Origin: Anthoceros angustus
Lineage: Eukaryota; Plantae; Anthocerotophyta
Direction of reading: 5' to 3'
Length of the DNA stretch: 64,000 bases
NCBI GenBank assembly: GCA_010909165.1
Contig: VJWM01000063.1
Coordinates: 1,736,001 to 1,800,000, forward strand
Below, in pieces: positions 1 through 64,000 of this stretch; the stretch's first letter is position 1, and each line of letters starts with the position of its first letter. Made by a program: the position numbers and the translations under genes. The notes below the pieces were generated by a model that saw only the letters and a list, made by a program, of their open reading frames with translations, searched no databases and had not been told where the DNA came from.

Positions 1-1299
1 AATGGGCGAGATCAAAAGACAAGGTGGGATCGGGTACACGGCCCTTGTACCGTGAGTCGAGGTTGGGAATCAATCCGTTAAGATCCGATCCCTAGTTCCG
101 AGTTGACTCCTGTCCTTCCTCGTCCAAAGTGTGATCTCCGCCCGTGCTCTCCTCGTAACTCTCAATCTTTCGCGCTTGGCGTTGCTTAGCGTTTCCCGAT
201 CGGATCGAATCGCTTGTCTCCACCCGAGGCATCCATCAATCTAGTAATGCTAGACTCTACGTAAGCTAGTTAGTCCTTCCTCGTCCTTGGATTCCATTCC
301 CGGCGCGCCAAAATGTGGAGTGTGGATTCGTGTCCGGACACGTGAGGTCCACATTCACCCTCAATGTCGTTGTAGGCTTAGGATTCGCTCCCAAGGGAAT
401 GGTTTGTGCCGAGGCGCTAACTATCTCGCCCTTCACCTAAGTCAAGACTTACTGTACTCCTCTTACCTACTCAACCACTACTACCCCTTGTCTAGCCACC
501 ACGGCTCTTATTCCACGACCGCAAATCTCATTCCACGCGGTGCTCTCACCGGTAGTTGCTTACCAGGTGGGTCCCACACCCAAACCCTAGCGACTTATTT
601 CCGGGCGCGCGCGCGCGGATCCGCCACGGCGTCACCGTACGGATCGGACTCTGCACTCCACTTCATGCACACACACACACCGATTCCTAGGGACCTAAAT
701 TCCACAAATCCTCACGCTCCACACACACACACAAAAGGCGCCACACTCACACAACTTTATACAAGGGCTGCCCCCCTTGACACCGGTTTGGTTTCTTTTG
801 GATTCACACAATTCTCCGCTAGCCTCTCAATTAGTTCCTTCTCAACCTCTCACACCTCGCGCCAGCGTCTGATGTTTAGTCACTCCTTCACCCAATCTTC
901 TCTCTCTCTCTCTCCCTCAACTCGCGGGCTTCCAACCATCCACTCAACACTTCTCTTAATTGAACACAACTAGCGGGGACAAGTGTGAAGGAAAAAAGAA
1001 CCCCGGCGTCCAGGCGGGCGTTCTGAGCAAGCTCCGGACCGCCAATCCCTTGGTTTCCTCCTCCTTTGTCGGCAAGATTGCTTTCACCCCTCCTCCCCGG
1101 TGCGGAGCAAGCTCGACCACCCCTAGGGCGTCGCGCACCACCTCTGTCAATCGGACGTCTCCAACCAGCCCGCAGGCGTGGGGATCTCAACCGAGTGCTC
1201 GGCGTGAGGGACCTATTCGCCCCTCTTATACATCGTGGGGCACCACCGATTTTAGGTCCTAAGATGGCTATCGCGAAGGGCGCCCACAATTCGGGCGAT

Positions 1300-2790
1300 C
1301 CTAGGTCGATGCGGCATCCTAACCAAATTATCTTTAGGTTGCTACCTCGACCTCGCTGTCTGCCTACCTCGACTTGGCGTCGGCCTCGTCCTCCATTGCT
1401 GCCACGAGCTCTCACCTTGCCGTGGTCGGACGGGTTCTCCCACTACTTCCACCTCACATCGCTGCTGGCGTCCGAATTTGAGGTGTACCACCACCCTGGG
1501 CTTCCGCATCTTCCGGCCGCCTTTGAGGATTATTCGGCTCCTCGTCCACCCAAGCTGGACCTCCTCCTCGCTCAACTCCTCCAAAGTCGCCTCCGCATAA
1601 TGAGCCAACCCCACAGGCGCGATGGTAGAAGTATGCCGGGTCCTCACTTGCAGTGGTAGGCCACATCCCTCCTATTTCCACACGCACATGGGCGGTGAGG
1701 TTAAGCGTTCTCCATTCACATATAGACCGAGGCACATAAGTTTCCTCATCCATGTGCCGTAATATAATAGGACCCTCTGCGGTGAGGTGCTTACCCCTCC
1801 TCCCGTAGGCTACACACAGTTGCACGGCCTATGTCCTCGCGAGGCGCCACGTCGCATCCTGTCGCCCGCCACCTCCGGGTTGGTTGCGCCAATGTCGGTA
1901 GTTTCGACTACGCGTAGTGGACTCCACGGCCGTCGTTCGTTCAACCGTAGGTGAGGTTTCGGCTACCTCGGTTCTTCCTTCCTCGGTAGGCCCTTCCGCT
2001 ACTTATCGTGGTCCCGCTACCCCCTTCCCCTTCCCTTTGTCTTTTACGGCGACGTGCCTCATCCGCTCCCTCTTATATCGCTCAGCTTATGGGCCTTTTC
2101 CAGGAGGCCGCTTCACGCTCCCGGGCTCAACAACTCCCCAGCATCTCTGGTTCGTCTGTGGGCATCCTTAATTTGAGCCATGAGTGCTTCCTGGCTCGTC
2201 ATGGCTTGCAACTTCTCACAGGCCTGCACAAATCTTCTTGAATCTTGGCCCTTATTTCCTCTAGGTTCCGCTTGTCTTCCTCCAGTTGCTTGGCCTCCTC
2301 TTCGTCAAACACGGCCTTCACCACTTCCTCCGTCGCCGAGCCCGGTGAGAGCTAAAGCGCTTGATCCAACAAATGCTTGGGATCATCGGCGTGGTCGGCT
2401 CCGCAAGTCCACTTGTGGCGGCCCCACGCCCGACGCCATCCCTCTCGAGAACTTTCCTCCCCGGTGCGCACCCTCACCAATTTTGCATCCACCTCTGCGG
2501 AGTCCCCTTGAAAATCTCTTCCCATCTTTGAGGAGGGTCCGCCTCGAGGTCGACCCTAAACCCTCGGAGTTGATTCATCATCGCATCCAGTCGCAAAATT
2601 GTCCTCGGATTCCTCTTCCACCTCCAAGCTGTTTGGCTTTCATTTCTGTAGCCTTGGCGTTTTTGACACAGTGGCCGCGCATCCTCTCACCTTTTTGATG
2701 GCCTTTCACCCCGGTCTTCCTCCTTTTCTTTGGTGGGCCTTCTCCTCCTCCAGGCCTGCCACCGACTCCCGGCTATCCGATTTTTCCTCC
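1300..2790 (+). mobile_element. Decayed Ty1/copia LTR-retrotransposon fragment (gag, protease, GAG-pre-integrase, integrase remnants)
   Basis: Motifs appear in copia order across frameshifts: gag-like LPHLPAAFEDY..LDLLLAQLLQSRLR, protease-like VDSTAV (~1918), NAWDHRRGRL (cf. LWHxRLGH), LIHHRIQSQNCPRIP (cf. HGIxHQxSCPxTP) and GLPPFLWWA (cf. GLPxxLWxEA). No RT core or LTR pair was found. Confidence 0.5.
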
Positions 2791-4019
2791 TTGGGCTCCT
2801 CCGCCTTCCATTTCACCTCCCTAAGCTTCCACATGTGGAGGAGGCTACAATCTCCACCTCAGCGAGTTAGCGTAAACATAAAGATGGACGAAATGGTGAG
2901 ATTAGAGAGGGCGAGGAGAAATCAAGTTCAACCTCTCTTCACACAACTTGTCAAAGAATTACTAATCGATCTTTTGACCACTTCATGAAGGAAGCAGAGT
3001 GGTCGGACAAATAATCACACTTCTTGTCTGCGGAAACATAGGAACCATGGCGGACCCATCAAGCTGTTGCCAAATCCCTCGTCAACCCGTTGGGTTCATC
3101 GCCCGCTTTAACGGGCGGCTGCTTCGTGCTTCTTTTCTGGGCGGCTCCATCACCAACCCGCCCGCCTCCTCCTTGCGCCCATACACCCTTCTAACCTCCG
3201 GTCCCAATCCTGGCCCGCTCTAAATCCCCGCTTTGTGTCTGTCCTTGTGTGGCCTCCACGCACAGTCCAGTTCATGTAATTCCACCGCTCTTCCATGAAA
3301 CCCGGCTTGACTCCACGCTCCCAGCTCGAACTTTCCAATGATCCATGTTCGGCCATTGGGCAAGCACAATTTGGTGGTGACCTTGGGCGCCATCCCTCTC
3401 ACGGTCTTCACGGTCTCGCGCCACAAACCGCGCCACCTGCTGCGAATTTCAAGGTCGGTCTCGAGTTCCTACCTCCTCGGCAAGGAGCGCTGTCACGCGC
3501 CTTCCTCCTCTGCGTCGCGCCTCGCCGGTGGGGTTGAGCTCCTTCCCGTCGTTGCCTCGCGCCTCCTGCGATCACGGTGCCCCGGAGACCTCGACCCGTC
3601 GGCCCCGTCGTCGCTCACTCGCTCTCGTCCGGCCGTTGCGCTCCGTTGTTTGAGCAGGATTACATCATTTCCTAGGGTTAAGTTTCCCGGGTTCCCCTAC
3701 TCTGTTACCTCTCGACCGCTTCCACATCCCAATCCACAACCCCACACTCATTCATACCGCGTGTCGACCCCAACTTATAGACTCTAATTATTCCAAACCC
3801 CCTATCTCACATATATAGACTTTTTAGGGAACATTAGTCCATGGGCCAAGGAACACCAAATTCCGGACCATTTATTTCTAACCTAGGCAATAAAACAAAA
3901 AGAACTCCATAGGCCAAGGACATTTTACTATGAATATCCCCTACCGTCGACTTATTTTCCACACCACTCGGCCAAAAAAAACAAAAATTCGCCGGGCACA
4001 TTTTACTTGAGGGTTTGAG

Positions 4020-4340
4020 GCTGGTCGTTTACCTTGACCAATAGCGCGTGAACAGCCAGCAGCCTGGGGCTTCATTCCCGGATGAATAAGCTTCTTTATC
4101 ACCCCTACTTGAGCACTTTGCCCCTCTCACGTCCGCCCCACATCAAAGCAGGCTGCTAACGCTGCGCACTTCGCTCGGTCGATTACGGGCCTCTACCCGA
4201 GTTCCGACTTGATGTAGCGCCAGCCTCATGCGTCGTTCGCGACGGCGCCATTCTCTCGGATAGCCTTGACCATGGTTCCACGATTTACAAAACTTGTCGC
4301 CGTGCTTGGAGTGCAGCGTATCTGAACTTCCCCTCCTTGC
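4020..4340 (-). pseudogene. N-terminal fragment of IS3EU-like DDE transposase (copy A)
   Basis: Minus frame TMVKAIRENGAVANDA*GWRYIKSELG*RPVIDRAKCAALAACFD resembles the VxxI...GxRxIxxxL...VxRxxVxxxLxxxD segment that precedes the catalytic core. It lies in the position equivalent to the copy B transposase. Confidence 0.4.
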
Positions 4341-4769
4341 GCGCCGCCTCCGGGCCTCCCCTCCCCCCCCCCCCAACCTCCCAGCGCTCACGCTCACCCG
4401 CGCCGCCTCACCCGCAGCACCGCCCAGCCACCCTTTTCCTTGCCCTTTTACTGCTGCCTCTTCGGCCCCGTTCCACCTTGTGCCCGGACACGGCCCCGCT
4501 TAACCCTTGCCGGCGCCCGCTCCGCACCGGCCCCGCTCCCGCTCCCAGGCCCCCTCCCGGGCGTCACCGTCCGCCCCGGCCGACCCTTGACCAGCAAGCC
4601 CGCCATGCCAGCCGCCCAGCCGCCCGCCCCCTTGTGCCTTGCCGCCGCCCGCCCGCCGCCGCCGCCGCCCAGCCCCGCCACCGCCGCGCCCGCGTCACGC
4701 CCGGCCAGCAGCGGCTGGCGGCCAGGCGCCGCAGCTCTAGCATGTTCGCTCCTCTGCGGCCAAAACACG

Positions 4770-5960
4770 GCGGTGGTCGAGAAGATGCCGTAACTTCCTT
4801 GTTGTCTTGGTGGCGGATAGGAGGAAATTTGCCTCCATGGGTACAATACTGGCCTCGAGTAAAAGCCATGCATGCCCAAAAGCTGAGAACATTTGTGACA
4901 ACGAGGCGTGGCACATTTAGAAAAGGGACGTGGGCACCCATCACCCATACATGACCTCGTAATTTCCTACAATTGACAAGTAGGCTACGGCATGCCATAC
5001 AGCATGTGTTGTGAAATGGCGGTGACCACCCTCGCGCACATAGTGTCTCGGAGTCATACAAGGGAGTAGCAATGTCCATTGCGCGTCATGGCGTGGGAAG
5101 CTGGCTGCCGTCTTCAATGGCACTTGGAACACCATAATTGGCGCCCTGCCAAAATACCGCGTCCACGTTATGAAGGTGAAAAGTTTAGCTCTCTGCAAAA
5201 AGCCTCACGCGTGCCGCCACGAACATGGTCTTCAACTCCTCACGGCATGCCTCAAAAGTAATGGCGTTGATGAAGTCATCCGCCACTGCATCCTTGGTAG
5301 GAGAAAAAAAACTAACCACTTGAGACAACGTGTTCTGTGAGGCGCCCTCGCGTCAAGCTACTTTGAACCCATCCCCAACAAGCCCTCCAACATGCAAGCA
5401 CTTTTTAAATAAAACTCCTCCGTGACCTTTCACCAAGCTCACCTCCATGCCAGTCCTGCCACCTTTAAGTCGTGCAAAATGTCCAAAAACTCCGGATCCC
5501 TAACGGTGATGAGGCAAGCCTCCTTGATGGGGCATGTTGTGGTCGGCCTGTACGCCGCCTTTTTGAGCATCGATATCACACCCATCAAGCCGGGGTAACA
5601 AGCTTTCATCAGCGCCAGATGCTTTTTTCATGGCCGACCCTGCATCTTGCCACACCTTGTAGCAGCCCACACGGCTCCCAAGGCGCGTGTCAGTCATGGG
5701 CATGACACCGTGCAAGCACCATGTACACGAGGTAGCCAAAGAAGCGGGCCTTCAAATCAAGGGAGGTGCGTTAGAATGAAAGGATGGCATGCGGAAATAG
5801 GGAAGGTTGATGGTTACCATGAACATTACACACAAAGCCTTACCAGTTCGCTCAAGCGACATGGACTTCCCCTTCTTGATGACTGCGTCTGCCGGGATGG
5901 TCCCTTGCCTCGAACACGCAGTTCATGAACATGGGATTACGCGGTGTGCCGCCATGCCTC
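4770..5960 (-). pseudogene. Crypton/DUF3504-like tyrosine recombinase remnant (copy A)
   Basis: Motifs in order: CYPGLMGVISMLKK, VRDPEFLDILHDLK, VLFK..MLG-like, LTRGRLTEHV (cf. LRGxxEH), GGHRHFTTHAVW (cf. AGxxxFTNHSLR), SAFGHAW. Intron 5750-5843 has GTAAGG, CTAAC and AG. Many frameshifts. Confidence 0.55.
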
Positions 5961-7049
5961 CCGTCGTCGGTCGGGCCACCCGCGTCCGTCGCCTCGGGCA
6001 AAGAACCCCCATGCCCTGCAGTACTGCGCCGAGCGGGAAGGCAGTTGTCGCCATGCTCTCCAGGCAGTTCATCGATGCGCCGCACTCACTTCCGGCCTCC
6101 ACTGCGACCTCCGGTCAAAGTAGCCGTGCTTGGCGAACAGGCATGGCATATGAGCCGAAATGCGCGGCTCTTACCTTCAACCGATGCGCCTCTTACAAAG
6201 CGTCTGCTTTTGGATAGGTTGGGCGTCTTTGTATGTTGACCGCGCATAAGCGTTGTTGCATCGTGGGCCTCTTGCGCCACTTCGGTGAGGGCTTCAAACT
6301 CTTGCTCACATGCTTGGCGCTCCTTTCCGACTGGCGGACTCTACCCAATCGCGGTGACGTATCGTGTAGGCGTAGCAACTCCTCTTCGTCAAGGGAGTGG
6401 CGGAGGTTGGTAGAGAAAGTCTCTCCGGCAAGTCTTGAGCTCCTATGCCCAGGTCCAGGCCGGGTCTATGTCTTGGCGGCAAGGGAGCCTCGCGTGAGGC
6501 GATGTCCGGGTCGGCTATGAAGCTCTCTATTGTCCGACATCGTAAAGCTCCAACCCGGCTGCCAAACACATCGCACCAATCCTCCGTGTCTATCATGTGC
6601 CTTTCTCCATGTCAGCGTGGGCGTCCGTCAACAACTGCGTGGTCCGGATTCCCACCTTGGCGGCACTCCCATCTTCGCCTCCCGAGATGGCGAAGAACAT
6701 TTCGCCTCTCGAGCATTCCGTTTCACGCGCGGAAGATGGGTGGCGACTTTCTTCGCATCCTCCGGGATAGCAAGCGGCCATGCCGCCACAAGCGCTCGTG
6801 CGTCGGGCAATGGGCCGTGAAAAGGCGGCGTTCACGTTCCGCTGCGGTGTTGGGGTGACGCTCGCACACCCGGCGGGGCGTCGCCGTCCTTTCTTCCGCG
6901 CTCATTTCCGTACCTGCCCTCCCGCAATGCATTGAGAGCCCCAGTCCGTGATGGCCCTTGATGCCACAGTCGGCGGTACAGCGTCCGCATCCCGAACCAT
7001 GTCGCTCCACCGTGACACCGTCCCGTCCGCATCCTCTTCCGGCGCACCC

Positions 7050-7900
7050 TCTTACGTCTTCCAACTTTTTTGGCGGTAGTTACGGAGCATATGCGTCATC
7101 GGGATCACGGGATCCCACATATAACGGCGCACCACAAAGCGTTAGCGCTCTCGGATGCGGTCTTTGCTGGAGGGAAGAGGTGGCTCGTGCAGCGAGGGGC
7201 GGTCGGTGCTGCGCTTGCACCTTCGATTTATTTCGATGAAGCGGCGGGGCCCAAAAGCGGGCAGGCGGAAGAGCGCCACAGTCGGCGGCGGCGACCGGTG
7301 CGAGCTCGGTGAACCATCGCCACCTCGCCCCCCACGGGCATGGCGGTAGGGGCGTGCAACTCGGCGGTGCAATCCGCACTCAATCCGCACGACAAACCGC
7401 CTCTCCCCATCACGCTTGTCCTAAGTGGATGCCCTCGTATGCGATTACGTGATCTTCAACTTCTTCATGTGCGCGACCATGCGCGCTTGAGCGCCATCCC
7501 CTTTCCCGTCTCCCACGCTGAGACCATTATCGGGTGATTGACGTTGTGTCGGGGAATGTTTCAATCGCCCGCGCGGACCGTTGCCTCTTAGGCGCACTTG
7601 GGCGAAGTGCGTTCCGCGCTTCCCTGAGAGGTTCCTACCGCGCCCTTGGGAAGTAGGCCTTGTGGCTACTTGGCCGGAGGACCGCCGCCGGCGGCGGGTG
7701 TCACGCACACCCGCGGGCCCTGCTGCGTTCCACGTCTAGCGCAAGTCTGCGAGGCCGTCGAAGAAGCACAGGCACGAAGGTGGGCGTCCTTCCGATGGGG
7801 GTTACATTGGAAAACATTGTCATCGTCATCGTCGTGTACCCAATCCTCCAAGATATGTCACCGCAATCGTACTCATTCAACTGCGCGCTCGGGCCTTTCG
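7050..7900 (-). pseudogene. Unknown element-borne ORF remnant upstream of the recombinase (copy A)
   Basis: The peptides HMKKLKIT, ADCTAELHAPTAMPVG and EDWVHDDDDDNVFQCNP are conserved with copy B (24300-25150). Confidence 0.35.
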
Positions 7901-9099
7901 TCGGTGGCCATGCCTACGGTCACGGGCGGATCGCGGTGAGAGATGTCGCTGTGAACCGGCTCGAGGAGTGATGTCTGCGGACATCGGCGAGAAGAAAGCC
8001 AGCGATCGTCGGATGTCACATATCAATTGCAATAACCCTCCGGGCTGATCGATCGCGTTCCCGCCTCAACCTCCTCCACCTTGAGAGGTCCGGGCCATTA
8101 CTATGTGCAATCGCCCCCAAAACTTATCATCCGCTCTTTGCGAGACATAATTGGATGCTGTATATCTTTGCATGGGAACATGTGCCCGTTATTATGCGGG
8201 AGGCGGGGCGCTTGCCGCCCTCTCCAAGCAGCGCGGCGGGGGCTGGCGGGATGTCGCCATTAAGTGCGATAAGAGCGTGAAGGCGGCATGTCGATTGAAG
8301 ATAAACGCTATGAACGCGTGGGAAAGCGCCCCTCACGCATGCGGGCGCGGTAAGGAAGGGTTGATGGGCACGCCAGGCGAGAGACATTACGCAATGGGCG
8401 GAGGCTCCATATCGCGCGCTCCGTGGTTCGCAAAAGGTTCCGGATGTCTTATGCATTTTGCACACGCAATGCAAAGAAAGAAGGCCGCCCATGGAAGTGA
8501 CCAGCCACGATGTGGCGAAGTCAAGGCCGCCATTTAAATCCTCAAATGCAGAAATGCCATTTGTCCTGTGCACATACACACACGACGCATGCATTTATAC
8601 CGATTTAGTCCACGGCCTTGACACAAATGCCGGCTTCAATTTTGTAACTCATTATCACCAGCGGACATGGCAAATTTGTCGGATTTTCATGTTCGCGGCC
8701 TTCGACACATAGGAGGCGGGTGAAGCGGTGGCGATTTACTCACCATCCTTGGGTTTTGGTGTACCATGAAAATGGACTTTGTACATGCGATGAGACAATG
8801 AAAACAAAGCCACCCTCAAAACTAGCCTACGAAATGAACTAACAACTCACGGAGAAAGAAGAACAAGTGTTTCATGCGAGTATAGAAGAGGAAGCATAGC
8901 AACCGAGAGAAAGAAGGATGGGAAGAACATTCAATTCTTTGCGATTAGCGTGGAAGGAGAAAGTTTGGATAGCAACGAAAAATATACTGCATCCTGGACA
9001 TGGCGGAGAACAAGTTACATAGTGAAGGGAGTTTCCACGTGCTAGAACACAATGTTAGAGGAGGGAACTATTGGAAAACACATTGTGCAGCATAATGAT

Positions 9100-10560
9100 G
9101 GGATTTCACCTATCGGCTGCATATATAGACATGTAGTTTGATTATGCCTATATGTCTATTTATGTCTCCATTCCTGCCGATATAGACATGTATGACATAT
9201 AAGTTAATATCCTTGGCATATGGCGAAGAAACATTGTACAGGATGATGCGAAAGAAAACCATGGGAGAAGGAAAGAGGAGGGGAAATTGGAAAACAACCT
9301 CTGCAACAGCATGTTTGTTTCTCCCCGTACTCCTGCATATATAGCCATATGTTTCATATACATTATTCTGTGTATATTGCATATATGTGTACATATATTT
9401 TTTTTTTCTTGACTTATTCAAATAGCTCCTTGGCCTTTGGTGGAAGGGACATTGCATGCATTGGTTTTTGGAAGGGAGGTGAAGAATGAATGTCTATATA
9501 TGCAGGAGGGAAGTAAAATTCGAACATGGTGGTCCACAAGTTTGGGTCCATTTTTCTCTCCTCTATCCACATTCAATTGTTCCATGCACCATGGGCAAAG
9601 TTCCTTGGCCCATGGCGAAGGAACTTTTTCCAGCGTGCATGTAGAAGATTGCCTCCTTTTATTCCCCTCTCCGTCGTTCCGCTATGACAATTTTTTCTCA
9701 TGAATTATTCAAAAACCTCCTTGGCCTTTGGTGGAAGGGACATTGGATGCCATGGTTTTTGGAAGTGAGGTGAAGAATGAATGTCTATATATGCAGGAGA
9801 GTAAAATTCCAACATGGTGGTCCACAAGTTTGGGTCCATTATTTCCCTCCTCTACCTGTAGGCACATTGCAAATTGTTCCATGCCATGGACAAAGTTCCT
9901 TGGCCCAAAGGAACTTTTCCAGTGCATGGAAAGATTGCCTCCTTTTATTCCCATCTCCGTCGTTCCGTATGACAATTTTTTCACATGAATTATTCAAAAC
10001 CTCCTTGGCCTTTGGTACAAGGGACCTTTGCATGCCATGGTTTTGGAAGTGAGGTGAAGAATGAATGTCTATATGTGGGAGAAAATAAAATTCAACATGG
10101 TGGTCCACAAGTTTGGGTCCATTATTTCCCTCCTCTACGTAGGCACATTGCAAATTGTTCCATGCACCATGGACAAAGTTCCTTGGCCCATGGCGAAGGA
10201 ACTTTTCCAGTGCATGGAAAAGCTTCTCCTTTTATTCCCCTCTCCGTTCTAATATGACAATTTTTTTGCCATGGTTTTGAAAGTGAGGTGAAGAATGAGT
10301 CTTATGCGGATGATCGTGAAATTGAAATTATGCTGGTGGTCATGTTGTTGGTTCTGTTGTTCCCTCCATCGTTGGCACATGGCAAGTTGTTCCATGCAGC
10401 TTGGACAAATGTTATTGGCCTATGGCGAAGGAACCTTGGCCAGGATGCATGGAACAACTTGCCACCCTTTTTTCCCTTCTCTTTCAGCCGCATATGACTT
10501 TTTTTTCCCATGAACCATTGAAAAAGCTCCTGGGCCTTTGGTAGAAGTGACACTGCATGC
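9100..10560. repeat. ~290-bp internal repeat array (about 4 direct units from ~9424 plus a diverged inverted unit at ~9100-9400)
   Basis: Units begin CTCCTTGGCCTTTGGT at ~9425, ~9717, ~10001 and ~10527. The region 9100-9400 matches the unit on the minus strand. Confidence 0.85.
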
Positions 10561-10699
10561 CTTAGGCTTTCAAAGCGAGGGGGATCTGCAATGCATTAGT
10601 CTTTGAAAGAGAGGGGGGTCGGGTGGCGTATAAAGCACGTAGAATAGCCAGATTGTATGCGGGAACAGTAACCTAGCGCCCAAAGTCGTTGGCCACGTA

Positions 10700-11310
10700 C
10701 ATGGCGATTTGTTGTCATGGTTGTGCAGAACCACTGACAAGCGGCATGGGCGTCGGACACCGTCCGTCCGTGGGTTCCACTCCGGTGAGCGTTGGGATGC
10801 CGGTCCGTCATGCGAGATGGGAAGAACGGACTTGACATACCAAGGGCAAGGCGGAGGAAGCGGGCGAAGAATGGCGGGGCGGAACATCGAATGCGACCGA
10901 CGGCGGGTGCATAAAGCGGGTGGTTGCCGCTGTGCCACCGGTGTTGTTCGAGGAATGGTGTGGAGGTGATTGCGTGCGATGGACACCTCCGTTTCTCTCT
11001 ACAGGGTGTAGGTGCGGAACCGCGGTGGATGACGAACAACTGCCGTGTGAAGGATGGAGAGGGAAGGAGGCGAGAGTCAGTGCGTGCTCTGGCTGATGGC
11101 CGGGACGACAATGGGGCCTGCTTTTCGCATGCACATCCTTGGAATGGAGGCGGAGGAGTTTGCCATGGTGGCTAGTGGAAACCGAGGAGGTGGTGCGGAA
11201 GGTCAAGGGAGGACTTACGGTTAACATCACAACACTACCGCAGAAGGACGGTTGTCGTCGTGCAGTGCCGTCTTTAGAGGAGGTGAAGCTCCGGTGGGAC
11301 AAAGGGAAAG
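10700..11310 (+). pseudogene. RPA70-like ssDNA-binding OB-fold remnant (copy A)
   Basis: WCGGDC...GCRCGTAVDDEQLPC (zinc ribbon), VRALADG, HILGMEAEEF and EEVVRKVK. Homologous to 27720-28350 and 29550-30200. Confidence 0.45.
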
Positions 11311-11989
11311 GAATCGGGGGACGGGGCCCAGCGGGGATGGCCGTTGTGGAAGGCGGAGGAGGAGGCGGGGAGTGGCATGGATGATGGGAGGGCGGTGCAT
11401 GCGGTGTCGAGTGCGGCGAGGAAGGGTCTAGCAGGACCATTTTGTTTCTTGTTGCTATTTTTGCTTGCTATGCGATCGATTATGAGCTTGCCATGGTGTG
11501 CATTAGTGGCAATGGTAGTAATCTTGGCGGTGGCGGCCTTTTGTTGTGTGGGAGACGGTGACCCGGTGGCGTCATTATATGCAATTGGTGAAACCCCCAT
11601 AAAATGATTACGAAGTGATGTGTTAGGCGGTCCGATACGCTCCACTGCAGTGTCATGTGAAGGAAAGGGGTTGGCGGTTAAGGACACGAACACAAGGAGG
11701 GCCAAAAGGGTTGACAAATCGCTAGTGCATAAAATGTCATGGTTGCCATGCGGGTTAGTCGAGCGGGGTGACGACAATTAAGTTCATGACAGGCGAGTGG
11801 CGAGCCGCGCGACACAGCTGAGATGCCAATTGCGTCTTGGCATGCGAGAAAATTCGCGGTCCCGTCAGGCCCGTCGAGCACGCGTTATGGCCGAGGCGTC
11901 GCCACAGCGGAGGAGGCGGCCATCAAGGCCGGCGCAATTGGAAACAACGGGCGCAAAGGCGGTGGCGGGGCGGGGAGTAAAGGAGGTCG

Positions 11990-13130
11990 GTGAAGGAGGC
12001 GAGGAGTGATGGAAAGGAGGCGCGTGGCGGGAAGCGGCGGCGGAGGCCGGCGACGCATGGTGCCGTGCTAGTCGGCAGCGAGGCAATAACCACTCTTCCA
12101 TGGCGGGCGGCGGCGGGCGGGGAGAAGGGAAGCGAGGAGAGCGTCCCTCCCCCCATGGCCAGCGGAGGCGGCGGCGCGGCAGGGGCCACAGGCGGGGAGG
12201 GCACTGCCTCCCCATGGAGAAAGGCGGGCGGGGATGGCGGCGCCTCCCGGCGATGGAATGGCGGCTGCAGGCCGGCGCGGGCGCGGGGGAGGCGACGCCT
12301 CCCCATGTCCATAGAGCAGGGAGGCGGGGAGGCGAGTCGCCCTCGAGAAAGGGGGCAGGCCTCCCGGCGATGGAGGCGCAGCTGGCGTGCCAGCGCGGGG
12401 GGAGCTGCCTCCCCATGGAGAAGGGGCGGCGGGCGCCTCCCAGCGATGGGCGGCAGCCAGCGGCTGAGGGCGGCGGCGCGGGGAGGCGATGCCTCCCCAT
12501 GGCATGGAGAGGCGAGGCGGGGAGGCGGCCCGCCTCGGAAGGGGCGGGCCTCCCCGAGAGCGGCGGGCGCGTGGCGAGGCCTCCCCATGGAGAAGGATGG
12601 GCGGGGGCGGCGCCTCCCGGCGATGCAGCGGCGGTGCGGAGGCTGCCTCCCCATGGCGGGCGGGCGGGGAGGGCAAAGGCGCCTCGCCCTCCAAGGCAGG
12701 GGCCGCATGGCCTCCCCACGCGATGGCGGCGGGGCAGGCGGCGGAGGCGGGCGGGGAGGCTGCTGCCTCCCCATGGAGAGGGGCGGGCGGGCGGGCGCCT
12801 CCCCACAGAGATGGGCGGCGGCAGCAGGGCAGCCCCAGCGTGGCGCGGGCGGGGAGGGCACTGCCTCCCCATGGCGATGGGCGGAGGCGGGGGAGGCGCC
12901 TCAGCCCTCGAAGGAAGGGGCGCATGGCCTCCCCCGATGGAGGCGGCGGGGCGTGAGGCGGCGGAGGCGCGAGGCGGGGAGGCGGGCCTCCCCATGAAGC
13001 GATGGGCGAAGCGTGGAGGCGAGCGCCTCCCCTCGAGAAGGGGGCCGTGGCCTCCCCTCGGCGATGGCGGTGGCGGAGCGAAGCGTGGCGCGGGCGGGGA
13101 GGCGGTCGCCTCCCCATGGTGATGGACGTG
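11990..13130. repeat. GC-rich minisatellite of GGGGAGG-N5-6-CCTCCCC-ATGG hairpin units (copy A)
   Basis: About 10 CCTCCCCATG motifs alternate with CCTCCC(G/A)GCGATGG. The array causes stop-free ORFs in all frames. Confidence 0.85.
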
Positions 13131-14838
13131 GAGGTGGGTGGCGGAGGAGCCCGGAGGAGAGGCGTGGGGAGGCGGTTGCCCTCCCCGCAGCGATGGCGGG
13201 GCGACGCCCGCTGCGCGGAGGAGAGGGAGGGAGCATTGCGCATTGGAGGAGGAAGGCAACCCCGCTTTGGGGACCAGGGTCGTTGAGGGCAGCGAGGAGG
13301 CGATTGCGCCCGCCCGGCCGAGAGGAGGGATGGAGGCATGCCTCACGGGCGCGCGCCCGGCGGAGGCCGAGCTTCGGGCATGGCGGTGGCGGTGCCATGT
13401 CGCCCGCCGCCGGAGGTCCATGGTGGCGGGGGCGATGCTGCCGCGAGGCCGACGGAGGCACAGCGATGGCGGGGATGGGCGGGATCACGGGCGTGGAGGC
13501 GACGCCGTCTTTGGGAGCAGACGAGCCAGCAGTGATCTTGTGGCGATCTCGGCAGTGGGGCCAGCGCCGTCCGGTTGAGAAAAGGCTGTATGGGAGGAAT
13601 AACGGTTCCATCGGTGGCGCCATCTCGGCGTGGAGGCGGAAGCGGATTAGCGGGCGAGGCGAGGCTGCGGAGGGAGGCGAGGCGGCTGGCTGCGCGCGAG
13701 CTCACCGCGGTGGAGGCCGACATCCGGCCCGTGGGGAGGAGGAGGAGGAGGAGGTGGAGCAACTCCGGTACGGTGGCGGGGCGGAGGCCATGTCGGAAGA
13801 AGATGGAGAGTGCGGCTCAACCCCACTCAGCGGAGCCAAGGGGAGGAAGCGCGACTACGAGGAGTCGGACACGGTGTCCGTGGAGCAGCGCGCCCGGCCA
13901 AGGCGGGTGCCTCAGGCGCCCAATGCCGGGCCGGCTGCTGGAGGCGGGGGCCAATAGGGACGGGAGGCGATGAGCAGCGGAATGCTCGGCCGTGGCCATG
14001 GAGGGGCACAATTAAGGTCCTTCGGCGGATGATCAAGCGCATGGAGGGGAAGTAGGCGGCGCGTCATCCCTTGTCTTGAGAGATGCATCGGCGGTTTTAG
14101 TTGTTTGCATAGGAAGCATGCGCCGTAGGAAAGGCCTTGATGGGAGATAGGGTTTGATGCTAGCTGTGCAATTTTGCGATGTGTGCAGTGGACATCCTTT
14201 TTTGATCAATGGAATGGCACCCCTTGGCTGTGAAATTTGGCTCTTTGCACGCAGCATAAACATTCTTGGCGAGGTTGATGGGTAGACGGCGGTGGTGGTG
14301 GGTCGCCATCCCCTCTTCCTGTTTGGAGCCGCATCGTGCTTCTTCTTGTTTGAAAGAGGATCGTGGCTCTCATTGTTTCCAGCATCGCGGGTTCCTTAAG
14401 GAATAGACGGTCCCAAAGTCCATACTGCGACGAGGAAGCGGTGGGCGCTGCATGGTTCGCAAACCATGGCCGTGGCGCGGCGCGGCCCGTCATTACTACG
14501 CATGCCGGCGGCGTCGTAGGGTTTGTGAATCAAATGGAGCGGTGCGCCGGCCACGTTAGGGTTTGGTGGCCATTGGATGCCCTCGAAGGAAACTTAATGG
14601 CACAAGGTAGTGCGGAAACATTCGAAAACATAGTGTCCCGTCTCTTTGTTTTCAAAGGTGAAAGCCGGAAATTTTCAAGGACACCCGTTTGAGGACATTG
14701 TGTGTGTCCCTTTGGTGTAGCCGCTCTTGGTTAGGGCGCCAAAGCCATGTGGCCATGTGGCAAAAAAGAAACCTGCTTTGGAATGTAGGGTATATTCCTC
14801 AAGATCCCCACGCCTTGCATGGGTTTCGCGAAAAAATA

Positions 14839-14875
14839 AATGTCCCATCCCCTCTGTCCCCTTTGGTATGCCATA
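14839..14875. repeat. Right terminal inverted repeat of copy A
   Basis: AATGTCCCATCCCCTCTGTCCCCTTTGGTATGCCATA, identical to 34611-34647. Confidence 0.9.
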
Positions 14876-15064
14876 ACCAAGTCAAGAGCTTCTAAATGTT
14901 GAACATAGTGGTACTGAGATTTACTAAATGTATCCAATTTTAGCATAGGGAAATCAGAACGATTGGTTTGTTTTGATTTACTTTTAAAATACCAAATTAA
15001 AAAAATATTAAGCAAGCAAGGGTTTATTTAAAAACCAAGGAACACCTGGGGCATTGGATCCGTG

Positions 15065-15099
15065 TATGGCATACCAAAGAGGACGGAGGGACATTTTTT
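15065..15099. repeat. Left terminal inverted repeat of copy B
   Basis: TATGGCATACCAAAGAGGACGGAGGGACATTTTTT; subterminal CCAAAG motifs recur near both ends. Confidence 0.9.
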
Positions 15100-16279
15100 C
15101 TTCCATAAAACTTTTGGTGTCGGTTTGGTAACCCGACCGAAATGGGGTAGCCAAAGGGGCACCAAAGCCACTTGGTCCGGATTTCAGAAAGGGAACTTTA
15201 GGGTTTTTGCGCACTCACTCTATGTGTTTTTCTCCCACGGAACAAAAATTTTGTTCCGCGCCATTCTGTTTAGGGTCCGGTAGGCCTCGCCGCAAGCCAC
15301 ATGCCCGTTTTAGGGTTCATGTGCTAAGAGGGTGGAGCGGCATGGTTTAGGGCAGTTTAGGGCAACCGATTTGGCGGGGCGCTGCGCCACGCCGAGGCAG
15401 TGGTTGGGGCGACGGCGAGGCGGCGAGCGGGGCGGGGCGGAGGCGGGGCGGGGCGGGGCGGCGAGGCGGCGGCGGGGCGTGTCGAGCGGCGGCGAGCACG
15501 CAGCGGCGCCTCAGGCGGCGGCGCGCCGCGGCGCCCTCATTGTGAGCGCGCGGCGAGCGGGCGGGGCGGGCCCGGCCACGCCCACCACGGGGCGTTGGCG
15601 GGGCGGCGGCGAGCGGCGGGTGGGGGTTCTGCGCGGACGAGGCGGAGAAGGCGGCTGCGTTGAGGCAAACACGGGGCGGAGGAGGGCTGCGGTGGCGGCG
15701 GGCAGGCGGGGCGGAGGCGGGGCGGGCGAGGGCGAGGCGGGGCGGGCTGCGGTGGCGGCGAGGGCAGACGAGGCGGCGGGCCTTCACTCAGGTGACAGAC
15801 GGCCAGCCGTGGAGGCGGGGCGGGGCGGGGCGGGGCGGGGCGGGGCGGGGCGGGGCGGGCAAGGCGGGGAGGCGGGGAGGCGGAGGAAGGCGGTGCAGGC
15901 GGCGGGGGCAGGCAGGCGGCGGGGCGGGCAGGAGGCGGGGCGTGGCGAGGCCTGCCCGGGCGCGCTGGGAGGAGGCAGCCGTATGATCCTCCCCATCCTT
16001 GCACCAAGCCGCAACTAACCTCCTCATTTCTTCACGCCCATGGTGATGCCGAATTGTTTGATGCTCATTTCTTTGCAAGCGGTGACGCAGATGGTACTGG
16101 TGCCACTGCAGTGTGTAGGCTTCTGCGGTTGTGGGCGGGATGGCCCGGCCCCTCTCCTCCTCACATGCATGAGGCCGCAGCCTGACCCTTGCATGTGTGG
16201 GGCGGTGGAGGAGGGTTCCACGATCTCCTCCGAGCTCACCCGATCCTAATATGTGGAGTGAGTTGTTTCTGTCTTATGA

Positions 16280-16711
16280 CCCCAAGAAGCCAATGCATCC
16301 TTTGTCCTCGAGGAGCTTGATGCGCTTTTGCGACATGCGGAGGACCTAGCGACCTCATCGCCACAGAGAACTACCCTTGGACTTGAAGTTCTTTTGGTGA
16401 GGGCGTGGTCGCGGTATTTGGACTGGACTTCCCTCTGCGAGTGCCTTCCGTGGCGCACTATTTCATGCATACCCATTTTGATGGGTGGCCATTGGGTCCT
16501 AACGATCCTGCGAGGCCTCGCGGTCCAAGCACCCGAGTCACCGGAGGACTTCAAGGCGTGGATGGCCAAGTTTCACTCACGGCTTGACTCCACGGTAGGT
16601 GGCCTCGGCCTTCTCGCCCCCTCCATTTCATCTCAACGTCTTCTGAATTGGGCCCGCCAACCATGTCTTGTGGGAGGAGATGAGCGACCTCTACATCATC
16701 GAGGGCGGTGA
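16280..16711 (+). pseudogene. Possible Ulp1/SENP-like cysteine protease fragment
   Basis: ISCIPILMGGHWVLTIL resembles the Ulp1 catalytic-His strand (IPIxxxxHWxLxV). No clear catalytic Cys motif was seen. Confidence 0.35.
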
Positions 16712-17304
16712 TCATGGGGTTGGGGCTGGTGGTCATGTGCTTTAGGCCGTGGCGAGGGTTTTGATAGGACTTGATGTCTGAGGCCTTTACGGTTTAGATT
16801 TGTAGGTGTCTTGAGACCACTTCCCAGTTTTGACTTGACCAAATTTTGGCCTTCCCTCTTTCGTATTCTCACCACTCGGCGGATATGCCCGTTTTCAACT
16901 TGGCCCTCGGTTCATGCTTGCCGCGTGTTCCCTCGTGCATTTTGGCCGCTTTTCCATTCTCCCTTGTCAGCCCCCCGGCTTTTGCCCCGACTTTCCATGT
17001 CACTTGCTTATTAATTGACAACCCATACAGGCCCTTCTGTGTGATTTGGGTCCATGGAACTCGCTCTTCCACGGAGGTTCGTCGCTTTGATAGCTGCCTC
17101 CACTTCAAGGAATGCGGTTTCACACAAAGGTGATTCGACGCGCGTCTCACAATTTTCATGCACCATTGTGGAAGGTCGGAGAACTTGCGAGAATGTCTGC
17201 CCATGCCTTGCGGTGGACATGGCCCGGTTCTTTGGGCCAGGAGGCTATTCCATGAGCCCTGCGTCATGTGTCCTGTGTGGCCCCTCCGGCCCTCACGTTT
17301 CTAT

Positions 17305-18012
17305 CCTATCGGCGGTGATGCCCTGTCCCGTCGCCTTCCCTATCCATGTCTCATTGTCTCCCGCTTGCACTACAGCCCGCCTAGTCCACCGGTGCCACCG
17401 CGCACCTCATATGAAAAGCGTTCGAAGAGGTTAAGGGCTCTCCATGTCCACAGTGTATGTGATGCATTCCACTCCACACCATCTCCTGCGGAGGGATCCC
17501 GTCGCACCTGTGCAAACAGCACACCGCTCTGCAGGCGATACATGTCCGGGGAGTAATTTGTACACTTCAAGCTCGTCGCCATGTCCCTCGCCACTTGCAT
17601 GTCCTACACAAAACATTTGTCGTCATCCTGTTGGTGTTCACATTGAGCGGTCTTGGTGGCGTTCACCCTATCGGCGGTGATGCCTGTCGCCTTCCCTATC
17701 CATGTCTCATTGCCTCCCGCACCACATACCCGCCCCGCCCCCTGCCACCCGCGACGCACCTCATATGAAAAGCGCTCAAGAGGTTAAGGGCTCTCCATGT
17801 CCACAGTGCACCGGTTCCGCATTCCACTCCCACACCATCTCGCAGAGGATCCCGTCGCCGCAATACAAGCACACGGTCACCGCCGCAAAGCGATACATGT
17901 CCGGGAGGTAATTTGTACACTTCAAGCCTGCCTCGTACGCCATGTCCCTCGCCACTTGCATGTCCTACACAAAACATTTGTCGTCATCAGCAACTGTTGG
18001 TGTTCACATTCA
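17305..18012. repeat. ~360-bp tandem duplication inside copy B
   Basis: CCTATCGGCGGTGATGCC...GGTGTTCACATT occurs at ~17305-17645 and again at ~17666-18012. Confidence 0.85.
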
Positions 18013-19300
18013 GGACGGTCTTCGGCTGACGTTCACTTACCCCTGTCAGCAATGCTATCGGAGGAAGCGGTGGCACCTCCGGTGCAACGTTGCGGGCGTA
18101 CTGTGGTCCGGGGACATAGTAGTCGTTGTCGTCCTCCTCGTCTACCCCATATGCAGGCGGCCCTACCAGGCCAGCCAGCCGCTCCTCCTCCTGGAAGGCC
18201 TCCGCGGGGACGTGGCCAGCTATGTCATCGTCTCCCGACCTCATTTTCCTCACCCTGTGCAAGTTCCACACCCGAACGAAAGTCGCCAGCTCTGTCCTCA
18301 TGGTGGGCATGAATGCTGCGTGCAAGGAATGTATGTGCCAAGGGTTCGTGGTATCCAACTCACGGCTGTCCTGCAGCTCCAACATGTACCTCTTGTACAG
18401 GAAGCCCCACTTCTCCTTCAGCGCCCTCCAGAAGTGCTCGATCCGCTGCCTCCCACCCACCAACCCACCAACCCGCCGTTATATATGCGGCTCCGGCCGG
18501 AAGTTCCGAGCCGCGTCGTGAAGCACATTGCGGCAAATCCCTTCACATGACATCCGGTATCCACCTTACGATTGTGCACGATGGCCCCGAATGAAGTTCC
18601 TCCGTTCTCTCGCGGCCTCGCTGGTTGAGTCCTCCTCAACTAGGTTGTGCTCCCGCGAATCGGACCGAATCCGCTGCGGGTGCCCAAACTCTCCGCACCG
18701 CCTCGCGTCGCCTTGTAGATTGTTCAGCCCGCTTGTTGTCCTCGGCACCGCCCCGCGTTATGTAGTCGTTGCCCCATCTATGGCCGCGTGCACCACGAAG
18801 TGGAACATGTACATCTTGTCGTCTGTGCCACACTTTTCGCACCCGTTAGCTTCATGCGTTGTCTTTGCGGCTTACTCGGCGACCACCATGTGCTCCAAGT
18901 TCCGCACACACGATCCATGTGCCACATGTACATCGGTGTTACATTGTGTATTGCACCGAATCTTGCTGCGACCTCATTTTCCATGGCCTCCGGTGCATGG
19001 CTCGCAATCTTTGCCGTCACACCCCTCAGGCACGGCGGCCCGGCCCCGCGTCTTGCTGCACAATCCTCACTCCCAGTTCACACCACGCGTGATGGTCACA
19101 TTTTGTAGGATGAGGTTGCGACGTCTTCTATTGTTCTCGGCGGACCGCGTGGCACCTCTCCATCCACGGGCACCGTGCGGCCACCTCCTCCGTCCGCGGT
19201 GCACATCCCGGCTCGCTGCGAGCCCTTTCAATGTCCGTCCGCCCCTCCTCCGCCCCTCTGCGATGTTCCTCAAAGTCTCCACTTGAAAGGCGGCCTGGCC
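17987..19300 (-). pseudogene. IS3EU/IS481-type DDE transposase (integrase core) with spliceosomal introns, frameshifted
   Basis: MWHMD|HDKMYMFHFVVHAAIDG, then EFGHPQRIRSD, VHN and RIEHFWRAL...WHIHSLHAAFMPTMRTELATFVRVWNLHRVR. This matches the family pattern WHIDGxHKL...VIHGxIDG, FGxPxRVRSD, SVHNQRIERxW, LHxxFxPxxxxxLxxFxxxWNxH. Introns: 18823-18911 (GT..CTAAC..CAG) and 18446-18569 (GTAAGG..CAG; phase off by 2). Confidence 0.75.
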
Positions 19301-20299
19301 GTTCCCTTCCCTCTCCCGCCTCGCCCTCTGTTTTTGTCGGAGGGCTCGTGATCGTCTCCACCTCCGACGCCGCTTTCCTCCCCTTCCTCCGCCGGATCCC
19401 CCTCCCGTCCTCTCGCCTCGGCCCCTCCATCTCCCCTTGCAGCCGCCCCATCTCCCCTCCGCCACCCCACATACGGTCGGCCTCACCGGACCCTCCGCCC
19501 CTCCGCCATCCTCTCATTGCCACAGCCGGCCCCTCCGCCTCTGCCTCGCACCCGCTCTGGGCCTCGGCCCGCCTCTCCCCTCCTCCGGTTCCCTTTGGCC
19601 CGCCCCTCCCCTTCCTCCCACCCCGCGCGCCCCGCGCCCGCCCACCCCGCCCGTCACTCGCACCGGATGGCGCTCACGGCCCCTCCGCCCCTTCCTCCTT
19701 CCGCTCGCGCCCTCGCCCGCGGCCCCTCGCCCGTCCCTCCCTCCGCCCCTCGCCTCTCCGCTCCCTCCGCCCCTCCTCCTCCTCCGCCTCGGCCCGCCCC
19801 TCCCCTTCCTCCCACCCCGCCCCAACCCCATCGTCCGACCCCCCCGTTCACGCCTGCCATCCACCCCGCGCCCTCGTCATCACCCTCATCTCCCCCTCCT
19901 TCCCCCTGCACACCGCCGTCTTCGCCCTCATCGCCGCGCCCCCTGCACTCCGCGCCATCAATCCGACCATCGCCCTGAAGCGAACCCAACCCCGCCCGTT
20001 CTCTGCCGGCGTCCCCCATGATCGCTGCAGGTGTTTCGCGTACTCGGGCCTATCCTCCCCACAGCCTGCCCTCGCCGTTGCGTGGTCTCCCGCTGGGATT
20101 CACTACTTGGAGCCGCGGTCGGGTTCAGCACCGGAGCACGCCACTTGTTCCATCTACTGACAATGCGTGGTTTCCCTCATCTCCGGCCGTATGTCGAATA
20201 ATTCCGCTTTCACGACCGCAATTGTTCATGAAATGAAGCGTCATGTGCCTTATTCACTTCTGACGCTTTGGGTTGCCGGATGATGCCTAAGGACATTCA

Positions 20300-21350
20300 T
20301 GCCTTGCTTCTTTCCACAAATCCACGATACAATGTTTCAAATACCCCCACCATTATTCCTCGCCTTTCCACCCCACAACTCTCGGTGATAGGCCACGGTG
20401 TGTGCGTTGAAGAGAAACACGAGACTCTTTGTACCCCCCTACACTGGAATTTGGGCTCCCATATCTCGCGTGCTCGAGGATGGCGTGAGCGTGCAAAGCC
20501 TCCTCTTGACAAAGAAGCTCACCTTGTCCACGACAAGACATCATCGGTTGTCAAGGAGAAAGCGGCAACCGACATTGCGACGGCGGCACCCCTCGTCGAC
20601 TCGCGGGCAATTGTCATTCGCCCATGCCGATCGCTGCATGCCATCGCCAACATGCCCATGTAGTCCCGCTGCCCGGTCCACACATCTATGCGGGAACGTC
20701 GTGGCGGTCCATACCGATGCACCAGTGTCGCATCCCCACTCCACCAAGCAGCCACCCATCGCCCTTTGCGGTCTCGCGCATGCTCCTTTTTATTTAGGAT
20801 GCATGGCGATCCAGTTCAGCGGGCATCGTGTCCACCACCGTCGCGCATGGTACGTGGGTCGCGATCGAACCCACCCACGTACACAGTCGACCATCGTCAC
20901 CAAGCACGGCGACATTGCATCCGCCTCACCCCACCACCATTGCTGCACTCTTACGAGCGGCCAACTCCATCGCCTTCGCATCCCTTCTCCTTCGTGTTGG
21001 ACCGCCCCAACCCACCAATCCGCCGTGGCGAGGCTCCTTGTTCTTCGCAGCCTCCGCAATTCAAATGTGTCCATGTGCTGAAATAGATACCCTCGGTGCA
21101 TGTCGCCCAACCTCCACAACTGCATTGCCCACCTCTCATCCGGAGCATCCTCCACTTGGCATGGTTCCATCCTGCACGCACCAAAACCACCCACGAGTCC
21201 AAGCCCGCAGCCCTTGTCTCCTCCGATCGCCCTCGACATCGCCACCATGTCCCGGTCCATCCGCTATGCGAGCGTGCGAATGTCGTCCGGCGTTACGCGA
21301 ACACCGGCATGGACGGCGATGATGTCGACGTCCTCTACCCGGTCGTCCGC
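20300..21350 (-). pseudogene. Possible second Ulp1-like protease remnant
   Basis: VRVTPDDIRTL (~21270), RHWCIGMD (~20715) and TESCGV (~20385) occur in Ulp1 order but in different frames. Confidence 0.25.
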
Positions 21351-21879
21351 TGCGCAACGCCCCCACGCCATCGTATCCTCGTGTCCCTGTTCGTTCCATC
21401 CGGATCCGCTACCGCCTGTGGCCCCGCAAAAACAACCGCGATCGAGCCACCGCCGCCTTCTTCGCTCCATGCTCAATGATGTTTCCCCCATTCCCCCTTA
21501 GCCTTTGCCGCGACCCCAACCCCAATTTCACTTCGCTCTCACTCCCGCACACTGCACGGACCGCGATTGAAGTTCCCAATGTCCCTTCACCCCACGGGGT
21601 TTCGTCGACTTCCGTTATCGCCCTCGGCGTCGTCGGAAGCGGTGGTCTGCTCGATGACCCGCCATGGCTCCACGATTTCCACAACTCGACCGTCGGAGAA
21701 TGGAGTGTCCTCCAGCGGCGCATGGACTCTTCCTTCCGCTTGAAATTGAATAAGGCGGCATCGCGATTTTCGGAGGCACCGCGGGCTGTCATTGCTCCTC
21801 CCGCCACACTTTTAAGATTCCACGCGCCGCCACGTTGTCCTTCTCGACCGCGGGTGCATTAATTCGCCTCCTTTTGTGT

Positions 21880-23050
21880 GCACAAGCTACCTCCTTCGCC
21901 CCACATACTCACTGGCGAACACCAGAATGAACACGCAACTTGCGGCATCAATAATTACCAATGGGATGGCATTTGAAACATGTAGTCCACAATCCCAAGC
22001 GAACATCACACATCACACAACGACTTGGCCACCTCTCTACAACGGCTCGGCAATCTCGCTAGGCCATGCCATAAACCGTGTTGTGAGAAATGGCGGTCGC
22101 ACCCTCGCGCACATAGTGTCCTCGAGTCATACAATGGAAGGAGCAATGTCGGCGCACGTCATGGCTGGGGGAGCTGTCCTCCGTCATCAATGGTACTTCA
22201 AACACCACAATTGGCCCCTCACCAAAGAACACGCGGTCCGTAATGAAGGTGCACTTACTCTCTGCAAAGACAACCTCGCCATCGCGAACATGGTCTTATT
22301 TCGGTGCATGCCTCAAAGGTCGTCCGTTCGGAAGTTATCTCACATCCTTGAGCAGGAGAAAAAGCGACCACCTCCAAAGATAACGTGTTCACAATGGGCA
22401 TCACCGCCCGAAGGCCCAAGCTGCACCACAAGTCGAACCCGTCCCCACAAGCCCCCAACATGCAAGCACTTTTAAACAAGACCTCCTCGGTTAGCCTCTC
22501 GACCATGCTCACCTCCATGCCAAGTGCGGTCCCGGACGGCGTGCAAAATGTCGAAAAACTCCGGATCCCCAGCCGTGATGAGGGCAACGGCCTCCTTGAT
22601 GGCCGCATGCGCCGTCCGCACTTGCCCATGAGGCCTTCTTCATAGACAACACACCCATCACCTCCGGGTAGCACGCTTTCATGTCCGCCTTGAAGGCCTT
22701 CCTCAAGAACGATGAGCCCCGGCGCATCTTGCCACACCTTCCGTCCATCCGGCCGCCAAGGGCGTGTGCAATTGTGGCCCGTCATGGGGCATGACACTTG
22801 CACGCCGGCCGCCAGACCATGTACACGAGGTAGCCAAAGAACCGAGCATGAGTCGAGGCTGCGTGTTAGAATGAAAGGCCGGGCTATGATGAACACTCCA
22901 CACACACGCGACTCACCACACAATCGCTCATCCGCGAGATGGACTTCCCCTTTTTGATGTGGTGCAGTGTCCCCGAGCCCCCGGGGTTGTCCCTCGCCTC
23001 AAACACGCAGTTCATGAACATGGGATTACGCGGTGCCGCCATGCTCGCCG
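21880..23050 (-). pseudogene. Crypton/DUF3504-like tyrosine recombinase remnant (copy B)
   Basis: KGKSISRMSDC|ASTHARFFGYLVYM is in frame across intron 22859-22916 (GTGAGT..CTAAC..CAG). It is followed by FKADMKACYPEVMGVLSM, GDPEFFDILH, RLTEEVLFKSACMLG, LGLRAV/EHV and HSGVRQ. Confidence 0.6.
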
Positions 23051-24299
23051 ATGCGGTGGCCTAAATCAACCGTCTCCGCCTCTGGCAAACTACCCCCCCC
23101 ATGCCGGGTTGCGTACTGGACATGGAACCGTGGGAACACAGACTTCCCATCACAATGTTGCTTGAAGAGGTCTCGAGGCCCGCATTCGGCCGCCTCTACA
23201 TCACCCGCAAAGCGATCGGGAAAGTGGCCATGGCGGGCGCGTATGCTGGGCACTTCAATTGCTGAATGGCAATAGGCGCAGGAGGTCCTACCTTCAGCAC
23301 AATCCGCCTCTTACACGATGCTGCTGTCTGGATGGGCTCCAGTGGTATTTGTGAGGCGAACCGGCGCATAGCGGAGTTGGCGGCATCGTGGGCCTCTTGC
23401 GCCACTTCCGTAAACCGCCCGGCGTCTCCCTCACAAATCGTTACGCCTCGCCGCGGCGACGCCTTCCATTCTCGGTGGCGCCGTGCGGCGCGACTCCTCC
23501 TCATCAGCAGTGGCGGAGGTTGGTTGTGGCCCATGTCTCCAAGTCCTCGCTCTATGGCCCCGAGATCGAGGGCCGGGTCTACGCCTTCCAGCTTCAAGAG
23601 CCTCGCCGCGGCGCGATCGCCGATGAAGCCTTCTTGTCACGACATCGTAAAGCTCCAACCCCGGACGCCACCACCGCCGCAGCAACCCTCCGTGTCTATC
23701 CGATGTCCTTCTCCATAATCGAGTGCACGGTCAACACCCGGCGTGGTCCGGATTCCCCATCCTGCACTCTCTCTCGCGCGCCTCGCCGCGGGATGTCGAA
23801 AACATCTTGGCCTCACGCGCTCGCGCATTCCGTTTCGCGCATGGGAGATGGCTGGCAGCTTTCTTCGCAGCCTCCAGGAGGACGGAAGCAGACTGCCATG
23901 CCGCAACCAGCCGCTCGTATGTTTTCAAGAATCGACGCCCGGCGGCGGCTGCGATCGCGTTCACCGCCGCCATGCCTCGCCGCCTCCCCATCTCGCCAGC
24001 CGGAGGGCGCCCTCCTTTCATCTGCGGAATCGTCAATGACCACGAAGGCCCCACTGCGATTGCCCCCGGTCGAGGCGATGGCACAAAGCCACTTGGTCAA
24101 GTCGGATCTCGGTCCGGCCGGAGATCGAGTCTGTCGTCCACCACTTGTGTGCACGTCATCTCCGTCGAAATCCGCTTCCCGCCGCCGCTCCTTCCTCCTC
24201 TTCCAAGACCCACTTTTTCGGTAGTTGCGGACCATGAGCAGCGTCATCGGGATCGGGATCCCGGACATACAAAGCGCACCTTGCAAAACGTTAGCGCCT

Positions 24300-25150
24300 G
24301 TGATGCGGTGCTAAGGCGAAACGAGGCGGGTCATCTGTGAGGCTGCGATCGGCGAAGCTGCGGGCTTGCACCTGCCAGTTCGCTGAAGCAACCAGGCCCA
24401 AATTCTTGCGGGAAGGCGGAAGAGGGCTGCCACCTGGTCCACGAGTGCGGCCGCCAGAGTCCCCGGATCAAACTCGGAACCGTCATACCTCGCTCCCACG
24501 GGCATGGCAGCCGGTACGTGCAACTCCACCACTGTGCAATCTGCTGCAGCAATCCTCTTGACAAACCGCCTCCCCCCATCTGCCTCTGGTCCTAAGTGGA
24601 TGGCCTCGTAAATGCGATTCTGCGGAACCGTGATAGCGAGCTTCTTCATGTGCACTCGGCCCTGCGCTGCCAGACGCCCGCCCTCTCTGCCGTCTCCCCC
24701 CCCCAGGAACCATAATCGGGTGATTGCGGCGTTGTGTGAGGGGGATGTTTCCCATAGCCGCACGCACCGTTGCAGGTTCCGGCGCCGTGGAGGGAACGTG
24801 CACCCCCACCCTCACTGTCCCCGGAAGGTACCTGCTCCGGTCGCTGCGCCCAGACTGCGACGCCGAGCCTGCAATGGACACTTCTGGCCAAGGGTCCGCC
24901 GCACCAGTGGCCGCTGGTGTCTGGCAAACACCGGAGGGGCCTTGCGGATTGCCTCGCGCACTGTGAATTCTAGCAGGCGTGCAGGAGGCTTGCAAACGCG
25001 ATGAGGCCGACCTTGGCAGTGGGGGATTTGACTGGAAGACATTTGCATCCTCGTCGTCGGAGTTCACCCAATCTCCGAGAATGTCGTCACCGCCATCGTG
25101 CACAGCATTCAGACGGCGACGGCGCTCCGGCCTCTCCTCGTTCGCCATGT
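24300..25150 (-). pseudogene. Unknown element-borne ORF remnant (copy B)
   Basis: HMKKLAITVPQNRIYEAIHLG...RRFVKRIAAADCTVVELHVPAAMPVG, homologous to 7050-7900. Confidence 0.35.
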
Positions 25151-25869
25151 TTTCACTTGGATTGGTGCACAGTCCACCAAAAAAAAGATGGGTGTGCCTT
25201 GGTCACGGCCGCGCGATTTCCGGTCAAGGGTGGAGATGGCGGGGGCGGCGTGTCCGCGATGGCGACCAGCCGCGCCCCGATCTGCAGGAAGATACGGGCG
25301 CCGTCTCCCGTCTTCACTTCTGCGCGACAAGAGCGGAGGTTCATTATTTCGTGAGTCGTGCCCCAAACGCCTCAAACCCCGCTTAGGATTAACAAAAATG
25401 CCCGCCTTTCGATGTACGGAAACACGACATTCATTACATCGGAAAGACGGAGATGGGCGCCGCGTTCCGCCGTCTCCGGCATGCACCTCGTCGGATGGCG
25501 CATTGTTTAAGGCGGATGGTGGAGATGAGGACATCTTTGCTGCGCCCTTCTAGAAGACGCGTTGTTTATGTTTGAAGTATTCGTGCGGAGGGACCGGGCA
25601 GAGGCCGTGGACAAGAATGCGGCGCGACGCTTGGGAAGACGCGGTCGCATCTTCAGCAGACAGGGCCATGCTGCATGCCGGTGGCGGTCGTGAGCAGTTG
25701 GCGGCCTCGTCTACAAAACATCGTGCGCTCACGGAAGGGGATTCCGACATGACCAAGGACGGCCGTGTTCGCTCGTAGCAATTTGCGGTTTTGTCAAATC
25801 ACTTCCTCCATACATTCACCCAAGCATATATAGTGAATTTGTCCTGCATTTCGAACGAATGGATGGCGG

Positions 25870-27600
25870 AATAACGGATGGATATTGAGTATGAGGTTTT
25901 TGTTCACACATGGCTAGTAGGAGGGTTTTGGGCCAAACTATAAGGCCCAAAAAGGATGGAACATAATGCATAATGTTTTCAATTTTCAAAGGCCAAGGAA
26001 GATAGTGGTACATATAGTACAGAGGACTTGACAACCTTGGCCTTTGGGATATTTGAAAGGAGGAAACATCATGCATGGTGTGTCCATGCCAAAGGCCAAG
26101 GAAGGCGAGAGGCATATACTACAAAGGACATGTCATCCTTGGCATTTGGGATTTGTCACAAACGAAACATCATGCATGTTGTTTCAACCACCAAAGGCCA
26201 AGGAAGTTAGTGCTACATATACGGTAGGCTTGGTCTTCCCATATGTGTGTGTCAATAGTTGGATGGCAGTAGATGTAAAGGTAAAACATCTTTAGGGTTT
26301 AGCGAAGGGACGTTGGCGTGTTAGAGCATGTGCACATATGCATGTAATCCCATATATAGACATAAATATTACATATGTCTTGTTCCTTGGACTTTGGCCT
26401 ATAGTAGGATTGATAGGACATGCTAGCATCCTTGAAAGGTTGGTATATAATATATGGATATATATGTAGGAGAAAGTTGAAAAATAAGCATGCTGCTGCA
26501 CAGGATGTGCTCAGGTTTTTTCTTCCTCTATCCCTTGCAGAAAGGAAATTTTCCATGCATCGTCGATAAAGTTTCTTGGCATATGCCTAAGGATCTTTGT
26601 GCAGGTAGCAATGAAAAAGCTTCTTATTTTTTGTTTCCCTTTTCTATGTATCGCGAAAGGGTTTTCCTTTATATGCATCAATGAAAAGGGTCCTTGCACT
26701 TTGGTACAAGTGACTGATAATGTCTTCGCCTTGGAAAAGAGGTATATTATGTTCTCTATATGCGGGAAAAACCGTATACCGCATGATATGTGAGAAGTTG
26801 TGCTCTCTAGTTTTGCCTTCTTCTATCCTTCGTCGATGGCAAGTTTCCATGCATCATGAACAAAGTTCCTTGGGGCATGGGGAATGAACTTTGTCCATGA
26901 TGCATGCGAAATCGATATTGTTTTTGCCCTTTTCTTCTGGTTTTTTCGCTTGACTTCGGGAAAATGGTCCTTGGCCTTTGGTAGAAGTGAATGGTAATGT
27001 CTTCATCTTAGAACTAAGGTATATTATGTATGTCTATATATGCAAGAATAACACCGTTAACGTGCATGATAGGATAGAAGTTGTGTTGTGGGTTTTCCTT
27101 TTGTGCTTTCGCTTTTTCCATGCATCCGACGAGTTCCTTGGCCTATGGCGAAGGCTTTCAGTGCATTGAAAGTTCCTTTCCATATGTTACCTTTTGTATG
27201 CTTCGTGCATCTTTCCCGACATGTGGGAAAAGGCTCCTTGGCCTTTGGCACATGTGACTATGAATGTATTCGCCGTTGAACCGAGGTATATCATGTATGT
27301 CTCTATATGTGCAGAATAACAACGTAAACCTACATGACATGGGCGAAGTTTTGTTTTGGTTTTGTCCCCTTGTAATCTTCGCCTGTGGCAATTCTTTGAA
27401 TGCATCCTCCAAAAAGCTGTTTGGCCCATGGGGATTGATTTTTTCCCACGATGCGACGGAAATTTTCCTTATGTTTTTTCCCGGTCTGTATGCTTGGCCT
27501 ATGTGTATGCTTGGCCAATGGAATTGTCTCTACATGCATCATCGAAAAGGGTCCTTCGCCTATGGTACAAGACATTGTTCATGACCGGTCTTTGAAACTA
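25870..27600. repeat. Internal repeat array of copy B (inverted units ~25970-26210, direct units ~26520-27600)
   Basis: CCAAAGGCCAAGGAA repeats followed by TTCCTTGGCC(T/C) repeats, homologous to 9100-10560. Confidence 0.75.
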
Positions 27601-27719
27601 GTTATAGCATACAGCTATATATGTAGGAATAACGTGGAAAACAAACATGGTGCTTGCGGTTGGTATACGATTTTCCCTCCGCATCGTGTAAATCATTGGC
27701 CACATGGCGGATGACGTTT

Positions 27720-28350
27720 TGGATGATGCATGCCATTACGTTGTCCTCCATGACGCACTTGTTGTTCTCAAGGTTGTGGAGTCCGAGGCACAAACGCCAA
27801 GGCAGCGGCAAACTCCGTCGCGCGATCCACAACGGCGGGTGAACGCGTTGGAAGCCGCCCGAACTTGCCGTGATGGGCGGAACGAACTGGCCATACCGGG
27901 GAAAGAGCGGCGAGGAAGAATGGCGGGGCGCGAGACAATGCGGCGGGGCGGTAGTGCATAGAACGGGTTTGGCCGCTGCCATCCCGTGTTGTAAGGGCGA
28001 TTGGTGTGGAGGTGATTATGCGTGCGTGGACACCTCCCGGCCTCTACACGGTGTAGGGTGCGGAACAGCGGTGGATGAACACGCCGGAAGTGTGATGGAT
28101 GGGAGGAAGGAGCCGAGTGGTGCGCGTGCTCGGCGATGGCACCGGACGGTGGGCAATCGCTTTTTCCGCAGCGCACATCCTTGGAATGGGCGAGGAGTTT
28201 GCATGTGGCTAGTGGAAACGCCGAGGAGGTGGTGCGGAAGGTCAAGGAGGACTTACAGTGCAGCTTAACGATCACAACACACGAGCGAGAAAGGCGGTTG
28301 TCGTGCAGTGCCGTCTTGCCGAGGAGGTGAAGCTCCGGTGGGACAAAGGG
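27720..28350 (+). pseudogene. RPA70-like OB-fold remnant (copy B, unit 1)
   Basis: LAVMGGTNWPYRGKS (cf. DBD-B VxAxKGxxVxxFxGKS), DYACVD...GCG..V (zinc ribbon), VVRVLGDGTG..F..AHILGM (cf. DBD-C DxTG...FxxxAxxILG) and QLNDHNTRARKAVVV. Confidence 0.55.
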
Positions 28351-29549
28351 AAAAGGAATCGGGGAGGACGGCCCAAGCGGGATGGCCGTTGTGGAAGGGA
28401 AGGCGGAGGAGGAGGCGGGAGTGGCATGGATGATGGGAGGACGTTTCGGTGAGGAGGTGCGGAGGAAGGGGTCTAGCAGACCATTTTGTTTTCTTGCTTT
28501 TTTGCTTGCTATGCGATCACATTATGACCTTGCCATCTTTGCATTAGTGGCAATGGTAGTAGTAGTGGCGGTGGCGCTTGTGGACCGAGACGGTGACCCA
28601 CTATTATATTGGTGGTAGAAACCCCGAAAATGATTCTAAATAGTGATGTGTTAGGCGGTCCAAGATACGCCCATCGCGAGTGTCATGTGAAGAGGAAAGG
28701 GGTTGGCGGTTAAGGACACGAACACAAGGAGGGCCAAAAGGGTTGACAAATCGCTAGTGCACCTAAATGTCATGGTTGCCATGCGGTTAGTCGGCGGGTG
28801 GACGACACCGAGTTCATGATGAGTGGCGAGCGCGCACGAACCGATGCTTGCATGCGAGAAAATTGTCCCGTAAGGCGGCCGCGCCGCGGCAATGGCAACG
28901 GACGCCGCCACGGTGAGCGCCATCCCGCAAGGCCGCGCGGTGGAAAACAACGGCGCAAAAAGGCGCGGTGGCGGGCGGGGAGTAAAGCGAGTCGGCGAAG
29001 GAACTGCTTTCAGTGCATTGAAAGTTCCTTTCCATATGTTACCTTTTGTATGCTTCGTGCATCTTTCCCGACATGTGGGAAAAGGCTCCTTGGCCTTTGG
29101 CACATGTGACTATGAATGTATTCGTTGAACCGAGGTATATCATGTATGTCTCTATATGTGCAGAATAACAACGTAAACCCGCATGACATGGGCGAAGTTT
29201 TGTTTTGGTTTTGTCCTTGTAATCTTCGCTGTGGCAATTCTTTGAATGCATCCTCCAAAAGTTGGCCCATGGGGATTGATTTTCCCACGATGCGCCGGAA
29301 ATTTTCCTTATGTTTTTTCAGTGCTATGGCCTATGTGTATGCTTGGCCAATGGAATTGTCTCTACATGCATCATCGAAAAGGGTCCTTCGCCTATGGTAC
29401 AAGACATTGTTCATGACCTGGTCTTTGAAACTAGTTATAGCATACATATATATGTAGGAATAACGTGGAAAACAAACATGGTGCTTGGGTTGGTATACGA
29501 TTTTCCCTCCGCATCGTGGTAAATCATTGGCCACATGGCGGATGACGTT

Positions 29550-30200
29550 TTGGATGATGCATGCCATTACGTTGTCCTCGCATGACGCACTTGTTCTCAA
29601 GGTTGTGGAGTCCGAGGCACAAACGCCAAGGAACGGCACAAACTCGTCCCCGCCGCGATCCACAACGGTGCGTTTGGGAAGCGCCCGAACTTGCCGTGAT
29701 GGGCGGAACGAATCGGCCATACCGGGGAAAGAGCAGAAGCGACCGAGGAAGAAGAATGGCGGGGCGCGAGACAATGGAAGCGGACGACCGGGTGCATAGA
29801 ACGGTTGGTGGCGGCTGCCATCCCGGTGTTGTAAGGCGATTGGTGTGGAGGTGATTATGCGTGCGTGGACACCTCCCGCCTTCTACACGGGTGTAGGGTG
29901 CGGAACCATGGATGACGAACACGCCGGAAGTGTGAAGGATGGGGAGGGAAGGAGCCGAGGTGTGGTGCGCGTGCTCGGGCTGATGGCGACGACAATGGGC
30001 AATCGCTTTTCACCGCGCACATCCTTGGAATGGAGGCGAGGAGTTTGCCGCTGGTGGCTAGTGGAAACGCCGAGGAGGTGGTGCGGAAGGTCAAGGAGGA
30101 CTTACAGTGCAGCTTAACGATCACAACACACGAGCGAGAAGGCGGTTGTCGTGCAGTGCCGTCTTGCCGAGGAGGTGAAGCTCCGGTGGGACAAAGGGAA
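29550..30200 (+). pseudogene. RPA70-like OB-fold remnant (copy B, unit 2)
   Basis: Duplicate of 27720-28350. Confidence 0.5.
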
Positions 30201-30719
30201 AGGAATCGGGGAGGACGGCCCAAGCGGGATGGCCGTTGTGGAAGGGAAGGCGGAGGAGGAGGCGGGAGTGGCATGGATGATGGGAGGACGTTTCGGTGAG
30301 GAGGTGCGGAGGAAGGGGTCTAGCAGACCATTTTGTTTTCTTGCTTTTTTGCTTGCTATGCGATCACATTATGACCTTGCCATCTTTGCATTAGTGGCAA
30401 TGGTAGTAGTAGTGGCGGTGGCGCTTGTGGACCGAGACGGTGACCCACTATTATATGCAATTGGTAGAAACCCCGAAAATGATTCTAAATAGTGATGTGT
30501 TAGGCGGTCCAAGATACGCCCATCGCGAGTGTCATGTGAAGAGGAAAGGGGTTGGCGGTTAAGGACACGAACACAAGGAGGGCCAAAAGGGTTGACAAAT
30601 CGCTAGTGCACCTAAATGTCATGGTTGCCATGCGGTTAGTCGGCGGGGTGGACGACAATTGAGTTCATGATGAGTGGCGAGCGCGCACGAACCGATGCTT
30701 GCATGCGAGAAAATTGTCC

Positions 30720-32150
30720 CGTAAGGCGGCCTCCCGGCGATGGCGGCGGGGCGCCTCCCCATGGCCATGGCGGCGGGGCGCCTCCCCATGGAGGCGGCAG
30801 GCGCGGTGGAAACAACGGCGCAAAAAGGCGCGGTGGCGGGCGGGGAGTAAAGCGAGTCGGCGAAGGAGGCGGGGAGTGATGGAGAAGGAGACAAGCGCGG
30901 CGGGAAGCGGGCGGCGGGAGGGGAGGAGGCGGACGGCGGCATGGTGCCGCTGGGAGGAGGAGACACTCTTCCTTGGCGGGGCGGCGAGGCGGGGCGGAGG
31001 AGGAGGCGGGGAGGGCAGCCTCCCCATGGCCATGGCGGCGCGGCGAGGCGGCGGGCGGGGAGGCGGAGGCGGGCGGGGCGCCTCCCCATGGAGAAGGAGG
31101 CGGGCGGGCAGGGCTCCCGGCGATGGTGGCGGCGGCGCGGGGCCCAGCGGCGGCGCGGGGAGGGCATGCCTCCCCATGTCCGAGACGGGAGGCGGGGGGA
31201 GCGCCCCGCCTCGGAGGAAAGGGGGCAGCCTCCCGGCGATGGAGGCTGCGGCAGCGGGTGCCCGGCACAGAGCAGGCGGGGAGGGCACTGCCTCCCCATG
31301 GAGAAGGCGGGCGGGGCGGCAGGCGCCTCCCGGCGATGGGCGGCGGCAGTGCAGGGGCCCAGGCGTGGCGCGGGCGGGGAGGGCATGCCTCCCCATGGAG
31401 CATGGAGGCGGGCGGGGAGGCGAGCCGCCTCCGCCTCGAAAGGGGCCGTGGCCTCCCCGATGGAGGCCGCAGCAGCGGGGTGCCCAGCGGGCGCAGCGGG
31501 GAGGGGAGCCGCCTCCCCATGGAGAAGGAGTCGGGGCGGCAGGAGGCGCCTCCCAACGATGGAGGCGGCAGTGCGGGAGGGCACTGCCTCCCCATGGCGG
31601 AGGCGGGGAGGCAGGCGCCCGCCTCCAAGGCAGGGGGCAGGTGGCCTCGCGATGGCGGCAGGCGCGGGGCGGCGGCGGCGGGAGGCGGGCGGGGGAGCCT
31701 GCCTCCCCATGGAGAAGGCGGGCGGGAGGCGGGGCGCCTCCCCATGGAGGCGGCAGCAGTGGGGCCCAGGCGGGGCGCAGCGGGGAGGGCACATGCCTCC
31801 CCATGTCCATGGCGACGGGAGGCGGGGGAGAGTCGCCCGCCTCGGAGGAAAGGGGGTGCCTCCCAGCGATGGAGGCGCAGCGGGTGCCCGGCGGCGCGGC
31901 GGGAGGCACGCCTCCCCATGGAGAAGGAGTGGGAGGCGCAGGCGCCTCCCGGATGGCGGGGGCCAGCGGGCGCGGGGAGGCTCGCCTCCCCATGGCCATG
32001 GAGGCGGGGGGCGTGGAGGGCAGAGCCGCCTCCGCCTCGAGGAAAGGGGCGGCTGGCCTCCCCTCGGCGATGGGCGGCGGTGGCGCGGGAACCCCAGCGG
32101 CGGGCGGGGGGCGCGCCTCCCCATGGTGATGGACGTGGAGGTGGGCTGGA
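30720..32150. repeat. GC-rich hairpin minisatellite (copy B)
   Basis: More than 15 CCTCCCCATG motifs, many preceded by GGGGAGG. Confidence 0.85.
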
Positions 32151-32374
32151 GCGGAGGAGCCAGCGGTGGAGGAGACGTGGGGGAGGGCAGGTTGCCCTCC
32201 CCCACGGCGATGGCGGGGGCAGATGCTGCCACTGCGCAGCGGCAGAGGGAGAGGGAGCGGGAGCATTGCGCATTGGAGGAGGAAGGCAACCCCGCCTTTG
32301 GGGACGACGGGGTCGTTGAGGACGGCGAAGGAGGGGCGATTGCCGCCGAGGCCGAGGCCGAGGGGGGAGGAGGG

Positions 32375-33760
32375 GATGGAGGCAGGCTGCCTCACGCGGC
32401 CGGGCCCGAGCCGGAGGCCGAGCTCGGGCATGGCGGTGGCAGTGCCATGTCCGCCGCCGCCATGCCCGACCCCGAGGTCGGCCATGGTGGCGGGAGGGCG
32501 ATGACTGCCGCCGCCGAGGCCGACGGAGGCTGGCGATGGCGGGATCGAGGCGGGAGGGAGGCGGGAGGGCGAGTCGCCCGCCTCCCCATGGAGGCGGAGG
32601 CGAGCCGCGCGCCGGGCGGCGATCTCAGGAGTGGGGCCAGGCGCCATCCGGTTGAGGAAGGCGTATGGGAGGAATAACCCGTTCCATCGGTGGCGCCATC
32701 TCGGCGTGGGCAGCAGCAGATTAGGCGGAGGCTCGGCGGTGCGGAGGAGGCGGAGGCTGCTGCTGCGCGAGCTCACGGCGGTGGAGGAGATCCGGCGGCA
32801 CCCGTGAGGAGGAGGAGGAGGAGGAGGAGGGGTGGGAGCAACCGGTGTGTGGCGGGGCGGAGGCCATGTCGGAAGAAGATGGAGAGCGGAGTGCGGCTCA
32901 ACCCCAACTCGGAGGGCGAGCACAAGGGGAGGAAGCGCGACTCGTCGGACACGGTCCGGCGGAAGCGCCGCGGCGGTGCCTCGACGCCCAATGCCCGGAC
33001 GCTACCGCCGGAGGCGGACGCGCCACCGATGAGAGCGATGAACGGGAATGCTCGGCCGCCGAGGCCATGGAGGCAGCCTCACGCCGGGCCCGAGCCGGAG
33101 GCCGAGCTCGCATGGCGGTGGCGGCACGTCCGCCGCCATGCCCGACCCCGAGGTCGGCCATGGTGGCGGGAGGGCGATGATCGCCGCCGAGACCGAGGCC
33201 GACGGAGGCCGCGGGCGATGGCGGGATCGAGGGCGGGATGCGGAAGGCGTGGAGGGGCGACGCCGCGGCCGGAGCGGACGAGCCGCCGGCCGGGCGGCGA
33301 TCTCGGGGGAGGAGGAGCGGAGGCTGCTGAGGAAGGCGTATGGGAGGAATAACCGCCATCGGTGGCGCCATCTCGACGTGGAACGGAAGCAGCAGATTAG
33401 GCGGAGGCGGGGCGGAGGCCATGGAGGCGGAGGCGGAGGCGGAGGCGCGCGCGAGCTCACGGGCATGGAGGAGATCCGGCGGCATGTGAGGAGGAGGAGG
33501 AGGAGGAGGAGGAGGGGTGGAGCAACCTGTGACGGTGGCGGAGCGGAGGCCATGTCGGAAGAAGATGGAGAGCGGAGCCCAACCCCAACTCCGCGGAGGG
33601 CGAGCACAAGGGGAGGAAGCGCGACTACGAGGAGCTCGACACCTGTCCGGCGGAAGCGCCGCGGCCAAGGTGCCCGACGCCCAATGCCCGGACGCTACCG
33701 CCGGAGGCGGACGCGCCACCGATGAGAGCGATGAATCATGGAATGCCGACGCCGAGGCCA
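32375..33760. repeat. ~695-bp tandem duplication of a GC-rich module that is single copy in A (~13330-14000)
   Basis: ATGGAGGCAG..CCTCACGC..GGGCCCGAGCCGGAGGCCGAGCTC at ~32375 and ~33068. Confidence 0.8.
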
Positions 33761-34610
33761 TGGAGGGCACAATTAAGGTTCTCCGCAGATGATGAAGCGC
33801 ATGGAGGACGAGGGAAGTAGGCGTCGTCATCCATTGTGCTCGAGTTGCATCACCAATATTAGGTTTTTGCATAGGGGGCCCAAGCATGCGCCTTAGGAAG
33901 GCCGCGGTAGGAGATAGGGTTGGATGCTAGCTGTGCAATTTTGCGATGTGAGCAGTGGACATCCTTTTGTGATCAATGCAATGGCAGCCCTTCGCTGTGA
34001 AATTTGGCTCTTTGCACGCAGCATGAACATTCTTGGCGAGGTTGTTGGGTACAGGGCGGAGGTGGTGGGTCGCCATCCCTCTTCTGCTTCGAGCATCGTG
34101 CTTCTTCTTGTTTGAAAGAGGATCGTGGCTCTCATTGTTTCCGATCGTGGGTTCCTTAAGGAATACACGGTCCCAAAGTCCATAGTGCGAAGGCGAGGAA
34201 CGGCCGTGGGCTGTGCATGGTTCGCAAACCATGGCCGTGCCGCGTGCCGTCATTACTGCGATACCCATGCCGGTAGTGTGTAGGGTTTGACAATCAATGG
34301 AGCGGCCGCGGCACGTTAGGGTTTGGTGGCCATTGGATTCCCTCGAAGAAAACTTAATGGCACAAGGTAGTGCGGAAACATTCGAAAACATAGTGTCCCG
34401 TCTCTTTGTTTTCAAAGGTGAAAGCACTGAAAATTTTTCAAGGACACCCGTTTCGAGGACATTGTGTGTGTCCCCTTTGGTGCTTGGCCGCTCTTGGTTA
34501 GGGCGCCAAAGCGGCCATGTGGCCATGTGCTGTGAAAAAAGAAACCGTACTGGAATGTACGGTATATTCCTCAAGATCCCCACGCCTTGCATGGGTTTCG
34601 CGAAAAAAAA

Positions 34611-34647
34611 AATGTCCCATCCCCTCTGTCCCCTTTGGTATGCCATA
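34611..34647. repeat. Right terminal inverted repeat of copy B
   Basis: Ends CTTTGGTATGCCATA; non-element sequence begins immediately after. Confidence 0.9.
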
Positions 34648-35138
34648 GATCCGAACGAAGTGATTCTCAGTTTCGGACTCAGGAACCCGCTCAGACGAAG
34701 CGTAGTCTACCGCAAAGCGGAGGTAGCCTAGCCGGTGCCGCCGGTGACAGGCAGCTCATGCACGTCGTCTGCGAGGTTCCAGAGGCCGGAGATTTGGAGC
34801 GAGCTGCCGTACTACTCGCTGGGCGCGGTGAAGAAGACGGTGAGGTCCTCCTGAAAGGTCTCGCTGCCCGGGGTGTTGGAGTTGGAGACGTACATCCCCT
34901 GCGCGAAGCCCAGGCGAGGGCTGTCCATATGATGACGCACCCGGTGAGAGGATAATCGAAAAACGGTGCCCTTGCCGAACTGCGAGGCTCTGTTGCCGCC
35001 CTCGAGTACCGATCCGAACACCGGCGTGGAGTCCGTGAAGTGCATCCAGAATCCCACCACGTATTTGGTGGCCGCTGCCTCGCTCGCCCAGAGCAGAAGC
35101 AGCAGCACAGCCAGGCTTAGCCACTCCAGCCCCGCCAT
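34648..35138 (-). pseudogene. Dirigent-family protein, disrupted
   Basis: Signal peptide MAGLEWLSLAVLLLLLWASEAAA, then VVGFWMH, SQFGKGTVFDYPLT, LGFAQGMYV, YGSSLQISG, ELPVTGGTG and LRFAVDYA. It has in-frame TAG codons and indels, and its 3' end abuts the TIR of copy B. Confidence 0.8.
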
Positions 35139-35743
35139 CGCTGCAGACGCGCCAATCTGAACTTGTTGCCTTCGGGGCCTATGAGGTACAGAGACGCATA
35201 CCCACGGTGTATTATGAGGCGACAAAACATCACACTTTCTCCAGAGGAATTTCTAGAACAGAATTGGGTTCCAGGCAAGATGATGTCAGAAAAAGCCTCT
35301 CAGGTCGCCAAGGAACTGACTCGGGACCCGCATTTTGCTTGCCTGGCAACTACAAAATCCTCGCTCAGGAACTCCAAACCTCTACGGTCTTCCGGGCTAC
35401 TTGAATGACTCCTACCGAAGATTGGTTCTAAGACTAGGCTCACACAACTAATAGGGGGACTTGCCAAGTGCACAATATGTAACAAGGGAATATATACGTC
35501 ACTTCACTTTAAATGCTGGTCAGTTATTGGTGTGGCCTTCCCCCAGGCTGACTGTTTCAACCCCTTATGGAGGTTAGGAGCACAGCAAGTTTCTGATTAA
35601 TGATCCAAACTATCTGTAGAAAGCTCAGAGATGACAGTACTGACTAGACGTCCTAGTGCACGAAAGCTATCCTGAGGTTTCAAATTGATGCTTAGTGTAG
35701 CTCTGCCCCCCTAGGACTCCTGAGCAGATGCATAACAAGGAAG

Positions 35744-38258
35744 TTAAGTTAACCTGGCAACCCACCACTCGGAGGGGGCTGGGCACAAAGGCTCCAAGGA
35801 ATCAAAGACGTCACCTGCAAAACCAGAGATCACACTATCAGGACTGCAGGAATCCGACTCCGCTTTGCTCCCGCACTGGTCATGATGGTGGATGCTGGAG
35901 TCCTCTGAGTAGAGCATTGGCAGCTTCTCCCACTGGTGACTGCTGGCAAGAAAGCTTGGCAGCTCAGGGCTGAAAACCTGGCTACTCTGTAGTGTGGAGG
36001 CCTCAGAGTGAAGCAGAAAATCAAGGTAGTTGGTGTTGCTGGGCTGCTGCTGGTCAGGCAGGCTGACACCAAACTCTGAGCGGCTGCCATTCTGCAACAG
36101 GCTGGTGGGGACCCCAATTGCATCTGGAAGCAGCTGTGATGAGTCCAGGGATCCAATAGAGTCACTGCCTCCGCTGCCCCCACCACCTCCACTATGGCTA
36201 GAGTGCACCTCAAAGCACGAAGTTCTGGCATCTCTCCTTGAGCGAGGCCGCCGCTTAACAGATCTGGAGTTCCTGCTTGTCACCACTTGAACAGGGGAAG
36301 TGTGGTGGTACAGCACTGAGCTGTGATGCCTGACATCATCATGGGAACCAAGCACCCTCCCTGTTTGATGCGGAAATTCAGAGTCAGTATAATGGTGAGA
36401 ATCTCCTGTAACCATATCCTGCAGCTTAATGCTCAAAACATCATCTACGTCAAGGGAGCTGAAAGTCTGCATGTTGTGCCGCAGTCTCCGAAGATCTCCT
36501 ATGTGACCCTGTGGATCCCTGAAAGCACTATCATCTTCGCCAAAAATAAAGGGAGGCACAAAGCTGGATGGCACTACCGAACCATGAGTTCCCGAAGGGC
36601 TGTGCACCTGCATGCACGCACCAAGTTTTCTTCTGGTCACCAGTTTTCACATCAGAAGGTTAGTTGACACCCAAGTGATCTGGCTTCTCCCTTGATGTCG
36701 CCCTGGGAAGAGACCCAAAAACAGGCATGATGTGGCCATTTGAGAAGGGGCGGAAAACTAGGAACAAAAATTTGGATGCCACATATAATGTTGTAATGTT
36801 GCCTTAATAAAAGCTTCACTCTGTTCTCTCTCTCTCTTTCTCTCTGGAGATTTGTCACTGGTTGGATTCATTTTAATACGTTCTTTTTTGTAAGTCTGCA
36901 TCCAAGGAATTGAGACAATAGCTTCATTCATTCATTCAGTTGCTCGCTCAGATAGTTCTCAACCTCCCTTCTGCTACTGCTCTTGGTTTGGACTCCAACC
37001 CTTTGAGAATGTTACGACAGAAGGTCGACACGATTAAGACAGCGAAACACCCCATGGACCCTCACAAGCCAACGCACATCCTCACAACAGCAGCCTACAG
37101 GTTACTACTGCATTTAACAAGTTGCACTCCCCCCGACTCCAACCCAAGTTGGTTAAATTATTTGTAGAAATTAAAAGATTCCAAGGCACCTGAAAGGCTG
37201 CAAAGTCACTCATAGAGGGGTCTTTGCTGAGGTCAGATGTGTCCGCAGATGCATCCGTGCTTCCAGATGGCATCTTAGGGCGCTGGAGAGCACGAAGAAT
37301 TCGTTTTTGCCGAGTGCTCCAGAAATTTTTAACATCATTGTCTGTGCGGCCTGGAAGACAGGATGCTATTTTTGCCCATTTGTTGCCAAGCTTAGCTTGC
37401 ATTTCCACTACAAGCTTCTCTTCCTCTGGAGAAAACTTGCAACCACTTCTGCAAATACATTGGTAGGTTTAGGAGATCAAGCTGGATAATTCAGAAGTAG
37501 AGCTCATTCCTTTCTTCCCTTAAAAGTTATACTGGGACAGCAATTGTAAGGTCAGGTGAGTTTTAGAAGTTCATTTGTTTCTAGCAGTCCCTTCCTTTTC
37601 ATTTCTTCCCACCCAGCCTTAGAGGACACAAGTAGGAGACACAGGTGAGCAGGGCAAAATATCAGTCTAAAAAACTTTATCTGCAGCCACATTGTGAGAC
37701 AAGAGCAGCATATCATGCAGCACCTCTACGACATCCTGCAAGTCAGCATCAGCTGCAGCCGTCTCAACACGGTTAGCCAAGCTCGTGAGTACAGCACCAT
37801 TACAGCTAGCTTCCACTACGAGCTACACAACCGGCCCGTTCAAACTTGCTAACCAGAAGCAGCAGCGCCAAGGTAAGCAGCACATGCATGCAAGGCGCGG
37901 CCCGAGCAGCGGATGAAGGTCAAGAAAACTAGTACCTCTTAAGATCGGGCTTCAGTTTGTTCACCCAGCGCAGGCGACAGGACTTGCCGGTGCGGGGGAG
38001 CAATCCCTTGGACCGAATGGAACTCCAATCACGTGCGCCGAACTGGCGCACATACTCCACCAATATCTCGTCCTCCTCGGGCATCCAGGGCCCCTTCCGC
38101 AGCACCTCCTCCCCGTTCTGCATGGGCTTCATACTCATCCTCGGGTCCTTGTGCAGCAGCGAGTGCGCCTGCAGCAGTTGCAGATGGTGGCTGGCGGTAA
38201 CTCCCTGCACCTGGCCGGCACCGCTCCCGAAATCCGCCTGCCCCGACCGCGTTATCAT
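35744..38258 (-). CDS. DUO1: DUO1-type R2R3-MYB transcription factor (male germline/sperm differentiation)
   Basis: Exons 38258-37936, 37448-37190 and 36607-35744 (last acceptor inferred) are in frame. The protein has KGPWMPEEDEIL..RDWSSIRSKGLLPRTGKSCRLRWVNKLKPDLKR-SGCKFSPEEEK (extra Lys of DUO1), NDVKNFWSTRQKR and C-terminal PDSVISGFAGDVFDSLEP..SEW. Confidence 0.9.
38007..38027 (-). promoter_or_regulatory. miR159/miR319-type target site within the DUO1 R2 coding sequence
   Basis: Sense TGGAGTTCCATTCGGTCCAAG (codes WSSIRSK) is the position of the miR159 site in angiosperm DUO1. It pairs with miR319 UUGGACUGAAGGGAGCUCCC with G:U wobbles and one central mismatch. Confidence 0.5.
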
Positions 38259-39408
38259 CCAACTCGCTCGGCGGCGGAGTCAATGCGATGCTATGAGATG
38301 CTCCTCCTCCTTCCCGAATCCGATCCGATCACGTCACCAAGCAGCAGCAGCAGCAAGAAGAAGGCGGCTGTGAGCTCTGGCGCAGCCAAAAAGCGCAGCC
38401 CCGGTGGCCCGGCTTTTGAATTTCATGCCTCCCTTCCGCGCCCGATCTCATTCACTCACACGCGCATTCCCGGCCAGCATCGCCTTGCGCTAATCCGCGC
38501 CAGCCAGCGGCGCCTCTGATCGGAAGCAGGAGCGGAGCGGGCGAGGGGAGTCCGGAGGAAGCCGCGCCGCGAGCGACGGTCGTGAAGGCGCGCGTGCGCG
38601 ATCAGATCGGGGCGCGAAGGCTGGTCGGGCTTGCTGCGGGCGATGGCCTCAAGGAGAGAGACGAAGGAGGGAGGGACACAGAGAGAGAGAAAGAGAGAGA
38701 GCTCCCGTTCAGAAAATAGAGGAAGCGGGCGGAGAATGAGAGAGAGGAGAGATGAGCGAGCTGGAGAGAGGAGAGAGGATATGATCCCATGCTGGGCTTT
38801 TCTACCCGCCTATGTCGCAAGGTTGCTGCTTTCACCGCCTCCTGGTTCAAATTCCGGCGTACGCGCTGATTTTGTGGGGCCGCCGCTGCCGCGGTAGACG
38901 CATGTTTTTACCGCCCCACTTGCCAGCGCGGACGGTGAATCTGCGGGTAGGTACTGGCCAAGGATTTTGACCCAAGAGAGCAGTTACGGAAATTCATGAC
39001 ACGCACACACATCGAAAACCAGGGAGGAAATGCGGGTAATTCAATACAATCATCAGCTATCCGCCCTTCTAGAGTTAAACGTGGGTCGAACATTGGACCT
39101 CCGCATCGTCCGATTTAGGCTCCCCAACTGAGCTATCGGCGCAGTAACACATATAATTAATTAAACATTCTAAGACCTTTCTGATTTTCCTCGGGATTAC
39201 ATACGTCACACAGCACACAGCACACGAGCACACGAGCACAGAGCTCTAGAGGGTGATGGAGATGATGTCGTCGAGAATCTACCATTTTGTGGGTACGGCA
39301 AAGCACGGTTGAGGCTTGGATGGAGGAAAGGGTTTCAGCCTCAGGGGCCTGTTGGTGGGCCTTGTGAGGAGTTTCGGTGTAGAGGCGGAGCTACCCACGC
39401 TGGAATGC

Positions 39409-41541
39409 ATGGAGGGAAAGAAGGCTTCAGGGGAGAAGGAATTTGGTGAGACAGAGGAAAGAAAGGCTGGCTCTGTGCAGAGGGGAAGCAGTGTGATGGA
39501 GGGAAGAAGACGTGCCCAGGGCAGCAGGAGTCAGGAAGGAGCCAGAGTGGAGGAAAGAAGCCCTAGTAGGATGGGACATACCATAGCAGATGATGCCAAC
39601 ATGCGAAGGCTTGATCAACTGCTGAGCAGTAAGCATTTTTGCCGACAGTACCTTGTGTGTACTGAGGGGAGGGGAGAGGAGATGGGAATCCGTCAGGAGT
39701 ATCCATGCTCGTCTGTATGAAAGGGTTATGCCATGGCTCATGCAGAACTGGGTGCGCTTGCCAATGACGCCGAGTTGGAGCGCAGTGCAGACGCAGGTAC
39801 TGCATGTGGCTTTGTGGGCGTTCCCCTTCTTGGTGTAAGAAGATATTGTCCGCAGTCGGAACAGGAATATGGCTTTGTGGTGGTTTACTAATGTATGTTC
39901 GGCTGGATCGGTGAAGGCAATGCAGGGGAATCCAAGAATCAGTGCACGGACTTGATAAACCAGTTCTGCAGCGTGGACACATTGCTCAAGGTGGGGCTTC
40001 TTCTGTCCACTCAGAATGCATCCAGCCTCCTTCTCCTTCTCCGACAGGTCATTGATCCTTCGTGACTGCAGGAACATATGCAGAAGGATCTCCAGAGGGA
40101 GAGGGAGCTTCTGCCAAAGCCCTCTCCTCCGCAACTGCCAACTCGGGGAGACGACATCCCACGACGAGAGCAGTTGATACCAGAAAGAAAGAAGGCTCCT
40201 GTAGCCAATCACAGCAACAGGTCTGTGGACACGAGGTTGGAAACTGCCATTGAGCAGCTTATGGAGGCAACCAAGTCTCATCTTCTGAACAAGAAAATGG
40301 GTTGGTACACGTTTTGAAATCCTCTCAGGTCTGTAGGTCACGATGGTGCTCATGGGGTGTTGATAGTACCGGTTTCTGACGCTCAGAGGCTCAGCGAATG
40401 GAGGATAGCCTGCAAAGAGCCTTGGGAGAGCTGGATACGGTGAAGGCGCATGAGGAGCAGTTGCTGATGAAGAGGTTTACGTACCTTGAACACGTAAGAT
40501 GGTGAACTTCCAGAATGTTCTCCACACATAATGCAGTACTGCAAGATAACAACCAGGTGGAATACCTAGTACAGCATATCCTGTGATGGAACAAGTTGAG
40601 AAGCACTGCCAGGAAGTTTGACTTGAACTTGATCTCTTTCTCCTCTCCCTGGCAGCAATACAGAGAAAGGGCTTCACAACTGGAAAGGGAGTTCGCAATG
40701 CGAAACAATGAGCTACGGCAGGCAGCCATCTCACAGATAGCTTCATTTAAGCAAAAGGTAAGGTGGCATCCTCAGGACACCTGTGATCTGAAAACAATTT
40801 TGAAGCAGGACATGTGCATCAACCTACATTCCATGTTACAGAGCGAGAATGCTGTGCTAGCCAAGGTTGAGTCATTGTTGATGGAACTTGATGGCAACTC
40901 AACACAAAAATCAGGATCTTCTGGCAAGCTAACTGCTGCAGCATCGTATTTACAAAACAGGTTTTTGCTTGCCCTTCTGTTTATGAACTTTTCTCCTGGT
41001 TAGCCTAATTGGCTTAGCTTTGAAAAAGGGAAGGCAAGCAAAGAAGAACTTGAGAACAAAACCTCTCAGCAGTTTAACCTATCTGTTCTGGGCATGTAGG
41101 TTGAATCAGAATGAAGAGGACACGCAACCATACTTCAACCAGGACGCACTTTACTCGTCTAGAGCACATGATCCTCCCATGACGGGAGACAATGGGCATG
41201 ATGGCTGGTTTACCTCATCACAGGGTATAGAGAAATGTCGTAGGTGGGATTCTTATGTTGATACTGCTCCAGACATGGAGGAAGTGTTCTTCAGAACACA
41301 CACAGCCCTTGAAGATAGACTGAAACCTCCCAAACTGAAGAGCCCCTCGAAGCTGCTGTTCAGGCCTCTTAGAGTCTCCTTTGGCCCCTCTTCCGCTGAA
41401 GACGAGTTCAAGGGTGAAGATCTGCACGTCGACGCCGTTCCATTGCTGCCTAAAAACGGAATAGTTTTGCCCGGGCATGCAAGAAAACTGCAGCAGGATG
41501 GCAAATATTTAAGTACTGCCGGCCGAGCGTTCAACATCTAG
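39409..41541 (+). CDS. Multi-exon uncharacterised coiled-coil protein, divergent from DUO1
   Basis: Exon-like segments flanked by GT/AG: MEGKKASG..RRLDQLLS, QKDLQRERELL.., MEDSLQRALGELDTVKAHEEQLLMKRF, QYRERASQLEREFAMRNNELRQAAISQIASFKQK, and a last exon ending AFNI*. The exact start and exon set are uncertain. Confidence 0.6.
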
Positions 41542-41895
41542 ATCTTACGAACGGATGTGAAGAACACCGAAGAGATAGTGGCATCCGAAAAAAACTACCA
41601 ATGAAAGAATCTTTGTTCTGGCACTTGCCAAATCTTTACCACTCAGAACGCCGACATGATAGAGAAATGGAGACTAGATACCAACCAACCTACATATACA
41701 GTAGTCCTCGTGTGTAATTTATGTACGACTACAATCCGAGGCTAGAAGATATACCATCAACCTTGCAATTTTCTAATCCCAATATCCCATATGTATCCCA
41801 ATTCATGTTGTATCAAAGCCCAACAAAGTCCCAACATGAATTCAGCACACTGCAGAGTAATATAGCTCATCCCGTATGAACATTGTGGTCCTAGT

Positions 41896-44257
41896 TTAGT
41901 ACAGTCTGATCCGTGTGCTGATTACGAGTCGACAGATGGGACAGCTCTCCAATCCCTGCCCACATTCTCGACAAGTCTGCAGAAACGAGTTCCCAGGTTA
42001 GATCCAGTTTTGAAGACATTCTGACTAGAAATGTAGTGCAATGCCAGATACCTGGTGGCCGCAGCCAAATGCCATGTCTTTCCGCTCGGTTAGACAGACT
42101 GGACAGAGCTGCACTTGAAGCGACAAAAGTTAAAAAAAAACCATGCCAACTAGTTCACGAACTATACAGATAACAAGTACAGGTCATGTTGATCAGAGAT
42201 GATGGGTACCTGGGCATCGCTGACTCTGTTGGGTGAGGCCACTGTCGATTGAATATTTCGCAAAGGGGACTGGGAAAAGTACTCTGCACGCTGAGAGGTG
42301 GCATAGAACTCGCTGAGATCAGGGTAGCGTTGCATGCTTGTCGAGTGAGGAAAGCTGCTCACAGCAGAGTCTGCTTGCAGAACTCCTTGGGGGGGTGGTA
42401 GCGGGGGATGACTCTTCACTTTACCATTTCGCTTGCTGCATTAGGAAACACCGAAGTCCAAAGTTAAAAGCAGCTCAGACAGAACCAGGCTAACAAGTTG
42501 TTGTTGAATTAGAAACCAAGAATAGCTATGTCGTTTGATCAAGCAAGGACTTTTACCCCAAGATGTTAAGCTCTATGGTGGCCTTATACTGGCCAGGTAT
42601 TTCCATGAGAGCCGATAGCGCAAACAAAGCCTCCTTTTGAGATATTGCCATGTTTTTACCCATTATCTGGGAAAAGTTCACAAACTACATAAAAAAAAAC
42701 ACGTCTCCATTAGAACCAAGAGGTCCGAACCCGGATGAACTGGAAGGGTAGTAGGTTCCCCACCTGGAAATTATCGAAACCTCGAGCTGGGATATTGTCA
42801 TCAAACTCACGCATCATATCCCAAGGGCCATCACCTACTCCAACCACCACTATTGAGAGAGCAAGCTCACTGCCATCGAAGTTTCAAAAAGAACAAACCT
42901 GCATGCTTGTCAGTAGGCTAGATCTGAGACAGTTTTCACATAGGCTGCAACAGCAAGAAGACTTTACCTCGCAGCGACAATTGCATCAATGGTTGCTTGC
43001 TCTTGCGGGCTTAATCCGCCATCTTCCGTGTCCACACTCCTTGTCACCTGCCAGCCCAGACTCAGCAAAATTTGAGACCTTGAAAAGCGTCACAAAGTGC
43101 AAAGACCAGTTCAACTGAAGGCAGAGACAGTCACGTGGGCTGCAACGGACCTGCCCATCTGCAATGATGAGGAGGACATGATACTGCCCTCCAGTCTGCT
43201 CAACAATGGCCGTCGCTGCTTCAATAATAGGAGCGAAGGAAGTTGGCCCTGTAATTGTTCCGAGTAAGAATCTGTGACCCACATTAATGTTGTAGTACAC
43301 CCAGCTTGCTCTTAGCGTTAACCAAAGATGCTTTGGTACATCTCCAGAGAAGTTGCCCAACATACGGCTAGCATTTGCGTCTAAAACGAGATTTAGGCTG
43401 GCTAGCTTACCAGCAAGGCGAAGATGAGGAACAATTGCGCGGTATCTCGAAAGAGCTTCCTCAAATCCGTGACAGGGCCGGTGGTCCGGCAGAAAACTAA
43501 ATACATAGTGATCGTGCGTTGAGGCTGGTCAGGAGAAGAGAAGAATTCAGTTTCTTGTGTGACGAAACACCAAAACATCCAAAACAACACCTGAACTTCA
43601 AGCATCGACCGTGACACGAACCACAAACCCCATCGTTACTTACCATCTCCAAAACCAAAGCATGGAATTAGATTGTCATCATCAAAAGCTGATAACGTCT
43701 TGCCGATAATGGAAATGGCCTGCTCATAAGGATTAGGAGTAGCGCCGATGGCATGCAGGCTTCGACCATTAAACGAGTGCTTCCCTGCCAAACCAGAAAC
43801 CCCCTCAGGAAGCACGCCACCTCAGCCATGTCCGTCACAACATCCAGCAGTCAGGTCGGCACAGCACAACACAGCACCTGTCCATTCATTGCTTTTGGTG
43901 AAGTCGATCCCGACTATGAGATTGGACGACTCCAGGCCAGCTTGACTCAACGCTTGCTGCACCTGCGGAAACAGCAGAGGTGAGCTACGACTCTTCCCAC
44001 ACTCCAAACCCTCGCCTCCGCTGCCGAATTTCAAAATCTTGCAAGAAAAACCGCTCTGCACCTCCTGGCAAATCCAGCACCAGCACCTGCTCAAGAGTGG
44101 TGAACTGGTCGCTGATGTGCGAGTACTTCCTGGAGAATTTCCGCCCTAACGGAGTGCTCGCTTCTCCCCCTCGCGCGGGAGGCGGGTATCGCGGAGAAGA
44201 CGATCCCGACGACCATCCGGACTGCGACAATGCAGTGCTGGAGCGGGAGTTCCCCAT
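41896..44257 (-). CDS. RGLG: RGLG-family copine (vWA) plus RING E3 ubiquitin ligase
   Basis: N-terminal MGNS (myristoylation-like), [55 protein letters not shown], and a C-terminal RING (AFGCGHQ|[26 protein letters not shown]). Multi-exon. Confidence 0.92.
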
Positions 44258-46133
44258 CCCAGGCAGCTCCGATCACGCCATTGCAACGCGCATCACCACC
44301 GGATCCAAACCCGCTTCCCGCGCCCGCTGTTGCCACTCCCAGGCCCCTAACCAGCTGCGTCTCGCTCCTGCATTCTCCCGGCCTCTTCCGGCTTCTGCTC
44401 TGCTCTCCTCCGGCGCGCCTGGAGTAGGACGATGTCGATAAGAACGAAGTCCTCAGGGATCAGGCTTCCCGGTATCAAAGCAACCCCATGAGCCTGTCCT
44501 TGTTTGGACGCGGCAACGTCAAGAGAGTGAACGCAAGAAGAATGACGAGACCGCGGAGTACCTGAAAGCTTTGCAGTCAAGTCGCTCCCCCCATGGTCCC
44601 CTGGAGTTTATTGAAGTGTATTCGGCATTGCCTCGTCTCTATCATAAGCGAGATTTAGAATATTAAAGTGGGAGCGCCACGAAAGGCCCCCGTGCCTCTT
44701 TGTTCTCCGTTCCTCTACAGTCGCGGCCATGGGGAGATGTGTGTCAGAGTGCTTTCTCAGAAGGGACTTAGAGCTTGCAGATAGTGGAATGGAATCCACT
44801 CAGATCCCTCGAACCGATGAGTATTTGGAGGTTGATGTTGGCAGTATGGTATTATGAGCCCTCCAGTATTGAAAGCCCTTATTTGGGAAGCCTCTTCGTG
44901 GTCCCTGATTGATCAGTTCAGCGGGTGATGTGCCTCCTCTCAATTATGAGTCCTTCTGACAAGGAGAGCACGCAAAGTGCAGCCTAAACGGAAGTATCTG
45001 GCAGGAGACAAGTCCGTGGGACAGATCCTGTTCCAAGAGCAGAGACCTGTACCAATGTCAGAAGTAGACAAGCTCAATCAATGGTGGAGCCAACTGATAT
45101 GCCCAGTGAGATACATACAGTCGGCAAGAGACGGACAGAGGTGGTGATGAAGCTGGAGCCAAGTGAGGAGCACTTGGGAACTGGAGCACATGACCCAGAT
45201 GATATCTCCGAGGAGGAGCAGCGAAAAAGCCGGCAAGGGATTGCTTCGGCAAGTTGGGAGAACGTTAAGTACTTCATCGTCTGCAGGATATGCATTGAAG
45301 AATGAAAAGTACAGATGCTTCTTCCATGTCATCAACTCCAGAGGCTAGTGGTCTGAGTGAGAAATCAGAAGAACGATACAGAGTCTGGCACTGATGGCAG
45401 TGAGGGCTCCGTTGATCTTGATCTTGACAATGAGGATGTTGTGGTGTTCCAAATCTTCTAAGCCTTCCTCTGATGTTCAGTTTAGGTTTCAAGACAAACT
45501 AAAACGTGACCACGTGAAGGAAGAATATTCACCCCGTGGGCTGTGACGAGGATTGAAGTATAGTCACCAACCTGTGACGCCCTTAAACGAGTACGATTGA
45601 CAAAACTTTCGGAGAAGGAGCCAGGAGGGCTGTTGTACCCTTGCGTGTTACGGCTCATACGTTGTTCTGAATTCCTGCAGATGGTCGGGTGAGTCTGCTT
45701 ATGTATGCTGGAAGATGAGATAATTCTTCATGCGGCATTGCCCGTCCTGGAGTGCAGGGTTCTCGTAGCCTCATGGTCTTGCCATTTGCGAGCACCGAAG
45801 ATCTGGGCTTCTGAATCATCGCTCGCGAGACCAAGACAGCGCCAGGAAGACCGTGACATTCCGCGACTCAGCGGCTTATAGATTTAGAGGTTCTGCAAGG
45901 GATTTCGTCCCGAGCTGACAGAACGGTGTACGTCATTCGCGAAGCACCGACTTCACGGTCTGGTGCTCCGAAAGAAGAACATCCGCGGCAGCAAGGAGCC
46001 CGATAGTGAGAGCTGCGAGGAAGAGGGAGGAGTGATGCTGAAGGAGGAGAATTGGAATGTGAAAGGGGTTGAGGGAGAGCCCCCTAGCCACCTTTAAACA
46101 ATAAATAACAAATAGTGCAAGGTGGAAATGGCG

Positions 46134-46205
46134 GCCTCTATAGCTCAGTGGTAGAGCGTCAGTCTTGTAAACTGAAGGTCTTGAGTTCGATCCTCAGTGG
46201 AGGCA
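46134..46205 (+). tRNA. tRNA-Thr(UGU)
   Basis: GCCTCTA/TGGAGGC acceptor stem, TCAGT-CT-TGT-AA-ACTGA anticodon arm and GTTCGA T-loop; 72 nt, no intron. Confidence 0.95.
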
Positions 46206-46380
46206 ATGTTAAGGGAAGCGATGATTACTTTTCTCTAATCTATTCTTGTTTTGTCCAGCTAAAATAATTTTAGGTGCTTAAGTGAGACTTCAATTTGCAA
46301 GACCTTTTCTAAGTGGAGTTGAGATTTGCAAATGAATCTAGATTTGGTATAATTGGAGATTATGAACCTATTTTTGATCC

Positions 46381-46642
46381 ATTTATCATATTTTGAAATT
46401 AATATATATAAAATTTCTCAATTATAGAAGGATAACTTTAATGAATGCTTGGAACAAAACCTCTCAATTATAAATTAAAGGGGTTTCGATTTATCCATTC
46501 CATAGGAAGGGAGTACTATTTATCAGATTTTAAAATTAATATTTATACAATTTCTCAATTAGAGAGGGATAACTTTAATAAACGCTTGGAACAAAACCTC
46601 TCAATTACAAATTAAAGGGGTTTCCATTTATACCATTCCATA
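46381..46642. repeat. AT-rich ~137-bp tandem duplication
   Basis: ATTTATCA..AAATTAATAT..GGAACAAAACCTCTCAATTA..CCATTCCATA at 46381 and 46518. Confidence 0.8.
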
Positions 46643-46819
46643 TTAAAGGCAGTAAGCTTAGGTGTCTCGGTAAAAGGGCTTTCCCATACACCTAGGGTGT
46701 TAACATTGAGAAACAACATGTCAATAAAAGGTAGGTGTGGTGTGCATGATGGTGCAAGCTGGCTAACACCAAAACAAGAGTAGATGTGCATATGAGCTAA
46801 TGACAGCCCAGTGGGCAAG

Positions 46820-47895
46820 CTTTCGACAAAGATCTGACCATGGCTCGACAGGGGGTGGACTTATAAGGGATTCTTTCGACAAAGATCTGACCATCGCTCG
46901 ACAAGGGGTGGACTTATAAGGGATTCGTACCTACATACAGACAGACACATACAGACTTAGTACCTATGTATGTGATAAAGCATCACTTACACTATATTGC
47001 TAACCAGCCAACAGTTGGCCATCATGTGGCTTCAATTTTTTGTTTTTTGATACCATGCATTGATGATATTGACGAGTTCTTAGATATTGGGCGGCTGTTG
47101 ACTTACCTTGCCACCATGTTGTAGCCAATAAAAGGCCTCTTGCCTTGTGATGCATTCTTTGTGCAACACCTGGTTCTTGGGACCTCCATGATAGCTCATC
47201 TTAATTTTTGCTCTCCTTATACCCACAACACCTTAGTAGTCCTCCACTCTAATCTGGCATTTCTTGCCGGCTCCTCCTGATGCCTCGCTCTTCCCGACCC
47301 TAGCTTGGGACTCTTTATTACTTTGGTGTTCTTGGGAAGATCGCCAACTTGGTGGCCTACATGGCTCGGCAGGTGGACTTATAAGGGATTCTTTCGACAA
47401 AGATCCACCATCGCCGACAAGGGGTGGACTTATAAGGGATCTGCACTACATGCATGCACACATATGCATTTAGTACCTATGTATGTGATAAAGCATCACT
47501 TACACTATATTGCTAACCAGCCAACAGTTGGCCATCATGTGGCTTCAATTTTTTGTTTTTTGATACCATGCATTGATGATATTGACGAGTTCTTAGATAT
47601 TGGGCGGCTGTTGACTTACCTTGCCACCATGTTGTAGCCAATAAAAGGCCTCTTGCCTTGTGATGCATTCTTTGTGCAACACCTGGTTCTTGGGACCTGC
47701 ACCTCCATGATAGCTCATCTTAATTTTTGCTCTCCTTATACCCACAACACCTTAGTAGTCCTCCACTCTAATCTGGCATTTCTTGCCGGCTCCCTCTCCC
47801 AGTGATGCCTCAGTTCTTTCCGGACCCCTAGCTTGGGACTCTTTATTACTTTGGTGTTCTTGGGAAGACTGCCAACTTGGTGGCCTACATGGCTC
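46820..47895. repeat. ~53-bp repeats (GGTGGACTTATAAGGGATTCTTTCGACAAAGATC) heading a ~540-bp tandem duplication
   Basis: The motif occurs at ~46855, ~46908, ~47372 and ~47424. The block ~46860-47370 is repeated at ~47375-47895. Confidence 0.8.
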
Positions 47896-50800
47896 AGCAA
47901 GTGAGTTTGCTCACCATTTGGACCTTTGCAATTTTTATGAGCAGCTGATTTGCAGGTCTGCTCATGTGCTCTTGTTCCAATTCGTTATGCTGGATTTTCT
48001 CTTTACTGGCAGGTACTTGCTTGCTAACCGCTAGTTTTCCTTTGATTGTATTTAGTAATGTGTCTGTAAATGCGGTGTGTATGAGGGTTTGGTTTTCATT
48101 GCTGCTCACGTGCCATGGATCCCCCATTCCGGCCAGAAATCCATGCTAAGGAGGTCCCTTTTGGAGCTGATGAAGAGGGGACAAAGGAGCTACCCCACCA
48201 ACAGTTGGCCCTGGGTCTTTACAGTAGTCTAGGACGTCTGCAGGCTTGGTGTGCTTGGGATGTTCCTGGAGTTTTCCTTGCTACTTGATTTTTTGTCTCA
48301 TCATAGTCATGAGGTCTGTGGGACATGGTGTGTGTTTCTTGTTTCTTAAATAACATAATTGTGCACATTACACATTTGCTTTGGATGATGGCATTTGTGG
48401 TGTAAGTATTCCATGACTAACCTGGATGAACTTATGTTGTGCACATACAGTGTCGTGTTTTACAGGCTTTTTGGGTGACTTCCAAAGCCGGTAGATGCCA
48501 CACCCTGGCTAGCTACTTGCTAGTCTTTGCTCTGAACTCCTGTTGATTTCATATGCAATGTATTTCATTTGCCCATCCACGATCATTTGCAGCTAATTGC
48601 CTCTGAGTCTCGAGCACCATAAAAAGTTTGAGCTAATTCCAGCGAGTCGTGCAAGTCCTCAAACGAGGCAATTGGCAAGTCATTGTGGCTTGTATATATG
48701 CACATACACGCATGTCTTGTGGACAGTCTGGCACCTGATGAGCTTGCTGCTCTTTGGCTTAGTTTCTCACTTTTTTGATTGTTTGAGTGTAACAGGATGA
48801 GACCGTCTGGGATACAAATTTGGTAGCCTTGGGCTATTTTGGAAATTCTGATGGCATCGTGCCTTCCCCTTCTATTGAAGTAATTATTGCTTCAGTGGAT
48901 AAACCTGCTTTCCACCAAACTATGATTCATCTCGATAAAGAAGGAGTTGAAGATTGCACTATCCACGATACTGCACCTCAACTGATGAATGTGCTCGCAC
49001 TTGACGATTGGGTGAAGCTTGCTTGTGCTTTTGCTGAGGATCCGGCTGTTGGGATGGAGAAACTCCTCAAAGAGCATTCCTTGCTGCCTAAGTTTTTTGA
49101 ATCTGACGAGCAAAAGACTGAAGAGCTTGATGGAATGGCGTGGGTGGCGTCTGCCATGATGGAATGGCATGTGGGTGGCGTCCAACTTGAGCTATCTTGC
49201 TCCTATTAGTATGCAAACCTGGCAACTACCAGGCAATTTTTCAGACAAGGATGTGGATGCTTGCATGGAGCGTGCTCTCTCAAGCAATGTTCAGCTTGCC
49301 AATAGCATCAGGGTGGCTGCAAGGCCCCATATCACACATTTTGATATACCTTGCAAATATAATTAGACAATCGCTATGAGATCCAAAGGCATGATGCAGA
49401 TTGGCAATTTCAGGGAGAGGGGCACTCACGGACGGACTATGTGGAATTGGAATCGATGTTTGCCAAGTGCATCTACACTGATGATGGTGTTCCAAAAACA
49501 TGTTCCAGGTGATGCTCCTAACTGTGATCCTGGGGTTTTGTGGTTGGACCATATGATATGGTTCATGGGTAACCATCTCAACATTTTCTTCCTAGAGGAG
49601 ACGTCTCTCAGCATGCAATGGAATGCATTTCTAGTCTTTCTCTCTTTGCAGGCCAACAGAGAGTCGATCAAAGCCCAGATTTCGTTCATGTTCATATGTG
49701 AATGGATGATTAAAGTTGGGAAGCAACTTGCTAGCTAGGGACCCAACTCAATCCCTACTGGTTGACAAGGGCAACATGGCTAGGCCGCTTTACATTGAGA
49801 AGTTGTTGAAACTAGGCGCTTTCACTGAAGCCAGCAATCAGAAGGACCATGCACATGGCCTCCGCCCAAAACCTCGCTTCAATAGGTTAAGGGATGTCAT
49901 GGGAACCGAGCATATTCGAGTGGTCCGTCGATGTGGAAGCTCCAGGCCGCAATTTACACCATATCGTGGCGGTGGTAGGGGATTCTTCACCCCTAGCAGA
50001 CCACCAAGTGCTCCGTCTCCTTAGCGCACCGGAAGCTTTGCATCTCCTTCCCTTGGCACTTATTGGCTCTGTTCCCTCTTCAGGGATCATTTCTTCTCGT
50101 GGCACCTCTCGATCTGCACTGCAAGAGACTATGTCTTCCAACAAAATTGTATCTCGATGTGATCCCGCTTTTGGAAGACGGGACTTATCTCCTAAGTGGT
50201 AGATGGAGATGTAGCTGATTGTCCGGTTCTGTTTGTTTTTTTGACCTGGACAGACTCTTTGGATGCACCTCCTAATGGAATTTCTCGCAGTGTGCAAATT
50301 GATGAACTTGGTGGTTGCTTTTTGTTCACTGCCTTTGTGCAAGTCTTTGAGATTCTTAAAAAATGTGGACACTCTTTCCAGACTGAATGGATTGATCTTG
50401 CCAAAACTCAACTAACAGAATTGTGTTGGTTTCATATGAAAACTGCTGCCAAATGCAATAAGAGACGAAGCTGCACCAAAGACATGTCTTTGAAGAACCT
50501 TATGTCAAGGATGAAATCTCATGGTTATTATAGCACTTATATATCTCTAGCCTGGACAAAGCTGCTCACACTGCTTGCTTCATCTGCAAGAGACACATAA
50601 GGCAACAAGCACTGGAAAGACTGTCTAGTTTGGATTTTAAATCCCTAACTCTTTCTCCTCAGTCTTGCTTGGAGCAGATCCAGCGTGAGATTTCTCTTCT
50701 CCTTCCGAAGTTAGAGAATGATACGGAGGTTGGCTTATCATTCCTGATGGGCACTTTCAAGCAACACAAGTTGAAATACGATGGCTCACCAATACTCACA

Positions 50801-51095
50801 ACTTCTGCTTCTCTATTGTAGCTGATCTATTGACCATGGCCATTAAAGCTTTGTTCCTCGTGCTGAAAGAATGGGCAGCAATCATGCAAGACACCTACTA
50901 CAGATTCTTTAAGGTAACAAACCTCCTTGTATTGGATCACGGAGTCCACTTTGGATATGGCTTTAAACCTGCCAAACAAGCTGCATGATCTATTTGTGGC
51001 AGATATTGCACGCTGCTATGAGGCTATCCCGACTAGCAGTGACGATGCACTCAACACTGCTATTTTGGCAAACATTGGCTTGGCTTTTAAGCAAG

Positions 51096-54000
51096 GACAC
51101 CCCTTGCCCGGTCTGCTCTTAGCTTTGCTCTGGGGTCAAGGGGGTGAAATATCACATCGGGCACAAGCACAAGGATTTCGACAAGACTACTTGGGAGGCG
51201 CAAGTGCGGCTTGCATCTTCCTCTGGCGTAGTGGCTCACCCAATCCCTCTTCCGCCAGCCTCCCTTGGGCCGCCGTGAGAGTCTTGGGAGTGGCTTCGGA
51301 GGCAGTCCAACTACCTGCTGGCATTGTTTCACACTCGTTTCCCAAGCCCCCTTTTTCGGCAGCTCGCGAGGTGTCTTCACGATGATGTTCGCCTTGCATA
51401 CCGCCTTCTATTGGTTCGCCTTGCGTGGGACCCCAGGGATGAGGAGGCTTGGACTCTTTTCCTTTTCCTTCCTAGGTGGTGTCTTCGCCGCTCTAGGGGC
51501 GGTCCTTCAGGCCATAGGGAGGTGGCTTCCCACCTCCGCCGCTTTCGGGCGGGGAATTGGGAGGCTCTACAGGAGGAGGATCTTTTGGCAGCAAGATTTA
51601 GGTTAGGGTCAGCCAAGGTCGACAAGGTTTGTTCGGACCCTAGTAAGGCACATCTCCGAAGGTGTCATATGTTGGGTCGGAATGGTGAGTACGCGCGGGC
51701 CGCTAGGCCTCTCCGCCCGGAGCCGGTGGCGCCGGATTTCGAGGACATCATCGCTGCGCTCCGTGCCCTTCATCCGGCCCCCAGTGATAGCATTCCACAT
51801 AATATCTTCGACTTCGTGCCCGAGGAGCTTTTTCATCTAGACAAGGCGGTCTTTGGTCGGGCCCTCTCCACTGCCCCTCGTCTCTCCTCGGGTGGCCTGT
51901 CAGAGACAATTTATGACCACCTTCAAGATTATTTCTCCCCAGAGGATCCATCTAGTGATTTTTCAGAGCTTTTCATTCTGGCGGCGGCTATGGCCAAAGG
52001 CAAGGCCCCTCGCAGGATCTCCCAGGTCTTGGGGGCTTGCAGGTTATTAACTTTGGAGAAACCTACGTTGGGGGTGCGCCCTATTGTTGTCAGGGAGGTG
52101 TTCCTGCACCTTATCGACCGCAACATTGCGATTCGATCAACTTCGAGAGCACTTCGGGGAGCACCTTTGCCCCCACCAATTTGGGATTGCCACTCCAAGG
52201 GGTTGCGAGTCTGCGGCCTTTGGTATCCAGGCGATCCTCGAGTCTCAGCCACATTGGGTTGCCCAACAGATAGATGTTGAGAATGCCTTCAATACAATGT
52301 CTAAGGCCATCATTTTCTCAGAACTCAGGGACGCAGGTGGGCACCTAGCGAGCCTCATTCCATTTGTTCGCTCCTTCTACGGTTCTTTGTCCAATCTATA
52401 CTATCAACATGGTCCAGCTACGGAAGGCGTTTCGGTTCTCCACTCGGCGATGGGCACAAGGCAAGGGGATCTATTGGGAGGCGCCCTCTTCGCCATGGTG
52501 CATTTCAGGGCGCTGTCCTCCACAGCCTCTGCAGTCCGGGAGTGCCTTTTCCCATCCGTGACTGACGATACCCATATCCTTGGGCTAGGGGACAAGGTGA
52601 GGGCTGTCTTTGACCTCTTCTCCTTGGATCTCTCCCGTATGGGATTAAGGGTCAAGATTGATAAGGGCAAGGTGTGGTCCCCTTCCGGCAATACACCCCC
52701 TCTTCATTATCCAGGGGGGGATATTATTTCTCCGCAAGGGCTTCGGGTCCTCGGAGTTCCGCTGGGTCCCCCTGATTTTATTCAAGGATTTGTGGACGTG
52801 GCTCTGGAAGAAGAAGTGGCTCACATTGGGGACCTTTCACAAATTGGGGACCCTTAGGTTGCGTTTGGTATTTTGTCTTCCTACTTCGCGCGTCGACCTG
52901 GATATCTTACCAGGACGGTTGCTCCACCCCTGGCGTTTTTATCAAGCTTTGAGACATTTTGATATGCAGGTTATGCAAGCGCTTGGGGACATTATAGGCC
53001 TCAGCACCTTCGAATGCGCCGATGGTGACTTGGCGCGGAAACAGGCATCATTGCTAGTGGCCTTTGCAGGCACTGGCTTCCTGGCCATGGAGGCCTCGGC
53101 CCCGGCAGCCTTCCTCGGGAGTTGGGCCCTCTCTGCCCCAATTTTGGCCTCTCGGTTCTTAATGCAGGACTCTCCTCTTCTAGAAGCCTTCGTCTCGAGT
53201 GTTGAGGAGGGGCCTCCCTGTGTCTCTCTCTTAGGGCTAGGGACAAGGTGAGGCCGCTTTGACCTCTTCTCGGATCTCTCCGTATGGGATTAAGGGTCAA
53301 GATTGATAAGGGCAAGGTGGTCCCTTCCGCAATACACCCTCTTCATTATCCGTGGGGATATTATTTCTCCGCAAGGGCTTCGGTCCTGAGTTCACTGGGT
53401 CCCCGATTTATTCAAGGATTTGTGGACGTGGCTCGGAAGAAGAAGTGGCTCACATTGGGGACCTTTCACAAATTGGGGACCCTTAGGTTGCTTTTGGTAT
53501 TTTGTCTTCCTACTGGCCGACTGGATATCTTACCGTGATTGCTCCACCGGCGCTTTTATCAAGCTTTGAGACATTTTGATATGCAGGTTATGCAAGCGCT
53601 TGGGGACATTATAGGCCTCAAGACCTTCGAATGCGCCGATGGTGACTTACGGAACAGCATCATCAGCTAGTGGCCTTGCAGCACCGGCTTCCCGGCCATG
53701 GAGGCCTCGGCCCGGCAGCCTGGAGTTGGGCCCTCCGCCCAATTTTGGCCTCTCGGTTCTTAATGCGTGACTCTCCTCTCTAGAAGCCTGCCTCGAGTGT
53801 GTTGAGGAGGGGCCTCCCTGGTGTCTCTCAGTGTGCTAGGGACTCCCTTTCCTTAGAGGCTAGGGAAGCCATGCCTCCTTTTTCTTCTTTCTCCAGGGAA
53901 AGGATGCTTGGCCTTCAAGCCTCTCTCCAGGAGAAGCAATATTTACAGGCGCAAAGAGCCCTCCTTGTGGACTCCTCCATTCCCAGGTCTTCGCAAGCCC

Positions 54001-54893
54001 ACCTGCGTTCCTATTCGGGGAAGGGGGCAGCTCCTAGCTTCTGGCTCGGCCTTGCATTTTGGCATTCCGAATCGCACTAGCGCCCTTTTCGACCGCGATG
54101 AGGGTCTGCCTCGGTTTGGCTCATCCTGTGGCCTCTTCTCTTTCCACATGCAGTTGTGGAGCTGCCATCGACGATTCCGGGCCCCATTTGGCCCGTTGTG
54201 CCATGGGGGGGCAATGTACTGCTACGCATGACGCCGTTCGCGATGTCATGTTTTCGATAACAAAGGAGGAGCGGATTTTTTCCGTACAGCGAGCGCCCAT
54301 ATACATTGCGTAATGGCATGTCACTTAGGGCGGACCTTTTTTATACTAGAGGGGAGCAAATTTACATCGCTGATGTGGTTGTTACAGATCCTGCTAGAGC
54401 CTCTATATGCGAGCACGTCATCATCCACCCCCTGGGCTGGGCGGCAGAAGGATGCGCAACCAACAAGACTCACAAGTACTCTCATATGCAAGACGGCCAT
54501 GTTTTCTTCCCTCTCGCCCTCGAGACTCATGGGGCTATGGGCAAGGACTTCTCTAGGTTAATTAAGGAGTGCAAAGCCTGCCTCGAGTGTTGAGGAGGGG
54601 CCTCCTTCCTATGTGGTGGCTTCTTCGCCGGTTTCCATAGCTCGCAAAGCGCTAACGCTGTTTATAGGACTTGCCACGTGCAAGACTAGCGGCTTCTTCG
54701 GCACCGGTGATAGGTGGGCCCTTCATCATCCCTGATCATGATATCATTGGTGCAGTAGGTAGTTACGAGAAAGGTATTTGAGGAGACTAAGACTTCCCCT
54801 TTTACTATTAGCCCTTTTTGGGTTGTTCCTCCTCAGACTTCAGGGGTAGATGGGATTTCCCATCTCGCCTATTAATAACGTCTACTCTACTCT
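51096..54893 (+). mobile_element. CRE-clade non-LTR retrotransposon (RT, CCHC, restriction-like endonuclease) with 12-bp TSD
   Basis: GVRPIVV, QFGIA..GCE, IDVENAFN, GTRQGDLLGGALF, VTDDTHIL, CSCG..DDSGPHLARC..THDAVRD, RADL..IADVVV..KTHKY..FFPLALETHG. TSD CTTTTAAGCAAG at 51084-51095 and 54894-54905. Confidence 0.85.
52582..53829. repeat. ~620-bp tandem duplication inside the CRE RT; second copy riddled with 1-3 nt deletions
   Basis: 52582-53230 is repeated at 53234-53829, with GCTAGGGAC at the junctions. Confidence 0.85.
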
Positions 54894-55559
54894 CTTTTAA
54901 GCAAGTGAACAAGGGCCACACATCCCAGCAACAGCTACTTCTGCATGTCTGTTTTGACCACAGCTCTTCTCAATTCACGTAGACCTCTTGGGCAAGTAAG
55001 CCTCCAAGAGGCTCCAACTCTACCTACTTGTCTTTTACATAGGAGCGCTTGGGTGCTATCCACTGCTAGCTTATGCATCACTGCTTTGTCCAATTTGGTA
55101 GTAGTGTTTAGCTGCAGCATCTTGGTATACCTATGGGGTTCTTTTGCTCCCCCAGTGGTGCAATTTATATTTTTTTCATTGTGAAGCACAGTTCTTTCGC
55201 AGATTGGCTTAGCTTGGAAGACCTGACCTCATGGCCTTTTTCGAACATGCTCGGAGATATACAGTCGACCTGTGTTGGTTTAACACAAGGATCCCTAATC
55301 AATTCTAGGACCCGGATACACCGAGGACCCCAAATTCGCCATTCTGGATTTATTCCTTGGATGTGGTGGCTATTGAACCCGAGATCCAAAAGTTTTGGGG
55401 AAGATTTGGAAGGTAACAAGATTGGCATTGCTGCTCACTTCTTATCTTTTCAGTTCAATATCACAGACCCTATGAGTGGACTGTTTTCTTTCACCAAGTT
55501 TGATAAAAGAAGGGCACTCCCCTTCAAGTGTGCTCAGTTCATTCACTTGGAGTCGAACA

Positions 55560-55770
55560 GAGCTGAGCTCCTCCTTCCCTCACGCGCCTAGCCCCTCTGG
55601 CACGCCGCTGTCTCCTCGCTCCAATCCTTTGAGAGCACATGTGGAGCAGGGCTATCTCTCCCCTACTTCATAGTGTTCTTTCGGCAACTGGTGTCCATTG
55701 CCCTCCAAAAAGGTATTTGTAGAAGCTATCTTATGGACAATAGCGACATTTGTAAAAGATGTTTTCTCGA
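55560..55770 (+). mobile_element. Second, 5'-truncated CRE-like 3' fragment
   Basis: YFIVFFRQLVSIALQKG matches the CRE C-terminal FRQRxSIALQ motif. It begins where PLE similarity ends. Confidence 0.5.
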
Positions 55771-55780
55771 CTAGTCTCGG

Positions 55781-55940
55781 TAATATGTAGACCATTCAAT
55801 CTCCCTAGTTATGATATTATAAGCCTTGTTGGTGACCTTAATATGTAGATCATTCAATTTCCCTAGTTATGATATTATAGACATTGTCGGTAATATTAAT
55901 ATGTAGACCATTCAATTTCCCTAATTATGACATTATAGGG
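55781..55940. repeat. ~58-bp tandem repeat x3
   Basis: TAATATGTAGA(C/T)CATTCAAT(C/T)TCCCTA(G/A)TTATGA(T/C)ATTATA repeated three times. Confidence 0.85.
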
Positions 55941-56549
55941 GGTTGTACGTGACTTTAGACATAAAAACCTATTTGCTCTTTTTACCGTAACCCTAGGATC
56001 TCCTTTGACGTCCTTTAGTAGATTGGGGTTCACCCATCTCTCTCCTTAATAAAATCGTACGATGTACGATGAGTTTGTGGAAGAGGGGAAAGGTTGTATT
56101 CACACGTGAGCAGATGGTGATCCGTTAGCACGTCCCGACTAGAGGACGTTACGATAACGAATACATAAAGGGGGGAGGGTTGAGGAAAGAATCCGTTTCG
56201 AACGGCAGATGGCGTGACCGAGGTAAATAGGGTTGGTTGGCGCACTGTCGGTCGGTCGGTCTTTGGTTTTCGTTGCGATCGCATCGGCTGGCCATCGAGC
56301 GCTGCTTCCCTTCCCAGATCTGATTTTCCGTTGCCGTTGCCGTCTAATCCCATGCGCGTGATCGAGGCAGAGTGTGGCGATTTGCCGGCTGCCGCATTCT
56401 CCTTGCGCTGCAGGCTGTGGATCTGGTTGCACCAGGAGCGGGGCTGGGAGATGAAGATGCGAGACAGGCAGAGCGCGGATCAGATGTTGTGGTGAGGGAG
56501 CAGGAGGCGGAGAGGTAGATGCCGCAGGAGCCGGCCTGAGCCCTGAGAT

Positions 56550-57473
56550 ATGGGGGTTTTGCCGAATCTGATCTACTTTGCAGGAGTGGCAAGGGGGAGC
56601 GTGCTGCTGGCGGAGTACAGCGATGGAGAGCCGGAACTGGCGCAGGTGTGCGTGCAGCAGCTGGAAAGAGTGGCAGGAAATCACAGCCGGTACAATTACA
56701 CCAGCAGGGGTCGGATGATCAGCTGCCTCATGCACCACGGCTTCAGCTTCTGCGGAGTGATTGATGAGGCCCTGGGGACGCAGGATGCCTTCAAGTTTCT
56801 GGGTGAGGTCAGGGACGCGTTCTGGAAGTTTCTGAGCTGGCGGGGGCTGCCGCAGGACGGGGCCGGCCTGGCGGCCTTGAGTCTGGACGTGGATTTCGGG
56901 CCTATTCTGAAGCGGCTGGCGGCGCCTTACGTCGGCATTCCGCAGCAGCAGAGTGCGGGGCAGGAGGAGGAGGAGTTTCCGGCGGGGGAGAACGGGGAAG
57001 CGGGGGGCCGGGCTGATGCTCTTCCGCCGTTTAGTAGCGATTTGAATGCGTCGCAGGAGTCGGTTGCGCTAAATGTTGCAGCTCATAGGAAGGAGAAGGA
57101 CGGGGGAGAGAGGAAATTATCTGCGTGCTCGCCGCTGGGAGGAGGCAAGGGAAAGAAGCAGGAGAAGAGGAAGGCGAAGGATCTTGTGACGCAGAGTAAG
57201 GAGATCGTGATGGAGAGCAGTGGGAGGCTGGCACCGGGTAAGGGTGATTCGGTGGAGGTGGTGGTGGCAGGGCCTTCCAGATCGGGTGAATTGAGTCTGC
57301 GGATGAATGGCCATGTGGATTCCCGGGTGAAGGGCCACCAATTAGCACAGCGGACGTGGTGGAGCAACGTCAAGTTTGTGCTGTTTCTGGATGTGATAGT
57401 GTGTGTTATACTGTTTGCAGTGTGGCTTGGGATCTGCAGAGGTTTCCAATGCTTGTCCAGGAGGAATGGATGA
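56550..57473 (+). CDS. Phytolongin (longin domain plus C-terminal TM), intronless, 307 aa
   Basis: LIYFAGVARGSVLLAEY longin start, GFSFCGVIDEALG..AFKFL, and C-terminal WWSNVKFVLFLDVIVCVILFAVWLGICRGFQC. Confidence 0.85.
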   Translation: MGVLPNLIYFAGVARGSVLLAEYSDGEPELAQVCVQQLERVAGNHSRYNYTSRGRMISCLMHHGFSFCGVIDEALGTQDAFKFLGEVRDAFWKFLSWRGLPQDGAGLAALSLDVDFGPILKRLAAPYVGIPQQQSAGQEEEEFPAGENGEAGGRADALPPFSSDLNASQESVALNVAAHRKEKDGGERKLSACSPLGGGKGKKQEKRKAKDLVTQSKEIVMESSGRLAPGKGDSVEVVVAGPSRSGELSLRMNGHVDSRVKGHQLAQRTWWSNVKFVLFLDVIVCVILFAVWLGICRGFQCLSRRNG

Positions 57474-59098
57474 CAATGCAGGTATTGGAGGTTGTAGAGG
57501 ATTTAATTTCGGGGTTGCACAATACATTTATTTACTACTGTGGTGATGAACCAAGAAGCGCTGGAGCTTGGCAGGAGACACGTGTCGGTGCAAGCTGTGG
57601 GAGCCTGCTCTTGTCCGGGTTCAGCTGGTTGGTAGCCAGCCTAGTTCATGACAGCCGCCAAGGTGTTGGTGATCAGTGTCTCGTTTTCAGCGACACTTGT
57701 GAGGCCAGGGGGCTGCTTCAATCCGACATCATGACCGCACATTTTTCAAGCAACCTGGGCGAAGCTTAAGGAAATCCAGTTTCAGGATTTCCATCTTGAA
57801 CAGACCCGTGTACAGTCTCTGAAAGTTTTCCTCTTGACTCCCATCCAAGTGACAAGACATGGGTAGCATCTCCACTGGAGCTGCATGTGGGAGGAATTCA
57901 CGCATCGGGAGTCTACAGGAAACTACATTATTTGTGTGGCACTGTTCCACCGCCAATGCAGGGGGCGAACGTGTGTTGTGAAGTTGGTTTTTCAGTTCGG
58001 GAGCTTTAGAACTCCAGTTTGGTTAAATCAGAGCTAGCTATTGCCGTTCTTTTCTACAGCGCTGGTGAAAGAAGTGATGAAATGATGTTAACTCATATAC
58101 CTATTCGAGACTTGGGTTGTAAGTAAACCTTGGGAACTGCCATCTTCGGAAGTGGATTCGTTTGACTCTCTCCTGCTGCTTTCAGCACAGGTGCTGCCAG
58201 CTCGAACCTGCACAGTGCGGTTTTTATGTACGATCCAGTCTGCGCTAAATCTGCAAGTTATCTGTAGACCGAGTGGCTGCCCTAGACCCCGAACTTTCGT
58301 GGATCTTACGTTGACACCGCTGTATCTGTGGTTGGAAGAGTAAAGTACGCGGACGACCCGGCTAGGCAAGGCATAGGCAACCCTGGTTTGCATTGTGACG
58401 CAGTCAAAGCGAAGTTTCCGCATCCAACGGGGACAAGAACCCGAGTGGAAGGTCAGGTACTGCAAGTGCCGCCGCCGATCACATGTGCCATCCATGTGGT
58501 TCTCATCCAATTCAGGAAGCGAGGATGAACACAAACGACGAGAGGGCGACGAAATCGTTAGACTGGAAAAACAATTGTAGTCCAAGTCTCGCATACTCAT
58601 GTATCATGGTGTAGTATGCCAGAATGTGTGGTACAAAACCTGGATCAATAAATGGCTGTTGTTACAAACGAAGACTACGAAGACTGTTGCAACTGAGGTC
58701 CCATAGCTGTGGGCATCAAGAGAAGGTGGACAGTTTCGTCAGGCAAACATCGCATAGCATTGCATGGAGCACAGTCTTCTTCCCGCCCTGGATATTTACA
58801 TGAGTGATCTTGGTGTGTCAAGTCACACACATCTCTGACCACTTCTTCTCCGCGGCTGGGCTCATCAGTAAACGTGTTCTTGTCTAAAAGAGGGCGAGGT
58901 ACATTCATCCACCCATTGTGTGCAGCACTGCATGAACACCGATACCTCTCCTTTTCCTTCACTTCCACCGGCACCAGGTGATGCTCAGGGCAAGAAAGTC
59001 ATCACCCATCCCGCCCCTGCAGAGATGCACCACTTCCTATCCCCCGCTGCCCTGTACATCCATCCCCAACCCCGGAGGGATTCATTCATGCAGGATTA

Positions 59099-59983
59099 TC
59101 ACCTGCCTCGCAGGCACTTGAACCCTCCGCAGATCCCAAGCCAGATGAAAAACAGAACCAAACACACAACCACATCCAGCAGCAGCACCAGCTTCACATT
59201 CCGCCACCACGTCCTCTGCGCGGGGGTTTGGATCCCTTTAGTCCTCCCCGCGCCGTGGTGGCCATTCATCTGATACTCCCCGGCCGCGGAAGACCCGCCC
59301 CCGGCCACCAGGATCTCCAGCCTCTCCCCCTTGTCCAGAAGCTGGCCGGCGTTCCCCATCATGATCTCCTTCACCTCGCTCACCTGGTCCTTCACCTTCC
59401 GCTTCTCCGACTTGGAACCCTTGCCCCGCATCGGCGCAAAGGGACACCCGGATCTGCCCCCCCGCCCCCCGATCTCCTGCCCCTGCGCCTGCGACGAGCC
59501 TTCCTCCTCCGGCGGCGATGCCCCGACCAGCGGCTCCTCCTCCCCGCCCGCCTCCCGCTGCATGCACGCCGCCCGGTCCAGCTCCTCCTGCGGGATCCCG
59601 ACGAACGGCGCCGCCAGGCGCCGCAGCACCGGCACGAACTCCGCGTCCAGGCTGTGCGCTCCCAAACCCTCGCCGTCCCCTGGCAGCCCCCGCCGCTTGA
59701 GCAGTTTCCGCAGCGCGTCCCGCACCTCCTCCAGGAACCGGAACGCGTCCGCCTTGCTCAGCGCCTCGTCCCCTATTGCACTGAAGATGAAGCCGTCCTC
59801 CATCAGGCAGCTGAACATCCGCCCGTTCACCGTGAGCGAGTACCGGCTATGATTCGTCGTCGCCTTCTCCAGCTGCTGCGCGCAGTCCCCCGCCAGGTCC
59901 GTCTCCCCGTCCACATACTCCGCCAGCACCACGCTCCCCCTCGCCACCCCCGCCAGGTATATCAGGTTCGGCAGCGGCCCCAT
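59099..59983 (-). CDS. Phytolongin paralog, intronless, retaining a partial synaptobrevin-like segment
   Basis: MGPLPNLIYLAGVARGSVVLAEY.., KVKDQVSEVKEIMMGNAGQLLDKGERLEILV and WWRNVKLVLLLDVVVCLVLFFIWLGICGGFKC. The first true ATG is at 59983. Confidence 0.85.
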   Translation of the reverse strand: MGPLPNLIYLAGVARGSVVLAEYVDGETDLAGDCAQQLEKATTNHSRYSLTVNGRMFSCLMEDGFIFSAIGDEALSKADAFRFLEEVRDALRKLLKRRGLPGDGEGLGAHSLDAEFVPVLRRLAAPFVGIPQEELDRAACMQREAGGEEEPLVGASPPEEEGSSQAQGQEIGGRGGRSGCPFAPMRGKGSKSEKRKVKDQVSEVKEIMMGNAGQLLDKGERLEILVAGGGSSAAGEYQMNGHHGAGRTKGIQTPAQRTWWRNVKLVLLLDVVVCLVLFFIWLGICGGFKCLRGR

Positions 59984-60212
59984 CTTGGAGAGCAACGGCC
60001 TCTCCGGTTCTCCCTCACACCGCCCTCTTCTCCTTCTTCACCTCCTTCCTCCTCCTTCCCCCCTCTCCAAGAGCATCCGCAGAATCACAATCTCACCTCA
60101 CCTCATCGCCTCACCACACCGGTCTGTTCACAACACCAAATGCAGACACCAAACGCAGCACATGCAAACAACCGCATTTCGTCTGCTCTGCAAGAAGGCC
60201 TCGCGCCTCACG

Positions 60213-60300
60213 GTCTTGCACTTGGGAAACCAGCGCAGTTCAAGGTCTCGCACTCGGGAAATCAGCGCAGTTCAAGTCTCGCACTTGGGAAACCAGCGTG
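60213..60300. repeat. ~32-bp tandem repeat x3 upstream of the second phytolongin
   Basis: GTCT(T/C)GCACT(T/C)GGGAAA(C/T)CAGCGCAGTTCAA(G) x3. Confidence 0.8.
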
Positions 60301-60810
60301 GTCGCGGCAACGTGCGTCGAGTAGTTCAGCGCGCGTAGATCTCCAGCAAAGCCCGAGGCGGCGCGTGCAATGCCCCCTGTTCCACCTCCAGCTGATCCGG
60401 CGATGGCGGGAGACCGAGGCCGCCCGGGTCAGAAACATCGGGTTTCGTAGCACCTGTCTTTCGCTCCTTCCCGGCTTCACAACCTCGCGGCTTATGAGAG
60501 CGGAAAGCCAGTGGGTGGACGTCGGCTACAAAATCGATCTACCCCGGGCCCTGGAGAGAGGAGGCGGGACGAAACGGCACGGGCAACGGAAACGGGAACG
60601 GGAACGGAATCGGAAGCAGCATGGAACTGGGACGGCAGTGCCGGATGGCTGCCACTCGGATACACGCCAATCGCCATGCTCTACCACATGGGCTCGAAAC
60701 GGCTCTCTACTGTACACATGTGCAGCTTCTGCGATTCTTGCCACAGCGTACGTTTAAAGCCTTTCCTCATGCTGGTTTTGTGGGTAGAGGGAAGACGTGC
60801 TTGACCTACT

Positions 60811-62244
60811 TCATCTTTGGGTTGAGAGGATTACATCACGCGAAGGAAGGGGATTGGGTTCTGCGGGTCACTACTTTCAGAACCTCGTCCAGATTTGGGT
60901 GGTCGCCCACATACTCTTCTTTCCTCGAGTAGATCACGTCCTGCCCCTTGAAGACGTAGAGGCCACCCTGGGTGTAGCAGAACGGACAACATCACTGTTT
61001 AGGGGGAAGCATAAGGATGGATGGTTGTGTGATTTTGTGCATGTTGGAGAGAAGGTTTCGGAGGGCCCTACCTGCTGCAACACTCCAGACTGGTCATCTG
61101 GTGTTGATAGCTCGTACCCGCCCGTCAGCACGTTCTTGAGCTCGTTGAGCCTGCCAAACACATTGAGCTGCATGGATGGAAGATGATCAGGATGTGGACT
61201 GTGTTGTAGGTATGCCAAATGCGATGTGAGTGAGTGTCTGTCTTGGGTTTCTCACCGCCCCGGGGTTGAAGAATGTGGACTGGACGCCGAAGTTCAGCTG
61301 AAGAGCATCATATGCCTGCAATTCCACCGGGCTGGGATGAAGTCCGAATCCTGGGCATTCCTACATGGTGCCAGATTTTCAGGAAAAGAATTTCAGAGTA
61401 CCTTTCTCTCATCGTCGCAGAAGAGGTTGTCAATTGGGAAGTTCAACTGCGTGGCCGAGAACAAGGGTTAGACTACTTGCAGCTAGACCTGACATGAAGC
61501 AAGACAGCTGAGGGGACTAGGAAGTGAAACCAGGGCCCTTGTGTACCTTCTCAACCAGCAGACGTGCTTTGTCTGGCTTCCCAACCCCGATCGTGATGAG
61601 CTTGATACCCGAGGCATCAAATCTAGGTTTGTAATCTCGAAGCTTGCCAGCGAATTCCCAGCTGCAGCAACAGCAACAGAGAGATGAGATAGGGCCCCCT
61701 GATGTCGTCCAGACCCACGATCATTGCACCGAAAGACCTAATGGGAAAAGGAAAGCTGTGGTCACCAGAAAGGACACCCAAAATGCCTCAGGAACGCCAC
61801 CATCGCCAGCCCCTGCACGAAACAGGCCAAATTCAACTCAGATTCAGCTGCGCAAACAGGCACATGCACACTTTTGCGGAATGAAAAGGATGGCGGAAGC
61901 AATCCTACATCTTTCTGGTCCCACAGCTCCTGGAATTGCACTGGCTCCCCGTCAGCCGCTTTGTAAATTGTGATGGGGCCCAGAGTGCTGGCGGAGCCCC
62001 GGGAGCCAGACGAAGCCTGTGCTCGAGCAGCAGGAGCAAACCGCGCTCTTGCATTGAAGGTGGAATTTGTGGTGGGCGCAGGAGACGAGGACCACAATTC
62101 TCTGAAATGGCGAGGGCTTGTGAAAGCTGCTACTCGGGAAGTAGGAGCAAGAAGAGGAGCAGAGTGATCATGTTTGCCAGCCGGATGTGCTGCACCGCTG
62201 CCCAGCTGTGCTAGCCCGGTACTTGAGGTGAGTAACGCCTCCAT
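60811..62244 (-). CDS. Plastid-targeted AhpC/TSA-2 (AAED1/PRXL2-like) thioredoxin-fold protein
   Basis: Ser/Ala-rich transit-like N-terminus, then FQELWDQKD|GLAMVAFLRHFGCPFC|WEFAGKLRDYKPRFDASGIKLITIGVG and GVLQQ|GGLYVFKGQDVIYSRKEEYVGDHPNLDEVL. GT-AG introns. Confidence 0.88.
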
Positions 62245-62620
62245 TGCAGACTGCAGACCTGTGAAAGCTATGACATAGGTTGACAAAGTTGAACACGTAT
62301 GGTGTGTGATCCCTGTACAGAGCTGCAGACGAAGTGTAGGCAGCAAAGGTGACTTGTCCTCTATATTCGTGCTGCAGGGCCATTGGCCACGACAATTCTG
62401 TTACATTGGATGCCTGGTGAAAAATGCAGCCACGTAGCCGGCTGGCTGCTCAACTCAACGCTGAAACACCTGTGCAGAATTGATAGACGGACTCTCCTTA
62501 CGCGTGTCTGATTCAACGTGTTGAGCTGCTGAAGTCACGGGGGGCCGCTGTTTGACGCCTCACCATCCCCAAGGTTTCTACAGTCTGACCCTTCAATCGA
62601 ATCCGACGGCTATGGCCTCA

Positions 62621-64000
62621 TCAGAAATGTTGGAAAGTATCAAGCTTGCTAATTGCTGGATAGCCAACCATCCAGTACGCTTTGCCTTTTGAGCCGCTTT
62701 CTCTGAGCTTTGGGACACCTCCAACCGTCTTCACTTCGTAGCACTTGTTGCACATGATCCTCTCTTCCTCTAACTGCAGTACCGCAGTACACTTTTGCTC
62801 TTTGCACACACGCAACATTTGGTATGGATGGATTCTGCCGTGAATGGAAGTCTCGTAACCCTAGAGAAGCAAAACCGGCATCTCCTTTTGCTGTGTCTTG
62901 TGTTTCTTCCTCCTCCTTATCTTCTGCTTCTGCTTCTGCTGCTTCTTGTTCTTCCAGAACGTCATGTTTCCTAAGCCGTTTCTCCTCTGATAGCCTCGGC
63001 TCCGCGAAGCATAACTGCACACTCTTGACAGGTTCATGGCGACCTGTGACACAGACACCACTGTCAAATCACAACTCATCTCCACAAGTCCGAGCAGCAG
63101 CTAGACATACAAAGCTCTATCACCCTAGCTGAAGAAACTGCGCCTGCCGGACCCTGATGTTCCTGAACTGGACCTGGCGAAGGCCCTGCAACAGCATCGC
63201 TCTTTGGAGTAGGCCAACACAAGAAGCTTCGAAGGCCAGTGGCACCAACACGAGGAGGAGCATGCTCCAAGTTCCATAACAGAGTACCGAAACAATGAGA
63301 GAACATACATCTTACATGCGACACAATGCGATCCGGTGGTGAGTCGGCGGCGCATTCAGCTCTCGAAAGCGAGTCATCCGAATGCTTCCCCGCCGACAGC
63401 ACGTCAATGTTGAAGAGATCGCATGCTTCTTCACTCCAATTCGACTCTGAAGGCAACACAACTCCACATCAGGACATCAGGGACGTTGCACGGCTTGCCT
63501 TCCCAGCCAGTGGTACAGCAATGCCCCAACCTGCGGTGTTGAGAGGCACAGAAGGAAGTTCCTCCGAATCTGAATGGTAGAATCTATGATCCAAGCTTTC
63601 GGAGCAAGGCTCTCCAGGCCAGAGATCATTAGACAATCTGTTGCTCATCTCCACACCTGTCTCATCGGTGCAAAATGAGCATCAAATATTCCTCAGAATT
63701 TGAAGTAGGTAGCTAATCAACTGCATCAATTCTTAAACTCTGAAGCTAATTGCAAAGAACACATCATCACATCGTGAAACTCAGCACAGACGTGCTGATG
63801 GTGATCGAGCCTTCCATCGGCGAGCAATGGCCACTCACTACTATCGTAACCAACAAAGATGATGGAACTGTCACCTTGAAAGGTCCATCAACTTCCAAGT
63901 CGCCCTTCACAATATTCAGGTTGTGATTGATAGAACAACTATCTGGTAGCTGGGCTGAGCTGATCTTCTCTCAGAATCAGCAGTGCCTCCGAAAACGAGC
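62621..64000 (-). CDS. 3' part of an unidentified multi-exon gene (acidic stretch, Cys-rich C-terminus)
   Basis: Segments LEEQEAAEAEAEDKEEEE and VCKEQKC..IMCNKCYEVK, plus upstream exon-like ORFs. No family was recognised and the gene probably extends beyond the window. Confidence 0.35.

Follow-up and report, generated by a model that had tools for sequence, protein, structure and literature searches.

A probable old and inactive IS3EU/GingerRoot-superfamily DNA transposon of unusual length in a plant-like genome

Positions 15065-34647 of the 64-kb window, by which we mean the whole stretch of DNA that was analysed, most probably represent one old, inactive DNA transposon insertion of the IS3EU/GingerRoot superfamily in which no gene other than the transposase is recognisable. 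It adds to an already described superfamily a new member that is decayed and of unusual length. A previous, sequence-only reading had proposed a giant IS3EU-type element that also carried a second recombinase and an ssDNA-binding protein. The IS3EU type and the bounding by terminal inverted repeats (TIRs) stand, but both cargo genes went undetected.

The boundaries of the element are set by inverted repeats that enclose 19,583 bp and whose first bases are TATGGCATACCAAAG. The 26-nt arms, a left TIR at 15065-15090 (+; TATGGCATACCAAAGAGGACGGAGGG) and a right TIR at 34622-34647 (-; reverse complement TATGGCATACCAAAGGGGACAGAGGG), match at 24 of 26 nt (92% complementary), and their similarity extends to about 45 nt, reaching roughly 15110 on the left, once one 6-nt indel is allowed. 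Exact matches to TATGGCATACCAAAG occur three times in the 64-kb window (15065-15079, +; 34633-34647, -; 14861-14875, -) against a chance expectation of 0.04. When the whole window was scanned for TAYGG...CCRTA pairs that match at 15 or more of 20 bases, the sole pair to pass was TATGG at 15065 with CCATA at 34647. These results bear out the matching TIRs that had been noticed earlier. The same reading had pointed to GATCCG in both flanks, and the hexamer is indeed present on each side as a putative target-site duplication (TSD). The right copy (34648-34653) abuts the terminus directly, but the left copy (15057-15062) is separated from it by TG (15063-15064), which makes TCCGTG the left hexamer and GATCCG the right hexamer immediately next to the element. 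Because of this 2-bp offset, the TSD length is not cleanly readable from a single copy, and the window holds one complete copy, the flanks of which match at six of eight positions if read as an 8-bp TSD. Two readings fit: a 6-bp duplication plus a junction scar of 2 bp, or an 8-bp duplication in which two positions differ (GATCCGTG / GATCCGAA).

The assignment to a superfamily is carried by a DDE transposase pseudogene of the IS3EU/GingerRoot type (Pfam rva_4) at 18122-18993 on the minus strand, which was recognised by Pfam, three-frame reading, tblastn, and tblastx. The rva_4 match (E 2e-10) falls on 17990-18478, and tblastn of relatives lands on 18847-17927 of the minus strand. The first D lies in WHMD (codon 18915-18913), the second D in IRSDSREHN (codon 18661-18659), and the E in QRIEHFW (codon 18439-18437), and all three motifs align with those of the relatives. 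Damage to the gene consists of an in-frame stop at 18760-18758 within the conserved IDG.. motif, a frame change somewhere in 18913-18817, and two further stops among the approximately 35 extra codons that separate the second D from the E; this extra stretch may be a former intron. With its transposase gene broken in this way, the copy is unable to move by itself. A phmmer search of 1.84 billion representative proteins returned 133 matches to the transposase, and rva_4 was found in all 10 of those that were profiled. The closest of these proteins is 40% identical, and the identity of the core to any database protein is approximately 25-40%. The relatives include proteins from plants (the moss Ceratodon purpureus and the liverwort Calypogeia fissa), the limpet Patella, and the fungi Mycena, Tilletia, and Phenoliferia. 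On the strength of the profile match and the aligned D, D, and E, the earlier call of an IS3EU-type DDE transposase inside the element holds, in the form of a broken fragment.

The one informative relative locus comes from Tilletia, where the related protein (P0034) lies within a 4,514-bp element (L006:5680-10193). Its TIRs are perfect over 46 nt (TATGGAACGCC.../...GGCGTTCCATA), its ends are TATGG..CCATA, and it is flanked by a perfect 6-bp TSD, CGATAC. The published IS3EU signature consists of TA..TA termini and 6-bp TSDs, with TAYGG..CCRTA termini in rust fungi (PMC10045372, PMC12730594), and the Tilletia element carries this signature. The contigs of the other relatives were mostly too short or gave no TIR pair within 10 kb either side.

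A second, diverged member of the family, copy A, lies upstream in the same orientation (4984-14875, +). Its right end (TIR at 14850-14875) is a CCATA terminus like that of the 15065-34647 element and stops 189 bp short of the 15065 terminus, the flank beyond it is unrelated and not duplicated, and its left end lies outside the window. The two copies are 74-82% identical, and no transposase remnant was detected in 4984-14875. In a tblastx comparison, all six frames were equally conserved between the copies and therefore give no coding signal, and the divergence looks neutral.

The interior of the element is rich in repeats. GC-rich simple and short tandem repeats of the GGCGG type occupy 15400-16000, a 353-bp unit is repeated in tandem at 17330-18036 (1.9 copies, 82% matches), immediately 3' of what is left of the transposase, and a GC-rich low-complexity block of the CCTCCGCCCC type follows at 19400-20000. 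The segment at 22058-24773 is collinear with 4984-7584 of copy A (66% identity overall, best blocks 74-75%); within it, neither frame-specific conservation nor a Pfam match was found. An AT-richer core with approximately 44% GC and short tandem repeats (25800-27150) is partly common to copy A (9294-9449). Next comes a tandem duplication at 27154-30867, in which 27154-29002 and 29006-30867 are 91.8% identical; the segment is single in copy A, and the duplication is specific to the 15065-34647 copy. A GC-rich minisatellite (30729-33770, approximately 70% GC) contains the invariant core GCCTCCCCATGG 16 times, always preceded by its complement GGGGAGGC, and has undergone a further internal duplication (32384-33073 / 33071-33766). 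Tandem duplication and GC-rich minisatellite together make up roughly 40% of the element interior. The right subterminal region (33900-34621) is 80-97% identical to that of copy A.

By analogy with the superfamily, the history of the insertion can be sketched as follows. An integrase-like DDE transposase would have bound the TATGG-initiated TIRs, cut the element out, and joined it into a staggered cut of approximately 6 bp, and repair of that cut would have produced the short TSD. The 19.6-kb length is largely secondary growth: a backbone in common with copy A has been extended by the 2 x 1.85-kb tandem duplication, the palindromic, GC-rich minisatellite (approximately 3 kb), and several smaller repeat blocks. 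Alternatively, the family in its intact form could be a giant IS3EU/GingerRoot branch of its own (approximately 15-20 kb), belonging to a plant lineage other than the bryophytes and lycophytes from which the superfamily is reported and carrying accessory genes whose decay or novelty prevents recognition here. In that case, the conserved AT-rich core and the palindromic minisatellite built on GCCTCCCCATGG would perhaps be functional, for example in protein binding or hairpin formation. We consider this account unlikely.

Whether 15065 and 34647 belong to the same insertion also deserves scrutiny. They might be the ends of different family members after rearrangement, deletion, or nesting, and several features are consistent with such a composite. 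The family is clustered, with three termini in 20 kb, and the TSD is not flush at the left end. Moreover, copy A is collinear with the element from 22058 rightwards only, and it is therefore the TIR/TSD pairing alone that ties the left 7 kb, with the transposase, to the right 12.5 kb. However, neither end is more than 2 bp from a GATCCG, a coincidence that we estimate would arise by chance in about 1 case in 1000, the two ends are correctly oriented in addition to matching over their arms, and additional internal termini are absent. A composite is thus quite unlikely, and a single IS3EU/GingerRoot insertion remains the preferred reading.

The most ambitious claim, which grew out of the sequence-only reading, makes the stretch a giant IS3EU element with several genes, all of them decayed: the DDE transposase, a Crypton-like tyrosine recombinase, an RPA70-like gene for ssDNA binding, and a gene for a C48 protease. 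In its favor, the length is unusual, about 10 kb of non-repetitive interior is unexplained, and multi-gene IS3EU elements that carry TET/JBP and alpha-kinase genes as cargo exist in fungi (PMC12730594). The Pfam scan of 15065-34647 covered 20 hand-picked pieces and a further 253 without stops. Of the 253, 56 were 36-54 aa long; among the rest, all of 55 aa or more, 108 were of high and 89 of lower complexity. The 22 pieces of entropy 3.3 or below and the filtered-out short pieces were set aside, and 84 pieces were scanned from copy A. Besides rva_4, nothing was found at E <= 0.1 among the 253 and 84 pieces. Specifically, neither copy gave a match at this cut-off to Phage_integrase or DUF3504 for the tyrosine recombinase, to Rep_fac-A_C or DUF223 for the RPA70-like gene, or to Peptidase_C48 for the protease. 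When the five most suggestive pieces were compared with all PDB chains by phmmer, nothing relevant emerged, and a motif hunt (zinc ribbon, HWxL box, RHR..Y pattern) yielded only chance-level strings. Two of these strings had some superficial appeal. A CxxC...CxxC string near 22019 (-) recalls the zinc ribbon of RPA70 and has no counterpart at the corresponding place in copy A. The string GGHWVL at 16487 (+) recalls the His box of ULP1, and the piece that contains it (16280-16708, +) has no Pfam match at E <= 1 and no PDB protease match. The equal conservation of all six frames between the copies also argues against cargo genes, as does a tblastx comparison with the moss, liverwort, Tilletia, and metagenome loci that hold transposase relatives, in which the common part is the transposase core only. 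Nothing relevant came up in the literature on rva_4/PF24764 or on IS3EU together with a tyrosine recombinase. The absence of cargo applies to individual pieces that are free of stops and no shorter than 36 aa, a search from which very decayed, intron-split remnants could escape. Neither profile nor sequence searches detected the proposed cargo remnants (recombinase, RPA70-like gene, protease), and we regard the multi-gene element as very improbable.

Membership of another superfamily, be it hAT (8-bp TSD), Ginger1/2, or Polinton/Maverick (6-bp TSD), is extremely unlikely: although an 8-bp TSD with two mismatches would also fit the flanks and integrase-like transposases also occur in Ginger and Polinton, rva_4 is the sole domain in the Pfam scans (with no rve at threshold, hAT dimerisation, pPolB, ATPase, or capsid domain), the termini are TATGG..CCATA as in IS3EU (PMC12730594) and not AG..CT, and GingerRoot itself has occasional 7-8-bp TSDs (PMC6839031).

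The DNA that flanks the element encodes Myb, Copine, longin, and LINE reverse-transcriptase domains, a set that looks plant-like, and the database relatives of the neighbouring longin-type genes, which come from SRA assemblies, are only 37-50% identical. Rfam reports one tRNA, and a dirigent-like identity considered for an ORF at 34812-35225 (-) was rejected for want of any Pfam match.

As a long and dead IS3EU/GingerRoot copy that lies beside another of its family, the element adds mainly to the annotation of a plant-like genome. It also shows that a plant-like host has the TATGG..CCATA terminal signature in common with basidiomycete fungi. Had a tyrosine recombinase and a protein for ssDNA binding been carried together by a DDE element, that would have been remarkable, but the evidence for it is absent here. 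Domain calls made by eye in decayed, GC-rich sequence were not reproduced by profiles and call for caution.

Among known systems, the more distant ones can be set aside quickly. The termini of hAT elements begin CAG or TAG; the TATGG termini here are not hAT-like, and Pfam scans of the element contain no hAT dimerisation domain. The same scans contain none of the pPolB, packaging ATPase, protease, and capsid domains of Polinton/Maverick elements. Nothing in the element is demonstrably like Cryptons or the RPA70-like genes borne by Helitrons, with no DUF3504, Rep_fac-A_C, or DUF223 in either copy. The likeness to IS3EU elements is far closer and includes five identical terminal bases (TATGG..CCATA), TIRs of tens of nt (more than 30 nt in fungal IS3EU), a transposase whose integrase core is of the rva_4 type and has its D, D, and E, and a short, GC-containing flank repeat with an expected length of 6 nt. 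Large size and extra genes both occur among IS3EU elements, whereas no accessory gene is recognisable in 15065-34647. Relative to the Tilletia element, the copy described here is decayed, is approximately 4 times longer, and has a putative TSD that is 2 bp off at one end. The sequence-only reading had presented IS3EU as known mainly from animals and fungi, and its combination with the cargo as one not recognised from land plants. This premise of novelty does not fit the literature, in which the land-plant lineage of IS3EU is already described as GingerRoot from Selaginella, other lycophytes, and bryophytes (PMC6839031, PMC10045372), GingerRoot and IS3EU being one lineage (PMC10045372). GingerRoot elements, as described in Selaginella lepidophylla, other lycophytes, and bryophytes (Cerbin et al. 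2019, PMC6839031), resemble the present element in their land-plant transposase lineage and TA..TA termini. They span many kb, often have non-transposase DNA aboard, and have often lost the transposase. Their TSDs are 6 bp and rarely 7-8 bp, and GC-rich targets are preferred (PMC6839031). The published description nevertheless sets GingerRoot apart in its TIRs, which measure 100-150 nt in Selaginella (PMC6839031) compared with 26-45 nt here. With GingerRoot sizes of 3.9-12.9 kb (PMC6839031), the 19.6-kb element is longer than any reported.

The complete element (copy B), which spans 19,583 bp at 15065-34647, adds a new member to the known IS3EU/GingerRoot superfamily, one that is decayed and unusually long. 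Its transposase lineage, termini, and inverted repeats all agree with this assignment. The sequence-only reading had described an IS3EU-type element with a DDE transposase, and this part is borne out by the termini, the terminal inverted repeats (TIRs), and a remnant matching rva_4, the Pfam integrase-core profile. A string search of the whole window for TATGGCATACCAAAG returned three matches, at 15065 (+), 34647 (-), and 14875 (-), versus 0.04 expected by chance. The TIR arms of the complete element (15065-15090 and 34622-34647) are complementary at 24 of 26 nt and, with one 6-nt indel allowed, their similarity extends through GGGACATTTTTT, where it ends after approximately 45 nt in total. 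A scan of the entire window for paired TAYGG...CCRTA ends that match each other at 15 or more of 20 terminal bases recovered only the 15065/34647 pair.

The reported GATCCG is indeed present on both sides of the element. On the right it is flush with the terminus (34648-34653), whereas the left copy (15057-15062) stands 2 bp off, with TG (15063-15064) intervening. Because the bases immediately outside the three termini differ (TG, TC, and GT), this TG is no part of the conserved end. The arrangement fits a 6-bp duplication if the two extra bases are a junction scar, and it also fits an 8-bp duplication with six of eight positions matching. By our estimate, chance would place matching 6-mers only a few bases from each end about 1 time in 1000, so the target duplication is taken as real, and its length may be either 6 or 8 bp. 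A 137-aa ORF with a signal-peptide-like N-terminus (34812-35225, -) ends 165 bp beyond the element's right terminus. This ORF had no match in Pfam, and the element may lie in or beside a host gene at its 3′ end.

The rva_4 match covers 17990-18478 (-) with an E value of 2e-10. Reading three minus-strand frames and aligning relatives recovered the first catalytic D in MYMWHMD (codon 18915-18913), the conserved block FHFVVHAAIDG before the second D, the second D in QRIRSDSREHN (18661-18659), and the E in QRIEHFWR (18439-18437), all on the minus strand. Three stops and one frame change break the gene at four places. The frame change lies between the first D and the following block, one stop (18760-18758) falls within the conserved IDG motif, and two more stops are found in approximately 35 extra codons that separate the second D from the E and may be a former intron. 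The complete copy is dead and movable in trans at best. Homology within the family suggests that the integrase-like DDE transposase of an active ancestor would have recognized the TATGG-initiated inverted repeats and would then have inserted the element at a staggered cut of approximately 6 bp. Among 1.84 billion representative proteins, 133 matched the window transposase, the best being 40% identical. Ten of these relatives were profiled, and every one proved to be an rva_4 protein; some also have a helix-turn-helix domain at the N-terminus. Relatives with a named host include those of a moss (Ceratodon purpureus), a liverwort (Calypogeia fissa), a limpet (Patella caerulea), and fungi (Mycena and Phenoliferia), in keeping with the host range known for IS3EU and GingerRoot.

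Comparison of the window with itself revealed that 4984-14875 (copy A) aligns collinearly to 22058-34647 with 74-82% identity. The alignment ends precisely at the common terminus and the DNA flanking beyond it is not duplicated, which indicates that the window contains two diverged copies from a single family. Copies A and B are independent insertions and not a segmental duplication. They share an orientation and are only 189 bp apart (spacer 14876-15064), and such close spacing of two independent insertions points to local hopping or to a region preferred as a target. Left of 4984, the window is unrelated to the leftmost 7 kb of copy B and contains no transposase remnant.

Repeats and duplications together make up roughly 40% of the complete element. 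GC-rich simple repeats occupy 15400-16000 and 19400-20000, and a 353-bp tandem repeat covers 17330-18036. A 1.85-kb tandem duplication (27154-29002/29006-30867, 91.8% identity) is limited to the complete copy, and the segment is single in copy A. An approximately 3-kb block of about 70% GC (30729-33770) consists of diverged units of 60-130 bp, and a further internal duplication lies at 32384-33766. Every minisatellite unit has an invariant 12-nt core, GCCTCCCCATGG, with its complement, GGGGAGGC, just before it, giving hairpin potential. All 26 cores are on the plus strand (0.83 expected), 16 at 30753-32591 in the complete element and 10 at 12206-13119 in copy A, and the units around them differ by approximately 20% between copies while the core does not vary. 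Both copies have the AT-rich core and the minisatellite, so these are family components and not later nested insertions.

The sequence-only reading had also proposed a Crypton-like tyrosine recombinase and an RPA70-like gene as cargo, and had named Peptidase_C48 (C48 protease) among the profiles to search. From the complete element, the Pfam scan took in stop-free pieces (20 hand-chosen, 108 + 89 with 55 aa or more, and 56 of 36-54 aa, with the 22 lowest-complexity pieces and some low-complexity short pieces set aside), and from copy A it took in 84 pieces. Besides rva_4, nothing in these scanned pieces matched Pfam at an E of 0.1. No Phage_integrase or DUF3504 match was seen at this threshold in the pieces of either copy, and the same holds for Rep_fac-A_C and DUF223 (RPA70-like gene) and for Peptidase_C48. 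The multi-recombinase interpretation lacks support. The likeliest prompts for these calls are two strings, GGHWVL (16487, +) and CxxC..CxxC (about 22019, -). Neither has Pfam or PDB support, and the Cys string is not preserved where copy A is homologous. Conservation between copies is equal across all six frames, so no region carries a coding signature. In the relative-bearing loci (moss, liverwort, Tilletia, and metagenomes), the transposase core is the sole part common with the window element. As matters stand, the tyrosine recombinase, the RPA70-like gene, and the C48 protease all lack support, and strongly decayed, intron-split remnants could escape such a scan. Tests for a Crypton, RPA70-like cargo, a C48 protease, a Polinton, and a hAT element were each negative for the window element.

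The flanks of the element contain Myb, Copine, longin-type, and LINE domains. A LINE-like retroelement remnant with overlapping ORFs and a reverse-transcriptase domain (RVT_1, E 1e-7) lies at 51279-53248 (+), near tandem repeats at 52579-53843. Two intronless, phytolongin-like genes with longin/synaptobrevin domains, at 56550-57473 (+) and 59099-59995 (-), are inverted relative to each other and approximately 72% identical in DNA across approximately 400 bp; their closest database relatives are 37-50% identical. A tRNA gene (46134-46205, +; Rfam 70.9 bits) sits beside a tandem repeat of approximately 540 bp with 92.6% identity (46839-47903).

One transposase relative, P0034 from Tilletia (GCA_001645005.2), is on contigs long enough to reveal its element, which is 4,514 bp long (L006:5680-10193) with perfect 46-nt TIRs (TATGGAACGCC... 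and ...GGCGTTCCATA) and a perfect 6-bp target site duplication (TSD), CGATAC. Published IS3EU termini read TA..TA, and the TSDs usually measure 6 bp (PMC10045372); in rust fungi the elements have TAYGG..CCRTA ends (PMC12730594). The Tilletia element carries this published IS3EU signature, and its five terminal bases are the same as in the window element. It also has a second gene (362 aa) in the orientation opposite to the transposase and without a Pfam domain, and an identical insertion is present in two more Tilletia assemblies (L007 and L008). The liverwort Calypogeia fissa has a palindromic unit of 950 bp that resembles a MITE (L010:17720-18669), with ends TATGGG..CCCATA and flanks CACGTT/CACGAG. 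An rva_4 gene lies approximately 6 kb away, and the unit may be a non-autonomous derivative of IS3EU/GingerRoot. Within the IS3EU lineage, GingerRoot represents the land-plant branch, known from Selaginella lepidophylla, other lycophytes, and bryophytes, with TSDs of 6 bp (rarely 7-8 bp), a preference for GC-rich targets, a size of 3.9-12.9 kb, and TIRs of 100-150 nt (PMC6839031, PMC10045372). In contrast to these elements, the window element has shorter TIRs, at 26-45 nt, and is longer, at 19,583 bp.
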